DNA from: Massalongia carnosa
Taxonomy: Eukaryota
Length of the DNA: 64,000 nucleotides
Direction of reading: 5' to 3'
NCBI GenBank assembly: GCA_965645245.1
Contig: OZ287068.1
Span: 1,612,001-1,676,000, forward strand
Part shown: piece after piece, positions 1-64,000 of the stretch
Layout of the letters: each line of letters begins with the position of its first letter
How positions within the stretch are numbered: the stretch's first letter is position 1
Notes under the pieces: model-generated
The model's input: only the letters and a program-made list of their open reading frames with translations
Databases searched by the model: none
What the model was told of the DNA's origin: nothing
Made by a program: the position numbers and the translations under genes

Positions 1-618
1 GATTTTATTATTTATCAAACAACTGTTCCAAATTGATATTTGCTACTATTATGCAATTAAAATTCGGACACGGCTATTTTCGATCTTATTTACAGCGATT
101 GATAGATTATAATTCGTCAAAATGCACAAATCGATGCAATCAACGACAAACGCCAGAACACTTGTTATTGAATTGCATTCACTATTTCGATGAAATTCAA
201 AACATGAAACAAAATATCGATACTACCATCAACTTGAATATGTTGTTTAATACAAAAATCGGAAATGACATTTTGATTAAATTCATTGTCAATAACAAAA
301 TCGCGACAAGAAAATGGATACTAGGTCAGCTTGATGACGAGATTTTCGAAACTGGAGGTTGGGGAGAGATCGAACAGTAAAATCAGAAACGATTTATGCT
401 GAAACATTCACGAACTTACAAAGACAAATTTTAAAATCGATATTCTTCTATTACTATAGGTTGTTACTAACACGGAGTAAAAATGGGGAAAAATTGACAA
501 TACATAGATGGGTTATAAAGGGTTGGTTTATTTGTAATATAGAAACATATCCTAAAATAGTTTAGTGTCATAACCTTAGGTTGAATACACTTAATGAATA
601 AATAAAAAAATAAAAAAA
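1..618 (+). mobile_element. 3' end of Tad1-like LINE (family A): ORF2 C-terminus, 3' UTR and A-rich tail
   Basis: ORF 33-380 is highly similar to the C-terminus of ORF 10838-13171 (C-x3-C...H...C knuckle, ends ETGGWGEIEQ); same 3' UTR ending TTAGTGTCATAACCTTAGGTTGAATACACTTAATGAATAAATA. Confidence 0.92.
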
Positions 619-1920
619 CATTGCATGCAGCCATTAGATGTCGGCGTATTTCAGCCCTATAAACACTGGCATCAACAGGCTATTGAGGAGAATGTTGCAT
701 CGTCATTTGTCGAGTATTTCCTGACTCGGTTTCTTCAGGATTTGATCAAAATTAGAAACTAGACATTCAAAGCTTCTACAATCCGACATGCATTTGAAAA
801 TTCGGGAATCTGGCCGGTCAATCCAGAAGCATGCATTCGTCAGCTGAAACAATTCATTCTCGACAATTCTAGTCTGAACAATTCTGATCTGACTGATTAG
901 CCCTCACTTCCTCTACCTCGTCAAATTCAACCTAGGGATATAGTCGACATAGAACATGGATTGCGTCAATGGGGGTCAAAAATTCAAGAATCTATGCAAT
1001 AAAGTGATCCCGCCCGAGCAGGGGAATTTGATTCTTTTATATCTGGTACGAAAGAGATCATTTCGAAGTCTATACTCGGACAAGCGGAGCTTGAAATATA
1101 TCAGCAGCAAAGAACGAATTAGCTAAACAGCAGACGAATATCTCGTAAAAGATTGAGACCTGAAATCGGAAGATAGGAATAACCGCTGAAGATGCGAAGC
1201 AAGCTATAGCCATGAAGCTACAAAAGATCAGGAAATTGAGAAGAAGAAGGAGAATAATAACTTCATGAAGCTGTGAAGAACGGAAAGAGATGAAATTCAT
1301 GTCAAAGGGGTGACTGCTCGAAAAGTAGAAAGGGATCGAGTCAAACGACTAAAAGAGATGCAGAAAGGGCTCGGTGCCATCTCAGTTGAGATGTATGAGG
1401 AGATTCCTGACCCCGAGGCATTATGGAAAGCGACGAATGAGGTGTGGATAGCTGAGGAAGCGAAAAAAGATGCCAAAAAGAATCCATCTGCAACTGCTCG
1501 TGCCAATGTTGAAGAAGACGTCACATTTATTGTAGATGAGACTGAAGCTAGAAATGGAGGCATTTCGAACATTTCGAACATTCCGGACATTCCAGAAGAA
1601 GAAGCATGGCTACGAGATGATTTTATGTCTTTCGATCCAGGTTTCCAATCGGGAGATGCTTCGACTTATGAGGGGGATGCGGGGTATGCGGGGTATCAGG
1701 AAGATCAGAATAATCAGGGTGGTCAGGGTGGTCAAGGGGGACAGGGGGGTCAGAGGGATGATTTTAATGACGGCTTTGATGATGACGATGCCTTTCGAGC
1801 TTTGTATGAAATTTAGAATCAATAAATCAATGTGGTTGAGGGTAAAAGGTGAAAAATGGTCAAAATTTCAGTTTGAATAGATGCAAATCGCTTTCCGGAT
1901 GCAAATCACTTTCCCCGACT
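619..1920 (+). mobile_element. 3' half of degenerate Fot1/pogo-type DDE transposon
   Basis: Translation from 619 gives HCMQPLDVGVFQPYKHWH (DDE_1 motif); stops and frameshifts follow; ends in TIR-like sequence with internal direct repeat ATGCAAATC(G/A)CTTTCC at ~1880-1920. Confidence 0.75.
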
Positions 1921-1967
1921 AGGAGGCGACGGCCTCCGAGTCGGATCCTACTAAGCGAGCCGACGAT

Positions 1968-2711
1968 TACAAGAATTCCCGTCGACGTCATGGAATTCCT
2001 GCAAATTCCAGAGTCATCGTTGATGATGAAGAAGAAAAGCTTCCATTTCCCATGCCCATCGTGGAATATAACCAGCACATGGGCGGGTCAGATGGGAATT
2101 CTCAGCAAAGAGCATATTATTCACCTCAAAGATCTGATCTTCGCTACTGGTGGTCAATTTTCATCTTTCTTCTGGATGCAGCCGTTCTAAAATGCCTTCA
2201 AACTGTGGAGAATTCTGTATCCGAATTCAACACTCAGCCATTTGGACTTTCAAAAATAAAATAGTAAATGCCCTACTATCCAATCAAGCAGGTGCCCTAC
2301 GGAAACGTCCCACAGATGTCATAGTTACTACTAATCAAGACGTTAATAAAGACGTCGAGTCAACTTGCAAATGGGAGCATTTGAATGAGAAGGACGATTG
2401 TTTGGCCTGCAAAAGGCAAGTGCCAAGACTCAAACGACGCCGACCACTTGCGGAAATTGATGAAAATTGCACCAAAAGACGACGTGCAAGTCAGACCAGA
2501 TGGCAATGTAAGAGCTGTGGACCATGTTGCAAAAAGGAGGCATGTTAGGAAATTTTACATAGATCATGAGGGGTGATTGAGGTGTTGTACCCATTATCGT
2601 TGAAAAGGGAAAATCTGATTGGCCAGATTAAAGTTATTAGTCATTACCCGGAGACGGCGCGTGTAAAATTGAATATTACCTAAATGGCTGCCAAATTGCC
2701 AGACGAAAGGA
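1968..2711 (+). mobile_element. 3' fragment of piggyBac-like transposon, same family as 49887-52029
   Basis: Near-identical to the reverse complement of ~49887-50628; ORF fragments 2052-2264 and 2150-2548; terminal TGGCTGCCAAATTGCCAGACGAAAGGA followed by TA. Confidence 0.9.
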
Positions 2712-5645
2712 TACGTGAAATATACTGTGAAAATTTGTGCTTACGGAAGTTCCCGTAACCTTAAATGAGGAATGAACTTTAGAAAACTTTGATGTCGCGA
2801 TAGTAGTTGTCCAGTACCGCGAGAGTAGATATTTTTTGTAGATAATTCTTATAGTAGTAATTGAAAGTCTTGCGACAACAGAACAGAAGAAAACAAGAAT
2901 AAAGATCAATTTTTGGTGATGCTGTTGGTATTTGTTGTTTTTTCCAACTTCTAGAGCAGGCTTAATAACGTCGGTTGCGTGCGACCAGTAGAAAAACTCT
3001 GCTGGAGCTTTGCTAGAGCTCTCCTGCACTCAATCTGAGAGCGTTTTTGCTCTGGAGGAGCTCAAATGACTTAGATATTGAGTCTCAATTGACTGTTAAA
3101 GTTATAGATTATCAAAAGTTGCGGTACTTGTGTTTCAATAGGTGTACCCAATGACAATCATGCTATTATACCTACAAAGTCATAGCCGGAGCCTTCAAAG
3201 CTTCGCCCATAGCTGAACTTGAAGCAGAGACATTTATAGCCTCAATTGACATACATTTAGATGAACTACAGGCCTAGACCAGACAACGTCTGTGTCGAAA
3301 GGTCAAAAGAGTTTCATCACAAATGCATGCAACAAAATAGCTAATAAACTTCGAGGTCGGGCAGGACGCAAGAGGGCCCCATTCATCACTCCAGGAACGC
3401 TGAAATACGCCTGGTCCAAGAGAGTCACATCGGAGGCACATAACCCTCCAAAACCGACACCAAATCCACCATGGGCCGAATTCCCCCCGAATCTCGCCCG
3501 AGAAATAGGGGAGGCACGCGCCGCTCATAACAAAATAACTGCTCATATAAAAATACTACACGCATTTGCATTGCAGGCCTCGTGGAGATTATATCAGGAA
3601 TACACACCCGTTTACACCCCGGTACAATCAGGTTCTCTCGTTTCGAGTCATTCAAAAATTACCCGAAACGAAATTGCAGACAAAACAGCAATGACGGGCC
3701 ATAATCGAATCTTAGTGGAGTCCTCGGCGATAACATTTGATTATGTGAAAGAACAAATAAATCAAAATATGCTAACCGCATGTACTAATCAATGGCAACA
3801 TTTCAAATCAAAAGGCAAATATTACGAGAAATTCGAAATGAAACCTGGCAAATCGAGTTTTTATTATTTATCAACTGTTCCAAATTGATATTTGCTACTA
3901 TTATGCAATTAAAATTCGGAAATGGCTATTTTCGATCATATTTATATCGATTGAAAGATTATAATTCGTCACAATGCTCAAATCGATGCAATCAACGACA
4001 AACGCCAGAACACTTGTTAATGAATTGCATTCACTATTTCGATAAAATTTAAAACATGAAACAAAATGTCGATACACCCGTTTGCAAAATGGTGTGCCGA
4101 ACTTTGAACCCCGAAACTGCGCGGTAAAAAAAAAATGCGACATAATTGGACCACACATCAGAATTTGGTGCAGTAGCTAATAGCCCTCCTCCCTTTCACA
4201 CCACCTTTTGCAGTCTGTAGTATAAATGATATGTAGTGTTCTCATGTAGATCTTTATTCTTGCTACCTCGTAGTTTCAAAAGCAACCATGGGACGATCAT
4301 TCAGCATCATCAAACGCCAGGCTATAAAGTTCAGACTGGAATCGGGTGAAGATGCTACTGGTGTCAGCAGCAGACAACTACGTAAGATGAGACATAATTG
4401 GGAACATTTCAGTGAGGTTGCAAAACCTCAGCTTGCTACTGGCCAGCGCAAGAAAATGAATCAACAACAAATCGATCAACTACTCGTGTATCTGGATCAG
4501 AGACCTACCTCTTATTTGGACGAGATGTGCTAGTTTTTGTATGATGAATTTGATGTCTTGGTGAGCGAGTCTACGGTTTCTCGAACTCTTAAGCAGATGG
4601 CCTGGAATCGAAAGATGACCATTCGTATAGCACAACAACGCAACCAATCTTTGCGTGGTAAAGGTAGACGTGATGAAAGATCAAGAATACGGGCATTTAA
4701 AACTGGTGATGATGATCTAGGAGGATTGATCAACGATCAGCTTGCCACCTTCTCCACTCTTATGATACAATGGAAAAGCTTGATAGTAAACGATCTTGCA
4801 CTCGAGAGCAATGCAGTTAAATATTATTTCCTAAACAGTGCACCTGATATTCTGAGCTCTTTTCACCGCTGAATATCAGAACTCGATACAGATAAGACTC
4901 GAGACGGACGAGCCTACACCATCGGTCCTCCTCCTTCTACACCATCGGTCCTCACCACGGAGACGCCAAAGGCCTCACCGTGGGGCGACCGTCAAACATA
5001 GATTTGCTCCTATCTCTTCGCATCAAAACAATGCTAATTTAACGCGTTCACACGCGTCGCAGACGTACGTACGGAAGAGGATACGAAGGCCAACCGCCGG
5101 GGGGTAGAATGCGCGCGTCCCTGCACCATGCTTCTAAGGGTTCAAGTCCCTTCATGCAGTCATCAGCTGGAAGAAGAAGTGGACCAAAGGAGCCGCATCA
5201 TCCCCCACCCGGGCACAGTCGACACGCGTTCTAGCTCCTGAGAGTTCAAGTCTCCCCATGCAGTCATCAGCTGGGATCAACAGAACGCGTAAAGGCACCG
5301 GGGCGAATGCTGTCACCTCAAGAAAACTCCATCTCGGAGCAGAATAACAATATCCCATTTAATAGGCCCGGCCTGTTAAATAAAATCGAGGAAAACAAAG
5401 TCATCAATCACACGTTGTACAAAGCACACAGTCACAAAGCACACAGTCACAAACATACAGTCACAAACACACAGTCACAAAACACACAGTCACAAAAAAC
5501 ACAGTCACAAACCAATAACACGTCCCTGTGAAGGGGGTTCTGCGGGGGCTCGTTAAGACAGATCTGCACCCCGTTAATATCGGAGTACATATTTTTAGAG
5601 GTTCAAGTCCTTTCTAGCAGTCATCAGCTGAAAATAATGTATTTT

Positions 5646-6675
5646 TGTAATACGGATGGCGCTAGAGGGATACGTGCTCGCCTATGGCGGTTGCGGGATT
5701 AACTAGCGTAGACCATGCCGTAGGACAAAGTCGCATAAGCCGTCGAGGCTGACACACTGCCATCTTGCCCCGAAACTTCGGAGTTATTGTTATCACGTTC
5801 TTGACTACTTACAGATCAAACACCTGTCGAGGCCGTGGTGGTAGATTGCCATGGAGTGTAAGGCGGACTCCTGTGGAGACGCCAAGGAACTCTATATGGG
5901 ATCTACTGGCCTACTCGGAGCTACTGGATCTCTTGATGGTTCAAGAGAGGTAGCAGGAGGCACGGCTCGCTGGACGCAGCTTGAGCTAGGCTCCCTGGTG
6001 TAAACTTCAGCTTCAACCTTTATTACTACGTTGGTAGTGATGTCGGCTGAATGAACCTACATGACCTCGTTGTCTAGACCTTGTGTTTAGAGGCAGGTCC
6101 GCAGTGTAGCGAGGTATTCAGTCGGAGGTAACCTTCCATCACTAGGTAGTGGTGACGGCGAAATAAAGCTACATAGCCTGAGGCATGTAGTGAGGGATCT
6201 AGCCGGGGGTAGAATTGTTCTACCTTGCAAGGGAAGGTCTAGAAGGCTGCTCGAGGCTGACTAGATGATCCAGCGAACGCCGAGTTCGTGGATGGATCCT
6301 GAGGGATGGTTGGATGTAATGCGATAAAGTCGGATGTGGATTGCAAGGCTGTAATGCTCGCAAGACTCCCAAGGCTTGCAAGGCTCCTAAGGTTCCAAGG
6401 CTCCCAAGGCTATAGGCTTGGGGTGAGTAGGATAAATATCAGAACGAATCTTGTAGTATTCGTTAGCAATTATTCTTTATTCTATGAACAACCTACGTTT
6501 GGGTCTCGGACGAGATCTCTTGGTCTAAGTACTTCCACATCAATTAGTTCTTTGGATCACATATACTCTCGGAGACTAGCACGTAGTAGCTATCTTCCTC
6601 CTCTCACGCTGAGCATTTCCCCTTTCGAGATCAGTGTCGCTCGTGATAAGCTTACTGGTCTCGTAGCCCATTACA
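5646..6675 (+). mobile_element. Solo-LTR-like element, family L1 (1030 bp)
   Basis: TGTAAT...ATTACA ends; 5-bp TSD ATTTT at 5641-45 and 6676-80; near-identical inverted copy at 19985-21014; orientation label arbitrary. Confidence 0.88.
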
Positions 6676-7728
6676 ATTTTGACACGGGCATGGTGTGGAT
6701 TTGACACGGGTAGACCTCGATGGATCACAAAACGAATGAAAAGAGTTCAGCGGAACTTCGTTAATATTGTTCTCGAAGACCTCGTTAATAAGATTTTCAT
6801 AGACCTCGTTAACAACGTTCGGTCATACTCTTAAAGGTTCAAGTCCTTTCATGCAGTCATCGGCTGAGAGCTAAAGACGTACGACACGGGTCAGCTATGT
6901 CTATCACACGGGTCTCCTTCGTCTACAACACGGAGCCCTCCGGCTGAAAGAAATAAAACATATAGACACATAGTGTAGGGTCACACCCTACACGATACAA
7001 GGGATTTGGGTTATGAAAACCATCCGATTGATGGCTACAGTGAGCAACACGGCCCGAACCGGAGTCGTACCGGGGATGGTGGAGGCAACCTAGTCATCAA
7101 ATAGGACACCCTTGGGACAAGAAGAGGGCAATATACGAGGAACCCGTTAATTGATAACAGTCTAGGCCCTGAGCTAATAGACGAATTTCAAACGAGCACC
7201 CCTCCGAGTTGTCCTCGACTTGTTTTGGTTAGTAGGGACGGAAAATCGATACTATACTGCCTGGTCAGGAGCATAGCTGTCGAAATCCCTGCGAGACATG
7301 GTCGGTTCATAAACGGGAGACCTTTATGAATAACGCGAAGTGGGCGTAAAAAACCCGTGAGGCGTGGTATGCAATGGCGGCCACCGTACGGAGACCGTCT
7401 GCATAGCCCGAGAGGACAGTATGCGCATGTCGGTGTATATAGAGCAGGGAATGTCTATCTCGCTCGTAACGAGACCCGGTCGGTTCGCCGGCGCATGGGC
7501 TACGGCTAGACTCGCCCTTGATATATGCTTAAGGAGTAAACTGGGTTTGACCTGGGCGAAAGGGACGTCGTTCACCCCAATCGTAGAATTCATCAATAGT
7601 CTTGGGCCGTAAAACGCACCAGTGAGATGAATGAAAACTGGGATAGAGACTTCACGAAGAAGATGTCAACTCTATTTTATCATTCTTAGCCGGTGGCGTT
7701 GATAGGGAGCTCTCCCCGTCTTGAACCT

Positions 7729-9159
7729 ATGGATCAAACTCGCGAATATGCATCAGCCCCGTCCACACCGACATCAAAGGCAACGAAATTCCCATCGGGT
7801 CCATTTTCCACTATCTTGCCGATGCCTTCATTGAACTTAAACATTGGATCAAGCCCACCAATCAAACGAAATAAAAGACGCACATTTGACGAACATTCGA
7901 GAGATAGCCAAGAAGCGATCAATCGGGCAAATTCAATTGAGCTTCTAAAGTCGGCCAAAAAAGCATTATTGCAATCATTTGTACTGGACCAAAATCCACA
8001 AACGGCTATCGTAATTGACAACGTTAATTCGTTGATTTCGAATAAATCAATCAATTTACAAACATCCTTAGATATGATTAACTATAAAATGGGCATAGTA
8101 CTTGATCAAACTAGTCATCTTTCCTCAAAAACGTCACAACAACAAACGACTCCACTACAGAATGGTCCAAAAATCCAAAAACCTGTTGTTAAATTGAACG
8201 AAAATTCAATTATCGAAAATCAGACCATTCGCAAAGGAGCCACCGGGGTCTCTGGTAACAATGTTAGCACAACCGGTACATGGAGTCAAATGCTTGGAAA
8301 AGCAACCGAAAACTCCGAAAATTGGACTACTATTCAAAGGAAAAGTTCGAATCATAATTCGAACAAAGTCGATCGATTTGATGCAATCAAGGCCAGACGA
8401 CTCGTAATTTCACCGAAAAATCCTGACGCTCAAATCGACTCTATGAAGATGCGTGATCAAATTAACGAGCTATTAAAAAACGCAAATTTTAACATCATCG
8501 TCAATACTGTTGAAAAGTCCAAAACCGGTCAGAATATCGTTCTCACCACTAGCCCTGACAACAATGCCGAAGAATTGTTGAAAAATAAATCTTCATGGGA
8601 ACACATTTTCGAATCACAAAGAATTCGAAAAGACGAATCCTGGTTTAAAGTCATAGCACACGGAGTAAATATCTCGTTATTCGATAATAACATGCAATAT
8701 TTGCAAACCGAAATCGAAAAATACAATTCGAATATGCAACTATGCGATTTACCGAGATGGCTTGCTCGGGATCGTCAAAACAAAGTCACGTCGTCGGTAG
8801 TTTTGACTTTCAATAATCAAAATCAAGCGTCAAACGCGTTAAGAGGCGTGAATATCGCGGGTAGACATTGTGACACGGAAATATTTGCTTCCGTTCGTCC
8901 AAACACGCAATGTATTAATTGTCAGAAATTTGGACATAAGCATTATCAATGCAAAAGTCCGGCAAAATGCAATATATGCGCACAAAGTCATGAAACGCAT
9001 AATCATGAATGCACAACCTGCAAGTCTAAAATCGCATGCGCACATGCAATTCTGAAATGCGTCAATTGCAACAAAAATCATCAATCGAACGATATAGGTT
9101 GCGAAATGTTTATCTCGCTAAATCCTAGAAAATCGAATGATAAATTAATGCTTGGTTAA
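7729..9159 (+). CDS. LINE ORF1, gag-like nucleic-acid-binding protein
   Basis: Open frame with C-terminal zinc knuckles CINCQKFGHKHYQC, CNICAQSHETHNHEC, CVNCNKNHQSNDIGC; first ATG at 7729. Confidence 0.88.
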   Translation: MDQTREYASAPSTPTSKATKFPSGPFSTILPMPSLNLNIGSSPPIKRNKRRTFDEHSRDSQEAINRANSIELLKSAKKALLQSFVLDQNPQTAIVIDNVNSLISNKSINLQTSLDMINYKMGIVLDQTSHLSSKTSQQQTTPLQNGPKIQKPVVKLNENSIIENQTIRKGATGVSGNNVSTTGTWSQMLGKATENSENWTTIQRKSSNHNSNKVDRFDAIKARRLVISPKNPDAQIDSMKMRDQINELLKNANFNIIVNTVEKSKTGQNIVLTTSPDNNAEELLKNKSSWEHIFESQRIRKDESWFKVIAHGVNISLFDNNMQYLQTEIEKYNSNMQLCDLPRWLARDRQNKVTSSVVLTFNNQNQASNALRGVNIAGRHCDTEIFASVRPNTQCINCQKFGHKHYQCKSPAKCNICAQSHETHNHECTTCKSKIACAHAILKCVNCNKNHQSNDIGCEMFISLNPRKSNDKLMLG

Positions 9160-12100
9160 TGGCGGGACAACATTCGTTGACAAATATCGAAAATACACAA
9201 AATGTCAAATTTATTCAACATAATTGTGCAAAGTCAACGAATGCAATGATTTCGTGTCTGGAATATGCAGTATTAAATCGTGTTGATATTGTTTTATTTC
9301 AGGAACCATGGACGCGAGATCAAAAAACAATTTCCCATCCGTCATTCACATGTATTATGCCGAAAATAGCGACTTATCGGCCGAGAGTAGCTATATTCGT
9401 TACAAAATGCAATCCAAAATTACAATGCACGCCTAGAACGGATCTTATAAACGATACTGATCTGCAAATTATCGAAATTACAATTGATGAAGTTCGAAAA
9501 GTGCAGATCTTTAACCTTTACAATGAAAAAAGTCTAAACGATCGAGAAACATATACAATCGATCGACTTTTAGTTAAATATCAACCTATATCAACTGATC
9601 AATTTGTCATATGTGGAGATTTCAATGCACATCATAGCTGGTGGAATTCGAACATTCAAAATGCAATTCGATCAGAAAATCTAGTCAAATGGTTAAAATT
9701 AAACAAATGTAGTTTGATAAATACGCCTGATCTATATACATTTTTTGCTTATTCAGGAAACTCTTCATCTATTATTGATTTAACATTTGCAAATTCTAAA
9801 ATCGAAAACGCAATTACAAACTGGTCAATCGATGAAAACGCAGTCACGGGTTCAGATCATGAAGTTATTCGATTTGAACTTATCGCGTCTTTCAAGAACT
9901 TGACGTCACACGCAACCGCATTATCGAATAAATACAACTGCAATAAAGCCGATTGGGATAAATTCGCGAAGTTTCTAGACGAAAATGCAATAAACTACGA
10001 GTCCCATATACAAAGTCTATTGAACAATTATCAATTTGATGAATCAGCGTTATATTTGCAAAACGTTATCAAAAACGCGGCTGAAATGTTTATTCCGAAG
10101 ACAAAAATATGCGCAAAATCGAAAAATTGGTGGTCGCAAGATTTATCCGGACTTCGAAAAACATGTGTAGACATCGTCGAGAATGGAAGAATAATCCGTC
10201 CTATTTTAGTCATCAAACATTTAGACATAGTCGAATCGATTACTTTCATGCAATTCGAAAAGCGAAACAGCAAACTTGGTTGGCTTTCCTCGAAAACGCA
10301 GCGAATAAAGACGTATTTACAGCTTATAAATACACTAAACCGCGCATGTTCGAAAAAATACCACCTATTCAATATGAAAATAAGTTAAATGTTCAATTCG
10401 ATCACAAATGCGATGCGTTTGTGTCAGCAATGTACACAAAAAACCCGTTCACTGATGATAATATTGAAGATTTAACGAATCAAGACAGCGAAAATGACAA
10501 CAATTGGCCGAATTTAACAGAAAATGAATTGCAAAATGCGATTAGTTTGTTTAATCCAAAGAAATCATGTGGGCCTGATGCAATCAATTTCACAATAATT
10601 CAAAAATCGTTTCAACCATTGAAAAACGTGTTTTTTACTATTTATTCTTAATTTATACAAATCGGTTATCACCCGTTATGTTGGCGAACAGGACTCGGTG
10701 CTGATTTAAAAAAACCTAATAAACCAGACTACTCGCTGCCAAAATCATATCGAATTATTACCTTACTGAATTGTCTTGGTAAAATTGCGGAGAAAATAGT
10801 TGCTAATCGACTAGCCTACCTCGGCGAAAATTCGAGCTTGTTAGATACCGAACAAATGGGCGGACGGAAAAATCATTCTGCAATCGATGCGGTAATGAAC
10901 GTCGTTCATGATATCGAAATCGCAAACCGAAACAAAAACGTTTTATCATGTCTATTACTCGATGTCAAAGGAGCATTTGACTTTGTTTCGATTAATCAAT
11001 TGATAAATGTCATGAAAAAGCTGCATTTATCTCGCATAGTTATTCAATGGGTCAAGCATTTTATGACAAAACGATCGATCAATTTGATATTCGATGAACA
11101 CAAAAGCAAAACGTACTATATCGAATCTGGAATTCCACAAGGTTCACCAATTTCGCCAATTCTATTTCTGATTTATATTCGTTACTTATTTCCGAAAATA
11201 CGAATGAAATTCAATGCTCATTCACCTAGCTTTATAGACGATGTTGCAATATATGTCGAAAATAAAACTGCCACACAGAATTGCAAAGAAATCGAAATTA
11301 TCGTCAAAACAGCTTTTGATTGGGCCGCAACGAATAATGTCAAATTTGATGACGACAAATCTGAGTTGATTCACTTCGAAAAGTCAAGAAATGCATCAGA
11401 AGACAAAGTGCAATTACCAAACGGGACAATACTAGAACCGAAAAATTCTGTTAAATGGTTAGGAGTCTGGTTAGACCGAAAACTAAATTACAAAAAACAC
11501 GTCGAAACGCGAATTGCTTCTGCAAATCGATCGTTTTTCGCAATTCAAAATTTGATGAAGTCTGAATGGGGACTAAAGGCAACTGCATGCAGACAGCTCT
11601 ATTTGTCATGCATTATTCCTATTTCGGACTATGGCTCAAAAATCTGGTATAACGGTCAAAAGAAATATGAAAAGCTATTTCAGAATCTGCAAAATCGAAT
11701 GATTCGAAAGATTTTAGGCATATTCAAAACGACGCCTGTTCAGGCGATGGAAATTGAATCGCATATTTTACCAGCCAAGCTACGATTGTTGATGAAAAAT
11801 CAAAAATACGCAATTCGATTATTGAAGATTGCCGAAAATAATCCTATTTGTCAAAGAATTCCCAGTACCTATACGGTGAAATTTGAAAACATTGGTTTTG
11901 ACACTAGTTTATGGAACAACAGATATGCTGAATGGAACGAAGACGAGAAAAAATCGAGTAAACCTCATCCTAGTCAGCTTATCCGTATTCTTCATTCCGT
12001 TTCGGATATAGTTCACAAAACTGATGAATTTGAATCAGTAAAGAATTTCATCAAACCATGGAAGCCGTCTTGTAAAATCAAGTTCCAAATCGAAAGATCA

Positions 12101-13171
12101 AAAGAAACAGCAAAGTCAAGTTATTATTCGACTTTATCAAAAATTCAATCAATAAACGCCGATAAATCGCAAATTTTACTCTATACCGATGGATCAAAAA
12201 CCGAGTTTTCAACTTCCGCTGTCACATTTGCACCAATTACGCGAAATTGGAACAATTTTACCGATAACTTCAATCGTTTTATCGAAAAAGATTGTCTCCT
12301 CAAACATCATACGATTTCGAAAAGCTGGAAATTAAACAAACAGTCAAGCGTTAAAAACGCTGAACTGTATTCGATACTACAAGCAATAAAATGGGCATAC
12401 AAATTGACAATTGCGAATATTCTCTTCAATTTGGAAAAAACGATTTGGATTTTTTCCGATAGCATAAACGCGATAAACGAAATTCAGAACTTGACAAATC
12501 ATACTTACGCAAAACAAATTCGAAAATTCTCGAAATGCTTATTCGGAAATAATTATCAGGTGGTTCTACAATGGATTCCTAGTCATTCGAAAATCGTCGA
12601 AAATGAAATTGCAGATAAAGCAGCTAAAGCGGGACATAGTCGAATCCTAGTCGAGTCTTTGATAATAACATTTGATTATGTGAAGTGTCAAATAAACCGA
12701 AATATGTTAGCCACATGGGCGAATCAATGGCAACAATGCAAGTCAAAAGGCAAATACTATGAGAAATTCGAAATGCAGCCGGGCAAATCGAGTTTTTATT
12801 ATCTGTCGAATAATTGTTCTAAATTAATATTTGCAACTATTATGCAAATGAAATTCGGACACGGTTATTTTCGATCATATCTGCACCGATTGAAAGATTA
12901 TAATTCGTCAAAATGCACAGGGCGCTGCAACGAACGTCAAACACCAGAACACTTATTGATGAATTGTATACATTATTCAAATGAAATCCTAAACATGAAA
13001 CAAAATATCGATACCACAATTACTTTAAAAATGTTGTTTAATACTAGGATCGGAAATAATATTTTGATTAAATTTATTGTTGATAACAAAATCGCGACTA
13101 GAAAATGGATGCTAGGTCAGCTCGATGACGAAAATATCGAAACGGGAGGTTGGGGAGAGATCGAACAGTAA
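9159..13171 (+). pseudogene. LINE ORF2 (AP endonuclease, reverse transcriptase, RNase H, CCHC) with one frameshift (~10160) and one stop (10649-51)
   Basis: QHNC/LFQEP/GDFNAHH/GSDH (APE); LDVKGAFD, GIPQGSPISP, FIDD (RT); YTDGS, AEL, FSDS, WIPSH, NEIADKAAK (RNase H). Confidence 0.93.
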
Positions 13172-14759
13172 AATTAGAAATGATTTATGCTGGAATATTT
13201 ACGAGCTTTACAAAAACAAATTTTAAAATCGATATTTCGATTACTAAAGGTTGTTACTAACACGGAGTAAAAACGGGGCAATATTGACTATACATAGTTG
13301 GGTTATAAAGGGTTGATTTATTTGTAAAATAAAACCATATCTTAAAATAGTTTAGTGTCATAACCTTAGGTTGAATACACTTAATGAATAAATAAAAATA
13401 GGAGGATTGATCCTAAGCATTTGTTTAAATGAAGGTGCTGAGTTCCTAGGTAATTCAGTAGTAGATGCCCGTTTTCATGATTGTTTGGAGGGCTGTTTGG
13501 GGGGCTGTTTTGAAGGCTGTTTAGGAGGCTGTTTTCGAGGCATGATGGCTGGAATAACTACGTTGAAAGTTCATATAAACGACAATCAAAAGGATATCAT
13601 TAACCGTACTATCCTATAGACTGCAAAGGGCAGTGTGAAGGGGAGGAAGGCTATTAACTACTGCACCAAATTCTGGTGTGTGGTCCAATTCTGTCGCTTA
13701 TTTTTTTTTTTTTTTTACCGCGCAGTTTCGGGGTTCAAAGTTCGGCACACCATTTTGCAAACGGGTGTACTACGATCATCTTGAATATGTTGATTAAGTC
13801 AAAAATCGGAAATGATATTTTTATTAAATTTATTGTAAATAACAAAATCGCGACTAGAAAATAGATACTAGGACAGCTTGATGACGAAATTATCGTAACT
13901 GGAGGTTGGGGAGAGATCGATCAGTAAAATCATAAATGAGTTATGCTGAAACATTTACGAACTTACAAAGACAAATTGTAAAATCGATAGTTTTTCGATT
14001 ACTATAGGCTGTTACTAATAAGGAGTAAAAATGCGGAAAAACTGACGATAAATAGATTGGTTATAAAGGGTTGATTTATTTGCATTATAGAAACATATCC
14101 TAAAATAGTTTAGTGTCATAACCTTAGGTTGAATACACTTAATGAATAAATATAAAAAAAATCAGGTTCACTCTCCAAAAAACGCATCAAATTGCCCGAA
14201 ACTCTAGCCAAAGCGGAGAGCGCGCTAGCCATTCAGATACGCTCAGAAAAGATAGGCCTAGCCGCCTTCCTATATAGATACCGAGTCCCAGACGTCTCGT
14301 CCCCGAACTGCTTATGTGGCTGGCACAAACAGACCGCAAAACATGAGATCATGTTTTGCAAACTCAACGACAACAGAAAAACTCTGCTAAATACGATAGA
14401 CACAAACAACTACCGATTAATTACTGAGTTATCTAAAGCAATGAACTTAGACATAAAGTTGCTAATGAAGACAGGTTTGTTGTCACAATTTTCGCTGACA
14501 GCACAGCATCTATACTGCTAACAGTAGGCATGCTTTTTATTCATTTTTCATACTTGTCTTAGGTGAAAGGTTTTTTCATGGAGCACACGGCTGGGACCCG
14601 GAGGGTCCTCGGCCGGACACAGGATTGCATAGTATTTCTTCCTCAAAAGGTTTTCCATGTACTATAAAACTAGATAGACTCGCCCGCATGGGCCGGCCTT
14701 CGGCCGCTACCATATCGGAATAAGTATCATCATTATCATCATTATCATTACTCGATGTC

Positions 14760-16692
14760 AAAGGCGCTTTTGGATTCTTTGCCAGGTATATCAGCTCGTA
14801 TTTGTGTGGCGCGAATACGGAGCCGTGGCGAGCGGCCCATCGTTCGCAGTCGTTGAGTATTTTTTGCAGCGTTTTGCAATTCTCTTCGGTGGACTTTCCG
14901 TACGCCAGAATATTGACGTCGTCTACGAAACCCATGCCCGCTGCGTTGGTTCCTGGTCTATTGCAAATATTCGAGTAATTCTGTATTATAAAAGAGATAT
15001 AAAATGGGAGACAAAGGAGATCCTTGCGAGGAAGCTTTCTATCCATTTCGTGATCCATTCCGGAATTTTTCTCTTTCTCAGATTATGAATGAGCCTACGA
15101 TGTGAAACCGTATCGAAGGCGCCTGAGATGTCGATACTAAGAAGCGATGCTACTTTGTCTTTCCCTTGATTCTAGACCGTGTGTACCTGCTCCGTGAGCA
15201 GTTCGAGCGCTGTGTCCGTTGCGCGGCCTGGTCTTTCTCCCATTTGCGTGTCTGGAATTAATTTGAGTTTTTCCGTTAAATAGCTTATTTTCCTTGCTAT
15301 AATGGATTCTAGCATTTTTCCAAGCGTGTTTAGGAGCGCAATGGGTCTCCACGCCTTAGGATCTGCGTAATTACTCTTTCCTGGTTTCTTCAGCGTGATG
15401 GTGTTGGCGGTTTTGAACGCTCGAGGATGATAACCCTGCTCTGCGCAGGCCTGGAACAGTTATGTCAGCAACTTGATTAGATTTTCCGAGCATGCCTTGA
15501 GAATTCTATTTGTGATCCCGTCCGGACCGGGTGCCTTGTCTGGTTTCGACCTACGAAGCGCTGCCGCCACTTCTTCTTTCGTGATCAGGATGGGGCAGTC
15601 TGGGGTTTCCGGGTACGTGTATCCTACGATGTCGCTGAGATCTGCGTCCGGGGGTAGGGGGAAGAAAGATTTCTTTAACATTTTCGCTTTCTCTTCGAAG
15701 GTATTGGCTATCGTATCAGGGTCCTGGGTTGTGGCCAGGGGGGGCATTTTTGGGATTTCTCTAGGGGCGTCACTTTTGTTTTTACCCCACTTTGCTAGAC
15801 GGAAGAGTCCGGATTGGGAAGTTGTGATTGTGGCTATTTGCTGTTTGAAGCAGAGATTTTTTGCTTTACCGATAATTTTTTGTTTCTTATCGTTTGCTTT
15901 GACGTAGTTTTTCCAATCTGCTAGGTTTCTTTCCGCGGTCCAGATTCTTCGTAGCCTACGAGTCTCTCTTGTTGCGTCGTCGAATTCCTTATTCCAAAAG
16001 GGTTTCGCCTCCGGGCTTGGTCTGGCCCATGGTACTGCTTTATCTACGATTTCCTTGAGGTAATCCTGGATTTCCTTGGTATATTGATCGATTTCCTCGA
16101 TGCTATACGGCATGCGTGGTACGGGGGTTCTTTTCTCGATTTCTTTTACCTTCTCAATATTTAGAAGTTTCCAGGCCCTTCGTGGGAGCTTTGTGAGGGG
16201 TTCGCAGGAGAGCCGCTGTCTCGTTGAAATCGGTATGTGATATTGATTTATCTCCGGGACCGTGGTGCAGTGTTCCAATCTCTCCGTTAAATCTTCTGTC
16301 ATGAAAACCAGATCAATAGTGCTGGTCGAGTTTCTTGCTTCCTATATAACTGTTCCTCTTGGAAGTGTGAGAGAGGGATTTTTGTTTTCTATAATGTCCA
16401 GCAGTTGTTCCGACGCCTCGTGCTGTCCTCGTACCCCTGCTCCACCCCAGTATGGGTGATAGAGATTGAAGTCTCCTAGAAGAATATGCTCTCCGGGGTC
16501 TTGTAGTTGGTGTAATACGGTCGATAGGGTAGACGCGCTAGTTATCGAGAAAGTGGATAAGGGCGATGGATTGTATACGTTGTGTATGTGAATCATTTTT
16601 ATTCCGTTTCCGATTTTTACTTTTATTTTCAATGTGCTCATATCCTTTGACGGGTATTCTACTTCCCAGCTTTCTGGGTCTATTTTATTACG
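14760..16692 (-). pseudogene. Degenerate Tad1-like LINE ORF2 fragment (endonuclease and RT)
   Basis: HNVYNPS, LLGDFNLYHPYW, PDKAPGPDGI, GFVDDVNIL motifs across ORFs 16342-16821, 15460-16302 and 14576-15058. Confidence 0.85.
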
Positions 16693-18548
16693 TAATCCGG
16701 TAGTTCTCCATGCAGTGAGTACGTTTTTCTCACTGATTGCTTCCTTTCTTGCCTCTTGAATGATCTTTAAAAAGTCTATCTTGTCAATCGAGCAGACGTT
16801 GAACAGGGTGACGACCTCCAATCATTTTTTATACTCCCAGGACAGAGGCCTAAACACATTTACATCTAGAGGTTGTAGCATATGTGTTTGTCAGGGCATA
16901 GAAGGAATAAGGGCTAAGCTAACTAAGCGGGGCTTAGTTCTACGGCTAGGCTTAGTCATATGGAAAGCAGTTGGTCTGCGTTACGCGGCTGGTATCTACT
17001 GCCGAGAGTATAGTACGAGCGATCGAGATATACGAGGATGCTCGTACGATTAGTGAGCGAATGGTACGATACAGTCAGCACAGTGTCCACGATACAGTCA
17101 GCAAAGTGTCTACGATACAGTCAGCACAGTGTCCACGATGCAGTCAGCAGAGTGTTTAGCCGGCTTATCCGGTAGGAGTAATCGGCGGTCAAGATAGTTA
17201 CAGTCTCAAGGGCCCAGAGGGTCAAGGGCTTCGGTCCGGGTATATAAAGAGGCTGCTCGAGGGAGATGCAATCTTCAACGATTAGTCTTCCGCTTTACCT
17301 ATATACTTCTTTTAGTATATTAGTATAGCAAATCATTAGTGTCTTCACATTGTCACATATCCCTAGGCCTGGTGTCTGCTAATCGCCAGGTCTGACTCTT
17401 ACAGTGTTGTATGAGGAGGTAAACATAGTAAAATGAATTTCTTTTCATTGCAGAACTTGATGAATTCAGTAGAAATATGGGAAGCATGACCGTCTACCAC
17501 AAGAAGTCGATATTCACCGTGTAAATATTTTGCAGTAGCAGGTTCAAAGCATTTTTTCAAGCAATCAAGGCCTAGTTCATTATCGGTCTATCCATTTTCA
17601 CTGGTAGCGATTTCACTTTTGACGTCGTTCAAAACATCGTAATAGGCCTTCTGCTTGTTAACCCCTTTAAAAATGACGAAAAGTCGTAAACTTCAACCGG
17701 TGGTGCCAATGGCCTCAATTAATCACACCTATTCTCTGTTACTTGATTGTGCTAAAAAGGCTTGCTTTTCATATTTAGAAATTACTACTTTTGCACTACC
17801 GGCTACTCCTATCATAAATCCCTTTTCGTCCATGTTATAAATGTCTTCATCGAGAATTCCGTGTTTTTGTTTGGTAGAAAGAAAGAGGTTAAACCAATGC
17901 TGAAAAATCTCTTCATTCTCCGCGAATAAACGATCTTAATCTAAGGTGCGACAGTATTTAGCCTGCAAATCGGAATGACAATTCAAAAAATGCTGTTGCC
18001 AATTGACCCCAAATGCAGTATGATTTCCCCTAGCTCTTAATAACTCGATAGCCATCTGACGTAACTGAGCGATTTTAGCACGCCAGCCCCAGGCATACAA
18101 TTGAAGAAGCCAATTCATCAAAGCGTTCTCCTCCTCGAATGTCAACAGTTGTTTGATTTGATCCGAAATAAATCGTTGTTGACGGCCATAAATGCGAGAA
18201 TAGAGAGTAGTCTTCGAAACAGCGTATAAACTAGCCGTCTTTGTGATAGAAAGAGCTCTATCAGCTTTCTTCCAAGCCAGAAGGGCTGATTGAACGCGTT
18301 GTTCATATGTGGAGGGGGGTAAAGGATGGAAGGACTTGGAGGTTTTGTGTGAGGTAGATTTTTTACAAACACCCATTATAACAATCTTCAAATTATGAGT
18401 ATGTTCAATTATGATTTTCAAAGCTAGATTTATTTGTATGAAAAATGTATGAAGTAAAGGCTTCAGCATCTCAGAAGGTGAATAAATTATGTTTTCGGAA
18501 TTTCTTAGTTCCGTTGAACGGTTTGTTCCGTTGTCTAGTGAGTTACGT
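16693..18548 (-). mobile_element. Fot1/Pot2-like (pogo) transposon, 3'-truncated, interrupted by a solo LTR
   Basis: Minus-strand terminus TA|ACGTAACTCACTAGACAACGGAACAAACCGTTCAACGGAAC; HTH region in ORF 17936-18469; NMDEKGF, VDGHASH and LQPLDV motifs. Confidence 0.88.
16889..17403. mobile_element. Solo LTR (515 bp) with ~23-bp tandem repeats
   Basis: TG...CA; TSD GTGTT at 16884-88 and 17404-08; repeats CGATACAGTCAGCACAGTGTCCA at ~17067-17157. Confidence 0.85.
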
Positions 18549-18577
18549 TAAGCTCTTCTTCCACACCTTGCCCATAC

Positions 18578-19633
18578 TGTAACGGTTAGACCAAGCGTGG
18601 TGCGGACGGTGTGAAGGGATAAACTGGGTGGTGGCGAGCGATAGAAGGATGAAACAAACAAATAAATAACCGAAGCAACAGAGCCTCACTGCATCGATGA
18701 ATTAATCGTCATGCCTATCAATGGCCGACTAGCTGTATAAGTAAAAGTGTTCATGATAGCGGTATGTGTTGATAGCAGTATGATCCGAAGATGGATATCC
18801 CGAAAGATGAGAAGGAAAGTTTGAGAAAAAGATTCATATAACCGGAACGCCAAGACGCCAGCACCCGACCACATGACTAATCACCTGACTCATTACCTCA
18901 CTTGCCACCGACCCGGTGGAGTTCCACTCCACCCCTCTACAACGGCAGTACCTACAGCGAACATAGCAGGAGTCCCAGTTATAGTAGAATAGAGCTTGGT
19001 CTGCGGACTAAGTATTGTGCCTTTTGGTCGGGAAGGACAGGTGGCGCAATGGTAGAAATCTATTCACTATCTCGCTTCGTTACACATTGTCATGAAACGG
19101 CTTCGAACCAAAAGGATCTCGGCCTTATCCCTCGTTGCCCCCTCTATCCTGTCCCTACCTACCGTACCGTAGGTTCATTGGATCTACCGCGGGTTTATTG
19201 GACCTAACGCAGGTTCATTGGACCTAACGCAGGTTCATTGGAACTACTGCGGGTTCATTGGACCTACCGCGGGTTCATTGGACCTACCGCAGGTTCATTA
19301 GACCTACCACAGCTTCATTGGTCAGTACGCGCTGTTCCAACCTTTCTCGATGCGGTTAGATCGAGTACGGCTCCGCCTCCGATCTTCGAAACCATAATTA
19401 CCCGGTCCCCATTAGGTGTCTTCGTATTAACTTAGGAAAAGGAGATGAATAGGAGACATCAAAGATCAAGAAAACAAAGGGGTAATTAGGTGAGGAACAG
19501 ATATAAAAGAAGGGGTCGAGTCTTGAAAGTTTTGGCTCCTTGCCCGACGTCTTGAATAGCCAATCTAGCCTAGCTGTAGCTATAGACTCAGTCAATTAGA
19601 AAGCTTGACCATCCAATCCAGTCCCTTGACACA
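18578..19633. mobile_element. LTR-like insertion (1056 bp) with 20-21 bp tandem array
   Basis: TG...CA; TSD CATAC at 18573-77 and 19634-38; GGTTCATTGGACCTACCGC(A/G) units at ~19170-19322. Confidence 0.75.
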
Positions 19634-19984
19634 CATACTACCTGGTATTTTCGGTCACCGAAACACTTCGGTCACCGAATGTAATGCGGATGGCGCTAGA
19701 GGGATACGTGATCGCCTACAGCGGTTGCGGGATTAACTAGCATGAGCCAGGCCGTAGTACTTAGTCGTATAGCCGTCGAGGCTGACACGACGCCACCTTG
19801 TCATACAACTCCAAATTAGTTGTTACTACGTTCTAGACTGCTTACAGATCAAACACCTGTCGAGGCCGTAGTGGTAGATTACTATAGAGTAAGGCGAACT
19901 CCTGTGGAGACTAGCCGTGAACTCTATATGGAATCTACTGGCCTACTCGGAGCTACTCGACCTCTTGATACATCAAGAGTTAAA

Positions 19985-21014
19985 TGTAATAGGCTACGAG
20001 ACCAGTAAGCTATTCACAAGCGACACTAATCTCGAAAGGGGAAATGCTCAGCGTGAGAGGAGGAAGATAGCTACTACGTGCTAGTCTCCGAGAGTATACG
20101 TGATCCAAAGAACTACTGGATGTGGAAGTGCTTAGACCAAGAGATCTCGTCCGAGACCCAAACGTAGGTTGTTCATAGAATAAAGACTAATTGCTAACGA
20201 ATACTACAAGATTCGTTCTGATATTTATCCTACTCACCCCAAGCCTATAGCCTTGGGAGCCTTGGAACCTTAGGAGCCTTGCAAGCCTTGGGAGTCTTGC
20301 GAGTATTACAGCCTTGCAATCCACATCCGACTTTATCGCATTATATCCAACCATCCCTCAGGATCCATCCACGAACTCGGCGTTCGCTGGATCATCTAGT
20401 CAGCCTCGAGCAACCTTCTAGATCTTCCCTTGCAAGGTAGAACAATTCTACCCCCGGCTAGATCCCTCACTACATGCCTCAGGCTATGTAGCTTCATTTC
20501 GCCGTCACCACTACCTAGTGATGGAAGGTTACCTCCGACTGAATACCTCGCTACACTGCGGACCTTACTCTAGACACAAGGTCTAGACAACGAGGTCATG
20601 TAGGTTCATTCAGCCGACATCACTACCAACGTAGTAATAAAGGTTGAAGCTGAAGTTTACACCGGGGAGCCTAGCTCAAGCTGCGTCCAGCGAGCCGTGC
20701 CTCCTGCTACCTCTCTTGATCCATCAAGAGATCCAGTAGCTCCGAGTAGGCCAGTAGATCCCATATAGAGTTCCTTGGCGTCTCCACAGGAGTCCGCCTT
20801 ACACTCCATGGCAATCTACCACCACGGCCTCGACAGGTGTTTGATCTGTAAGTAGTCAAGAACGTGATAACAATAACTCCGAAGTTTCGGGGTAAGATGG
20901 CAGTGTGTCAGCCTCGACGGCTTATGCGACTTCGTACTACGGCATGGTCCACGCTAGTTAATCCCGCAACCGCCATAGGCGATCACGTATCCCTCTAGCG
21001 CCATCCGTATTACA
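19985..21014 (-). mobile_element. L1-family solo LTR, inverted relative to its host
   Basis: Reverse complement of 5646-6675; TSD TTAAA at 19980-84 and 21015-19. Confidence 0.9.
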
Positions 21015-21336
21015 TTAAAGCAGGAGGCACGGTGTCAGGCAGCTTGCCCTGATATTATTCAGTAGCTATGAATTAGAATTTAACTACAAGGAAGGAAAGA
21101 AAAGAATAATCATCGCTGAACTCCTAAACATAATCTACCGTGGGTGCGCTAGCCAGTCAAGCGACGCGCGCTACTGCTTAGGCGAGTCACGCTGTCCCGT
21201 GACCACCAGAGCATGTCGGGTCAGGCCAGGACCCTGACACTACCCCCCCTTCTATGGACGACGTCTCGGAGTCGTGAATAATTCGCTCCGTTCAACCAAT
21301 TCTTGACTAAAGAAACGAAAAATCCCTTATTCGAAG

Positions 21337-24300
21337 CTAAGCCTCATCGGGTCCATCTACGGTTTCCGTAGATGGTCTGACGTTATCGATCGTCTGATCC
21401 ATCCTTGTGAGGTCCTCTGGCGCCTTCGGTTTTCGAGGATGTTCTCTATGATATTGCAGAACCTTTTCGATAGACTTTCTGAAGTCGGTCCATGGTTGCC
21501 AAGGTGGGTCAGCGTTCCATTCGTCCCAATTTCCAATATATGTAGCCTTATACTGTACCCCAAATTTCCTTGTCTCTCGACAGTCCACTATCTCTAAGAT
21601 TTCCCACTCTTCATGTGTTGCCTCCTTATCGTTCTCGGTGATCAAGACAGGTGGGCCGGGAGGCAGTACTTGCCCTGGGAACGGATTGGACGGAGCGAGA
21701 TGCAACTTCCATGGATGAAATATTGGGGTGAGTCCCACATTCTTTAAATGCTGTGGTATGTCAAGCTCATATGCCTTGTTATCGATTATCCTAACAATTT
21801 TCCAGGGACCAACGTTTTTAAACCCGAGGGAACGACTTGGACGCTCTGATGCGAAATTTTTAGCATTAACGTACACTAAATCGCCCACTTTGTATTCTGG
21901 GTGCGGTTGACGATCTTTGTTAGCATGTCGTGTTTGTTCTTCCTGGGCCCATGTTAGCTGATTTCTTAACCATTCTCGCATTGCTTCCTGGCGAGCGACT
22001 ATTTTGTCAGCATGAAGTATCTCGGCTTTTCCCTTTTCTTCATATGTTCCTGGAGGCTCTATTCCCGAACGAGGATGAAAGCCGTGATCTGCGAAAAATG
22101 GTGTCATTCCTGTCGAAACGTTAACATGATTGTTGACGGCGAACTCGGCATCTGAAAGATAGTCGACCCAGTTGTCCTGAGTATAATTGATGTATGATCG
22201 AAGGTAGTTCTTCATTACTTTATTTGCATTCTCAGTTTGACCATCCGTTTCTGGATGATGCGCTGAAGAGAACTTTATCTTTACTCCGTATCTTTCACAA
22301 ACTCTTTTCCACAGATGAGCAGTCAGCTGACTGCCTCGATCGTTTACCGTTGACAATGGAAAGCCATACGAGGAGAAGAGTCGTCGAGACATGGCGTCCA
22401 TTAATTCGTCGGTGGAGAGTGACGTAAGCGGTTCGTATAATCGTCTTTTTGTTAGACGGTCTACTATCACTAATATGTGTTGATACACTCTATTCCTTCG
22501 CCGACATTCCGGCAAAAACTCCACAAAATCTAAAGAGACGTCTGTCCATTTTCTGTTCGGTATGGGTAGAGGATTCAGTAAGCCCTGTTTCTTGACATTG
22601 TATGATTTTGACCTTCGACAAATGGAGCAGTTCACTGCGTATCTTTTGCAGTGATCCTTCATGTCGAACCAGAAGTAGTTTTCCATCAGTGACTGATACA
22701 TGCTTTTATATCCCGGGTGTCCTTGCAGAGGAGGTTCGTGATGTTTCTGCAACAGGCATAATTGAAGAGGTTCATGATCTGGGACATACAGCCTATCTTT
22801 GACATATAGTCTTTCATCTTTCACTTTGAGATCTCCCATGGCTAATTTGATCCCTTTCTTTATAAGATGCGATGGAAGCTTGCGAAGTTCTCGTGTTTTG
22901 GCAGCGATTATGTCTTGAACTACTTCATCTTTTTCATAAGCTTCTTCAATTAGTTCTTCTAGAGGTTTCGCTGATGGATCTTCTTCCGAATCGTCGCCTA
23001 GTTCTTTCACCGGATTTTCATTTAAAATCTGACCCTGAGCCTCTTCATCGTCCTCGATGGCCTGGGGTTCCTCAGCTTCTTCGTCAGTGTCATTTGTTCT
23101 TGTGTTTGCACAGAAGATCACTGATAAAGCCTTCTTTACGTCATCGTCTAGTTGATGCTCCTGTAGCAATGTCTGGAATTGATGTTGTTGTCGAGAGTCG
23201 TCAAACCCTTTTGGAAGATCTTGAGAACGTCGAGTAAGTGTGTCCGGCTTTTCGCCTTGTCTGCCCGGTCGATACATGATTTTGAAATTGAACTCCGAAA
23301 GGAATTCAGCCCATCGGGCTTGTCTGCGGTTCAGTTGCTTTGTCGTCATAAAGTGTTCCAGGTTTTTATGATCAGTATAAACTTTGATTGGCTAGTCAGG
23401 CGCAGCACTTGCTGCCTCGGGCCGCCAGACCTCGAAGCTCTTTATGATAGCGAGGAGTTCCTTATCATATATCATGTAATTACATTCGGCCGGTGTCATC
23501 TTCTTGGAGAAATATGCTACCGGTTTGAGCACTCCGTCATGCATCTGAGATAAGACTCCGGCAGTGACGAAATCCGAAGAGTCTGTTTCTATCCATGTCT
23601 CTAGAGAAGGATCATAGTGCGCTAACACTGGTGCAGAAATGAAGGCCTCTTTCAAATCTTCGAAAGCTTTTTTACAATCTTCGGTCCAGGTGAACACGTT
23701 ATATCGGGTTCTCTTCTTGCCCGACTTGGTCGTTATTTGTTCTCCTTTTGTTAATTCCGTCAGAGACCTTGTACGCTGAGAGAACTTTGATATGAATCGT
23801 CGATAGAAGTTTGCAAAGCCTAAAAAAGCTTGCACGTCCTTCACGGACTCCGGAGTTTCCCATTTCAAAATCGCTTCAATCTTCTCGGAATCCATTTGTA
23901 TTCCTTCAGTGGTGACTATAAGTCCGAGGTACTTTACTTTAGTCACCGAGAATTCACATTTGTCAATGTCAACTTGGAGTCCTCGTTCCCCCAAGCGTTT
24001 AAGAACCTTCAAGACGTGATCTGAATGTTCTTCCTCATTATCACTGTAGATCAAGACGTCATCCAGATAAGCAGTACAAAAGACGTCTAAATATTCCCGA
24101 ACCGAATTATTTATATAACTCTGAAAAGTCCCTGGAGCATTGCATAAACCGAAAGGCATGACCAGATATTCGAACTGGCCATATCTTGTGTTAAAAGCGG
24201 TAAGCCATTCATGTCCTTCTTTTACTCGAAGACGATTGAATGCCGTAATAACGTCTAGTTTCGTGAAGCGTTTTGCCTGCGAGAGTTTTCCGAGCGTCTC

Positions 24301-25329
24301 GTTAATTAGGGGAATAGGATATCGATTCTTTACTGTGATGGCATTCAAGGCTCGATAGTCCACACAAAATCTCAGTCCACCACCTGGTTTTCGAACTAGA
24401 AGGACTGGAGCTGCTGCTGTCGACGAACTGGGACGAATGAATCCCTTTCCCATATGTTCGTCAATATACTTCTTGACAGCTTCCAACTCCTGTTCTGACA
24501 TAGGCTTATAGTTCCTGACATAAGGGGGTTCTTTTCCGTCCATGAGGTTGATCTCGTGATCCTCCTTACGATGTTCCGGTAGTTCGTCTGCTTTATGCTT
24601 CATAAAGACTTCTATCATGCTATGATACTCTGAGGGAATTTTCTTCAACAATTCTTCGCGGGAGTACTCGGGTTTGCCTTTCATAAACTTGTCGTAATCC
24701 TTTGAGGTGACGGCCCCAGTGGTTGTGGCACAGAAGGTCTTATGTTCTCGGGGAGTCCATAAGTATCCCTCGTGATCTTTCTTCCTAACCATCCGAAAGA
24801 AATGTTTCGCATTGACCGGAAGGACTTCGATATCGTCTTTTGTTCCGATCCTATTCTTTGCCCTACTTCCAACAGCAAATTCGGTGCAGGTTATTCCACG
24901 CGAAAGGCATCCCATTTCCAAGCAATCGGCAGAGTTAAACTTCATAATTCGCTCTTTCCAGTCAATGCTGGGGTTGTGAGTTTGTAGCCATCCATCTCCT
25001 AGAATAACCGCGTACACGTCCAGTTTTACTACATAGCAAAGGACTTGTTCTTGATGATCCCCGATTTTGACGTCGACTAGGGCGGTCCTCGTGAGAAGTT
25101 GGGCAACCTCTCCGTTTCCAAGGGTCAGTTTAACCCCCGTTTCTAATTTGGAGGTGTTCAGTTTATTTACACGCGCGAAGGATTCATCAATGAGCTCAGC
25201 CTCACTTCCATTATCAACAAGTAAACGAGTTTTAATTCCAGCTATGCTAGTTTTAAATACTAGATGCTTGCCCTCGATCTTCTTTTCAGTATCGAGAACA
25301 GCACAACTAGAGACCCTTACTGTCTTCAT
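21337..25329 (-). pseudogene. Gypsy pol (protease, RT, RNase H, integrase, chromodomain) with one in-frame TAG at 23392-94
   Basis: LVDNGSE, YLDD, ETDSSD/YDKELLA, H..H..C..C, DRG...PETDGQTE, GPWKI, EEWEILEIVD. Confidence 0.93.
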
Positions 25330-25397
25330 TTCAGCGCTACCAATTTCACAAATGACATCTTTCTTAAGACGTCCTTGATCGCGATTTTGATCAAGGA

Positions 25398-27001
25398 CTA
25401 AGCTTTTCCCGACTCGGAGTCAGAGTCTATCTCAACAATTCTTGTAGTGTTAAGCTTCTTTTCTTTAAATTGAGGGCAGATCGAGTCGTTTCCTCGATGA
25501 CCTGACCCCCGACATGCCCAACAGCGTCCCTGACGCGACAATGTCTCTCGCTCTTCCTTCTCCAACTTTTTGGGGTTGAGGTCAGGATCGTACCAAACCC
25601 CTATCCAACCAGCGGGTTTGACTATCGTGGCGCTGAACTTGGAGTTTGGATGATCACCCGACTTCTTCTCTTTTGCACTCGATTGACGAGAATCGGAAAT
25701 GGAGGTTTGTCCACTCGAGGACTTGCCTTCGCGACCAGAGTTCTTTGACGGACCAGACTTCTCTGGCCGAGGAAAGTAGTGAGCGACATCCTTGCGTCGA
25801 TCTTCGATTCTCCTAGCTTCGTCGAGCAAGGGACGAAAGTCGGTGAAAACTGAACCCATCAGTGAATTAGAGATGCTTGGCTTCAATGTTACAAGAAACT
25901 TCTCTATCCTCTCGTCGATGGGGGTTTTGGCCTTTTGCCAAAGCTTAAAAATTCGATGATAGTACTCGCTTACACTTTCACCACTTTTCATTGTGATGGT
26001 GATGAGTTCTTTCTTGGCATCTCGACTCTGGAGATGTATGCCCATATAATGTTCGATCTCGTCGAACAGAGCGTCAATGGTGAGAGAGTCGCCCATGTCG
26101 ACGACCCAGGAGTGCATAGCCCCAAAGATAGGCGCTTCCATTTGCGATAGAGCATAACTGACCTTTTCGCCCTCGTCGGCGTAAAGCGGAGAATCGGTCT
26201 TAAGCTTGTTTCGGAGTAGGTATTGCCAAGGACTATATTCCTCAGCGTCTTCGCCTTTCAGAGGCTTGCTGGGGTGAATGCCACGTGGACGCCAGTTCTG
26301 GGGATTTATAGTGGTGCTCTGGGTTGTAGCAGTGTCCTCCCGTTGGCCACGAGAGGAGTCGGGAGCTGCTAGCCGTCGCTCAAGATTCTCCTTCTCTTTC
26401 TGTAAGTCCTGTTGGGCCTGGAGGGCTTCTTCCAACTCAATTTCTTTATGCGAAAGCTCTTCCTGAGCAAGAAGGATTTGGCGTTCGTCTTCATCCTTTT
26501 CGTCAGCGAAACGGTCATTAATCTGCTTATATTGTTCTAAATGCTTCTTGGTCTTGATAAGCTTCTCATGAAGCCCGAAGCTTTTTTCGTACAGTGTTTG
26601 TCATAGGGAATTGCTCTAGACAAAAACTCATACCAACGAGGACCTTCGTTCTCGTCTAGGACGGCATTTCGGAAGTCTTCTAGGTTGCGAATTTTGTATC
26701 GTGCGGGATGTTTCCGAGTTTCTCGTTCGTAGTATGGATGTTCCGAGATGTCAATCTCGCGAGCCCCTTCCTTCTCATTTCCTGACCCAGCCTTCGGGGT
26801 CTTTTCTAGTGTGCATTCTGTCTCGTCTCCCATCTGCTCACCGGGTGTAAGCTCGGAGTCTTCGAACGTCCCTGGCATACTATCAGAGCGAGCCGAATGA
26901 CGGGACATGGAACGGGCGCGAGTGTTAAAAGCAGGGCCTGCTTGAGCGTCTTCGCGAGGAGCGCCGGCCTTTCGAGCAGTCAAGGGACTTTTCGAACTCA
27001 T
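25398..27001 (-). pseudogene. Gypsy gag with one apparent 1-nt frameshift near 26595
   Basis: ORFs 26537-27001 and 25398-26435; CWACRGSGH knuckle-like motif; ends GGGAAAAGCTTAG (likely -1 gag-pol slip). Confidence 0.85.
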
Positions 27002-28007
27002 GACTGTGTTCTGGAGGTGAAAGAGCTCTGTCTTTCGATTCTGGAAGTTCTAAAGGTTCTGGAGAGAGGACCAGCTCGAATTCTCACGAGTGGTCGTTCT
27101 GGAAAGCTAAAGGAGCAGGTCGTTGTCCCTTTCTAAATGTGCTGAAAGTTCTAGAAGACTGGAAGAGTACTAATAAGCATTAAAGGTAGTTAAATTATGT
27201 CAGGCAGCTTGCCCTGATATTATTCAGTAGCTATGAACTAGAATTTAACTACAAAGAAGGAAAGAAAAGAATAATCATCGCTGAACTCCTAAACATAATC
27301 TACCGTGGGTGCGCTAGCCAGTCAAGCGACGCGCGCTACTGCTTAGGCGAGTCACGCTGTCCCGTGACCACCAGAGCATGTCGGGTCAGGCCAGGACCCT
27401 GACACACGGCTAGCTGGACGCAGCTTGAGCTCGGCCTCCACGGTGTGAACTTCATCTTCAACCTTTATTGCTACGTTGGTAGTGATGTGGGCTGAATGAA
27501 CCTACATGACCTTGTGGTCTAGACCTTGTGTCTAAAGGTCCGCAGTGTAGATAGAGATTCAGTCGGAGATAACCTTCTATCGCTACGTTGGTAGTAGTGA
27601 CGGCGAAATGAAGCTACATAGCCTCGGCGTCTAGACTTTACGTTTAGAGGCAGGCTAGCAATGTAGTAAGGGATCTAGCCGGAGATAGAAGTTTTCTACT
27701 TTGCAAGGGAAGATCTAGAAGGCTGCTCGAGGCTGACTAGATGATCCAGCGAACGCCGAGTTCGTAGATGGATCCTGAGGGATGGTTAGACGTAAGGCGA
27801 TAAGGTCAGAAGAGGGTTGTAAGGCTCCTAAGGTTCCAAGGCTCCCAAGGCTATAGGCTTGGGGTTAGTAGGATAAATACTAGAACGAATCCTGTAGTAT
27901 TCGTTAGCAATTAGTCTTTATTCTATGAACAATCTACGTTTGGGTCTCGGACGAGATCTCTTGGTATAAGCACTTCCACATCTATTAGTTCTTTGGATCA
28001 CGTATAC

Positions 28008-28492
28008 TGTAATAGGGTAGGCCTAGTATGCGTTCGTTGAACGTAAGACTGACATATGTGGCTATGTGGGATACGTACAGCCAAAACAACCACCAAGACA
28101 ATAAGGTCCCGCCTAACCAAGTTAGGCATAGTGTGGGGACTTAACTTATTATGGAGGTGTTTTCGTAGTACACGAAGTATCCCCTCGCCTCACCTCACCT
28201 CCCCTAGCTCGCCTGCCTAGTCTTATCTACCCGTGTCTTTCGGTGACCGAAGTATTTCGGAGACCGAAAATACCAGGTAGTATGGGCAAGGTACGGAAGA
28301 AGAGCTTAGGTTGTGGATTATCCTATCCTATATAGATCAATGATTAAGCACTTCAAAAGGGTAGCATTTAGTCTACCCTTTGACCCGACCCTACCTATTT
28401 TGTACCTCTATTGTGACTATCACGTTGTGTAGCCCCTGTGGATCCCATCTTCCAGGAGTTAATGCCTGCTGGGAGAAGGTCTCCCCGTTTCA
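28008..28492 (+). mobile_element. Solo LTR family L2 (485 bp)
   Basis: TGTAAT...TTTCA; TSD TATAC at 28003-07 and 28493-97. Confidence 0.85.
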
Positions 28493-29095
28493 TATACTCT
28501 CGGAGACTAGCACGTAGTAGCTATCTTCCATCTCTCACGCTGAGAATTTCCCCTTTCGAGATCAGTGTCGCTCGTGATTAGCTTACTGGTCTCGCCTATT
28601 ATACCGAAATATTTCGGTCACCAAAATACTTGGGTAGATGAGACTAGGCAGGTGAGCTAGGGGAGGTGAGGCGAGGCGAGGGGATACTTCGTGTACTACG
28701 AAAACACCTCCATAATAAGTTAAGTCCCCACACTATGCCTAACTGGGTAAGGCGGGACCTTATTGTCTTGGTGGTTGTTCTGGCTGTACGTATCCTACAT
28801 AGCCACAAAGGCTAGTCTTACGTTCAACGAACGTATACTAGGCCCTCTATTACACTTTATATTAAAATATATGATTGCAATATTAAATATAATTGAATTT
28901 GATCGAGTTTAATCGATTTGATGTTTTTGCATCGTTTAATAAGAAATTAAAGCAAAATAAATTGATTGATTAATTATTTGCTTCTTTGAAATTGCTTTTA
29001 TCCATTTGTGTTTGCTTTAGAAGATCGTTCCGATGCTGTTACAGCGGTACTCAGTAATCGTGCTAAAATACTAAACCCTAACCGAGTCAGGGTCT

Positions 29096-30051
29096 AGTGC
29101 CCGACGGTCTACTGACGCATATAGTCTACTGACGCACTTTCCCATTCTCACTACCATTTTCACCACGTCGTTCATCTACTACCATAATGCCTAACTCATA
29201 TTCTAATAAGGAGGATCAAATTGTCGATGCTATAAACGCGTGGAACACGGGTGAACTTCGAAGTATACGCGCAGTAGCCATTGATTTCGATGTCGACATT
29301 AGTACGCCTCAAAGACGACTTGCTGGAAGAGGTTTACGCATCAGTCGATCTGGCCCCAATAAGGCCTTATCTGATGAACAAGAATTGGCCCTTTATGAAT
29401 ATATTGTTATACTCGATCAAGCAAAACAATCAGCTAGGTTTTCAATGGTTCGGGGGGCTGCTAATTATCTACTTCGAGAAGCTTATTTAGACACCTCCAT
29501 CCCCCCCCCCCTCACGCCAGCGAGGCCTGGACTAAACGTTTCCTCAATCGTCATCCTCAATTTTTCGAGCGAAAACAAAAACCTCTGGCCGCTGAGCGAA
29601 ACACGCGCACAATGCAAAGGACATGCTCGAGTATTTTGAAGCATATCGAACTACGCGAAAGACGCGGGGAATAGCGGATGAGGACGTTTGGAACATGGAT
29701 GAAGCGGGCTTTCGAATTGTCTATAGCAGGGCTCATTGGGTTATATCAACTCACTCCAGAAAGCCCTTGCTATTGACAGATCCAGATAATAGAGAATATC
29801 TTACCTCGTATGAGTATATTAGTTCTGGGGGGCGAAATATTCCCCCCATGGTGGTTATCGCGGGTTTTGATTCTCGAAAAGTAGACATAACAAAACGATC
29901 TGAATGACGATATTTTGTTGACTACTAGTCCTACCGGCTATTCCCATGATTATTTGGCTATTGATTAGTTGAAAGTTTTCGATAAACACAGTCGAAAGGG
30001 TCAGGTAGGGGCCTGGTGTATATTGATCATAGACGGGTATAAATCTCGTAT
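29096..30051 (+). mobile_element. 5' part of degenerate Fot1/pogo-like transposon
   Basis: Subterminal repeat GTCTACTGACGCA twice at ~29107-29137; ORFs 29187-29639 and 29623-29907 with HTH region and WNMDEAGFRI; stops near LIIDGY at ~30040; boundaries approximate. Confidence 0.8.
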
Positions 30052-32889
30052 TGTTATGGAGTAACTTGGCACCTGCCAGTTAGTTTATTGAATTAACCTT
30101 AGCTGCTTGAACGAAGCACTAGCCGGTTAGCCGATCCGAAAGGAACTAAGCTTAATCCGGTTCAGTCAGGGCAAAGGTAAGTGTTCCGACTATTAATAGT
30201 GTCATGGCGATAGTTTCATGCTAGGGACTTAGGGAAATCGGATCAACGGCTGGATTGGGACTAGTTCCGTTCGCCAGAGTCTTAAACTCGCCCACGTTAG
30301 ATTTTCTGTTTCTTTTCTCATTGTCGAACGTCTTGTCCACCTAGCTAGATGTCAGGACCTGCCATAGGGACTACGGAGAAGAATACGGAAAAGGGGCATC
30401 AGCATAGACTCGGCCGCCGAACCCGGCCCGACCCTAATGGGCTGATTCCGCTGTCGGCCACATGCCGTCTCAGGGGGACGGCTGGCGAGGGGGACGGCTG
30501 GAAACCCATGTCGGATGGCACTAACCGTCCAAATAGGCCGGGAGCCATTTGGACCAATCAGATAGCTGGGGGCTATCCGATAAGGGAGTCTTAGGGGGAG
30601 ACACGTCTGTAGGATAAAGAGGTCGATGTCCATCTTATTCTAAGGGCATAGATCAATAACATACATTATTGAGACATCCCCTTCACGTGACCAATACGCC
30701 CTCTGAGTAGAAGCATACGTCTTATACTTTGATCTATCCAACCTTCTAGGGAGCCCGTTGGTCATTCCTCATTACCTCGACATTTCAATCTATGGTATTA
30801 ACTAGATCGCAAATGTCTTCGTCCACCGCTTCCGGGGCGAACCCGACACCTAACCCGGACGAGACCCTAATTTCCGCCACCATGGCAGATATGCAGCGAG
30901 AAGTTGAGGCTATTGAGGCTGAACGGAAGCAGGCGCACCTAGCCAAAACGCTGGAGGACCTGAAGAAGGAAAAGACCGCCGGCTTCCCCACTCTCACGGA
31001 TCAAACCAAACCCGTCGACCCGCTGGCCCTGGAAAGGTCTCTTCGTTCCGTAGACCCGACGACCTACGCCGGCGACAATCAGCGGGCGTTTGACACATTC
31101 CTACGTGACTGCAAGAGAACTTTTCTGCAGAAGCCAGTCACATACGAATCGCCCTCGGCACAGGTCCTCTACGCCGAGAACTTTCTATCCGGAGCCCCTG
31201 CCGACGATTGGCACCGTGAGAAGGAAGCGACGACGAAGGCGGCGGAAGGTGAGCTCACCTGGAAAATCTTTGCTGACTTCCTCCAGGAAAAGCTCAAACC
31301 GAAGCATCTACGCTTGATGGATCTGGGGGGACAACTGAAGAAATTGCGCCAATTCCAGGGGCAGACCGTGTCCGATTTTGTCACATATCTGGAAAGCCTA
31401 GAAGCTCAACTCCCCGAACCCCCCACGGAAATGCAGAAGCATTCCAACCTCCTACACAGCGTGCACGACTACTTGAAGACGGCTGTGATCCGGGCGGGTA
31501 GTCAGGGGGCGACCAGGGCGGAACTGGTCGAGGCGGTGAGGATTGCGGAAAGGGTTGAGCCAAAACCCGATGGATAGAAGAAGACTTTCAATAAAAGCCG
31601 GAATCAAAATCGAAACAATCAATCTTCCTCAACCCCCAAACCTGTAGAAGATGGACCCGCTGACGCTCCACAGGCACCCGTGATTAATCCGAACCACTAA
31701 TTAAACAAAAGAAAGCTGAATGATCAGGAAGATCAGCAAGATCAAGAAGCCCCGCCCCCTACGAGACCAAAATGAAATCGGTCGGATAAGGATTGCTGGA
31801 ACTGCGGGAAAATGGGGCACCTTCAATTCGAATGTCGGTCCCGGCCGTCGCCGCGGGGATCGTCCCGCCGGCCGGGAAAAGGTCGGGGCCAATAGACGTT
31901 GCCTCCGTCGTATTGGCCCGGCAAATGAGGAAATCCTCATGCCGCCACCTCTTCTCAACGGTTTTCCTATATTACGACAACAGTCAGCATCGTGTCCGAG
32001 CAATGATCGACTGCGGAGCAACTTGGAACCTTATCGCTCAAACCTGGCTAAATGAGGTAGGTATTCGAGATCCTCCCGGCTCCCCTCCACCATCTGGGTT
32101 GAAAACTCTCGATGGAACCCCCTTCCAGACTTATTTTGATCATGACCTGCGCGTCGGGGTTGTTGATGACAATAGTCTTGAGCGAGTGGCCGAGCAGGCA
32201 TTCGTCGCGTCAGACATGTATGGGGTGGACATGATCCTGGGCTTGCCCTGGTTGGGTCATGCCAATCCATCCATCGGCTGGCGCGAAAGGAGGATAATCC
32301 ATGAAAGCCACCTCATCGAGGGTGAAGTACGAGATTACCTGCCAGGGGAACGTCCCGGGGTCACTGTAGGCGATGAGGAAACCCCTCATCGAAGTAGCAA
32401 TCTCCCAGTAGTGGCAATAGTGAGTGAGCAGGAGATCTTTGACATATGCGGATTCGAGGGCGTCGACGCATTCCTAATAGACATTCGGGAAGTGCTCGGT
32501 GGGAGCCCGGAGTCGGAGTCAATAGTTGGTGCCATCTCTACGTCTAGCAATAAACTTCTGCCTCTGTATCAATCCTACAGTGACGTCTGCTCCAATGAAA
32601 AAGCTTCAGTGCTACCAGAACGAGGGCCCCACGACCATAAAATCAATCTGGAAGGCGAACCACCCCCGACCCGGGCCATGTATAACCTCTCCCTCACCGA
32701 ACTAGAAACCCTAGAAGACTATATCGACGACAACCTGGCAAAAGGGTATATTACCCATAGCACCTCATGACTAGGCGCGCCCATCCTATTCACCAAGAAG
32801 AAAGATGGTAGTCTACGTCTCTGTGTCGATTATCGGGCCCTAAATGCTACTACGATTAAGAATAAGTACCCTCTACCCCTGATCTAGGG

Positions 32890-35873
32890 GGAGCTTCTAT
32901 ACCTCAGACGTTTTCTATTTTTCATACCACGTAGCTCCCGCAGCACCATTAGTCAGCCCCATTTGCTTACTTATATCACCTGGCTTATATTCAATGAACT
33001 TGGCTTATGTTCAATGAAAATACACTATTCAATCCCACATAAGTATAGTAAATTTCTCGCTGCTTAGATGAAAAAACCCCCCCCCCCGGTGCCAGCATAT
33101 AAAATTTCCTCCGGCGCCAACATAGAAAAATTACCCCCGGTGCCAACATAGAAAATTCCCCCCGGCGCAACATAGAAAACCCCCCCCTTAGTCATCATTT
33201 TCATCTCGTCGCCGCTTCCAAAACCCCCCCGTCGGCGCCTCATCTTTCAGCTCTTGCAAGGCCTCCTCCACCCCCTGTCTTCTGATTAGGCCAGTCAATT
33301 TCTCTAGCCAGCCAAGCTATCTCTCTATTTGAGGATTTCTTTCCTCAGCTGTCCAATCAGCGGTGTACTCCATAACTTCGTAGAATTTCTCTTTTATAGT
33401 GTCTAAAACCTCCCTCATCTGCAGCATATAAGGATCAGGTTCCTCGATATCTTCGTGACGTTCAATATTCAGTCTAGCCGACGTTTTATACACTTCAAAG
33501 CCGCTATCTTCAAATATCTCGGCCCAAGCCAACTAATCGGACTCCTGAAACGTCTCGAAAACGATGTGATAATGCCATAGATGCCTGCATGGAAGTTGAT
33601 ATTGTCGATAAAATAAACAATCTACAGGACATGTCAGCTCATCTGGCATTTCACCTGCCGGTGCTTCACCGTCTGCTAGGCTTTTAGCAGCTAGCTTCCA
33701 TTGATCAACTATAAGCTTTTGCACTGGAAAGGGAAATTTTCGTAGATGAGGGCATTCCTGGCATTCGGCCGTGCTAGTAGTACGAAAGCTAGCTTTTTTA
33801 GCGCGAGCTCTATTTTCCCATTGATCCCCTACGCGAATCACATGATTTGCAGCCCCCGTCAACGAAAAAGTCATGAAATCCGCTTTACCTATTATACTAA
33901 TTAATGTGGCGAATGAAGCTTCAAAAATATGACGATCTTACCATCTGCATGCTTTTTGATAGATGTATGCCAAGATTCAACCGGATTAGTGGTCATGCAT
34001 TGTATCAATAAGCATGAATGCTGACGGGCATAATTAGCCCATTGAGACTTAGTCAACATCCATTCTCGTTCTATATATTGACGTTTTTCTTCAGGGCTGC
34101 TTTTAAAGCTTTTTTGGTACTGTCATCGCATCCGAGCTCGGTTTTCCTGAAATATAGAGCATCATATAGATGCTTTCTGGCATTTTGACATCTGGCACCA
34201 CTAAGTTTTCGATTCAACGTACGCTCTGAATGGGTGCGACAAAGAAAATGTGAAACCTCCATCTCCCCTGCTATCAGGCCTTGAAAGGCAAGGCTGACGC
34301 CTCGTTGCTCGGCTGCAGAATCATCGGTGAGGATGTAACGAAGTCTCCATGCCCTAGACCATTGTTTGATTTTGTTATGATCTACCTAGAGACAAGTCAT
34401 AGGGACACTAGAAACGAATACAATCAAGATGAAGAAGGAAAAAGACAATCGACAACCAGAACCTGCCCCTATATATCCTCTACTGCGCTAGTACCCATGT
34501 GGTATAGTCGTCATGGAACTTTCTAGCAGCTGCGGGAACGAAATCGAAAGCGCCTGCGTGTTCCATCTACGATTGCCCTAGGCGGTGCCGAGTGCCGAGG
34601 TCGTGCCGTGTAGAATCGTGACAGATTTGACGAAGAAATTCTCCTATGATATCACCGTCTTCGTTGCTAGCTAGCATATGAGCTCCAGGAATCCAGCTTC
34701 CATATTCGTCGCGAATCATCAGGGTAAATAATTTCCATTTCAGATGATTAGTATTATGAGTGCTATCCATCAAAGTCAAATGACCACGTTTTATCAAAAT
34801 TTTCAATCTGGACCTTTTTGCAAATGCTATAGCGTATGATTTTTCTCCATCAACTGCACGACTTATTTTAAGCTTTGCAGCTAAAATATCTACGCCCAAT
34901 ACTTGCAAAGCATCAAAACAATCCTTCAATTGATCAACCCAGGCCTCTTTAGCCCCCAATACTCGTGCATCAGGATGCGCTCTTTTGAAATCAATACTAG
35001 CATTGTGAACGGCCTTGAGGTTAAAATCCGAGCCCCCTGCGTCTTTCAATGTTTCAGAATTTCCCAGCCATTTGATGCCTTGCATATTTCGATTGACCAC
35101 GGCCGGGGTGTATCCTTTTGCCACCTCTTTGCCTGCAGTGAGTTTTATTGCGGAGTTGATTTTGATACCATCTAAATATTCCAAAGTAGGATTGTGCTCC
35201 TGCTGATCAAGCTTTTTTTCTGCATATGCATATAACCTCACCGTTAGCAGATTATCTGCATCATCAAATGATTTCAAAATAGCTAATTTTTTGCTGCAGG
35301 AAGAAGTTATTCTTAGACGTTTAGCTCGAATTCCATGTCCCTCGGATTTTTTTTCGACGTCATTTTTCCATAGCCTACAGTACCAATAGGATTTTTGAAT
35401 CCGTTTCTTCGTCATCGCCCCTGTATAATTATGCACCCAGATGTTGTCCACAAACGGCCAGAATTGTGCATATTCATCAGCCGTCTAAATCAACTCTGCA
35501 TGCAGCTGAAATGCTTGCTGACGAATCAATAACGGATTGGGTGGAAGAGACAACAAGGTGGAAAGCGGAAGCGGAGCGGAGGAAGCTGGTCCTCGGGCAA
35601 CAGTCAGTTAACTGTTGACGTCTTGATTTACGGCGTCTTGACTATCAAGGTCGCTTTCGGGTTTGGTGGCATCGAAATATGAAGACATGTTGAATAACTT
35701 CATAGTTAGAGACAGCGAGGTATGATTATTGAAGACGGTGAGATAGGGGAGACGCGTCCCATGTTTACATCAATATTTAGTTTTAGCCCTTACGAGGTTA
35801 GGGGGCTGACTAATTATGCAGCGGGAGCTATGTGGTATGAAATTTAAAAAACGTCTGAGGTTTAGAAGTCCCC
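32890..35873 (-). mobile_element. Mutator-like element (MULE) inserted in the Gypsy RT
   Basis: ~70-bp imperfect TIRs; 8-10 bp TSD GATC(T/C)AGG(G); transposase fragments LMDSTHNTN, LTDDSAAE, HFLCRTH and SWIM CLFYRQYQLPCRH; host RT reads PLPLIQGLFD across the site. Confidence 0.9.
34334..34623. mobile_element. Probable solo LTR (290 bp) inside the MULE transposase
   Basis: TGTAACGA...TCGTGACA ends; interrupts the MULE domain; no matching TSD. Confidence 0.6.
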
Positions 35874-38800
35874 GATCCAGGGGCTGTTCGACATCGTCAG
35901 CGGGTCGGCTATCTACACCAAGTTGGATTTGAGGGACGCATACAACACCTTCCGAATCGCCGCCGGGGACGAATGGAAGTCGGCCTTCAGATGTAGATAT
36001 GGCCATTTTGAGTATAGAGTTATGCCCTTCGGACTGGTCAATGCCCCCGCCTCCTTTCAAGCGTTCAGTCACGAGGTGTTGAAAGAGAATCTCGACCAGT
36101 TCGTAGTAGTATATCTTGACGACATCCTCATCTTCTCCAAGACGGAAGAGGAGCATTCGGGCCACGTTCGATGGGTTCTGGATCAATTGCGGAAATGGAA
36201 ACTACACGCAAATTTATCGAAATGCATCTTCCACGCGTACGAGCTGGACTTCCTGGGCTACATACTCTCCCGAAAAGGCATCGCCATGGACCCAGGACGA
36301 ATTTTTACGGTGACGCAATGGCCGGAGCCGAAATCACATCGAGAAGTTCAAGTCTTTCTTGGATTCGCCAACTTCTATAGACGCTTCATCAAAGGATTCT
36401 CGCGCATAGTGGCGCCAATCACTTCCTTGCTGAAAGGTGGGGACAAAGGCCGTTTCCGGGGGAAGTTCGTGTGGACGGACAAGGCAAAGGGGGCTTTTGA
36501 GGCGTTAAAAATCGCGTTCACTAGCGCCCCAATGTTGCTGCATTTCGATCCTGCAAGGCGTATTAAGCTCGAGACGGATGCGTCAGATTTCGCCCTATCA
36601 GGAATCCTCAGTCAACTAGTCGAAGAAACGGGCCAATGGCACCCGATCGCCTTCTGGTCCCGGAAAATGACCCCTGCAGAAATCAATTATGGGGTCGGGG
36701 AGAAGGAAATGTTAGCAATCGTGGAAGCGTGCAAAAATTGGAGACACTATCTTGAAGGGGCAAACTTCCCCGTCAAAGTGCTCACCGATCATGGAAACCT
36801 TCGCACCTTTTTCACAACCAAAACACTATCTAGACGCGAAGCGCGTTGGTGGGAAAGACTATCCAGTCTAGACCTACAGCTCGAGTACAGACCTGGTCGG
36901 AATAATCCGGCAGATGGACCCTCGCGACGCCCGGACTACGCAGGGCCAGGCTTGCATCGTCAAGACGAGGCCACACTGCTGGGTCAGGGGGTTGTCGGGG
37001 GGGAAAGCGAGGTATATCAAACGAGAGCCTACGCATTAGTTTCTTCAGATGAAGTCGGTCAAGGGCCGAAGGAATCCTTCGTCTTCAACAATACTCCACC
37101 GGAGACGCGCACGGAATCCTCAATTGCTGTCGTAGGGATGGATACCACCCCGAATGCTGCACGGGCGTCGGATCCTGATATCCAGGCGGCAATGAGAAGG
37201 ACCAAGGGGGGGAAGAAAAAGGGCAAAAAGCCTGCCCCTCCGAAGTCAGACGAGACCGCGGCTGACTCCAAGCCTGTGGGATTCCGACTCGTCGAGGCCG
37301 AGAGGGACTCGGACACATTAAGCCAGCGCGTCCTAGACGTGACTGAGTCGGAAGCTGCCTTTGCATCGCCCCCCTTGGAACTCAGCACCGTCCTTCGTAT
37401 TCTTCAAGAGACTGATCACCTTGCGAAGCGAAGACGGCCCCTCGCCGCATCGTCGTTGCAGGGAGAGCTGGATCAGGAAAGGGACGGTCAGAGGCAGCCC
37501 ACCGAGGGAACGGAGGGGGTCGCAGGAGACGACCTTCCTGCCGACGAGAAAGAAGACGGGCTCTGGCATCTCAAAGATGACATCCTCTGTCGAAATAACA
37601 GGTGGTATATACCGCCTGGATTGCTGAGAAACGAACTGCTAAAAAGGAATCATGATGATCCAAGCGCAGAGCATTTCGGTACCCTCAGAACGACAGAACT
37701 TCTCCAACGAAAATACTACTGGCCCCGAATGGTCCCTGATGTCAAGCACTACGTTGATACCTGTACTCGCTGTCATCAAGTCAAGGCAGTCAGGCATAGA
37801 CCATTCGGCGAATTAGAATCCTTGCCAGTACCTCTGGGTCCAAGACAGAATTGGACACTAGATTTCATTACGGATTTGCCCCCGAGCATCCGCCGCACCC
37901 TTATTTTTGATGCAATACTAGTAATTGTTGACAGGTATACAAAGTACGCCCGATACATCGCGGCCAGGAAAGACTGGACGGCGGAGAACCTTGCCGACGC
38001 CCTGGTAGAAGAAGTCTTCACCCGCTTTGGAATGCCGGTCTCGCTGGTGACCAACAGGGGAAGCCTGTTCACCTCGAATTTCTGGTCCAACTTCTGCTAT
38101 CATCTGAGGGTACGGCTCAATTACAGTACGGCCTTTCACCCCCAGACCGACGGGCAAACGGAACGTCAAAACCAGACGTTGGAACAGTACCTTCGTTGCT
38201 ACGTCAATTATCAACAAGACGACTGGGTGTACTGGCTACCGATGGCAGAATACGCCTACAACAACAGTCGGCATAGCGTACTGAAAATGTCCCCATTCGA
38301 GGCCCTTTTCGGAGAGGCACCGAGGTGGGAGGAGGAAATAACGGAAACCGAAAAGGAAACGCCAGCAGCGAAAGACAGGGCGATAGAAACGCTCGAAAGA
38401 GACGTCGTCTCGAAACTCTGCTGCAAAAAGCATCATCAGATCAAGCTAAGTACTACAATCAGAAGCACACCCCGATGACCTATCGGGTCAAGGACAAGGT
38501 ACTACTTAATGCTAAAAACATCTCATCTACTAGGCCTTCAAAGAAACTGGACTATAAATACTACGGTCCTTATGAGATAACCAAGGTTATAGGAAAGCAA
38601 ACGTATCGTCTGAAACTACCGCCGCTACTAAAAGGCGTCCACGACGTCTTTCACGTCAACCTTCTAGAACCATACAATGAAGACCCAGCAAGAGGTCCTG
38701 AGCTCCCCCCGGCCATCGAGGTCAACGGCGAGGAGCAATACGAGGTGGAGGAGGTACTGAGCAGTCGAATCCGATACGGGAAACTGCAATATCTGGTCAA

Positions 38801-39164
38801 ATGGAAAGGATATCCGGATTCGGACAATCAATGGCTGTCATTAGAAGACATGGAAGGGTCACAAGACCTAATTAGGATTTATCATCGGACATACCCATCG
38901 AACCCGTCGAAAAGCGGGGAAAAGAGAAGAAAGATAAGCAAATAGATCTTTTCCCATACCGGGCATGCGAAAAATATAATCTTATCTTATCGACCTAAGA
39001 CACAGTTAAGTAAACAGCTTTGATTATTGCTAAAAAGAAAGCTAGCTACCCCTCATGATCCGACACCTGATCCTCACCCTCCGGGACGGTCACGGGAAGC
39101 CCCTTTTCCCACCGAAGTAGGGCGTCGGTCTCAAAGGCCTGCCGTCGGATCTGCGCAAGGGCAT

Positions 39165-39605
39165 CTAGTCCCTCCACGCTGTCGGTTTTCAAGGCCTTGG
39201 CACGGGCGCGCTCCCAAATGGCCACACGGGCGACATATCGCTCATGCTTGGCAGCGAGAGCAGCGAACCGGGCCCGATTTGGGGTCGGCAGGTTGTTGAT
39301 GGCGGTTGCCTCTTACAGCAACCGAAGGACCGTCCGCCGAAAAGGAACTGGGATCGGGCGACAAACCTCCTTTCGACGAATGCAATCAGCGCACTTCCCC
39401 GAGGCTGGTTATCGGTGGAGCAGTTGAAATTAAGTTCAGGATTGTGTTGGGAACACCGATGGCAGAGAGAAGCCTCCGAGGTGGGGCCGACCCATTTGGG
39501 AGGCACTCGCACCGCTGCAGCAGGGGGAGGAAAGTCGGGCAAATGGACATCGTACGCTCGGGGTGGCCGACGGCGACTGGCGGCGGGGGGTGGTACATCA
39601 GACAT
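39165..39605 (-). pseudogene. Antisense accessory ORF in Gypsy 3' region with six-cysteine cluster
   Basis: ATG at 39603-05; CHRC-x10-C, then after a 1-nt shift in a G run KCADCIRRKEVC; 3' end uncertain. Confidence 0.55.
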
Positions 39606-39824
39606 AATTGGGAAATTGGAGGATTGAACTGATGAAAAGTAAGTCATGGATTGGGGACTACTGAGGGGAGATAGACAGGCCAAGTGGCTATTTATGCTCG
39701 AATTACTGGCATTACGAGGGCATCCGACAACAAAGAATATCACCAACAACGAAAAGAAGATATCACGTGAGTCGAAGCCTCCTGCGACATGAGCCCTAGG
39801 GGGAGGATAATGTCAGGACCTGCC

Positions 39825-41148
39825 CACGCGGGTGACAAAATAAATTGCAACGTGTAAGCGAATTTACCCCTGAATGCCCCATTAAAACACCCTCCTTTTT
39901 TTCAACTTTTTATCTCATCATCAATGTCTCGACCCAAAAAGCCTCATTATGATACTCCCACAAAGGCCAAAGTTCAAGGAGCTTATCAATTTCTCATCTC
40001 ACATGCAATTCCATTCGATCCACGGGCCATTTTTCAGGAATTTGGCGTGGCCGAGCGCGCGGGCTATAACATCATCAAAAGCGGAGCTTCTTCTCGCACA
40101 CGTCACAATTCTTCTCTCGTTGAGACTCGGGGTCGAAAGCGAAAGATTAGTGATGATCAGCTGAAGGAGGCAGATCACATTCTGCAGGATCAAGATCTAC
40201 AATTGGAAGGAAAACGCTACACATGGGATGCTTTAGCACAGGAGATTGGGGCCGACGTGATGGGACGTACAATGAAGAGAACTCTTACAGCTGCCTTGAA
40301 TTATCACAAATGTCTAGCCTGTGTCAAAGGGTGGCTGGCAATGGCATCAGAAGAAAGAAGAGAAGAATTTGCTAGAGTTATGTTAAATAAATATCCTCGG
40401 TCCGAAGACTGGCATCGCGTACGATTCAGCGATGAGATTCATTTTGGCTACGGGCCTGAAGGACAGTTACGAATCATTCGTAAGCCCGGAACAAGATATC
40501 GTTGGGATTGTATTCAGCATCGTGATGCACCACCTGAGAAAGATCGTAAAAGAAAGCACTGCTGGGCAGCAGTTGGTTACAATTTCAAGTCGGATATCTA
40601 CTTCTACGATGTGCCCAGCAATAGCAATGGAAAAATGACTCATCAGGTGTATATTGACGCTATTCTTGATCCCGTCGTCAAGCCCTGGTTGGAGCGTGGA
40701 GATGACTTCGTAATTGAAGAAGATGGAGACTCTGGTCATGGCACGGGCAAGAGACGAAACGCGGTCAAAAAGTGGAAGTTAGATCACGATTTAGAGCACT
40801 ATTTCAATTGTTCTTCATCTCCTGATCTAGCTCCCATTGAAAATTGCTGGCAGCCCGCAAAGCAGCATGTTCGTAAATTTCCTCATTGGGACGATGCAAG
40901 TTTGGAGCAGCTGATTAGGGAGGGATGGGCTCGAGTCAGTCAGGAATTTATCAATGAAAGGGTGTTATCCATGCCCAAAAGATTGAAAGAGGTGAAAGAT
41001 GCAAAGGGGGCGATGACTAGTTATTGATCTCATGTAATTTAGATGAATTTTATCAGCTATGCAGATGATGGTTGATGATGAGATGAAAATTTGAATAAAA
41101 AAGGGGTAAATTCGCTTACACGTTGCAATTTATTTTGTCACCCGCGTG
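39825..41148 (+). mobile_element. Tc1-like DD38E transposon with intact 367-aa transposase (39924-41027)
   Basis: Perfect ~46-bp TIRs CACGCGGGTGACAAAATAAATTGCAACGTGTAAGCGAATTTACCCC; FSDE...EEDGD...SPDLAPIE. Confidence 0.95.
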
Positions 41149-41399
41149 ACACCATACATAATTTTTTCGGCACGCCCAACGAGAAAGGCGATTAGTTAGC
41201 TACGACGACGAGTACGTGGGAGAGTATGAGGAAGAATCACATTTTGTTCGCCGCTCACAATCTGGAACTGCTTTACTGCGATCTAGGCAAGCAAAAGAAG
41301 CTGAAGAAATTTACCTGCGGGCACTGGAAGAATATTAAAAGCTTGGTTCTTGAGCATAAGCCGCTTTTGGTCACCAGCACTAACACCTCTTCCTTCTTC

Positions 41400-42200
41400 T
41401 CCGTCTCTTAAAGAGCTAGCTGGACTCTGTTCCACCCTTGGACATCGGAAACGATTCACCAGCTCCCGAGCATGCTCCAAATCATCCTCAGGCACCCTCA
41501 TCGAAAATCCACATCACTTCGTATTTCCCGTATTTTTGTTGACGTCTCCCTTGCGTTTCCTGGCTCTCTTGCGCAAGATGTCCACAACCTTCCATTCCTT
41601 CACCTCTTCTGACACTATTGTGTTCGCTTGAGGTGTTGACTGCGTAAGAGAAGGCAGTCCGATTTCAATGTAGTTGCGATGAGTAATACTCTCTAAGCTA
41701 TTTCGGCCGCCGATGCTGATCTCACATCGATTTTTGTCGATATAAGGCTCCGAGATGTCAGTTGTAATGTAGATTTCAGTAGACCCACCCGAAGATTCGT
41801 CCACATAGTTCTTGCTAGCGCTGTTGAAAATTGCAAGAAACATTTGCATTTGCATTTTCATGTTTTCGAAAACTACCACCTAGATTAGCCTCTTCCCGTC
41901 TATAGCCGCAATGAGAGGATAATGGCCGACTTCCCTTCACCCATATTGAGCTGCATGATCGAATTTCATGCCAGACGAGGGTTTCATCATCTTTAGAGCA
42001 ATTCGAGCTTGTACTGAGCGAATCAACATATTGTTTTCAATTTCGAGAAGCAACCAATTCGGATACTGCATCGAATCCCATCAGTCACGGCCCAGGTCTT
42101 TAAGCTCACGCAGCAATTTTATAGCGTTTCAGTTACATTCAACGATGCACTCGGCACGTTTTAGAACGAACATTGCCATTTTGTATTCAACAAAAAGACG
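41400..42200 (-). pseudogene. Degenerate DUF3638-like P-loop protein fragment followed by a chromodomain-like remnant
   Basis: YPNWLLLEIENNMLIR...NSIMQLNMGEGKS...DGKRLI*VVV across frameshifts; EWKVVDILRKR...YEVMW...VPEDDLEHARELVNRF. Confidence 0.55.
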
Positions 42201-42926
42201 TCTTCAATCGCTGTATAAGGCAGATATTCTGTCCCGGGCTAGGTAGTGAAGGATTGAAGTTAGTGACAGGCGGGCCAAAATTCTGCTTCATATACCAAAT
42301 TGACATATGTTGGACATTCTGCTCGGAGGTGGTGATAGATCGTGCGGTATACCTCGTCCGCTTAGTTGTTACATTGCCTTAAGTGCTTTCCTAGCAGCAG
42401 CAATAGAGCTACGGCGATCCCTTGAGTTTTAAAAATGTATCTCCATGAAGCGAGTCGAAACTATCCCGCATATCATTGATGTAATGCTGCTCGTACCCGT
42501 CAAAGGGTTTGAATAAAATATGCGTCAAGAAAGACCTGAGCTTATCATAATGCCTCTGGCCTTCACGCTACTCAATAATCTAGGAGTGAAGATTATTTAA
42601 ATTTAGATAAAGGAATCCTAAGCCGACTTGCCTGTGATATCATCATGAGGATATCAGCATGCAAATATGTGGCTGAATACCCGATGAATGGCTCGTGAGC
42701 GGTGCAGACGACAAAGTCAAGAATCCACCAACTCCTTGAAGCAACTGAATCATGATTGGTGATAAATACTCCAGCGGATGTTTTATTCAGAATATCAAGA
42801 GGTCTTATTGATGGTTCATTTTTAATATGAATAGAAAAAATGAACATTGCTAAAGTTGGCGGACTCTATCCAAATGCATAAGGATAAGATAAGAGCCTTC
42901 TCTAACGAACATAAACTCCAGTCTCG

Positions 42927-44716
42927 TCAGGCTGACTTTGCCAATTCTGAATGCTCTTCGGCTTGAATCCGCATTTCGTACGCCAGCTCAAAGCACTCTG
43001 CCAGCAAGGCATTTACAATTCCTTGACCTTCAGGAATTTCGGACCCAAACAAGAACTTGCCGTCAACTCTCATGTTGTCAATGGAATTAAGCTGATTTCG
43101 TCAGTTGTGAGCTTTAGTGCAGTGAGAGTCTTCATTTTGCGTAATGGTTTAACTCGCCTTCATGCTATAGGGGTAAAGCTCCCTCGATGATGAAACACCG
43201 CCCGAACGTTTAACCTCGAGAAGACACCGCCGAAGTGTTTGGAGTTGATTAAACACTGGTAGAAGAGCTTCTGAAACAGGCTCCGAAGATATTAACAGGC
43301 CATAAATGTAGGCGTAACTGCGTCGGAGGAGATACAGCAACGTCTAACCCCATTAATTAGTTTAAAAATGCCCAGTCCTGAAGGCAATACTGTCTGTCTG
43401 TCATACTCTCTGCGCATGAATATCAGCCTTATTTCCACGGGCATCTTCAAAATTGCCGAGAACTCGAGAATCATCGATTGTGTCAAGCTGACATTGATAG
43501 TTATACAAATCGGTCTTACGTAAAGACCAAGCCTGGGTTAGGGAAAGTCTTTCAAGTTTATTCCGAATATCGTATAGTTTATCATATGTGCTTTGAAATC
43601 TTTCGTCTATCATACCTTGCCTAGAAGCAGCGATGAGCCGAGACAGCTTCTACTTTTGGCGCCCAAAAGCCGAACCTTGTCAAAACGATTTCAACCCACT
43701 TCAGACAGCGATGAAGAAGCTCCCCAACAATATCCTGGCCTGCCGGGATTGGTGTGTCGCTAGCCAAAAACATGCCATTGACAGCGGTGCCTTGGATTTC
43801 CTTGAGTTGATCCTTGAGCCCTTGAACTTCTGATGTCGGAAACTGCACCTCAAGTTCAGTAAGCTTTCGTCTTCGTACTGAGAGCTATACTTAACCTTTT
43901 GTCGTGTATTTGCGGCAGAAATAGACCGTAGGATCGACACGAGTCTCTCATGGATGGGGGTGAGTTCGGGGGATAGGTCTGCAAGCGAGCTTTGCAACCC
44001 ATCGAGGATGAGGCGGCAAGTCTTCAATCGATTCTCCAGCAGCGTCAACAAATAGTGAGAAGATCTTTCTTTTCCGCGATCCAAGGTTTGTTGCATGGAA
44101 TCTAGAGTATTACGACCTGACTCGAGATCTTTCCCAGAATAGAATGAGGCTTCTTTCAGATGGTCTAAAAGACGCTGAGCAGACTTAGCACTTAACCGCC
44201 ATCTATAGCCTTGCGAAGATTCCTACTCTAAGTGTCGACGTTATTGAGTAACTAAATGAAAAGTACGTTGTCAATTTGAAACGTTCAGGCTTCTCTCAAG
44301 TTTGGTTATACTAACACTGCAGGAGCTTCCTTATTGCGTCCAATAGTCAAGTAAAAGAGAGAAATGAGCTGAAAACAGTCTTCTAATACTTTGTCCGCTA
44401 GAATAGCCTTCTTCAGCAATAGCTCAATATTGGGAGGGACATGCATGCTAGCATCATCAGACTGGCATCGATTCCAAAAGCTATACGAACATTTTTTCTG
44501 TTCCAATGGCTTGCCGTGCTCCTTGCGTAAAGTTTTAAGGAGATTGACTTGTGCAATGACTTGGTCATATAAACAAAGCACATCTTCGGATTTAACATAA
44601 GTCGACTTATTATCCTGCGTTAATTGTAACAAACTATCTTTAACCTGGAGAAGTCGGTCGAATATGAGTTGTTCTGTTGTATCGAAGGGGGCCTGGAGAG
44701 CAAGGATTTCGCTCAT
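42927..44716 (-). CDS. DUF2408/UPF0662 family protein (Cub1/YPL260W-like), about 8 exons
   Basis: STYVKSEDV, DCFQLISLFYLTIGRNKEAPA, LTQAWSLRKTDLY, SSEPVSEALLPVFNQLQTLRRCL, RELYPYSMK|LNSIDNMRVDGKF; typical fungal introns. Confidence 0.85.
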
Positions 44717-44979
44717 GATAAGCCAAGCCTCTTTAGCTGCAATGAACCGTCGCAGTGATAGGTATAGTGTGAAAGGGTGAAGCCACCACCCAACACATAA
44801 TTATCCCCGCGGAGGTTCGGCCCTAGGTTCCGTTAGCACATTAGGTACGTACTAAGAACTTTAAGCGAAACTCTTGAATCACACATTCATTCTCAAAAAT
44901 CAAAATCGACCCTATCAGTCGTCGCAATTCCAAATCCGCACATTTTATTTAAAGATACTGTCCTAGTACGATTGCAAAT

Positions 44980-45506
44980 ATGTCTAGATCTGAGCTTGCT
45001 GTGTCATATGCCGCTCTTGTGCTCGCCGACGAAGACATTGACCCTACCGTAAGTGGTGATGTTATGGGATCATGGAACTTACTGACTTAGTCGCAACATT
45101 CAAGCCAGACAAGCTCCAAACCATTATCAAAGCTGCGAATGTTGATGATGTCGAGCCAATATGGGCAACGTTATTTGCAAAGGTACGCAGATACGTTGTT
45201 ATACGTCAATTGAGTTGAAAAACTATTATACCCCAAACACCAACCAATATGCTAGGCACTCGAAGGCAAAAATGTCAAGGACCTGCTATTGAATGTTGGT
45301 TCCGGAGGAGGTGCAGCCGCAGTCCCTGGCGGAGGAGCGGCTGGAGGAACTGCGGCCGATGCACCAGCCGAAGAGGAGAAAAAGGAGGAGAAAGAAGAAG
45401 GTATGTAAAGCCATGCTCAAAAGCTAGGTAGTTCAAACTAATAACCTATCTTCCCATAGAGAAAGAAGAGTCGGATGAAGATATGGGCTTTGGACTTTTC
45501 GATTAG
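44980..45506 (+). CDS. RPP1: 60S acidic ribosomal protein P1 (4 exons)
   Basis: [17 protein letters not shown]...[22 protein letters not shown]...[13 protein letters not shown]. Confidence 0.95.
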
Positions 45507-46678
45507 AAGTCAAATCATTATTTTTTCCTTGTGGGATCCATACCTCTACCTAAATCTAAGCAATTGGAAGGGTAGATCAAGTTTGTTTGTCATCTCCATG
45601 ATCGTCCTCCTCTTCAGCTCTACTTCTAAGAAAATCGCAAAACCAGCTCTCTGATTAGGTGTGTTGCTCAGAGCTGCCTACATACTTTAAGGTAGGCAAA
45701 CGCCGACGCGAGAGTGAACATTGTTCTTGAATTTGAATGAGTGCAACATCGTGAGCCTACATCTAGATACCCTTGGTAACGTCAATCTCATTCAACTATT
45801 GTCTTCAATCGCATGAATAATGAGTAAATATTATAGCGAGTCTCCAAATGGGACCTGTTCCCCTCTTTGATAGCGAAGAATAATTCTTTTAATTTAAGGA
45901 CAATTCACAGGCTAATTTTACATATTCAAGAACCAACTTCAGATCGCAAGTTTCGGCATCCCTATCTATGCATTCATTCATTGGTAGATCCAACATTAAT
46001 CAATAATCAAACATATTAAGGGAGGCGCGATGCACAAGTAAAAAAGGGGAAAGGGTACTGAGTAACCCGCTCCCATGGATTCTACCAACTTTGACCTTTG
46101 GACATCTCGTTATCTGATAAGGTTTCCTGCATTCACATTAGTTCCAAATTCTGGATTGTATCAACAAGGAATACTTTCAAAATGCTTGTAACTAGTTCTT
46201 CAAAACTTTAGGAATCCGTAGACAAAAAGACTTTTATGAAATTCGCATTAAGGATAAATTTTCCGGTTATCGTTTATTTTCTTTTTCCGCTTTTTCTGCA
46301 TAATTAGTACTAATATCACCGTTGTCCCGTTTGGAAGGAATTTTTATGTAAATGTGGCAATAAATCTATTTTCGTCCTTGTCACACCTTATCCCTTGACA
46401 CATGTTACCTTACCTATTGTGCCCTACCCTCTCCTCTTCTCTTCTTCGAGTTCGAGTCAACACTGATAACAGAAACTTTGTGTTGTCCTTTCAGTCGTTA
46501 CCTGTTAATCTCATCTTTCTCACTCGCTCAATTCTTTACATTTTTCACCTCGGACCTCCTTTACGATCTTCCCTCCGTGCCGTGCATTGTCTACAGTGCA
46601 GAGTATTAGAAAACAACCGTCTATAGCATTGGAAAATAACCGAAGTCTTTTATTTCTTTCTCGGGCGCTCCAGTTACA

Positions 46679-47596
46679 ATGAAAAAGTTTTCATGTCTGA
46701 GCAACATATCGCTCTTGCTTCTCATAGTTCTCCCCGGGGGGTATGGAACGAATGTAGACAGGGCGCTTCAATACCGGCAGAATGTTCCCAAAGGCACAGG
46801 GTCCTCCGCAAGTTCTGCTGCCCAATCTTCGACTGCTTCGGCCGCTTTGACAGTCTCGAGCGCCCCTACGGTCTCAGACACATCATCACCATCACCATCA
46901 TCAACAAACATTGACACCCAAACACCCTTAACATCGTCCTCGGCTGCTTCGGACTCAACGGAGGAAAACCCTACAAGTACCTTACTTCCGGTGTCAACAC
47001 CCCCGTCACAGTCATCATCTTCTCCCGAACAGCCTACCACCACTAGCTTTGGCTCCAATACGCCTTCGCAACCATCGGTACCACCCACAAGCTCCTCGGT
47101 ATCCGTAGGCAAATCATCGGCCAACCGGGAACCTTCTGCTCTTACCACACCCAGAGCCACCATCAGCAAGACGCAGAAAGTTATTACGACGGAGGTTTTC
47201 ATCAGCGGAAGCGTTACACAAACCAGTGTCTTTACTACGAGCGAATTACAAGCAGTCTCCAACCCGGCTTCATCCGCCACCAGCCCTCCAACCCTCGATG
47301 CATCAAGTAGCGGCTCCAATAGCTCCGTTCTCAAACAGTCCCAGAAAAGAGTAATAGTTGGGGTTATCGTGGGCATCGGAGGCGCCATCCTACTGGGCGG
47401 TATCGCGGTGGTGGTGTGGAGAATCTGGGGCAAACGGAAACATACCGCGGAAGAAGATCATGAGCTGATGGATTCCCAGCCGGGATCGTCAGGCCTGGAG
47501 AAAAGGAGCAGTGTGAGCGGCAACAGTCCTTTCCGATCCACACTGGACCAATACCACAACCCGGCTGGACCGGTCAACACCGCTTCAAATTTCTAG
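46679..47596 (+). CDS. Ser/Thr-rich single-pass membrane protein (Mid2-like topology)
   Basis: Signal-like N-terminus, S/T/P-rich ectodomain, TM VIVGVIVGIGGAILLGGIAVVVW then RIWGKRK, tail ending PVNTASNF. Confidence 0.85.
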   Translation: MKKFSCLSNISLLLLIVLPGGYGTNVDRALQYRQNVPKGTGSSASSAAQSSTASAALTVSSAPTVSDTSSPSPSSTNIDTQTPLTSSSAASDSTEENPTSTLLPVSTPPSQSSSSPEQPTTTSFGSNTPSQPSVPPTSSSVSVGKSSANREPSALTTPRATISKTQKVITTEVFISGSVTQTSVFTTSELQAVSNPASSATSPPTLDASSSGSNSSVLKQSQKRVIVGVIVGIGGAILLGGIAVVVWRIWGKRKHTAEEDHELMDSQPGSSGLEKRSSVSGNSPFRSTLDQYHNPAGPVNTASNF

Positions 47597-47906
47597 TCGG
47601 CGACCGTTTCATGCAGGAGTTTGAGGAGACACTAAGCCCTTTCGTGTAGCAAGCTGCAGGGGTTTTCGGGGATAGAATGGTGTAAATAGTCATGAGTTCA
47701 ATTAATTGCATTGGGGCAAACGTGATCTACGCCTCCTTCTTCTTCTTCTTAAGCATGCATGCATGACCCCAAATTGTACACCGCCGGTGTTTTGCCGATT
47801 ACAAATATTGTAGTCATACGTGCTCGAGATGAAATTCTCCACGAAGAACTGTTATGCATTACTTTCGCCACTCTCGTAGAAAAGGAAGAGCGGTTGCACA
47901 CGCTAG

Positions 47907-49884
47907 CACGCGGGTGACAAAAAAAATTTTTACTCACAAATTTTGACCCCACCACGCCCCTGAAAAAAAAACTGGCAACGTGTAGGCGACTTTACCCCAT
48001 TAAAATTCCCCCCTTTTCATCAACCATCCACACCAACATGCCTCGTAAGCAACGTGCAACTCACTACGATACTCCCATTCGAGCTAAACTTCAAGGAATT
48101 CATGAATATCTTCTTGATGAAGGCATCGTACATGATCCACGAAATCTTTTCAAGAAGTATGGCGTTTCGGAACGAGCTGGCTACAGAATTATTCGCAAAG
48201 GAGCTTCGACACGTACTCGTCATCATACAGAGCTTATAGAAACGCGAGGAAGACGATCAAAAATCACAGGTGAGCAAGTACGAGAGGCTGATCGGCTGCT
48301 TCAGGAAGATGAGCTACAACTCGAAGGAAAACGCTTGACATGGGAACAAGTTGCGATGGAAGTTGGAGCAGATGTTGTGGGTCATACAATGCATAACGTG
48401 CTACGTGCTGCATTGAATTACGAGAAATGTCTAGCCTGCGTCAAAGGATGGCTGGCCGACCCTCCTATGCAAAAACGGGTGGAATATGCTCATATAATGC
48501 TGGCCAAATATCCTAAACTAGAAGATTGGTATCGAGTACGATTTAGTGACGAAGTTCATTTCTCCTACGGGCCCGAGGGCAAATTACGCATCATACGTCA
48601 GCCAGGCACACGCTATAGATGGGATTGTATACAACATCGTGATGCGCCAGCGGAGAAAGCTCGAAAGAGACTGCATTGTTGGGCGGCTGTAGGCTACAAC
48701 TTCAAGTCGGATATTATATTCTACGAAGTGCCGGGCAACAGCAATGGCAAGATGACGCATCAAGTATACATTAACTCAATACTTGAGCCCGTTGTCAAGC
48801 CGTGGCTAGAGCGAGGGGATGATTTTGTGCTCGAAGAAGATGGTGATTCCGGGCATGGCACAGGCAGGACGAGAAACGCAGTCAAGAAATGGAAGGAGGA
48901 TCATCGTTTAGAGCATTATTTCAACTGCTCTTCTTCACCTGATTTGGCTCCTATTGAAAACAGCTGGCAGCCCACAAAGCAGCATATTAAAAAGTATCCT
49001 CATTGGGACGAAGCGAGCTTGAAAGCATTGATTTGTGAGGGCTAGGCGACAGTCAGTCAGGAGTTTATTAATGAGAGAGTACGATCAATGCCTCAACGGC
49101 TAAATGACGTCATCTCAGCTGAGAGGGCCATGACTGGTCATTAATTTGATGTAAATAGCTTTCAATTGACTGGTTATCGCAATGTAAAGGTGAAATGTTG
49201 ATAAAAAGGGGTAAAATTTAGTGGGGTAAGCTCGCTTACACGTTGCCAGTTTTTTTTTCAAGGGCGTGCCCACCAAACCATCAAATTTTGACCCCTTTTC
49301 AACCACCACATTTTATACACCATCATTTAGCCATGAATAGAGCTACCACACCTGTTTTGGAGTCGCATGAGGCTCAGACCCATCATTCTACCCCCACACG
49401 GGCCAAAATTCAGGGTGCAGTGGAGTTTTGCGATGCGATGAAGATTCCTTATTTCAAAGAAGATGTTTTTCGTGTTTTCGGCACTTCAAAACAAACTGGC
49501 TGGAAAATATTGACACGAGAAAATTCCAGTCGTACTAGACACAATGCCGACATTCCTGAAACACGTGGACGTCATTCAATTGTGACCCCGTTCAATTGTG
49601 ACCCCGAGACACATACGAGAGATGGAGCGTATTTTGGAGACAGAAGGCATGGAGGCTCGCGGGTTAACGTGGGTTCAATTGGGCTACGAGGTGGGACTGG
49701 AGTGCAGTGGTCGTACAATTCAGAGAGTTATGGGTACAATGAATTATCATAAATGCATTGCATGTAGAAAGGGCTGGGTCAGCGAATCGACGGCTAAACG
49801 TCGTTTGAATGGGCTATCGTCATGAAAGAAAGATATCCTGATGATGAAGACCGGTTTTCTGTACGATTCAGCGATGAGGTGCAT
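47907..49884 (+). mobile_element. Outer Tc1-like element, 3'-truncated at the piggyBac junction
   Basis: Terminus CACGCGGGTGACAAAA; transposase fragments 49333-49884 (TPTRAK, ETRGR, YHKCIAC, VRFSDEVH). Confidence 0.85.
47953..49268 (+). mobile_element. Inner Tc1-like DD38E transposon; ORF from 48038 with a premature TAG at 49043-45
   Basis: TIRs CACGCCC(C/T)TGAAAAAAAAACTGGCAACGTGTA; flanked by CCCAC at 47948-52 and 49269-73; paralogous to 39924-41027. Confidence 0.92.
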
Positions 49885-49886
49885 TA

Positions 49887-52029
49887 TCCCTTCGTCTGGC
49901 AATTTGGCAGCCATTTAGGTAATATTCAATTTTACACGCGCCGTCTCCGGGTAATGACTAATAACTTTAATCTGGCCAATCAGATTTTCCCTTTTCAACG
50001 ATAATGGGTACAACACCTCAATCACCCCTCATGATCTATGTAAAATTTCCCAACATGCCTCCTTTTTGCAACATGGTCCACAGCTCTTACATTGCCATCT
50101 GGTCTGACTTGCACGTCGTCTTTGGGTGCAATTTTCATCAATTTCCGCAAGTGGTCGGCGTCGTTTGAGTCTTGGCACTTGCCTTTTGCAGGCCAAATAA
50201 TAGTCCTTCTTATTCAAATGCTCCCATTTGCAAGTTGACTCGACGTCTTTATTAAAGTCTTGATTAGTAGTAACTATGACATCTGTCGGACGTTTCCGTA
50301 GGGCACCGGCTTGATTAGATAGTAGGGCATTTACTATTTCTTTTTGAAAGTCCAAATGGCTGAGTGTTGAATTCGGATACAGAATTCTCCACAATTTGAA
50401 GGCATTTAGAACGGCTGCATCCAGAAGAAAGATGAAAATTGACCACCAGTAGCGACGATCAGATCTTTGAGGTGAATAATATGCTCTTTGCTGAGCATTC
50501 CCATCTGACCCGCCCATGTGCTGGTTATATTCCACGATGGGCATGGGAAATGGAAGCTTTTCTTCTTCATCATCAACGATGACTCTGGAATTTGCAGGAA
50601 TTCCATGACGTCGACGGGAATTCTTGTAGAAAGAAGTCTTCAAATCCTCAATTGTATGAACCGTGGTCATGAATTGCACGGTGTTTAAATCCACCCATGC
50701 CATACACAGAATGTCCCCGTCATCAATGTTTGATTTTTTACTTTTATTTGTAGGTGCCGTCATCAATGCCTTCTTTCCCCAGTCCTTATTCTTGGTGGCT
50801 GCAACCCTCAGACGTAGAAGATCAACAGGAAAACCGCATCCTGATTTAGCCGTCCCACAGGCACCAATTCCAATGGTTTTCAGAGCTTTGAATAGCTTCG
50901 TATTTGTGAAGAAGTTGTCCAGAAAGATGACGTATTTCAAGCCTTCATCAGACGGTAAACTTCGAGCCAGTTGAATGACGACTAGGGAGGAAGGAGACAA
51001 ATCCCATTTGGTTGTCGGAAATTTCAATTGTCCAGGCGTTTTTAACTCACTAATTTTGGACACCTGTCTTGCACTTAGTACGATGCAAATTGAGGCCTTT
51101 TCTACTCACCTTGGAGGTAAATAAGAAGTCAAAAAGATAATTTTCCTGACATAAACTATAGATTTTGAAGCCTACACCAGCCGCCTTGGTGGCTATTTGC
51201 ATAGTATGGCAGCTCCTACCCCTGAATAAAATCAATTGCTCGTCAACTGATACATGACTTCCAGGAATCCAGTATTTCTTTGATGCTTTTCGAAAGTCTG
51301 TGGCCAATGGTTCCAGCTTTTTCCACCAATCAGGGCCTCGAGTATCAATGATCTCATCTTCGTCGGGGTTGGATATCTTCAAAAATCGCTTGAGTTGCTC
51401 CCATCTTCGAAGACTCATGGCTTGAATCACCATGTCATGTATGGCAAATTTAGGAGACGTGTTCCAATAGTCAGTAAGACGTGGCATCAGTATATATCCC
51501 ATATATAACAGAATTCCCAGAAAAGCTCCTACTTCAGAAGAAGAGGTGTCATGCCATTGACGTCTCTTGATGTCGTTTAGGGCATACTTCTTTTTCGCTT
51601 TAAGATTGGTATTTTTAGCTATGATTTCAAGCATTTCAAAGCTAAAGAAGAGGCAGAATAAACTGAAAGGAGTCTGATTTATCAAGCGCAACGTCTCGTC
51701 CGGCTGTGGTTTTCGAAATGGGATCGAAATTGGACAATAATTTGATGACGGAGGGGGCATGGAGTCAATTATGCTTTGTACGCTGGGTTTATTCTTTTTG
51801 GCCTGTTCTTTCAGAATTGAGGGGGGCAAAGCGTCTGATTGGTCAGGAACTTCTATCTCAATGCCTCTCATGATTATTCTAAAGAAATTGTAGATGTTTT
51901 AATGATTTTCAACTGATGTTTACCTTCTTATTTACAAAAAAAGGGGAGAATGTTTTGAAGTTCGCGACTCAGCCCTACGGTATCTCACTAAGCCTATTTA
52001 AGGTGGCTGCCAAATTGCCAGACGAAGGA
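49887..52029 (-). mobile_element. piggyBac-like transposon with spliced, apparently open ~598-aa transposase (51871-51110 and 51063-50029)
   Basis: TIRs TCC(C)TTCGTCTGGCAATTTGGCAGCCA; SVDEQL, FLDNFFT, YNQHMGGSD motifs; 46-nt GT-AG intron 51064-51109; Cys-rich C-terminus. Confidence 0.92.
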
Positions 52030-52044
52030 TAGGCGTGACCCTGC

Positions 52045-55000
52045 AAAATCGTCACGCTGTATATGGACAATATCGCCCGTGACCAAGCTCCATACCACGA
52101 TTTTCTCTCCTCGACCCATTCAGTCGAACTGCAAAAAGCCTGCCTGTCCCCGTTTTGCGCCGCGAGCGACTTGCTGATCAACGAGCGTTCTACATACCAC
52201 GGATACCCTCTTTGACGGCCGCACGATGGACCCGGGCCCCTCCGCTGCAGGCCCCGCTGTCGCAGATCCGGAGACGGCGGCGCCTCTTTCTTGGTCTCCT
52301 CCTGAGGCTTACGTTGATGTCGAGGCCGTCAAGCGTGAGTCTCAGGCCTATGCCACCCACGGCAACAACGAGGCCGCCATGGCCGCCACCATGAGGCGCG
52401 TCCGCGGGATGCGGGAGGAGGATCGGAGGGCCAACACCCTTAAGACGTACCGCAGGTGCTGGCATCTGTGGGAGGTGACTACGATAGGTATGCCCTGCAA
52501 CTTTGGGCCTACGCTAACATCCTACAGAAGTGGTGCCGACGTCGCAATTTTCTTGACGGCGTCCTTGTGTGGGAGCGGAAGATGCTCCTCTTCCTCGAAG
52601 AGGTCGTCCTCCGCCTGCGCTTCGTCCCACGTCCCAAGCTCACAGGCGCAGCAGCGCAGGCCAGGCGGCGGGATCAGGATCGCCAACGGCAGGCTAAGCG
52701 CCGCGCGTTGAAGAGGGGGAAGGGGAAGGCGATGGAGGCGGTGGAAGCCTCGCCAGCGGTAGAGGGAGAGGAGGTGGAGGAGGTGGAAAAATTCGAGGAA
52801 TTCTCCGACGGCGAGGAGCTCGTTGAGACGGTGAGTCGGCCCCTGAACTCGAATTCAGGGATAGAATCATCTTTTTGTAGCTTACTGACTCGTCTTGCAG
52901 CAAGCCGACGACCCTTTATCCCGGCCCCTGGCGCCCGATAGCGTGGAATCGGGCTACGTCTCTGCCCTCTGCGCCCTCTTCGATGGCCAGCATCTTGAAG
53001 AGAATTTGGTGGTGCCCCATCCCAGAGGGAAAGCCACCAAAGCCCTGATGACGCGCTTACGCATCGATTGGAGCGCTTTCAAACGGGCCTCGTTCGAGGA
53101 TCGCGCGATCCACGGCCTCACCGACGGCTACACGATTGAGCAGGCCGCTCAATTTTCGGCAATGCTTCTCGCCGGGGGCAAGGTTTTGGGGGAGGAGGGC
53201 GTGGCGGGCGGCGAGTGGCACCTCCTGCGGACTAGCCTCGACTTCCTCCTAATGCATTCGATGATGCTGCGGGGGGAGTCAACGCGGAGGGCTGAGCTAT
53301 CTGACCTCTGCGCCTACGACCTCCCTAACGAGGGGTCCGAATGCCTTGCGTTGATCCTTCGAATTGGCTAGGGCAAGGGCATTCCTCTGGCGGACGGGGG
53401 CAACTCGCGCCGCCAGCATTACTATGGTGCTTTGCGGAGCAGAGATGTCGTCCTTTGTCCTCTCGGCGCCCTCGCCCACTGGCTCGTCTTGTGCTAGGAC
53501 CTCCTCCTGGAGAAGCGGCCGGACTTCCGGGATCGATCTTCGTGGTATTTCACGAAGGAAGGTCATCTCCGGGAGCCTGGCGCGATCTAAGGAGGAGATC
53601 TCCGACAAAACACAGGCCCGATGGATCAAGCCGGCTTTGGATGCTGTCGGCGTCGACAGCTCCAAGACGGTCCACACCATGCGGCAGTCCTCGTCACGGC
53701 TGGCCGATATGTGGGAGGTCCCCGCGGACCAGGTAAGTACTCTACGATTCATGGCCCCTTATACTTACTAGCGTTACCCTTATATCAACTACTACAGATC
53801 ATGAGAGCAGGCGGATGGGAACGTGGCGTCTGGGCCACTAACTACCTCACTCGCCTGCCGCGTGTCTACATGCGTCGCGCCGCCGGCTTTGGCAACTCCC
53901 CCGGGAGTTACTTTTTGAGAAGAGGACACTCACCGGATCTGGCCCTGCAGCGGCAGGTGTGGCCTTGGGTGGATGACGCTCTGGCGGCGTACAAAGGCGG
54001 TCTTTTTCCTGATGCGGATAAGGCAGGGAAGAAGGTTCTGGAGATGTTGCTGCGGCTGCGTTGTGTCTTCCTGCAAGACGCGGCGCTTCTACAGCCTCAG
54101 TTTCCTGAACTTTCGCTCTGGAGACACCAAGTCTTCAGAGATCCCCTTTGGCCTGCGTTCGCGGCGAAGATACGGGAGTTGGAGGCTGTAGAAAAGGAAC
54201 CTTTGCACGTGGCCATCCACGGCGTGCTGCCTCTTGTTGCTGACTCCGTTGATGGCGTCAGTAACAAGGTCAGCGGTGTTGCAATTAAGCAAGATCGCAC
54301 GCTCAACGCTGTGGAGAGGTTGCTCTCCGGGCAGAGCCAGCTGACGACCACCTTGAGTGCGCTGCCGGCGGCAAATGCCCAGGAGATAGCTCGAGTCCTG
54401 GGTTCGCAGCTCTCACAATTGCAGGCCACGGTCTCGACGCTGCTTCGATCCTTTCTGACGGTTCCTGTGGAGGCTGTTCGGAGGGACTGGCTGCTGGACG
54501 AGGCTTCTTGGCGAGGGCAGGCGACTGCTCTTGCGACGGCGGCGCACTCCGTTGGTGAAGAGCCTGCTGCGTCGGCGTCCTCGTACGTCGACGCAGTCGC
54601 TTCTCTCCTTCCTACACCTTCTGTCGTCCTCACTTCCGTCCCCGGAGAGACGTCTACGGGCTCTGCGCCCTGTGGCTCCCTCCCCCAAGAGGGGCCGCCT
54701 CAACGTCCTCTTGGCTGCCCGGCGGAGCCCATTCTCGGCGGCGTGACCTCGGCGGAGGCGGTGTTGGAGGACTTCGCGTTGGGGACGTTGGTGGAGGGGG
54801 TCCAGCGTGCATCTCTCGACGAGTTGGACCGCCTCTTTGGGGCTAAGTGGAGGTACACTCCTGCCCTGAGGCAGCGGTTCTACGTCAAGAGACGGATCCG
54901 TCGGTACCTTCAGGGGAAGGCGAATGAGCAGGGGAGGGATCCGTGGGATATTGCGCGGGAAGTTGACAGTTTGGGGCTCTCTGGACATCAGATCTCTAAG

Positions 55001-55544
55001 CGTATTGACGCTGGAGAGGATCTGCTTCGTAGATAGGCCAATGGTACCTCTCTTTCTCTCTACGAGTACTAGTCATGGAGGCCTGTAACACCGTTTCTAC
55101 TAAGAAGCGATCACTCGTAATTTTCCTGTAGTACCTCCTTCTCGTTCCTGTGACTGGGTGGGACATCTTGTGACGAGGCGTGCAATTGCACCACGTATCG
55201 CGCCATCAGCGCTACGTTAATTCTACTCGGGGTAAGATGTTTCTTCTATTCAGAAGAAGCTCTTTTCAGCAAACCCAGTTTCAAAATTCTAGCAAAACCC
55301 CTTTGTGGTTCGATTGCGAAGCGCAAATGTCGACCTTCGCAACGACCAGGGCCAAGCAGGGCGTCAGTTTTGCACGGCGATCCTACACTTCACAGCACAT
55401 CAAATCAGACAATTCAGGCGCGGGTCTACTCGTTGAAGGATGCTTTATTTGACGGTTTAAATTGCTTCAAAAAAAATTTTTTCTCGCTGCGCGAGACTAC
55501 AACTTCAGGTTACTAAGGCTATTTGGCGTGACAAGAAAAAATCG
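52045..55544 (+). mobile_element. Crypton (CryptonF-type) tyrosine-recombinase element; spliced CDS 52226-55036 with stops and a frameshift
   Basis: MMLRGE, CPLGALA, KTVHTMR, AGGW...NYLTRLP catalytic motifs; C-terminal GCR1_C-like LDRLFGAKWR...RFYVKRRI; GC-rich; boundaries inferred from AAAATCG direct repeats. Confidence 0.85.
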
Positions 55545-55785
55545 CGGGATTTAGGATTTTAAACGCCACTAAGTGTCACGGGCGATAATTATGGCTTATC
55601 GGTAAAGTACTCATACATTCATCATCAAAGACGCGTCCATCGAGCGTCTCGTCGCGCACTCTACCTACCAAACCAAATCCTCCCCACTCACTCCATCATC
55701 TTTCTCTTTTTACTATTCCTCCCAAATCTCCTCCTCATCCTCCTCCTTAAACCAGACACACCCACATACATCCATCCATAACATC

Positions 55786-56816
55786 ATGATGTTACTAGCA
55801 GATTACTATCCCCTCCGCGCACTGAACCACCACTACTACCACCAACACACCTTTCCGGAGCAGCCGGCGGCCGCGACAAACCTCCCCCCCCACCCCTCCC
55901 CCCTCCCTCCCCCCCAACGGATACTACAACGACGACGACTACAATCTATACTCATGACCACCAGCACCACCGCTTCGGCCCCAATCTCTGGTTCGACGCG
56001 ATATTATCCCACCCCTCGGGGCCAAACGTCCGTTGCGTCTACTGCGTCGACTGCTGCTGCTATCCAGATTCAGCACCGTTCCCGAGGAGAGCGCGGATAT
56101 CCGATCGTTACTTCTGAATCGCAGCTGCAGCAGCGCAAGGCGCTCGATCGCGAACGGAGACGAGGGGACTACTTGGGGAAAGTGGAGCGAGCGCGGGAGG
56201 AGCAGATGTGGCGTTCGCGTGGTGATCAGGTTGGTTTTGTCCTATGTTTTTGGGGGGGGGGAGGGTTTAGGATTAGGGGTAGGGGTGGGGATGGGGTTAT
56301 TGTTGTTCATGAGGGAAAGAAACAAATACTCATGGCGTGCAACAGATTCTTCGCGAGGATTTTGTCGCACGGCGGAGGCGGTGGGAATCGCAAATGGCCG
56401 AATCAGCTCCCGACATCCCGATGGTATCCGAAGACGAAGAGGAGAGGGAGCATAATGATAAAATTAATAAGAACAGCCTGGGGGCTTATCGGAGAGAAGG
56501 TAACAAACCTGTTACACGATGTAATAAAGAATGCCCGCTAACATGAAATTCCGGCCTTGCAGAAGCTGAGATCATCGATGACATCTTGCTGCAGGAGAAC
56601 GAGGAAATTCACACCTTGCTCTCTGTACTGCACGAGTCGGGCCCCGAGGCCAGGCAATGGCAGGGACAGGTTCCGGAATATGGGAGCGATGACGAGGAGT
56701 ATGCTTCATTGTGCCTTGAGGCTGTTTCGGCGGTTGAGGCCAGGTGTGCATCACCGGCGGATCCTCTGGGAGCGGGTCTGGAATCGTGTCAAGATATGGA
56801 CATCTCGGTCGATTAG
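55786..56816 (+). CDS. Hypothetical protein (3 exons)
   Basis: RRRGDYLGKVERAREEQMWRSRGDQ|ILREDF...|AEIIDDILLQENEEI...YGSDDEEY joined by GT-AG introns (~56230-56345, ~56500-56562). Confidence 0.7.
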
Positions 56817-57005
56817 CAGGACTATGCTTTTCTTGTTGTCGCTTAAGAGAATCGCCTTTCATGTAAAACCATGGGCCTGTATGAAGAAGAAAATAGGAGT
56901 TTGAACTTTCGAGTCAACGCAATTGAACTGGTATAGGTACCCAAACTATGATTTCTGAAGCGTGGACACTTTCCATGGGCAGGAGAAGACATTCATAAAT
57001 GAGTG

Positions 57006-58128
57006 TCATTGCTGAGCGCAGCCTGGGTCCATGTCTCCCAAGGCTTCTTGCGTAGCATTCATATCTCCCACTAGGTCAGCAGGTGGGCTCCCGGCTGCTT
57101 GCATCTAATGGATATAATTAGCATACAGCCATGTTGCTCGTATGGGGATGACATGCCTGTTGCATTCGCTCCACAATGAACTCCCTATCGAAGGGGTTCG
57201 AATCCGAATACGCAACCTCATCGAATTTCGCCACGATTTCACCCACAAGCCTCTGCTGCTCTCGATATCTTTTCAAATCGTCACCGCTAGTGGTGCTTCC
57301 ATTCTTCTCCATCCACGCGGGAAATTTATCCGAGAGTTCCTTCATCGGCTCGTACAAGATGTCCCTATTCGTAAGCTCTTCCATCATGCCCATGAGCATC
57401 TTCGAGAAATCTTCCTCGGTTCTAGCCCCATCGCCGTTCCCGCCTTGCATGTCCTTGAGCAATTGGGCGAGGAGGTCGTCGGAATCGGCTGGTGCTGTCG
57501 CGTCCTGTTCTCCAGAGGCTTGCATCCTCTCCATTGTGTTACGGATGGTTTCCTGAAAGTGGTTTTCGGCGCTTTGAGAAGCTGACGCTGGAGCTGAAGC
57601 GACCTCTGCGGATTGCGCAGTTCCGTCTCCTCCTCCTCCTCCTCCTCCTCCTCCTCCTCCTCCTCCTCCTCCTCCTCCTCCTCCTCCTCCTCCTCCTCCT
57701 CCTCCTCCTCCTGTATCGGTTGCTGCTCCGAGCTCCTGCATCATAACCTCGATCTCTCGGCGCATTTCCGGCGACTCATCCACTTCGCCCATCAGGGCTG
57801 CCATCTGCTGTTGCAGTTGTTTGCTGAATTCCGCCTCGGCTTCATTCTGAGAATCGGAATCGTGGTGATTCTCAGGAAGTGAGCCTGGCTTGGATGGTTC
57901 TAGATTATCTTGAAGTTTGGTGGTGGAAAACTCATCGAGTAAGTCTGTGGTAATGATTAGCGATTACAGACATGAGGAGACATTGAAGCATGAGACCATG
58001 CCGTCGAGATCGTCGAGATCGTTCTCAACAGGGTCCGTGGCAGGATTGTGGTTTGGCTCCGCTATCGTTGGCTTTGCAGCTTCGTTTGGCACATGCTGTG
58101 TGCTCTGCTGGGTTGGCCTGTTTTCCAT
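57006..58128 (-). CDS. PEX19: Peroxin Pex19 (3 exons)
   Basis: N-terminal DDLD|DLLDEF, ILYEPMKEL..KFPAW, MQAAGSPPADLVG, C-terminal CaaX CAQQ*. Confidence 0.93.
57628..57711. repeat. Perfect (TCC/GGA)28 microsatellite encoding poly-Gly in Pex19
   Basis: Direct count of 28 units. Confidence 0.95.
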
Positions 58129-58679
58129 TTTCAACCGTGCATTTTTATCATTCTGAACACATAAACGTGGGTTTAATCGTTGGGAATATCCGCAAAACAC
58201 AGGTAACTTGGGTAAATAAACAATCACCGGCGGCCGTTTAACTATGTATAAGTTTCCAAGGGTGACACGGTCATTCGTAGGTCCTCTATACCCGTAGTAG
58301 TTACCCCACAACCCCACCATGCCACCATAAACTCGGAAAAGTACCCGACCGAAACGTTGCCCTGAATACGGAGCAGTGCTCTCAGACTACAATACTTTCG
58401 ATTGCCTAGCCTGTGTGGATAGCCGCAGACTGGGAAAGCACAACCAAACGGTAATTAAAAGCGGATAACAACAACTTTATAGCGTTGGTATATGGCTCTC
58501 CGCTGCACGCCATCAAGCATCAAATCTCCATAATCCATCATTCAAACACCTTCCACTCACACACTCGTCCTCACACTCCTAAAGTCAATAGTCCTTCATA
58601 TCTTCGGGCATCGTGAAGGCGCTGTCCTCAAGCTGAGCGTGAATCATTCAAGCGCATCATAAGTAGACCAACCATAAAA

Positions 58680-59330
58680 ATGTCACTCTGTCAGAATCGA
58701 CTTCAAGAGGAACGGTAAAGTGGATGATTCTCTTCTTTGTACGAGGTTAGGACTGATGCAGCGGCTCAAAACCAGAAAGCAATGGCGCCGGGATCATCCT
58801 TTTGGCTTCTTCGCCAAGCCCGCTCGGACACCCCAGGGGATTCTGGATCTGAAGAAATGGGAGTGCGGGATCCCAGGGAAGGACAAGACGTTGTGGGAGG
58901 GTGGCTTATTCAAGCTGGATGTCCTTTTTCCAGATGGTAAGCTAGAGAGAAGGGGGTAAACTCAAAGCGTCCCGAACTGACGCAAACACAACAGAGTATC
59001 CTACCAAACCGCCCAAGTGTAGGAACTATACGTCCAACTTGCGTACAGGGTCCTGACTAACAGTTCAAATGGTTAGGCAAATTTGTGCCTCCGCTATTCC
59101 ACCCCAATGTCTACCCGTCAGGAACGGTTTGCCTGTCCATCCTCAACGAAGAAGAAGGGTGGAAACCAGCCATCACGATTAAGCAAATTCTTCTGGGCAT
59201 ACAGGATTTGCTAAATGACCCTAATCCCGACTCACCGGCTCAAGCGGAAGCCTACAATCTGTTCAAGAAAGACCGTCCGGCATACGAGAAAAAAGTTAAG
59301 AATATTGTGCGCGAAAACCCCGCGCCATGA
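58680..59330 (+). CDS. UBC9: SUMO-conjugating enzyme E2 (4 exons)
   Basis: [23 protein letters not shown]...WEGGLFKL...[16 protein letters not shown]. Confidence 0.96.
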
Positions 59331-59917
59331 AGAAATCCCTAATGTCGAGCAATCCTAGGTAAGGAGAGACTGCTCACTTCTCGGTTTGGCCCGGATCTCG
59401 TCAGGCTCGGCATTGCGGGCCTTTACGATCATCGAGATCTAGCGTGATGTTAGGTCCCGGGACCGAAGTGGAGCATCTCAGTCAATGACTGGAATTTATT
59501 TGGGATTTTATTTGCTAAGGAAAGACCGATGGAAGGGTATGGACTTACATAGGGCTTACATAGGGCTTACATAGTTTAATAAACCCCTGAGACGGGGCAT
59601 TTTGCAGGAAGGACACGAGTATCATAGAAGTTATCCCATTTGACATAACTGATAGTTGCGTCCTTTCGTCGTTAGCTCTCTGCCTTTTACGCTCGTCTCC
59701 GGAACGGGTTGTGTCTTGGCATTTATCTGAATAACTTCTTTAGACCATATATCCTCCCATCTCATGCAAGTCTGCAATACAGTTTTCAACCTTGCTCTTA
59801 CCACCGGCTCCCATTAAAAGAATTCTTTCTGAACCGTGGAGCCTTGCCCTGGCTGGTTTTGTAGTGGAATGTTTTCCATTAAGCCTAACACCCCTTTTCA
59901 CCCGAACGTCTCACAAA

Positions 59918-60591
59918 CTAACCCAAACCCTTATATCCGTTAAGTTGTGCCCAAATGCGCCATAGGCTATGGAATGGAATAACCGTCGACAAAGACCTGT
60001 AGATAGCCTCCACTCCAAAGCTAAGCGCCGGATCTAGGGTATATACCCAGTCAAGGAATTTGCTTATCTCGGTGCACCCAGCCCTGACATCTTTCATATG
60101 AACTTGGAATGCTGCACAATAATCGATACCCGACGCAGTTAGCATGGAAGGAATGGTGTTGCCGCTTTTTGCAGGGCTGAAATGCGAGAGTACTTGAACC
60201 AATCTTAAGCGCCGGAAGTCTGATTCCAACTGTCCCGACTTTGAGGCTGTAAGCACAAAGGCGCTGGAGGTTTGTGCTGCTGTGAAGGGGCTCGATAAGA
60301 TCCATGAATGCAACAGAGCTCTCACCCTTTCATAATCCTTTAGTTAACACGTCTGTGAGGCGCGAGGTAAATGATTTGTATTGTATTCGAGAAGCGCTTA
60401 AGTTCCCGCAAGCCTCCTGCAACACCTTCGACGCTCCGGTTGGAGACTTCTGGCGCCCGCGTAATGGCGCCGCTATAGCATGCGACGAGAGACATAGTTA
60501 TACGGATATCAGGAGATTTTATACGACATGGTACAGAAATAATCGTATCGCCAACAGAAAGTTCGATGATTCCTTTTCGGGTTAACATCAC
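59918..60591 (-). other. Possible degenerate or hypothetical coding sequence
   Basis: Overlapping minus-strand ORFs with protein-like composition; no recognised motif. Confidence 0.25.
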
Positions 60592-61012
60592 ATGAAATCT
60601 ACCGGATTAGGCTTCTACTTCCTTTCCTTACCTAATCAACGAAAGATCGATATGACGCCTAGAGTTGAACACCGAAAGTCTTGATTTGCGCTAATGATAT
60701 GCAGCTGCATACGCATACAAAGTAGTACAATACGTTAATTCTATTCAGGCGTGTCAGGCTATTGCAGGTTCGGTGCACCTTAATGGAGCCCGTATGATAG
60801 GGAGCATATCACCTAAGCAACAGGTATGCTATGCCCTGAGCAGCTAATACACTAAAATTTAGTACACGGATAAAGATACATGACATTAGCGTCAATCAAG
60901 ACTGTTGGTGTTCACTTCCTACAGAGCAATAGGTATTTTAGCATTCGAAACAGGGAAAATTAGAATAGAAGGTTGCAACCTTCGATCATTTCCTCCTTAG
61001 CCTGTTCGCAAA

Positions 61013-63160
61013 ATGTGTGGCATATTTGCATGTCACTGGTAATTGAACATTATCATCCTCTCACGGTCTTGGGCACAATCTCTGACGTCCACCATAAAGC
61101 CATCCAGATGTGCAGAAATTTAAGCCGACTGCGTTGCGGATGGCTAAGGCGTATGTTTGATCTCCTGCTGTCTTTTATTTGCAGGTTTTAACTGGAAACA
61201 CTAGCGCTCGACATCGAGGTCCCGACTGGAGCAAGTAGTTTGAGCGTGTATGATGGAACGTGACGGTCTGACCCAAAATAGGTGGTAATTTTATTGGCAA
61301 CAAGACCAGTAAACATAATATTTTGTTAGTAGCAGCAAGAATCAACGCTGATTATAACTTAGTTCTTGCGCATGAGCGGCTGAGCGTGGTTGGAGTTGGT
61401 CAGGTCATTCCTCGTCTATGGTAGTTTGGAGCTGATCATGTATAGAAAGTGGTGCTCAACCTCTTGTGAGCGTAGACGGGTCATTAGCATTGGCGGTCAA
61501 TGGCGAGATTTACAATCATCGGGTGTTGCGCAAGCAACTCAAGCACCCCTATAGCTTCAAGACCCATTCCGACTGTGAAGTCATCATACCATTGGTATGA
61601 TTATACTATTTTATCTCATCCTGCGCTAATTCATGGTAGTATATAGAACATGGGATTGATGCTCCTAAGCTCCTTGATGGCATGTTCTCTTGGGTGCTAT
61701 ATGACCAAACCGCGGATCGCACAATTGCTGCCAGAGATCCAATCGGGATCACGAGCTTCTATCAAGGATGGTCGAGCGAAACTCCGGGCGCGGTATATTT
61801 TGCATCAGAGCTGAAATGCTTGCACCCAGTCTGTGATAAGATCATAACTTTTCCTCCTGGGCATATTTACGATTCCAGAACTGGTTTGACATCGCGTTAC
61901 TTCCAGCCATCATGGTGGGACCCCCATAATGTGCCTTCGGCCCCGATAGATTACAAAATGATCCGGACGTCTTTGGAGACTTCGGTCCGCAAACGATTGA
62001 TGGCGGAAGTTCCTTACGGTGTGCTCCTCTCCGGAGGCTTGGATTCAAGCTTGGTAGCTTCGATTGCGCAGAGGGAGATATCGAGGCTCCGCGCGTCTCC
62101 GAGCGGCCATGCCAGCACCAAAGGCAATCTTGAGCAACTCACCACCGAAGAACTTGTTGGTATCGATGCTAACGATGAACTATCGACCGCAACATGGCTT
62201 CCTCAGCTGCACACATTCTCCATTGGTCTTTCTAACGCACCAGATACGAAAGCTGCGCTGGAAGTAGCTAAATTTTTAGGCACAAAGCATTATGATTTTA
62301 ACTTCACTATCGAGGATGGTCTGAATGCTCTATCAGATGTCATATTTCATCTCGAGACTTATGACGTGACTACGATTCGTGCATCAACGCCCATGTTCCT
62401 TCTAAGCCGTAAAATCAAGGCACTCGGAGTAAAGATGGTTCTCAGCGGAGAAGGGAGTGATGAAATCTTTGGAGGGTATCTCTATTTTCATGCTGCTCCT
62501 GACAAAGAGTCTTTTCACGAAGAAACTGTGCGGCGCATTAAAAACCTGCATTTATCAGATTGTCTCCGGGCCAATAAGTCTACTGCCGCTTGGGGTGTGG
62601 AAGCTCGCGTTCCTTTTCTTGATAAGCAGGTCGGTTATTTATCTTTGGCTTTCCGACAAAATACTTATTGGAGCAGTTTCTAGAAACTGCTATGGGCATA
62701 GATCCGGGAGAAAAGCTTATCACAAAGGACCGGATTGAAAAGTACATACTTCGGAAGGCCTTCGACACAACGGACGAACCGGAAACAAAGCCATATCTCC
62801 CGGATAAGATTTTATGGCGGCAAAAGGAACAGTTTAGCGATGGCGTCGGGTATGGGTGGATTGACGCTTTGAAGGCAAACGCCGAGAGCAATGTGACCGA
62901 CGATCAGTTGAAGAACCCAAAAATCGCGTGGGGAAAAGACGTTCCGGATACGAAGGAGGCTTACTGGTATCGCAGTATGTTCGATGATCTCTTCCCGCTT
63001 CAATGTGCATCAACCGTGGTGCGATGGATCCCTACTTGGTCAGACCAGACTGATCCCAGCGGACGGTGAATCACTCTCTTCTATCTCTCGTGTAATATTA
63101 ACTGACGTATCTAGGGCAATACCAACGCACGTTGCTCAGTATGTTGAGAAGTCGCAATGA
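61013..63160 (+). CDS. ASN1: Glutamine-dependent asparagine synthetase (about 9 exons)
   Basis: [61 protein letters not shown]; yeast paralogs ASN1/ASN2 cannot be distinguished. Confidence 0.95.
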
Positions 63161-64000
63161 GCCCTGACTACTTGTCGGGTGAGCGTGGTCTAAATCGAGT
63201 CGCTACTTCCTTCAGAAGTCTTTGAGATATCATGGCTTTGGATTTAACTCTCACAAGTCAGACGCGCTTAATAACGGAAGACCAGGATTGGTGTCTTTTG
63301 GGTTAATCTCGTTCTTGGGAATAAACTCGTCATGTAAAATTTATTTTCTCGATTCGATGTAGCTCACTTCAAATCACAGAGGTTAACATGATTCCCGCTT
63401 GACATTATGCTCAAGTCATTTGCCTTGTCTCATGTATCTTATGATTGCTCCGCGTAATGCAAAACTGCATATTATTCAGGCACGCCTCGTTTCGTGCATA
63501 AAACACGATTTAGATAGAAAGAACGGAGCAAAATGTCCCTAAATTTGCCCACTCCATACTTCCATTTTCCTCCCCCACGTCCTCGTCAAAGATTAGAGTC
63601 GTTTTCACTTTCCCAGACAGTTCCGAAAAAGAAAAAAACCCCCGTCGCATCGAGCCAATGCAATTATAGCACGAGTCCCCCAGTACCATTCGGCCCAGAG
63701 CACTTTTGTCACCGACATAGAAACCATTGCGGAACCCTCCCTCCCCCAAATTGCCCTGTCATGAGCTTGGTTTCCTAATCATCGACAAACTACCGAATTG
63801 GCTTTAACTCGAGAAGGATATCGGTGCGGCTCAGCGCGAGGATCCGCACTGGAAGTTCCACGACGACGGGCTTGATTGATACCCCTAACACACACATTAC
63901 CATTACCAGTCTAGAAAAAACTCGGTATTTTCGATTTGGGGGGTTTTACGGCTAGGTTTTGCCCTTGACTTCGGACCTGGATAGGGGAGTCATCAAAGGG

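Follow-up and report, generated by a model that had tools for sequence, protein, structure and literature searches.

A repeated, covarying T-arm-like RNA module in the leader of a fungal LINE

Four copies of a short motif lie in the leader of a full-length LINE (non-LTR retrotransposon) in the 64,000-nucleotide stretch of Massalongia carnosa DNA that we analysed (the window), and the predicted helices of this motif covary among homologues well beyond shuffled and slid controls. Together with negative Rfam searches, this upholds the view of the first-pass annotation that the copies are a selected, repeated sense-strand RNA structure of no described class. The module would represent an undescribed RNA family, absent from Rfam and evolutionarily conserved. 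The best explanation we can offer, tentatively and with slightly less than even confidence, is that the copies are a new cis-acting T-arm-mimic RNA module of fungal non-LTR retrotransposons, with a role in protein recruitment or RNP handling. The module is unlikely to be a device for cutting the RNA.

Four copies in the leader of a full-length LINE

The bounds of the LINE (Table 1) were set at these positions because a 14-bp direct repeat, TAGGAGGATTGATC, was read directly on both sides of the element (4718-4731 and 13399-13412) as a target-site duplication (TSD), and because an empty site exists in another genome, where a contig of run X7 joins 4656-4730 straight to the post-LINE flank. These two observations show that the motif does lie in a LINE leader, as first claimed. 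The element has an A-rich 3' end, APE, RT and RNase H domains, a CCHC ORF1, and a domain order that is Tad1/I-like, a label for the order of domains rather than for a clade. ORF1 had no match in Pfam; its translation, read directly, contains a CX2CX4HX4C knuckle.

Table 1. Features of the LINE and of its leader in the window
Feature	Position	Strand	Remarks
Full-length LINE (non-LTR retrotransposon)	4732..13398	+	TSD, empty site, Pfam APE/RT/RNase H; spans a later 1-kb insertion
LINE leader (5' UTR)	4732 to about 7728	+	~3 kb
Module 1	5131..5173	+	P1 CUUCU/GGAAG, P2 AAGGG/CCCUU, loop UUCAAGU, core GCAGUCAUCAGCU
Module 2	5224..5290	+	additional outer 9-bp stem ACGCGUUCU/AGAACGCGU
Tandem 15-nt repeat, ACAAAGCACACAGTC-like	5404..5527	+	repeat family D1, between modules 2 and 3
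Module 3	5560..5645	+	upstream element CCGUUAAUA; 3' element GACACGGGCA resumes at 6681-6690, past the insertion
Later insertion, not LINE	5646-6675	.	ends TGTAAT...ATTACA, 5-bp duplication ATTTT
Module 4	6805..6890	+	flanks CUCGU (6805-6809) / ACGGG (6886-6890); core has CAUCGGCU
Block, conserved ~340-nt multi-helix RNA domain	7215..7575	+	stops about 150 nt short of the ORF1 AUG
ORF1, gag-like	7690..9159, first AUG 7729	+	zinc knuckles (CCHC) towards the C-terminal end
ORF2 region, in pieces	9159..13171	+	Pfam PF14529/PF03372, PF00078, PF00075
APE endonuclease piece of ORF2 region	9159-10388	+	Pfam
RT + RNase H piece of ORF2 region	10838-13171	+	Pfam

Exact matches to the invariant 12-mer were found on the + strand at 5156, 5260, 5617, and 6853. 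A 30-nt degenerate pattern covering loop and core returned the same four sites, no others in the 64 kb, and 0.00 chance matches in 100 shuffles. The covariance model R1 scored the window copies at 59.5-66.8 bits (module 1 at 5120-5187, 66.4 bits; module 2 at 5224-5291, 59.5 bits; module 3 at 5581-5648, 65.9 bits; module 4 at 6817-6884, 66.8 bits) and found no fifth copy in the window. Pattern scan, model and shuffles therefore confirm the four copies reported in the first-pass annotation.

Copies 3 and 4 are widely spaced because the later insertion separates them. Its TG..CA ends and duplicated ATTTT are as in a solo LTR, and word depth rises over its length. The LINE without the insertion was seen in 4 of 4 other runs through the joint 5640->6676, which skips 1035 positions with 5 letters matching either side (contigs: X1, n = 11; X2, n = 2; X6, n = 1; X7, n = 1), and the loose-end consensus at this joint of module 3 reads GACACGGGCAT. 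The tandem repeat between modules 2 and 3 also differs in length among LINE copies.

P1, the enclosing helix of the module, was seen in the minimum free energy (MFE) folds of copies 1, 2, and 4; the fold of copy 1 also contains P2 and the mini-hairpin described below, and that of copy 2 the outer stem. The flanks of module 4 pair in homologues (Helix 2). Folding-energy z values for copies 1-4 were -0.2, -3.1 (-3.09), -0.9, and -0.2, so that three of the four fold no better than shuffles, and the evidence for the fold is therefore comparative, not thermodynamic.

Comparative evidence for the fold

By covariation, the module consists of P1, a helix of pyrimidine-rich 5' and purine-rich 3' strands, leading directly into a 5-bp stem (P2) capped by the 7-nt loop UUCAAGU, a look-alike of the tRNA T-arm. 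The inner stem had been given as 3 bp in the first-pass annotation, which we correct to 5 bp, with GC<->AU exchanges at 4 of the 5 pairs among homologues. The loop-closing pair is G-C in 75 of 77 distinct copies. A 5-bp stem and a loop matching GUUCNANNC are the marks of a T-loop motif, and the module has both at the level of sequence and pairing. The conserved 13-nt segment that links the T-arm back to P1 could be a bulge or could itself fold as a 4-bp mini-hairpin (P3, CAGU/GCUG), and if the mini-hairpin forms, the core would be a three-way junction. P3 appears weakly supported: its pair 47/60 is CG in 63 rows, UG in 4, UA in 3, GC in 1, and unpaired in 10, and it competes with the P1-closing pair, a conserved U.G in 26 of 30 sequences. 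In well-preserved copies the core tops an irregular hairpin of ~115 nt, whose lower helices YYNGU/ACNRG and UGG/CCA are 84% and 89% paired, with exchanges CG<->UA and UGG/CCA<->UCG/CGA. Pairing drops to 53% in the outermost helix, P0, on the MAFFT alignment, and the nested hairpin was recovered in about a dozen of the 49 MFE folds.

Pairing was evaluated in two alignments. In A2 (30 sequences, <92% identical), 94.0% of cells are paired, vs 78.5% in shuffles and 45-72% in slid controls, and there are 75 double-change cells, vs 26.3 in shuffles, a count that 0 of 500 shuffles reached; the corresponding values in A3 (81 distinct rows) are 89.9% vs 78.4% paired and 192 vs 66.8 double changes, all of these being shuffle counts that are not probabilities, since the rows are related by descent. 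Nearly all of the covariation consists of transitions (Y-R strands), which raises the shuffled baseline, and selection-filtered C-to-T decay would fit too. Flanking stems that differ and keep pairing, as had been noticed in the four copies, were borne out, and the check that had been proposed for them, covariation among homologues, gave strong covariation of the two helices P1 and P2 in both alignments. In P1 (minus the closing pair) and P2 of the 77 distinct copies, G-U was counted 59 times vs 19 for A-C, and the fold therefore belongs to the sense (+) RNA, in agreement with the strand to which the wobbles of the window copies had pointed.

All 77 distinct copies have the same letter at loop positions U23, U24, A26, A27, and G28 and at core positions G49, U50, A52, C57, and U58, and 76 do at U29, although in the first alignments a part of the apparent invariance stems from the search pattern used. 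The near-invariant core of the first-pass annotation holds to that extent: of the 81 distinct model-found rows, 37 fall outside the search pattern, and the loop and AGU.A..CU are kept in these as well.

Modules and a second structured domain across fungal elements

The module is common to many related elements of soil and lichen fungi. A degenerate-pattern scan identified 45 genuine-looking metagenome loci that carry it, and a covariance-model search gave 117 matches, from which 77 distinct copies remained once exclusions had been made. Modules occur in tandem, with 1 to 4 per stretch, and the hits within each locus share a strand. APE/RT similarity was found downstream on the same strand in 12 of 12 loci having such similarity, and the RT proteins of module-bearing elements have 23-34% identity to the RT of the window.

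A second domain, which we call the block, precedes ORF1 in the window. About 30 loci share it at 72-77% nucleotide identity, and nhmmer matched it at 7220-7561 with E 3.7e-86. RNAalifold predicts 63 pairs in it, 30 with compensatory changes, and 96.6% of cells are paired vs 87.6% in shuffled and 26-48% in slid controls. In 34 of the 45 loci, and in the window too, the block lies on the strand of the modules and downstream of them, at a distance that varies from 50 to 600 nt. RT-like ORFs start within about 35-320 nt of the block in six loci (L011, L012, L013, L030, L046, and L048). The cassette of modules and block is 79-89% identical between loci that have no nucleotide match further downstream, and LINE copies in two other runs diverge just past 7691. 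By sequence comparison, modules and block occur as one unit before different downstream sequences. Two loci, L007 and L014, have modules, with the block or RT undetected in the 1-3 kb downstream.

It is improbable, in our judgement, that modules and the 340-nt domain make up one large RNA, a new catalytic RNA or one that hijacks the ribosome or the tRNA machinery, carried as a cassette moving among unrelated fungal retroelements. If true, such an RNA might process or cap some transcripts, or ride the tRNA transport/modification system.

Possible roles of the module

Rfam 15 gave no match to the modules in the window at E<=10, and none at E<=5 in eight better-preserved loci, bar a tmRNA T-arm at 11.5 bits. 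The comparison with described motifs that had been suggested thus returned none, while the tmRNA alignment and the match to GUUCNANNC agree with the T-loop likeness of the loop that had been noted. Our literature search found no description of such a LINE-leader motif. A tRNA gene or tRNA-derived SINE head was rejected because there is no cloverleaf by ARAGORN (0 in 64 kb) or Rfam (no tRNA match at E<=10 in the window or E<=5 in the eight loci). The mini-hairpin string presumably resembles the SRP RNA Alu domain, in which a helix closes two hairpins; this class was rejected, as no SRP family match was obtained in the Rfam scans of the window and eight loci, and the invariant loop positions are uninformative for loop-loop pairing.

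As a docking site, the module would act within the intact full-length LINE RNA. Retrotransposed copies retain the modules, which therefore stay in the mature RNA. None of the RNA runs searched contains this stretch. A T-arm mimic, presented several times per RNA, would recruit a T-arm-recognising factor, for which tRNA-handling host proteins (for example Pus4/Trm2-class modifiers, or export or elongation factors) are candidates, with the CCHC ORF1 protein or RT of the element itself as an alternative. Recruitment could tag the RNA to be stabilised, routed, translated or assembled into an RNP, in the way in which brome mosaic virus (BMV) box B and R2 5' RNA serve their own RNAs. The module shares with the tRNA T-arm the 5-bp stem, the G-C closing pair and the 7-nt loop, and differs in having no cloverleaf, in its 5' strand, which runs unbroken into the enclosing helix where in tRNA the 3' strand does, and in the loop positions 59-60 (GU), which are invariant in the module and vary in tRNA. 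Box B of BMV mimics the T-loop and is modified in vivo. The loop of the module fits the Pus4 consensus as given in one report (PMC13492117). Box B is described as a bulged stem-loop required for 1a-mediated template recruitment: it lies in non-coding sequence of an RNA that replicates, and a protein of the same element depends on it to recruit that RNA (PMC5869524). The module would be similar in these respects. The likeness is one of description: BMV is a plus-strand RNA virus with a single copy per RNA, and box B has neither the conserved 13-nt junction nor a long enclosing hairpin. For the block, and for RNP assembly by 5' RNA structure, the nearest analogue is the 323-nt 5' RNA of R2Bm, described as orchestrating R2 protein function, and likewise a structured RNA of ~320 nt near the 5' end/ORF start (PMC2346776). 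R2 differs in being site-specific, single-ORF and RLE-type, with its RNA in coding sequence, and the comparison is one of position and role.

Much of the same material could be read as translational, with modules and block as an IRES-like, cap-independent ribosome-recruiting region in which the T-arm mimic contacts the ribosome or a factor as the tRNA elbow does. The ~3-kb leader, from 4732 to the AUG at 7729, would be too long to be scanned, and the block, a complex multi-junction RNA, always immediately precedes the first ORF, be it ORF1 (in the window) or an RT-like ORF (elsewhere). The cassette is also common to elements with unlike downstream sequence, and swapping of this kind is known for viral IRESs, as structured RNAs whose docking partner is conserved host machinery. 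Against this, no finding connects the modules themselves to the ribosome, their number and their distance from the block vary, and no known IRES family appeared in the Rfam scans of the window and eight loci; we consider this reading rather unlikely. Still further down we place exonuclease blocking, where tandem compact folds would stall 5'-3' decay as flavivirus tandem xrRNAs do. Such xrRNAs are described as structured, frequently duplicated elements (PMC12081666), and the modules too are tandem units with a possible three-way-junction core, upstream of the region that would be protected. However, no ring-forming pseudoknot was found (the invariant single-stranded parts are uninformative for covariation), the modules resemble no xrRNA in sequence or in the Rfam scans, and the predicted stability is low, which leaves this barely plausible.

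The first-pass annotation had raised a ribozyme, and a new small self-cleaving class that trims LINE RNA from longer transcripts would suit the conserved ~13-nt junction beside covarying helices and the conserved G.U at the junction, both typical of small ribozymes. A precedent exists in the HDV-like ribozymes with which other LINEs are described to begin (PMC3185411; PMC3774820). Like the modules, those of R2 and L1Tc are structured RNAs in the 5' portion of a non-LTR element. They differ in that each element has a single one, at its extreme 5' end and folded as a nested double pseudoknot; the modules are internal (at least 400 nt from the end) and tandem, have the topology P1-hairpin-junction-P1', and gave no HDV match in Rfam, so that an HDV-like ribozyme was rejected. 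The modules lie within a ~3-kb leader that retrotransposes intact, which argues against efficient self-cleavage: the full-length copy, whose 5' end at 4732 is ~400 nt upstream of module 1, keeps that sequence, all four modules and the block, and a second LINE family begins about 390 nt before its first module. Among the loose ends listed, the LINE copies of other genomes whose starts could be read begin at 4921 and 4941, and none begins at a module. A series of tandem cutters would leave no module but the last. A hammerhead was also discarded, given that the minus strand has only CUGAUGA (CCGAUGA in copy 4) with the other elements absent, the helices favour the + strand, and Rfam returned no hammerhead match; twister, twister-sister, pistol, hatchet, and hairpin ribozymes were rejected for lack of an Rfam 15 family match over the modules in the window and eight loci. 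We regard the ribozyme reading as very improbable.

At the DNA level, the copies could be tandem promoter or insulator monomers whose strings are factor sites (B-box/TFIIIC at GGTTCAAGTCC, which fits the Pol III B-box consensus, E-box-like CAGCTG, CGTTAA, and ACACGGGCA), with RNA folding incidental. LINEs require internal promoters, the leader units are tandem, variable in number and spaced by 183 or about 116-140 bp, as promoter monomers might be, and CGTTAA- and ACACGGG-like strings also occur without a hairpin at 6680-6930. Yet covarying helices with G-U favoured 59:19 imply a single-stranded + strand; the B-box stem positions covary where a B box would keep G/C (pair 21/32 is GC in 56 and AU in 18, with A-U closing the loop in 2 copies), as do the flanking-site CGU and ACG, which pair (CG 16, UA 9), and the outer helices, for which a B box has no need. 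The string is shared with Pol III B-box/TFIIIC sites, but an A box at tRNA spacing (30-60 bp upstream) is absent, neither ARAGORN nor the Rfam tRNA model gives a match, and an 8-kb transcript presumably cannot be a Pol III product. A Pol III type-2 promoter within this 8.7-kb element was rejected on these grounds, the TFIIIC/B-box alternative first put forward is disfavoured, and we judge a DNA-level explanation as a whole unlikely. Mouse L1 elements offer a comparison for such leaders, with 5' monomers in variable-number tandem arrays followed by a non-repeated segment, the tether, before ORF1. These monomers are DNA promoters, and we know of no report of RNA covariation in them, whereas the modules have a sense-strand RNA fold under selection.

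The T-arm-mimic module and its covariation

The first-pass annotation had described four copies of a T-loop motif on the + strand of the LINE leader, and the same four were recovered here: the 12-mer GCAGTCATCRGC occurs exactly at 5156, 5260, 5617, and 6853, and a 30-nt degenerate pattern of loop and core matched these four places only in the window, with 0 matches in 100 dinucleotide shuffles. The flanking stems that it listed are readable in the sequence and form in the minimum-energy structures predicted for copies 1, 2, and 4. Folding energy was unremarkable in three of the four copies (z of -0.2, -3.1, -0.9, and -0.2 for copies 1-4), so the case rests on comparison with relatives.

Contig collections were scanned with GTTCAAGTC-N(5-9)-GCAGTCATCRGC, which matched 48 loci in metagenome contigs (L001-L048), 3 in bacterial genomes, and 0 in viral contigs. 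The three bacterial loci, L003/L021, and L031 were judged to be chance matches, none having flanking stems. R1, a covariance model of the module, scored the chance loci searched at 13.8-20.2 bits, versus at least 33 bits for the rest, and found nothing in L031 up to E = 1. These loci were left out of the counts, leaving 45 loci, and two 15.7-bit rows (L001:3463 and L040:3463) were also dropped. Such a model had been proposed as a check on the motif; it found 117 matches in 271 kb of loci plus the window, four of which are the window copies, and all matches within one locus lie on the same strand. L006 adjoins a fungal Zn2Cys6 transcription-factor gene, and the DNA datasets containing the window stretch include one from a lichen metagenome. 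For 4900-7700 no RNA dataset was listed, and the sequencing runs compared all consisted of DNA contigs.

RNAalifold predicted, from 29 diverse copies, an outer helix (P1) and a 5-bp stem (P2) closed by the 7-nt loop, with compensatory changes in 8 of 12 pairs. Across 30 copies less than 92% identical, picked from 42 distinct ones, P1 and P2 were paired in 94.0% of cells versus 78.5% in column shuffles, while double changes numbered 75 versus 26.3 and were as high in 0 of 500 shuffles. When the partner was slid by 1-3 columns, only 45-72% of cells paired. A larger set of 81 distinct rows gave 89.9% paired versus 78.4%, and 192 double changes versus 66.8; 37 of these rows fall outside the search pattern, so the conservation in them was not built in by the search. 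With chance rows removed (77 distinct copies), P1 without its closing pair and P2 together held 59 G-U and 19 A-C oppositions. Decay by transitions should yield the two equally, and the G-U excess therefore argues for selection on the + strand in single-stranded form, in line with the earlier claim that the wobbles work only in the LINE sense. At the level of comparative sequence, these counts show the module to behave as a sense-strand RNA fold under selection.

Within the loop, U23, U24, A26, A27, and G28 are invariant in these 77 copies, and both U29 and U17, the latter at the P1/P2 junction, are kept in 76. The module carries an exact T-arm look-alike with an extra sequence constraint; in the joining segment, G49, U50, A52, C57, and U58 are invariant. 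This segment can be drawn as a bulge of 16 nt with a conserved U.G closing it (26/30) or as a 4-bp mini-hairpin, CAGU-loop-GCUG (P3), which gives a three-way junction; covariation in the mini-hairpin is scant (pair 47/60 is CG in 63, UG in 4, UA in 3, GC in 1, and unpaired in 10).

Where a family is better preserved, a longer hairpin of ~115 nt carries the core at its tip. An upstream YYNGU pairs with a downstream ACNRG (84% paired; middle pair CG in 16 and UA in 9), and a UGG/CCA helix exchanges with UCG/CGA (89% paired). Of 49 sequences folded singly, about a dozen gave the whole nested hairpin with its outermost stem; that stem is just 53% paired on the MAFFT alignment and is not established. 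The elements CGUUAA and ACACGGG are kept in window copies 3 and 4 and absent from copies 1 and 2. Tertiary pairings of the T-loop with ACUUG strings, or of the core with an upstream ACUG, were rejected, as conservation of the partner strings does not extend from one family to another.

A second structured domain and the leader cassette

Downstream of the modules lies a second RNA domain, the block, which nhmmer detected in the window and in 34 of the 45 loci (L001, L009, L012, L020, L027, L030, L035, L042, and L048 among them); in most of the other 11, the sequence stops before the block could be reached. Among 12 sequences, 30 of its 63 predicted pairs show compensatory changes, and its cells are 96.6% paired versus 87.6% shuffled and 26-48% slid, on a structure derived from the same alignment. 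It has a long-range helix, GACAUG/CAUGUC, and invariant strings such as CUUUGGUUAGU, GUAACGCGAAGC, GAGAGGACAGU, and AUGCUUAAGGAGUAAAC. A coding sequence was rejected, since the window copy has stops in all three frames and the conservation pattern is one of helices. Rfam gave no match for the block, and readings as rRNA, SRP, RNase P/MRP, snRNA, group I, or GIR1 were likewise rejected; an SpR10 match at 7205-7248 (26.3 bits, below the gathering score of 50) was regarded as chance.

Whatever ORF comes first in an element, the block stands immediately before it. Similarity to the APE or RT of the window LINE was found in 12 loci, in all 12 downstream and on the same strand, at 23-34% protein identity. 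The RNA cassette of modules plus block is 70-89% identical across retroelements whose RT is only 23-34% identical to that of the window, and pairs of loci share a cassette at 79-89% nucleotide identity with nothing detectable in common beyond it. Modules and block thus behave as a cassette common to elements with unlike downstream sequence. The gap in identity between cassette and RT suggests a highly conserved partner, for instance host tRNA-handling or translation machinery. These sequence comparisons point to a cassette that may interact with something highly conserved, and to a probable exchange of leader cassettes between LINE lineages. Contigs of two other sequencing runs match the window leader closely to 7691 and then continue into unrelated sequence, and in a third run 24 nt are deleted at 7690. 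Position 7691 is the exact opening of the ORF1 frame, and looks like a junction at which elements swap leader cassettes and bodies.

Two groups of loci depart from the arrangement in the window. In a family with 183-bp monomers (L002, L004, L017-L019, L027, L029, L033, L037-L039, L041, L043, and L046; about 2590-2785 in oriented loci), the shared sequence opens with a partial block copy (profile positions about 45-187), followed by the monomers and a full block, a hint of an older block-monomers-block arrangement. In L011, L012, L013, L030, L046, and L048, an RT-like ORF begins ~35-320 nt after the block, and neither ORF1 nor APE was detectable there; these six have either lost them by deletion or belong to another type of element with the same leader cassette.

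Alternative readings and possible role

The motif had been left outside any known class, and Rfam 15 agrees, holding no family for the module and giving as its sole signal the tmRNA T-arm at 11.5 bits. A tRNA gene or SINE was rejected, as ARAGORN found no tRNA in the window and Rfam gave no match. On the minus strand, CUGAUGA is present and the rest of a hammerhead is absent; a box C/D reading of the same string was also rejected. An array of B boxes, the DNA-level alternative raised by the first-pass annotation, is disfavoured because the in-stem "box" positions covary (GC 56, AU 18), and so do outer helices that a B box does not need. As to its ribozyme reading, retrotransposed copies keep all modules and the sequence upstream of them, which is hard to square with efficient self-cleavage, though weak or regulated cleavage by the module could still occur. 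Literature searches with module core strings and six block strings returned only unrelated papers, and those on LINE leaders, ribozymes, tRNA-like elements, and fungal structured RNAs returned none describing the motif. The available text of a survey of fungal structural RNAs (PMC8216456) has 0 occurrences of "retrotransposon".

The modules are presented in tandem, are retained in the full-length RNA, and are coupled to a large structured domain that precedes the first ORF. We propose that each module may serve as a docking site that would bring a T-arm-recognising factor to the LINE RNA, with stability, routing, translation, or RNP assembly as the possible outcome. Box B of brome mosaic virus mimics a T-loop. 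As a bulged stem-loop, it recruits viral RNA to the replication protein, according to the portion available of PMC5869524, and in the R2 element a 323-nt 5' RNA directs the R2 protein (PMC2346776, in excerpt). The module loop fits the consensus that Pus4 needs, as given in the accessible part of PMC13492117. ORF1 of the window LINE has CCHC knuckles. The nearest rival to docking is a role of the modules, together with the block, in cap-independent translation; the block itself is a candidate IRES-like or protein-binding RNA.

Module and block appear to be new families within a general kind that is already known, the cis-acting structured RNAs of retrotransposon leaders: one a T-arm-mimic core of ~50 nt in a ~115-nt hairpin, the other a multi-junction domain, co-occurring in the leaders of many fungal retroelements. 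To our knowledge, conserved RNA structures backed by solid covariation are seldom found in the mobile elements of eukaryotes. The small number described, such as HDV-like ribozymes and R2 protein-binding RNAs, explain how those elements make and use their RNA. Both RNAs are ready candidates for new Rfam families, and if a tRNA-arm mimic is used by a retrotransposon, this would bear on the origin of non-tRNA targets of tRNA-modifying enzymes.

Boundaries of the LINE and its surroundings

The LINE is bracketed by a 14-bp direct repeat (4718-4731 and 13399-13412) whose second copy follows an A-rich tail, and one contig of sequencing run X7 reads through the empty site. Together these place the LINE at 4732-13398, with a leader running to the ORF1 AUG at 7729. 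Other LINE copies start at 4921 and 4941, among the loose ends listed; in a second family, ~390 nt separate the start of the shared sequence, which lies inside a partial block copy, from the first module. In all four other runs compared, 5640 is joined to 6676, so the intervening segment is a later insertion (see table). Word depth over it is above that over the LINE, and its removal puts GACACGGGCA back behind module 3.

Features of the LINE leader and its flanks (window coordinates)
Feature	Coordinates	Description
DNA-transposon inverted terminal repeats	4065-4222 and 13600-13765	~160 bp; LINE inserted within transposon
Leader tandem repeat	4914-4953	CTACACCATCGGTCCTC x2; copy number differs between LINE copies
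Leader tandem array	5404-5527	15-nt ACAAAGCACACAGTC-like; copy number differs between LINE copies
Later insertion	5646-6675	~1 kb; TGTAAT...ATTACA ends; 5-bp duplication ATTTT; like a solo LTR
Block	7215-7575	downstream of modules; ~340 nt; multi-helix/multi-junction RNA domain

The window is a transposon-rich eukaryotic region. A transposase-like frame opens near 4289 and is broken off at the LINE target site. At 13830-14165 the 3' end of this LINE recurs as a second, 5'-truncated copy, with the same ending of CTTAATGAATAAATA and an A-rich tail. From 14000 to 64000, the sequence is mostly transposons, including two Ty3-type LTR elements and Tc1-like DDE_3 and piggyBac-like transposases, along with an NDC10_II/GCR1_C ORF and one asparagine synthase gene fragment.

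Follow-up and report, generated by a model that had tools for sequence, protein, structure and literature searches.

The window, a stretch of 64,000 nucleotides from Massalongia carnosa, carries three related elements (E1, E2 and E3) that very probably belong to a family of ascomycete cut-and-paste DNA transposons in which a Tc1/IS630-type transposase is coupled to a 5-bp, GC-rich, non-TA target-site duplication through a staggered-joining mechanism. Insertion duplicates 5 bp of the target, and does so without TA. A reading of the letters without database searches (the sequence-only reading) had proposed a Tc1-fold lineage of this kind on the strength of one duplication; the proposal held, and where it once leaned on that single case it is now backed by the comparison with an empty site and by the flanks of 19 of 35 independent insertions, TA/TA being found at none.

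TA targeting is generally taken as the signature of the IS630-Tc1-mariner group. In our search of the full-text literature, no Tc1-like family came to light whose duplication is 5 bp long or lacks TA. TA is called invariable in the superfamily by a 2026 survey of fungal elements, in the part accessible to us (PMC13469147), and the accessible portion of another account lists TA, TAA and TAAA as the only duplications (PMC7386202); TAA and TAAA are the sole published departures from TA that we came across. Given that homologues are common in sequenced ascomycetes (e.g. Pyrenophora, Botrytis, Pseudogymnoascus, Clathrospora and Bimuria), whose repeats have been curated by others, it is conceivable that the biology is right and that both family and duplication have been catalogued before, perhaps as an ascomycete 'Mariner/Tc1' entry in Repbase or Dfam; against this stand the silence of the full-text literature and the surveys as far as they could be consulted, and we regard prior cataloguing as rather unlikely. 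If undescribed, the family would be the first IS630-Tc1-mariner member that does not need TA.

Three elements in the window

E2 (47953..49268, plus strand, 1316 bp) is an element of a sister family with CACGCCCC... ends that lies inside E3, and it was delimited by inverted-repeat alignment and by an empty-site joint. Its arms are 79 nt long and 85% complementary, and it is bordered by CCCAC at 47948..47952 on the left and at 49269..49273 on the right, the two copies of the 5-bp duplication. In contigs of the public runs X3 (depth 844) and X6 (depth 21.5), 47947 is followed immediately by 49269, with a single CCCAC, and thus other copies of the E3 family hold this site uninterrupted; the bases skipped number 1321, that is, the 1316 bp of the element plus 5. 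The clean duplication that had been noticed around the inner element is therefore borne out, and it is the one duplication visible in the source genome, for which the evidence on duplications is this window. The E2 transposase ORF (48038..49045, plus strand; DDE_3, E 1e-09) is shortened by a stop, the TAG at 49043-49045 replacing a Trp of its relatives; the X3 and X6 contigs have G at 49044.

The interrupted element, E3, is present in two pieces on the plus strand. The first (47907..47947) is its left end (CACGCGGGTGAC...), with GCTAG as left flank, and the second (49274..49887) comprises the 5' UTR and the N-terminal half of the transposase gene, reaching the first catalytic motif, VRFSDEVHY; compared with the X3 and X6 contigs this piece is longer by 16 bases at 49575 and is missing a T after 49803. 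E3 ends abruptly after 49887, where other copies continue with AGCTATGGGCC..., and is truncated there by a piggyBac-like element (49888..52029, minus strand; DDE_Tnp_1_7 in the ORFs 50029-51063 and 51050-51871). The remainder of E3 is absent from the window, a window-wide end search having found no further E3-type end.

E1 (39825..41148, plus strand) is a complete Tc1-like element of 1324 bp, delimited by inverted-repeat alignment and by flank contigs. Its terminal inverted repeats (39825..39871, plus strand, and 41102..41148, minus strand) are 47 nt each and 100% complementary; the left arm contains the subterminal motif GCAACGTGTAAGCGA, which is common to E2. The transposase ORF (39924..41027, plus strand) is intact and encodes 367 aa, with D170, D267 and E306 as the catalytic triad. 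The 16-mer CACGCGGGTGACAAAA has exact matches in the window at 39825(+), 41148(-) and 47907(+), three where shuffling of the window gives a mean of 0.46. Contigs that extend the E1 left flank in X3, X6 and a third public run, X7, diverge after 39824 and continue into ATAGAGACTACGGA(GA) rather than into E1, which places the left boundary at 39825. With perfect ends, an intact ORF and a sequence cluster of 43 members that matches it at 98% identity, E1 looks transposition-competent.

As the sequence-only reading had it, all three elements start with CACGC, and TA borders none of their five visible ends, which are flanked by CTGCC and ACACC (E1, left and right, and hence without duplication), GCTAG (E3) and CCCAC twice (E2).

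Target-site duplications across the family

Tabulating the flanks of further copies, a check of the kind that had been suggested for a claim built on one case, brought out the same pattern. A scan of metagenome contigs kept 80 loci, among which 33 distinct insertions were complete at either end and had sequence on either side; together with E1 and E2 these make 35 events. A perfect 5-bp repeat was present in 19, and one more matched at 4 of the 5 positions. When left and right flanks were paired from different insertions as a control, 5-bp matches appeared in only 9 of 1190 pairs, and comparison of the flanks at offsets 1 to 7 gave 1, 0, 0, 0, 0, 0 and 0 matches. The boundary came straight from the raw inverted-repeat alignment (shift 0) in 12 of the 19 clean events; in the other 7 it was set via the conserved tip of the family. 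Perfect 5-bp repeats were lacking in 16 events, 12 of which had no repeat of any length, and we tentatively attribute these imperfect events to recombination between copies and to metagenome assemblers having linked flanks that belong to separate copies of a repeat 1.3 kb long. TA-type ends were looked for in the distant loci L051, L054, L066, L023, L019, L006, L022 and L062, and none was convincing, the copies being degenerate or cut by contig ends.

The 19 duplicated sites share a loose, GC-rich consensus, AC|CCTRS|STA, which is not fixed and is imperfectly palindromic about the third duplicated base. It has A at -2 in 13 of the sites, C at 1 and at 2 in 15 each, T at 7 in 11 and A at 8 in 15, with binomial p values of 4e-5 to 5e-7 at the strongest positions. 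The CACG termini first described hold for all three window elements, but CACG is only one of several tips in the family, the others being CAAG, CTCC and CTCG, each of which is found with 5-bp duplications. Elements with such duplications occur in all major branches of the transposase tree, which is family-internal and midpoint-rooted, and the elements measure 1254-1803 bp, apart from one deletion derivative of 571 bp. Another model, in which the target is a CACGTG palindrome and duplication of its central CG (2 bp) gives the semblance of CACG...CGTG ends, was rejected: the empty site contains no CACGTG, and members with CAAG, CTCC or CTCG tips still have 5-bp repeats.

It could be argued that the stagger is not fixed at all, with duplications that range from 5 to 7 bp or are lacking, or whose length is subfamily-specific, 5 bp being only the commonest. 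Two events with conserved ends have longer repeats (7-bp CCCAGGT in L032 and 6-bp GCCGCC in L021), in L012 the repeat GACCC is offset by 2 bp, and the CAAGGYCTGGCC subclade (L027, L032 and L038) shows a 5-bp repeat in none of its three two-flank events. On the other hand, each of the 19 clean cases measures 5 bp exactly, with every major branch represented among them, a 6- or 7-bp match can result when bases next to a 5-bp duplication happen to agree, and the L021 repeat sits within a GCC repeat, so that a variable stagger is unlikely.

E1 poses a separate question, since its flanks show no duplication. The family might also insert without one, or through one-ended or aberrant events, with the flanks of E1 never rearranged afterwards; that 12 of the 35 events have no repeat would agree with this. 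However, after a simple insertion the left and right surroundings should be of one kind, and those of E1 differ. The left flank is the multi-copy tail of a Ty3/Gypsy-type retroelement remnant (36022..39824, plus strand; pol ORF 36022-38478, with RVT_1, RT_RNaseH and rve matches) that continues differently elsewhere, whereas the right flank is single-copy DNA; the word depth in X3 is 1963-2630 at 39000-39733 and 142 at 41202-47807. Each flank taken alone fits the target pattern as a half-site (left gAC|CTGCC, right ACACC|aTA). Insertion of E1 without duplication is thus quite unlikely, and the missing repeat is probably explained by two flanks of different origin, which would most likely have been brought together by recombination or deletion.

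That these are ordinary TA-duplicating Tc1/mariner elements, with CCCAC at E2 a coincidence or the ends misplaced, has next to no probability. In its favour, E1, the best-preserved copy in the window, is without any repeat, and the E2 repeat becomes 7 letters long (CCCACCA) when it is allowed to take in the opening two letters of the element, which makes the boundary ambiguous in that single case. Against it, TA on both sides is seen in 0 of 35 events, perfect repeats at the conserved tip far exceed those in the mismatched pairs (19/35 against 9/1190), an empty-site joint is seen for E2, and contigs that leave the flank at 39825 give an independent left boundary for E1.

The transposase and its place among known systems

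The transposase is Tc1/IS630-like in its catalytic domain, with Sleeping Beauty as its closest solved fold. The E1 protein matches Pfam DDE_3 (E 8.9e-10; 39 bits against a cut-off of 28.6) and no other Pfam family, and its residues 34-338 align with the NCBIfam model transpos_IS630 at E 7e-17, albeit at 61.8 bits, below the model's cut-off of 100. Compared with solved structures, a profile of the family finds the catalytic domain of Sleeping Beauty (SB100X) at E 7e-19 and Mos1 at 0.25. An AlphaFold model of the transposase (mean pLDDT 79.7) gave Sleeping Beauty as the top Foldseek match (5cr4_A, E 9.1e-11, TM 0.75 on the target), followed by full-length Mos1 complexes, whose chains align over 364-373 columns but with an rmsd of about 13. 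The N-terminal region of E1, where Tc1-family transposases have a bipartite helix-turn-helix DNA-binding domain, has no Pfam match, while a precomputed PF01498 match exists in many homologues, and in the model it folds into two helical bundles (residues 13-51 and 77-125).

Across an alignment of 44 sequences D267 and E306 are invariant and D170 nearly so. The spacing of 38 residues between D267 (in EEDGD) and E306 (in PIEN), from which E1 had been called DD38E, was counted correctly, but it is neither constant in the family nor diagnostic: the 44 sequences have 37 (22 sequences), 38 (15), 39 (1), 40 (4) or 41 (2) residues, and never 34.

The family resembles Tc1 and Sleeping Beauty in size (about 1.3 kb), in its single transposase of about 360 aa with a DDE triad, and in having terminal inverted repeats around one transposase gene, as in the Tc1 family (1.3-2.4 kb). 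It differs from both in its duplication (5 bp, GC-rich and non-TA, rather than 2 bp), its spacing (37-41 rather than 34) and its tips (CACG, CAAG or CTCC rather than CAGT). Bacterial IS630, which duplicates TA, is approached through the extent of the transpos_IS630 alignment and kept apart by its sub-threshold score. Zator, with a TP36-like transposase, makes a 3-bp duplication, not 5. Transib ends begin with CAC, as do those of some members here, and this, with the duplication length, had suggested a comparison to the sequence-only reading. The shared length stands, Transib having a 5-bp target-site duplication according to the part of the source at hand (PMC1131882). The analogy is otherwise superficial: the transposase is unrelated to that of Transib, being a DDE_3 protein of 367 aa with a Tc1 fold, with Sleeping Beauty and Mos1 as its top folds and without a match resembling the RAG1 core, and many members of the present family end in CAAG, CTCC or CTCG.

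Among fungal elements, impala of Fusarium, the classical fungal Tc1 element, which has miniature derivatives (mimp), is similar in host, size and layout, but it duplicates TA. In the accessible part of one source it is counted as DD34E (PMC7731502). Judged by eye against the published mimp pattern (PMC5579170), the ends of L008 agree at 13 of 16 positions and those of E1 at 11 of 16, the misfits including tip positions 3-5. Duplication length can change among IS630-Tc1-mariner elements, Fot and Fot-like elements having TAA and TAAA besides TA in the portion of the account available (PMC7386202); however, the duplications of these pogo-superfamily elements are 2-4 bp and contain TA, unlike the 5 bp without TA found here, and their transposases are of the DDD pogo type and about 500 aa or longer. 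The 38 residues of E1 are shared with Intruder (DD38E) in number only, and since the spacing ranges over 37-41 within one family the coincidence carries no weight; Intruder was moreover placed among the TA-duplicating Tc1/mariner families and, in a search that included fungi, found in animals only, as far as the accessible text goes (PMC7731502). Elements called 'Tc1-mariner' in Sclerotinia (transposases of 453-574 aa) and Paracoccidioides (DDD-type, mostly about 460-560 aa) are of a different kind and have TA duplications, fungal DD37E elements are described from Mucoromycotina only (PMC5630946), and 'TcMar-Sagan' was met with only in repeat tables, in the parts of the sources at hand.

Proposed mechanism and its implications

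A typical family member is an element of about 1.3 kb with one gene, intronless or with one intron, for a transposase of about 360 aa, which combines a Tc1/IS630-type DDE catalytic domain with an N-terminal helical region that presumably binds DNA. In the mechanism that we propose, the transposase recognises a subterminal stretch of the inverted repeats and cuts the element out. Judging from the products, a two-fold symmetric transpososome would link the two 3' ends to target phosphates with a 5-bp stagger between them, as opposed to the 2 bp of other Tc1/mariner elements, and repair of the gaps would then give the 5-bp duplication. Bending of the target may be helped by the flanking TA steps (-3/-2 and +7/+8). 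Whether a whole ascomycete Tc1-like clade has given up the 2-bp stagger at TA for one of 5 bp at the GC-rich, roughly palindromic AC|CCTRS|STA while keeping the Tc1 fold, and appears still to be active in lichen-associated fungi, is a proposition that we hold to be about evenly balanced.

A 5-bp GC-rich duplication made by a Tc1 fold would mean that the stagger and the choice of target are open to rewiring within the fold, and comparing close relatives would then put the cause of the stagger to the test. If this is true, the family amounts to a natural experiment in the setting of stagger and target by a DDE transposase, and it might furnish Sleeping-Beauty-like vectors whose integration profile differs; an active relative of Sleeping Beauty that does not use TA would be attractive for gene transfer. 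Where annotation pipelines call Tc1/mariner boundaries by the presence of TA, they would be expected to mis-delimit or misclassify such elements.

Three Tc1-like elements and an empty site

The three related elements of about 1.3 kb in the window all start with CACGC. The inverted ends of E1 (39825-41148) are 47 nt long and match perfectly, and its ORF of 367 aa (39924-41027) is intact. E2 (47953-49268; 1316 bp) carries inverted ends of 79 nt with 85% complementarity, and its ORF ends at a TAG stop (49043-49045) where relatives have Trp. E3, whose first 16 bases (from 47907) are identical to the start of E1, is broken by E2; its sequence continues from 49274 to 49887, where a piggyBac-like element truncates it. 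The subterminal motif GCAACGTGTARGCGA is exact in both ends of E1 and of E2. The sequence-only reading had described Tc1-type DD38E elements with CACG termini, no TA target and a 5-bp duplication; its CACGC starts and five visible flanks (CTGCC, ACACC, GCTAG, CCCAC and CCCAC) are present in the window with the same letters.

Contigs of four public sequencing runs containing this region were compared with window positions 39000-50000. In one contig each of runs X3 (depth 844) and X6 (depth 21.5), 47947 is joined straight to 49269. The 1321 skipped bases equal E2 (1316 bp) plus one CCCAC, and other copies of the E3 family therefore hold the site unbroken with only one CCCAC. As the element starts with CA and the right flank goes on with CA, the joint could lie anywhere within 7 letters; inverted-repeat symmetry together with the family data places the E2 boundary at CACG.

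The lesions of the E2 and E3 copies in the window are not present in the X3 and X6 contigs covering these places. These contigs read G at 49044, giving TGG instead of TAG in the E2 ORF, and compared with them the E3 copy is longer by 16 bases at 49575 and shorter by a T after 49803, each change shifting the reading frame. By eye, the extra bases are a tandem repeat of GTTCAATTGTGACCCC.

E1 lies between flanks of different origin, since the left is multi-copy (X3 word depth, which is not copy number, is 1963-2630 over 39000-39733 versus 142 over 41202-47807) and the right is single-copy. Contigs of X3, X6 and a third run, X7, continue after 39824 with ATAGAGACTACGGA(GA) rather than E1, and thus the left boundary of E1 is 39825. 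A Ty3/Gypsy-type pol ORF lies just upstream (36022-38478). The simplest account of the missing E1 duplication is recombination between two copies, or a deletion.

Duplications and target sites across the family

At E <= 0.001 we found 307 relatives of the E1 protein, of which those with names are all ascomycete (Clathrospora, Bimuria, Pyrenophora, Botrytis and Pseudogymnoascus); one cluster of 43 member sequences is 98% identical to E1. An alignment of 44 of the 307 was used to scan metagenome contigs. Among the 590 pattern matches, 349 code for a relative, and we retained the 80 best loci. The two sides of the gene gave an inverted-repeat alignment score of at least 40 in 43 of the 80. From these we left out five duplicates of the same insertion (L004, L040, L047, L061, L065), three whose left tip was missing or cut short (L005, L014, L015) and four with a flank cut by a contig end (L013, L017, L029, L043). 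A terminal-motif search brought in two, namely a deletion derivative of 571 bp, L075 (identical with L076), and L078 (identical with L079); another 33 of the 80 had no recognisable end pair. The insertions kept by these steps also number 33, and E1 and E2 bring the total to 35 events having both ends and both flanks.

Right outside the conserved tips, 19 of the 35 events carry a perfect 5-bp direct repeat (CCTGC and CCTAC twice each, ACCCC, CGTGG, ACAAG, ACTGG, CCTGG, CCGAC, CTTGG, CCAAG, CTCGC, CCCGC, CCAGC, GGTGG, CCTTG, CCTAG and CCCAC), and one matches at four of five positions (CCACC/CCACT). TA on both sides was found in none of the 35. When left flanks were paired with right flanks of other events, 9 of 1190 pairs matched perfectly, and comparison at offsets of 1-7 bases gave 1, 0, 0, 0, 0, 0 and 0 matches. 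The boundary came from the raw alignment in 12 of the 19 and was set at the family's conserved tip in seven (L007, L008, L039, L045, L046, L075, L078), because the flank had chanced to extend the palindrome or the tip had mutated. This tabulation of further copies and the empty site in X3 and X6 uphold the earlier claim of a 5-bp duplication without a TA target. The family is a real Tc1/IS630-fold transposon family of ascomycetes, and it duplicates five GC-rich bases instead of TA.

The other 16 events lack a perfect 5-bp repeat. At the same boundaries as the family, the repeat is 7 bp long in L032 (CCCAGGT) and 6 bp long in L021 (GCCGCC, within a GCC repeat); in L012 GACCC is displaced by two bases, with two extra bases (CA) between repeat and left end. 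L044 and L073, with different flanks, both read TGG|CAAGCGG...CCGCTTG|GCA, with no repeat at the normal boundary; to obtain a 5-bp repeat, TGGCA, both ends must be shifted inward by 2 bp. The two may represent a single old insertion carried by diverged copies of a larger repeat. No repeat was found at the boundaries of the other events without a perfect one. Recombination among copies is a likely cause of the repeat-less events, and so is assembly that joined flanks belonging to separate copies.

The 19 reconstructed target sites are non-random. With the duplicated bases numbered 1-5 and a background of 23-26% per base, the preferred letters are A at -2 (13/19), C at -1 (11/19), C at 1 and at 2 (15/19 each), T at 3 (11/19), G or A at 4 (10/19 and 7/19), C or G at 5 (10/19 and 9/19), C or G at 6 (11/19 and 7/19), T at 7 (11/19) and A at 8 (15/19). 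Pooled with their reverse complements, the sites approximate TA-S-CCWGG-S-TA, an imperfect palindrome with base 3 at its centre, as expected of a two-fold symmetric complex whose stagger is 5 bp. The same half-site occurs in one-sided flanks outside the logo set (e.g. tacCTAGG|, tacAGTGG| and tacCCACC|), and each E1 flank is a fitting half-site (gacCTGCC| left, |ACACCata right). Insertion sites in CCTAC/GTAGG-rich sequence (e.g. cctacCCTACctaagg) include L010, L016, L039 and L078, and some other repeat may therefore be a favoured landing site.

The transposase and its relatives

Pfam finds DDE_3 in the E1 and E2 proteins, and the NCBIfam IS630 model covers most of the E1 protein with a score of 61.8, under its cut-off of 100. 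With the family profile, the match to the Sleeping Beauty catalytic domain has E 7e-19 and the match to Mos1 has E 0.25. An AlphaFold model from the family alignment (mean pLDDT 79.7) has the Sleeping Beauty catalytic domain as its top Foldseek match (E 9.1e-11, 27% identity, TM 0.75 on target), followed by full-length Mos1 complexes. These matches, with the 19 of 35 repeats, support the interpretation of a Tc1-type lineage with an altered target. In the 44-sequence alignment D267 and E306 are invariant and D170 nearly so. The D-to-E spacing is indeed 38 in E1, but across the 44 sequences it is 37 (22 sequences), 38 (15), 39 (1), 40 (4) or 41 (2), and DD38E is therefore no family character.

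In a transposase tree built from query-anchored tblastn rows (FastTree, midpoint root, branches read without support values), elements with 5-bp repeats fall in every major branch, with all four tip kinds. In the CAAG-tipped subfamily (L034, L041, L055 and relatives), the 360 residues of the protein match stretch over about 1200 bp and change frame, which suggests a short intron in the transposase gene.

In the literature, TA duplication is described as characteristic of the superfamily and, among its fungal members, as invariable (PMC13469147), TAA and TAAA are given as new duplication types for Fot and Fot-like elements (PMC7386202), and Intruder (DD38E) is confined to animals and impala assigned to DD34E/Tc1 (PMC7731502). 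Fungal DD37E elements were found in Mucoromycotina only, and none in Dikarya (PMC5630946). Full-text searches of the literature yielded no Tc1-like family whose duplication is 5 bp long or other than TA; this one may already stand in curated repeat libraries, though that is less likely than not. Compared by eye with the end pattern published for mimp (PMC5579170), the L008 tip agrees at 13 of 16 positions and the E1 tip at 11 of 16, the misfits including tip positions 3-5, which hints, as a lead, at an impala relative with a changed tip and target. The family is probably still active.

Other mobile elements in the window

The piggyBac-like element that truncates E3 (49888-52029, minus strand) contains DDE_Tnp_1_7 ORFs. 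Close to the start of the window (about 1968-2713) there is a partial second copy in inverted orientation, with 97-99% identity over 224-461 nt. Outward of these copies, the three flanks that can be seen are ATAA, ATAG and ATAC, not TTAA, and at the insertion point other E3 copies go on ...CATTAT|AGCTATGG. Further mobile elements abound in the window: regions 7729-13171, 21337-25329 and 31832-35415 hold a LINE-like ORF pair (endonuclease followed by RT/RNase H), a minus-strand pol of Ty3/Gypsy type, and fragments of a gag-protease and of a MULE transposase. Long inverted repeats occupy 5646-6678 and 19982-21014. An ORF at 53621-55036 has NDC10_II and GCR1_C domains, a pair also present in fungal tyrosine-recombinase (Crypton-type) elements.
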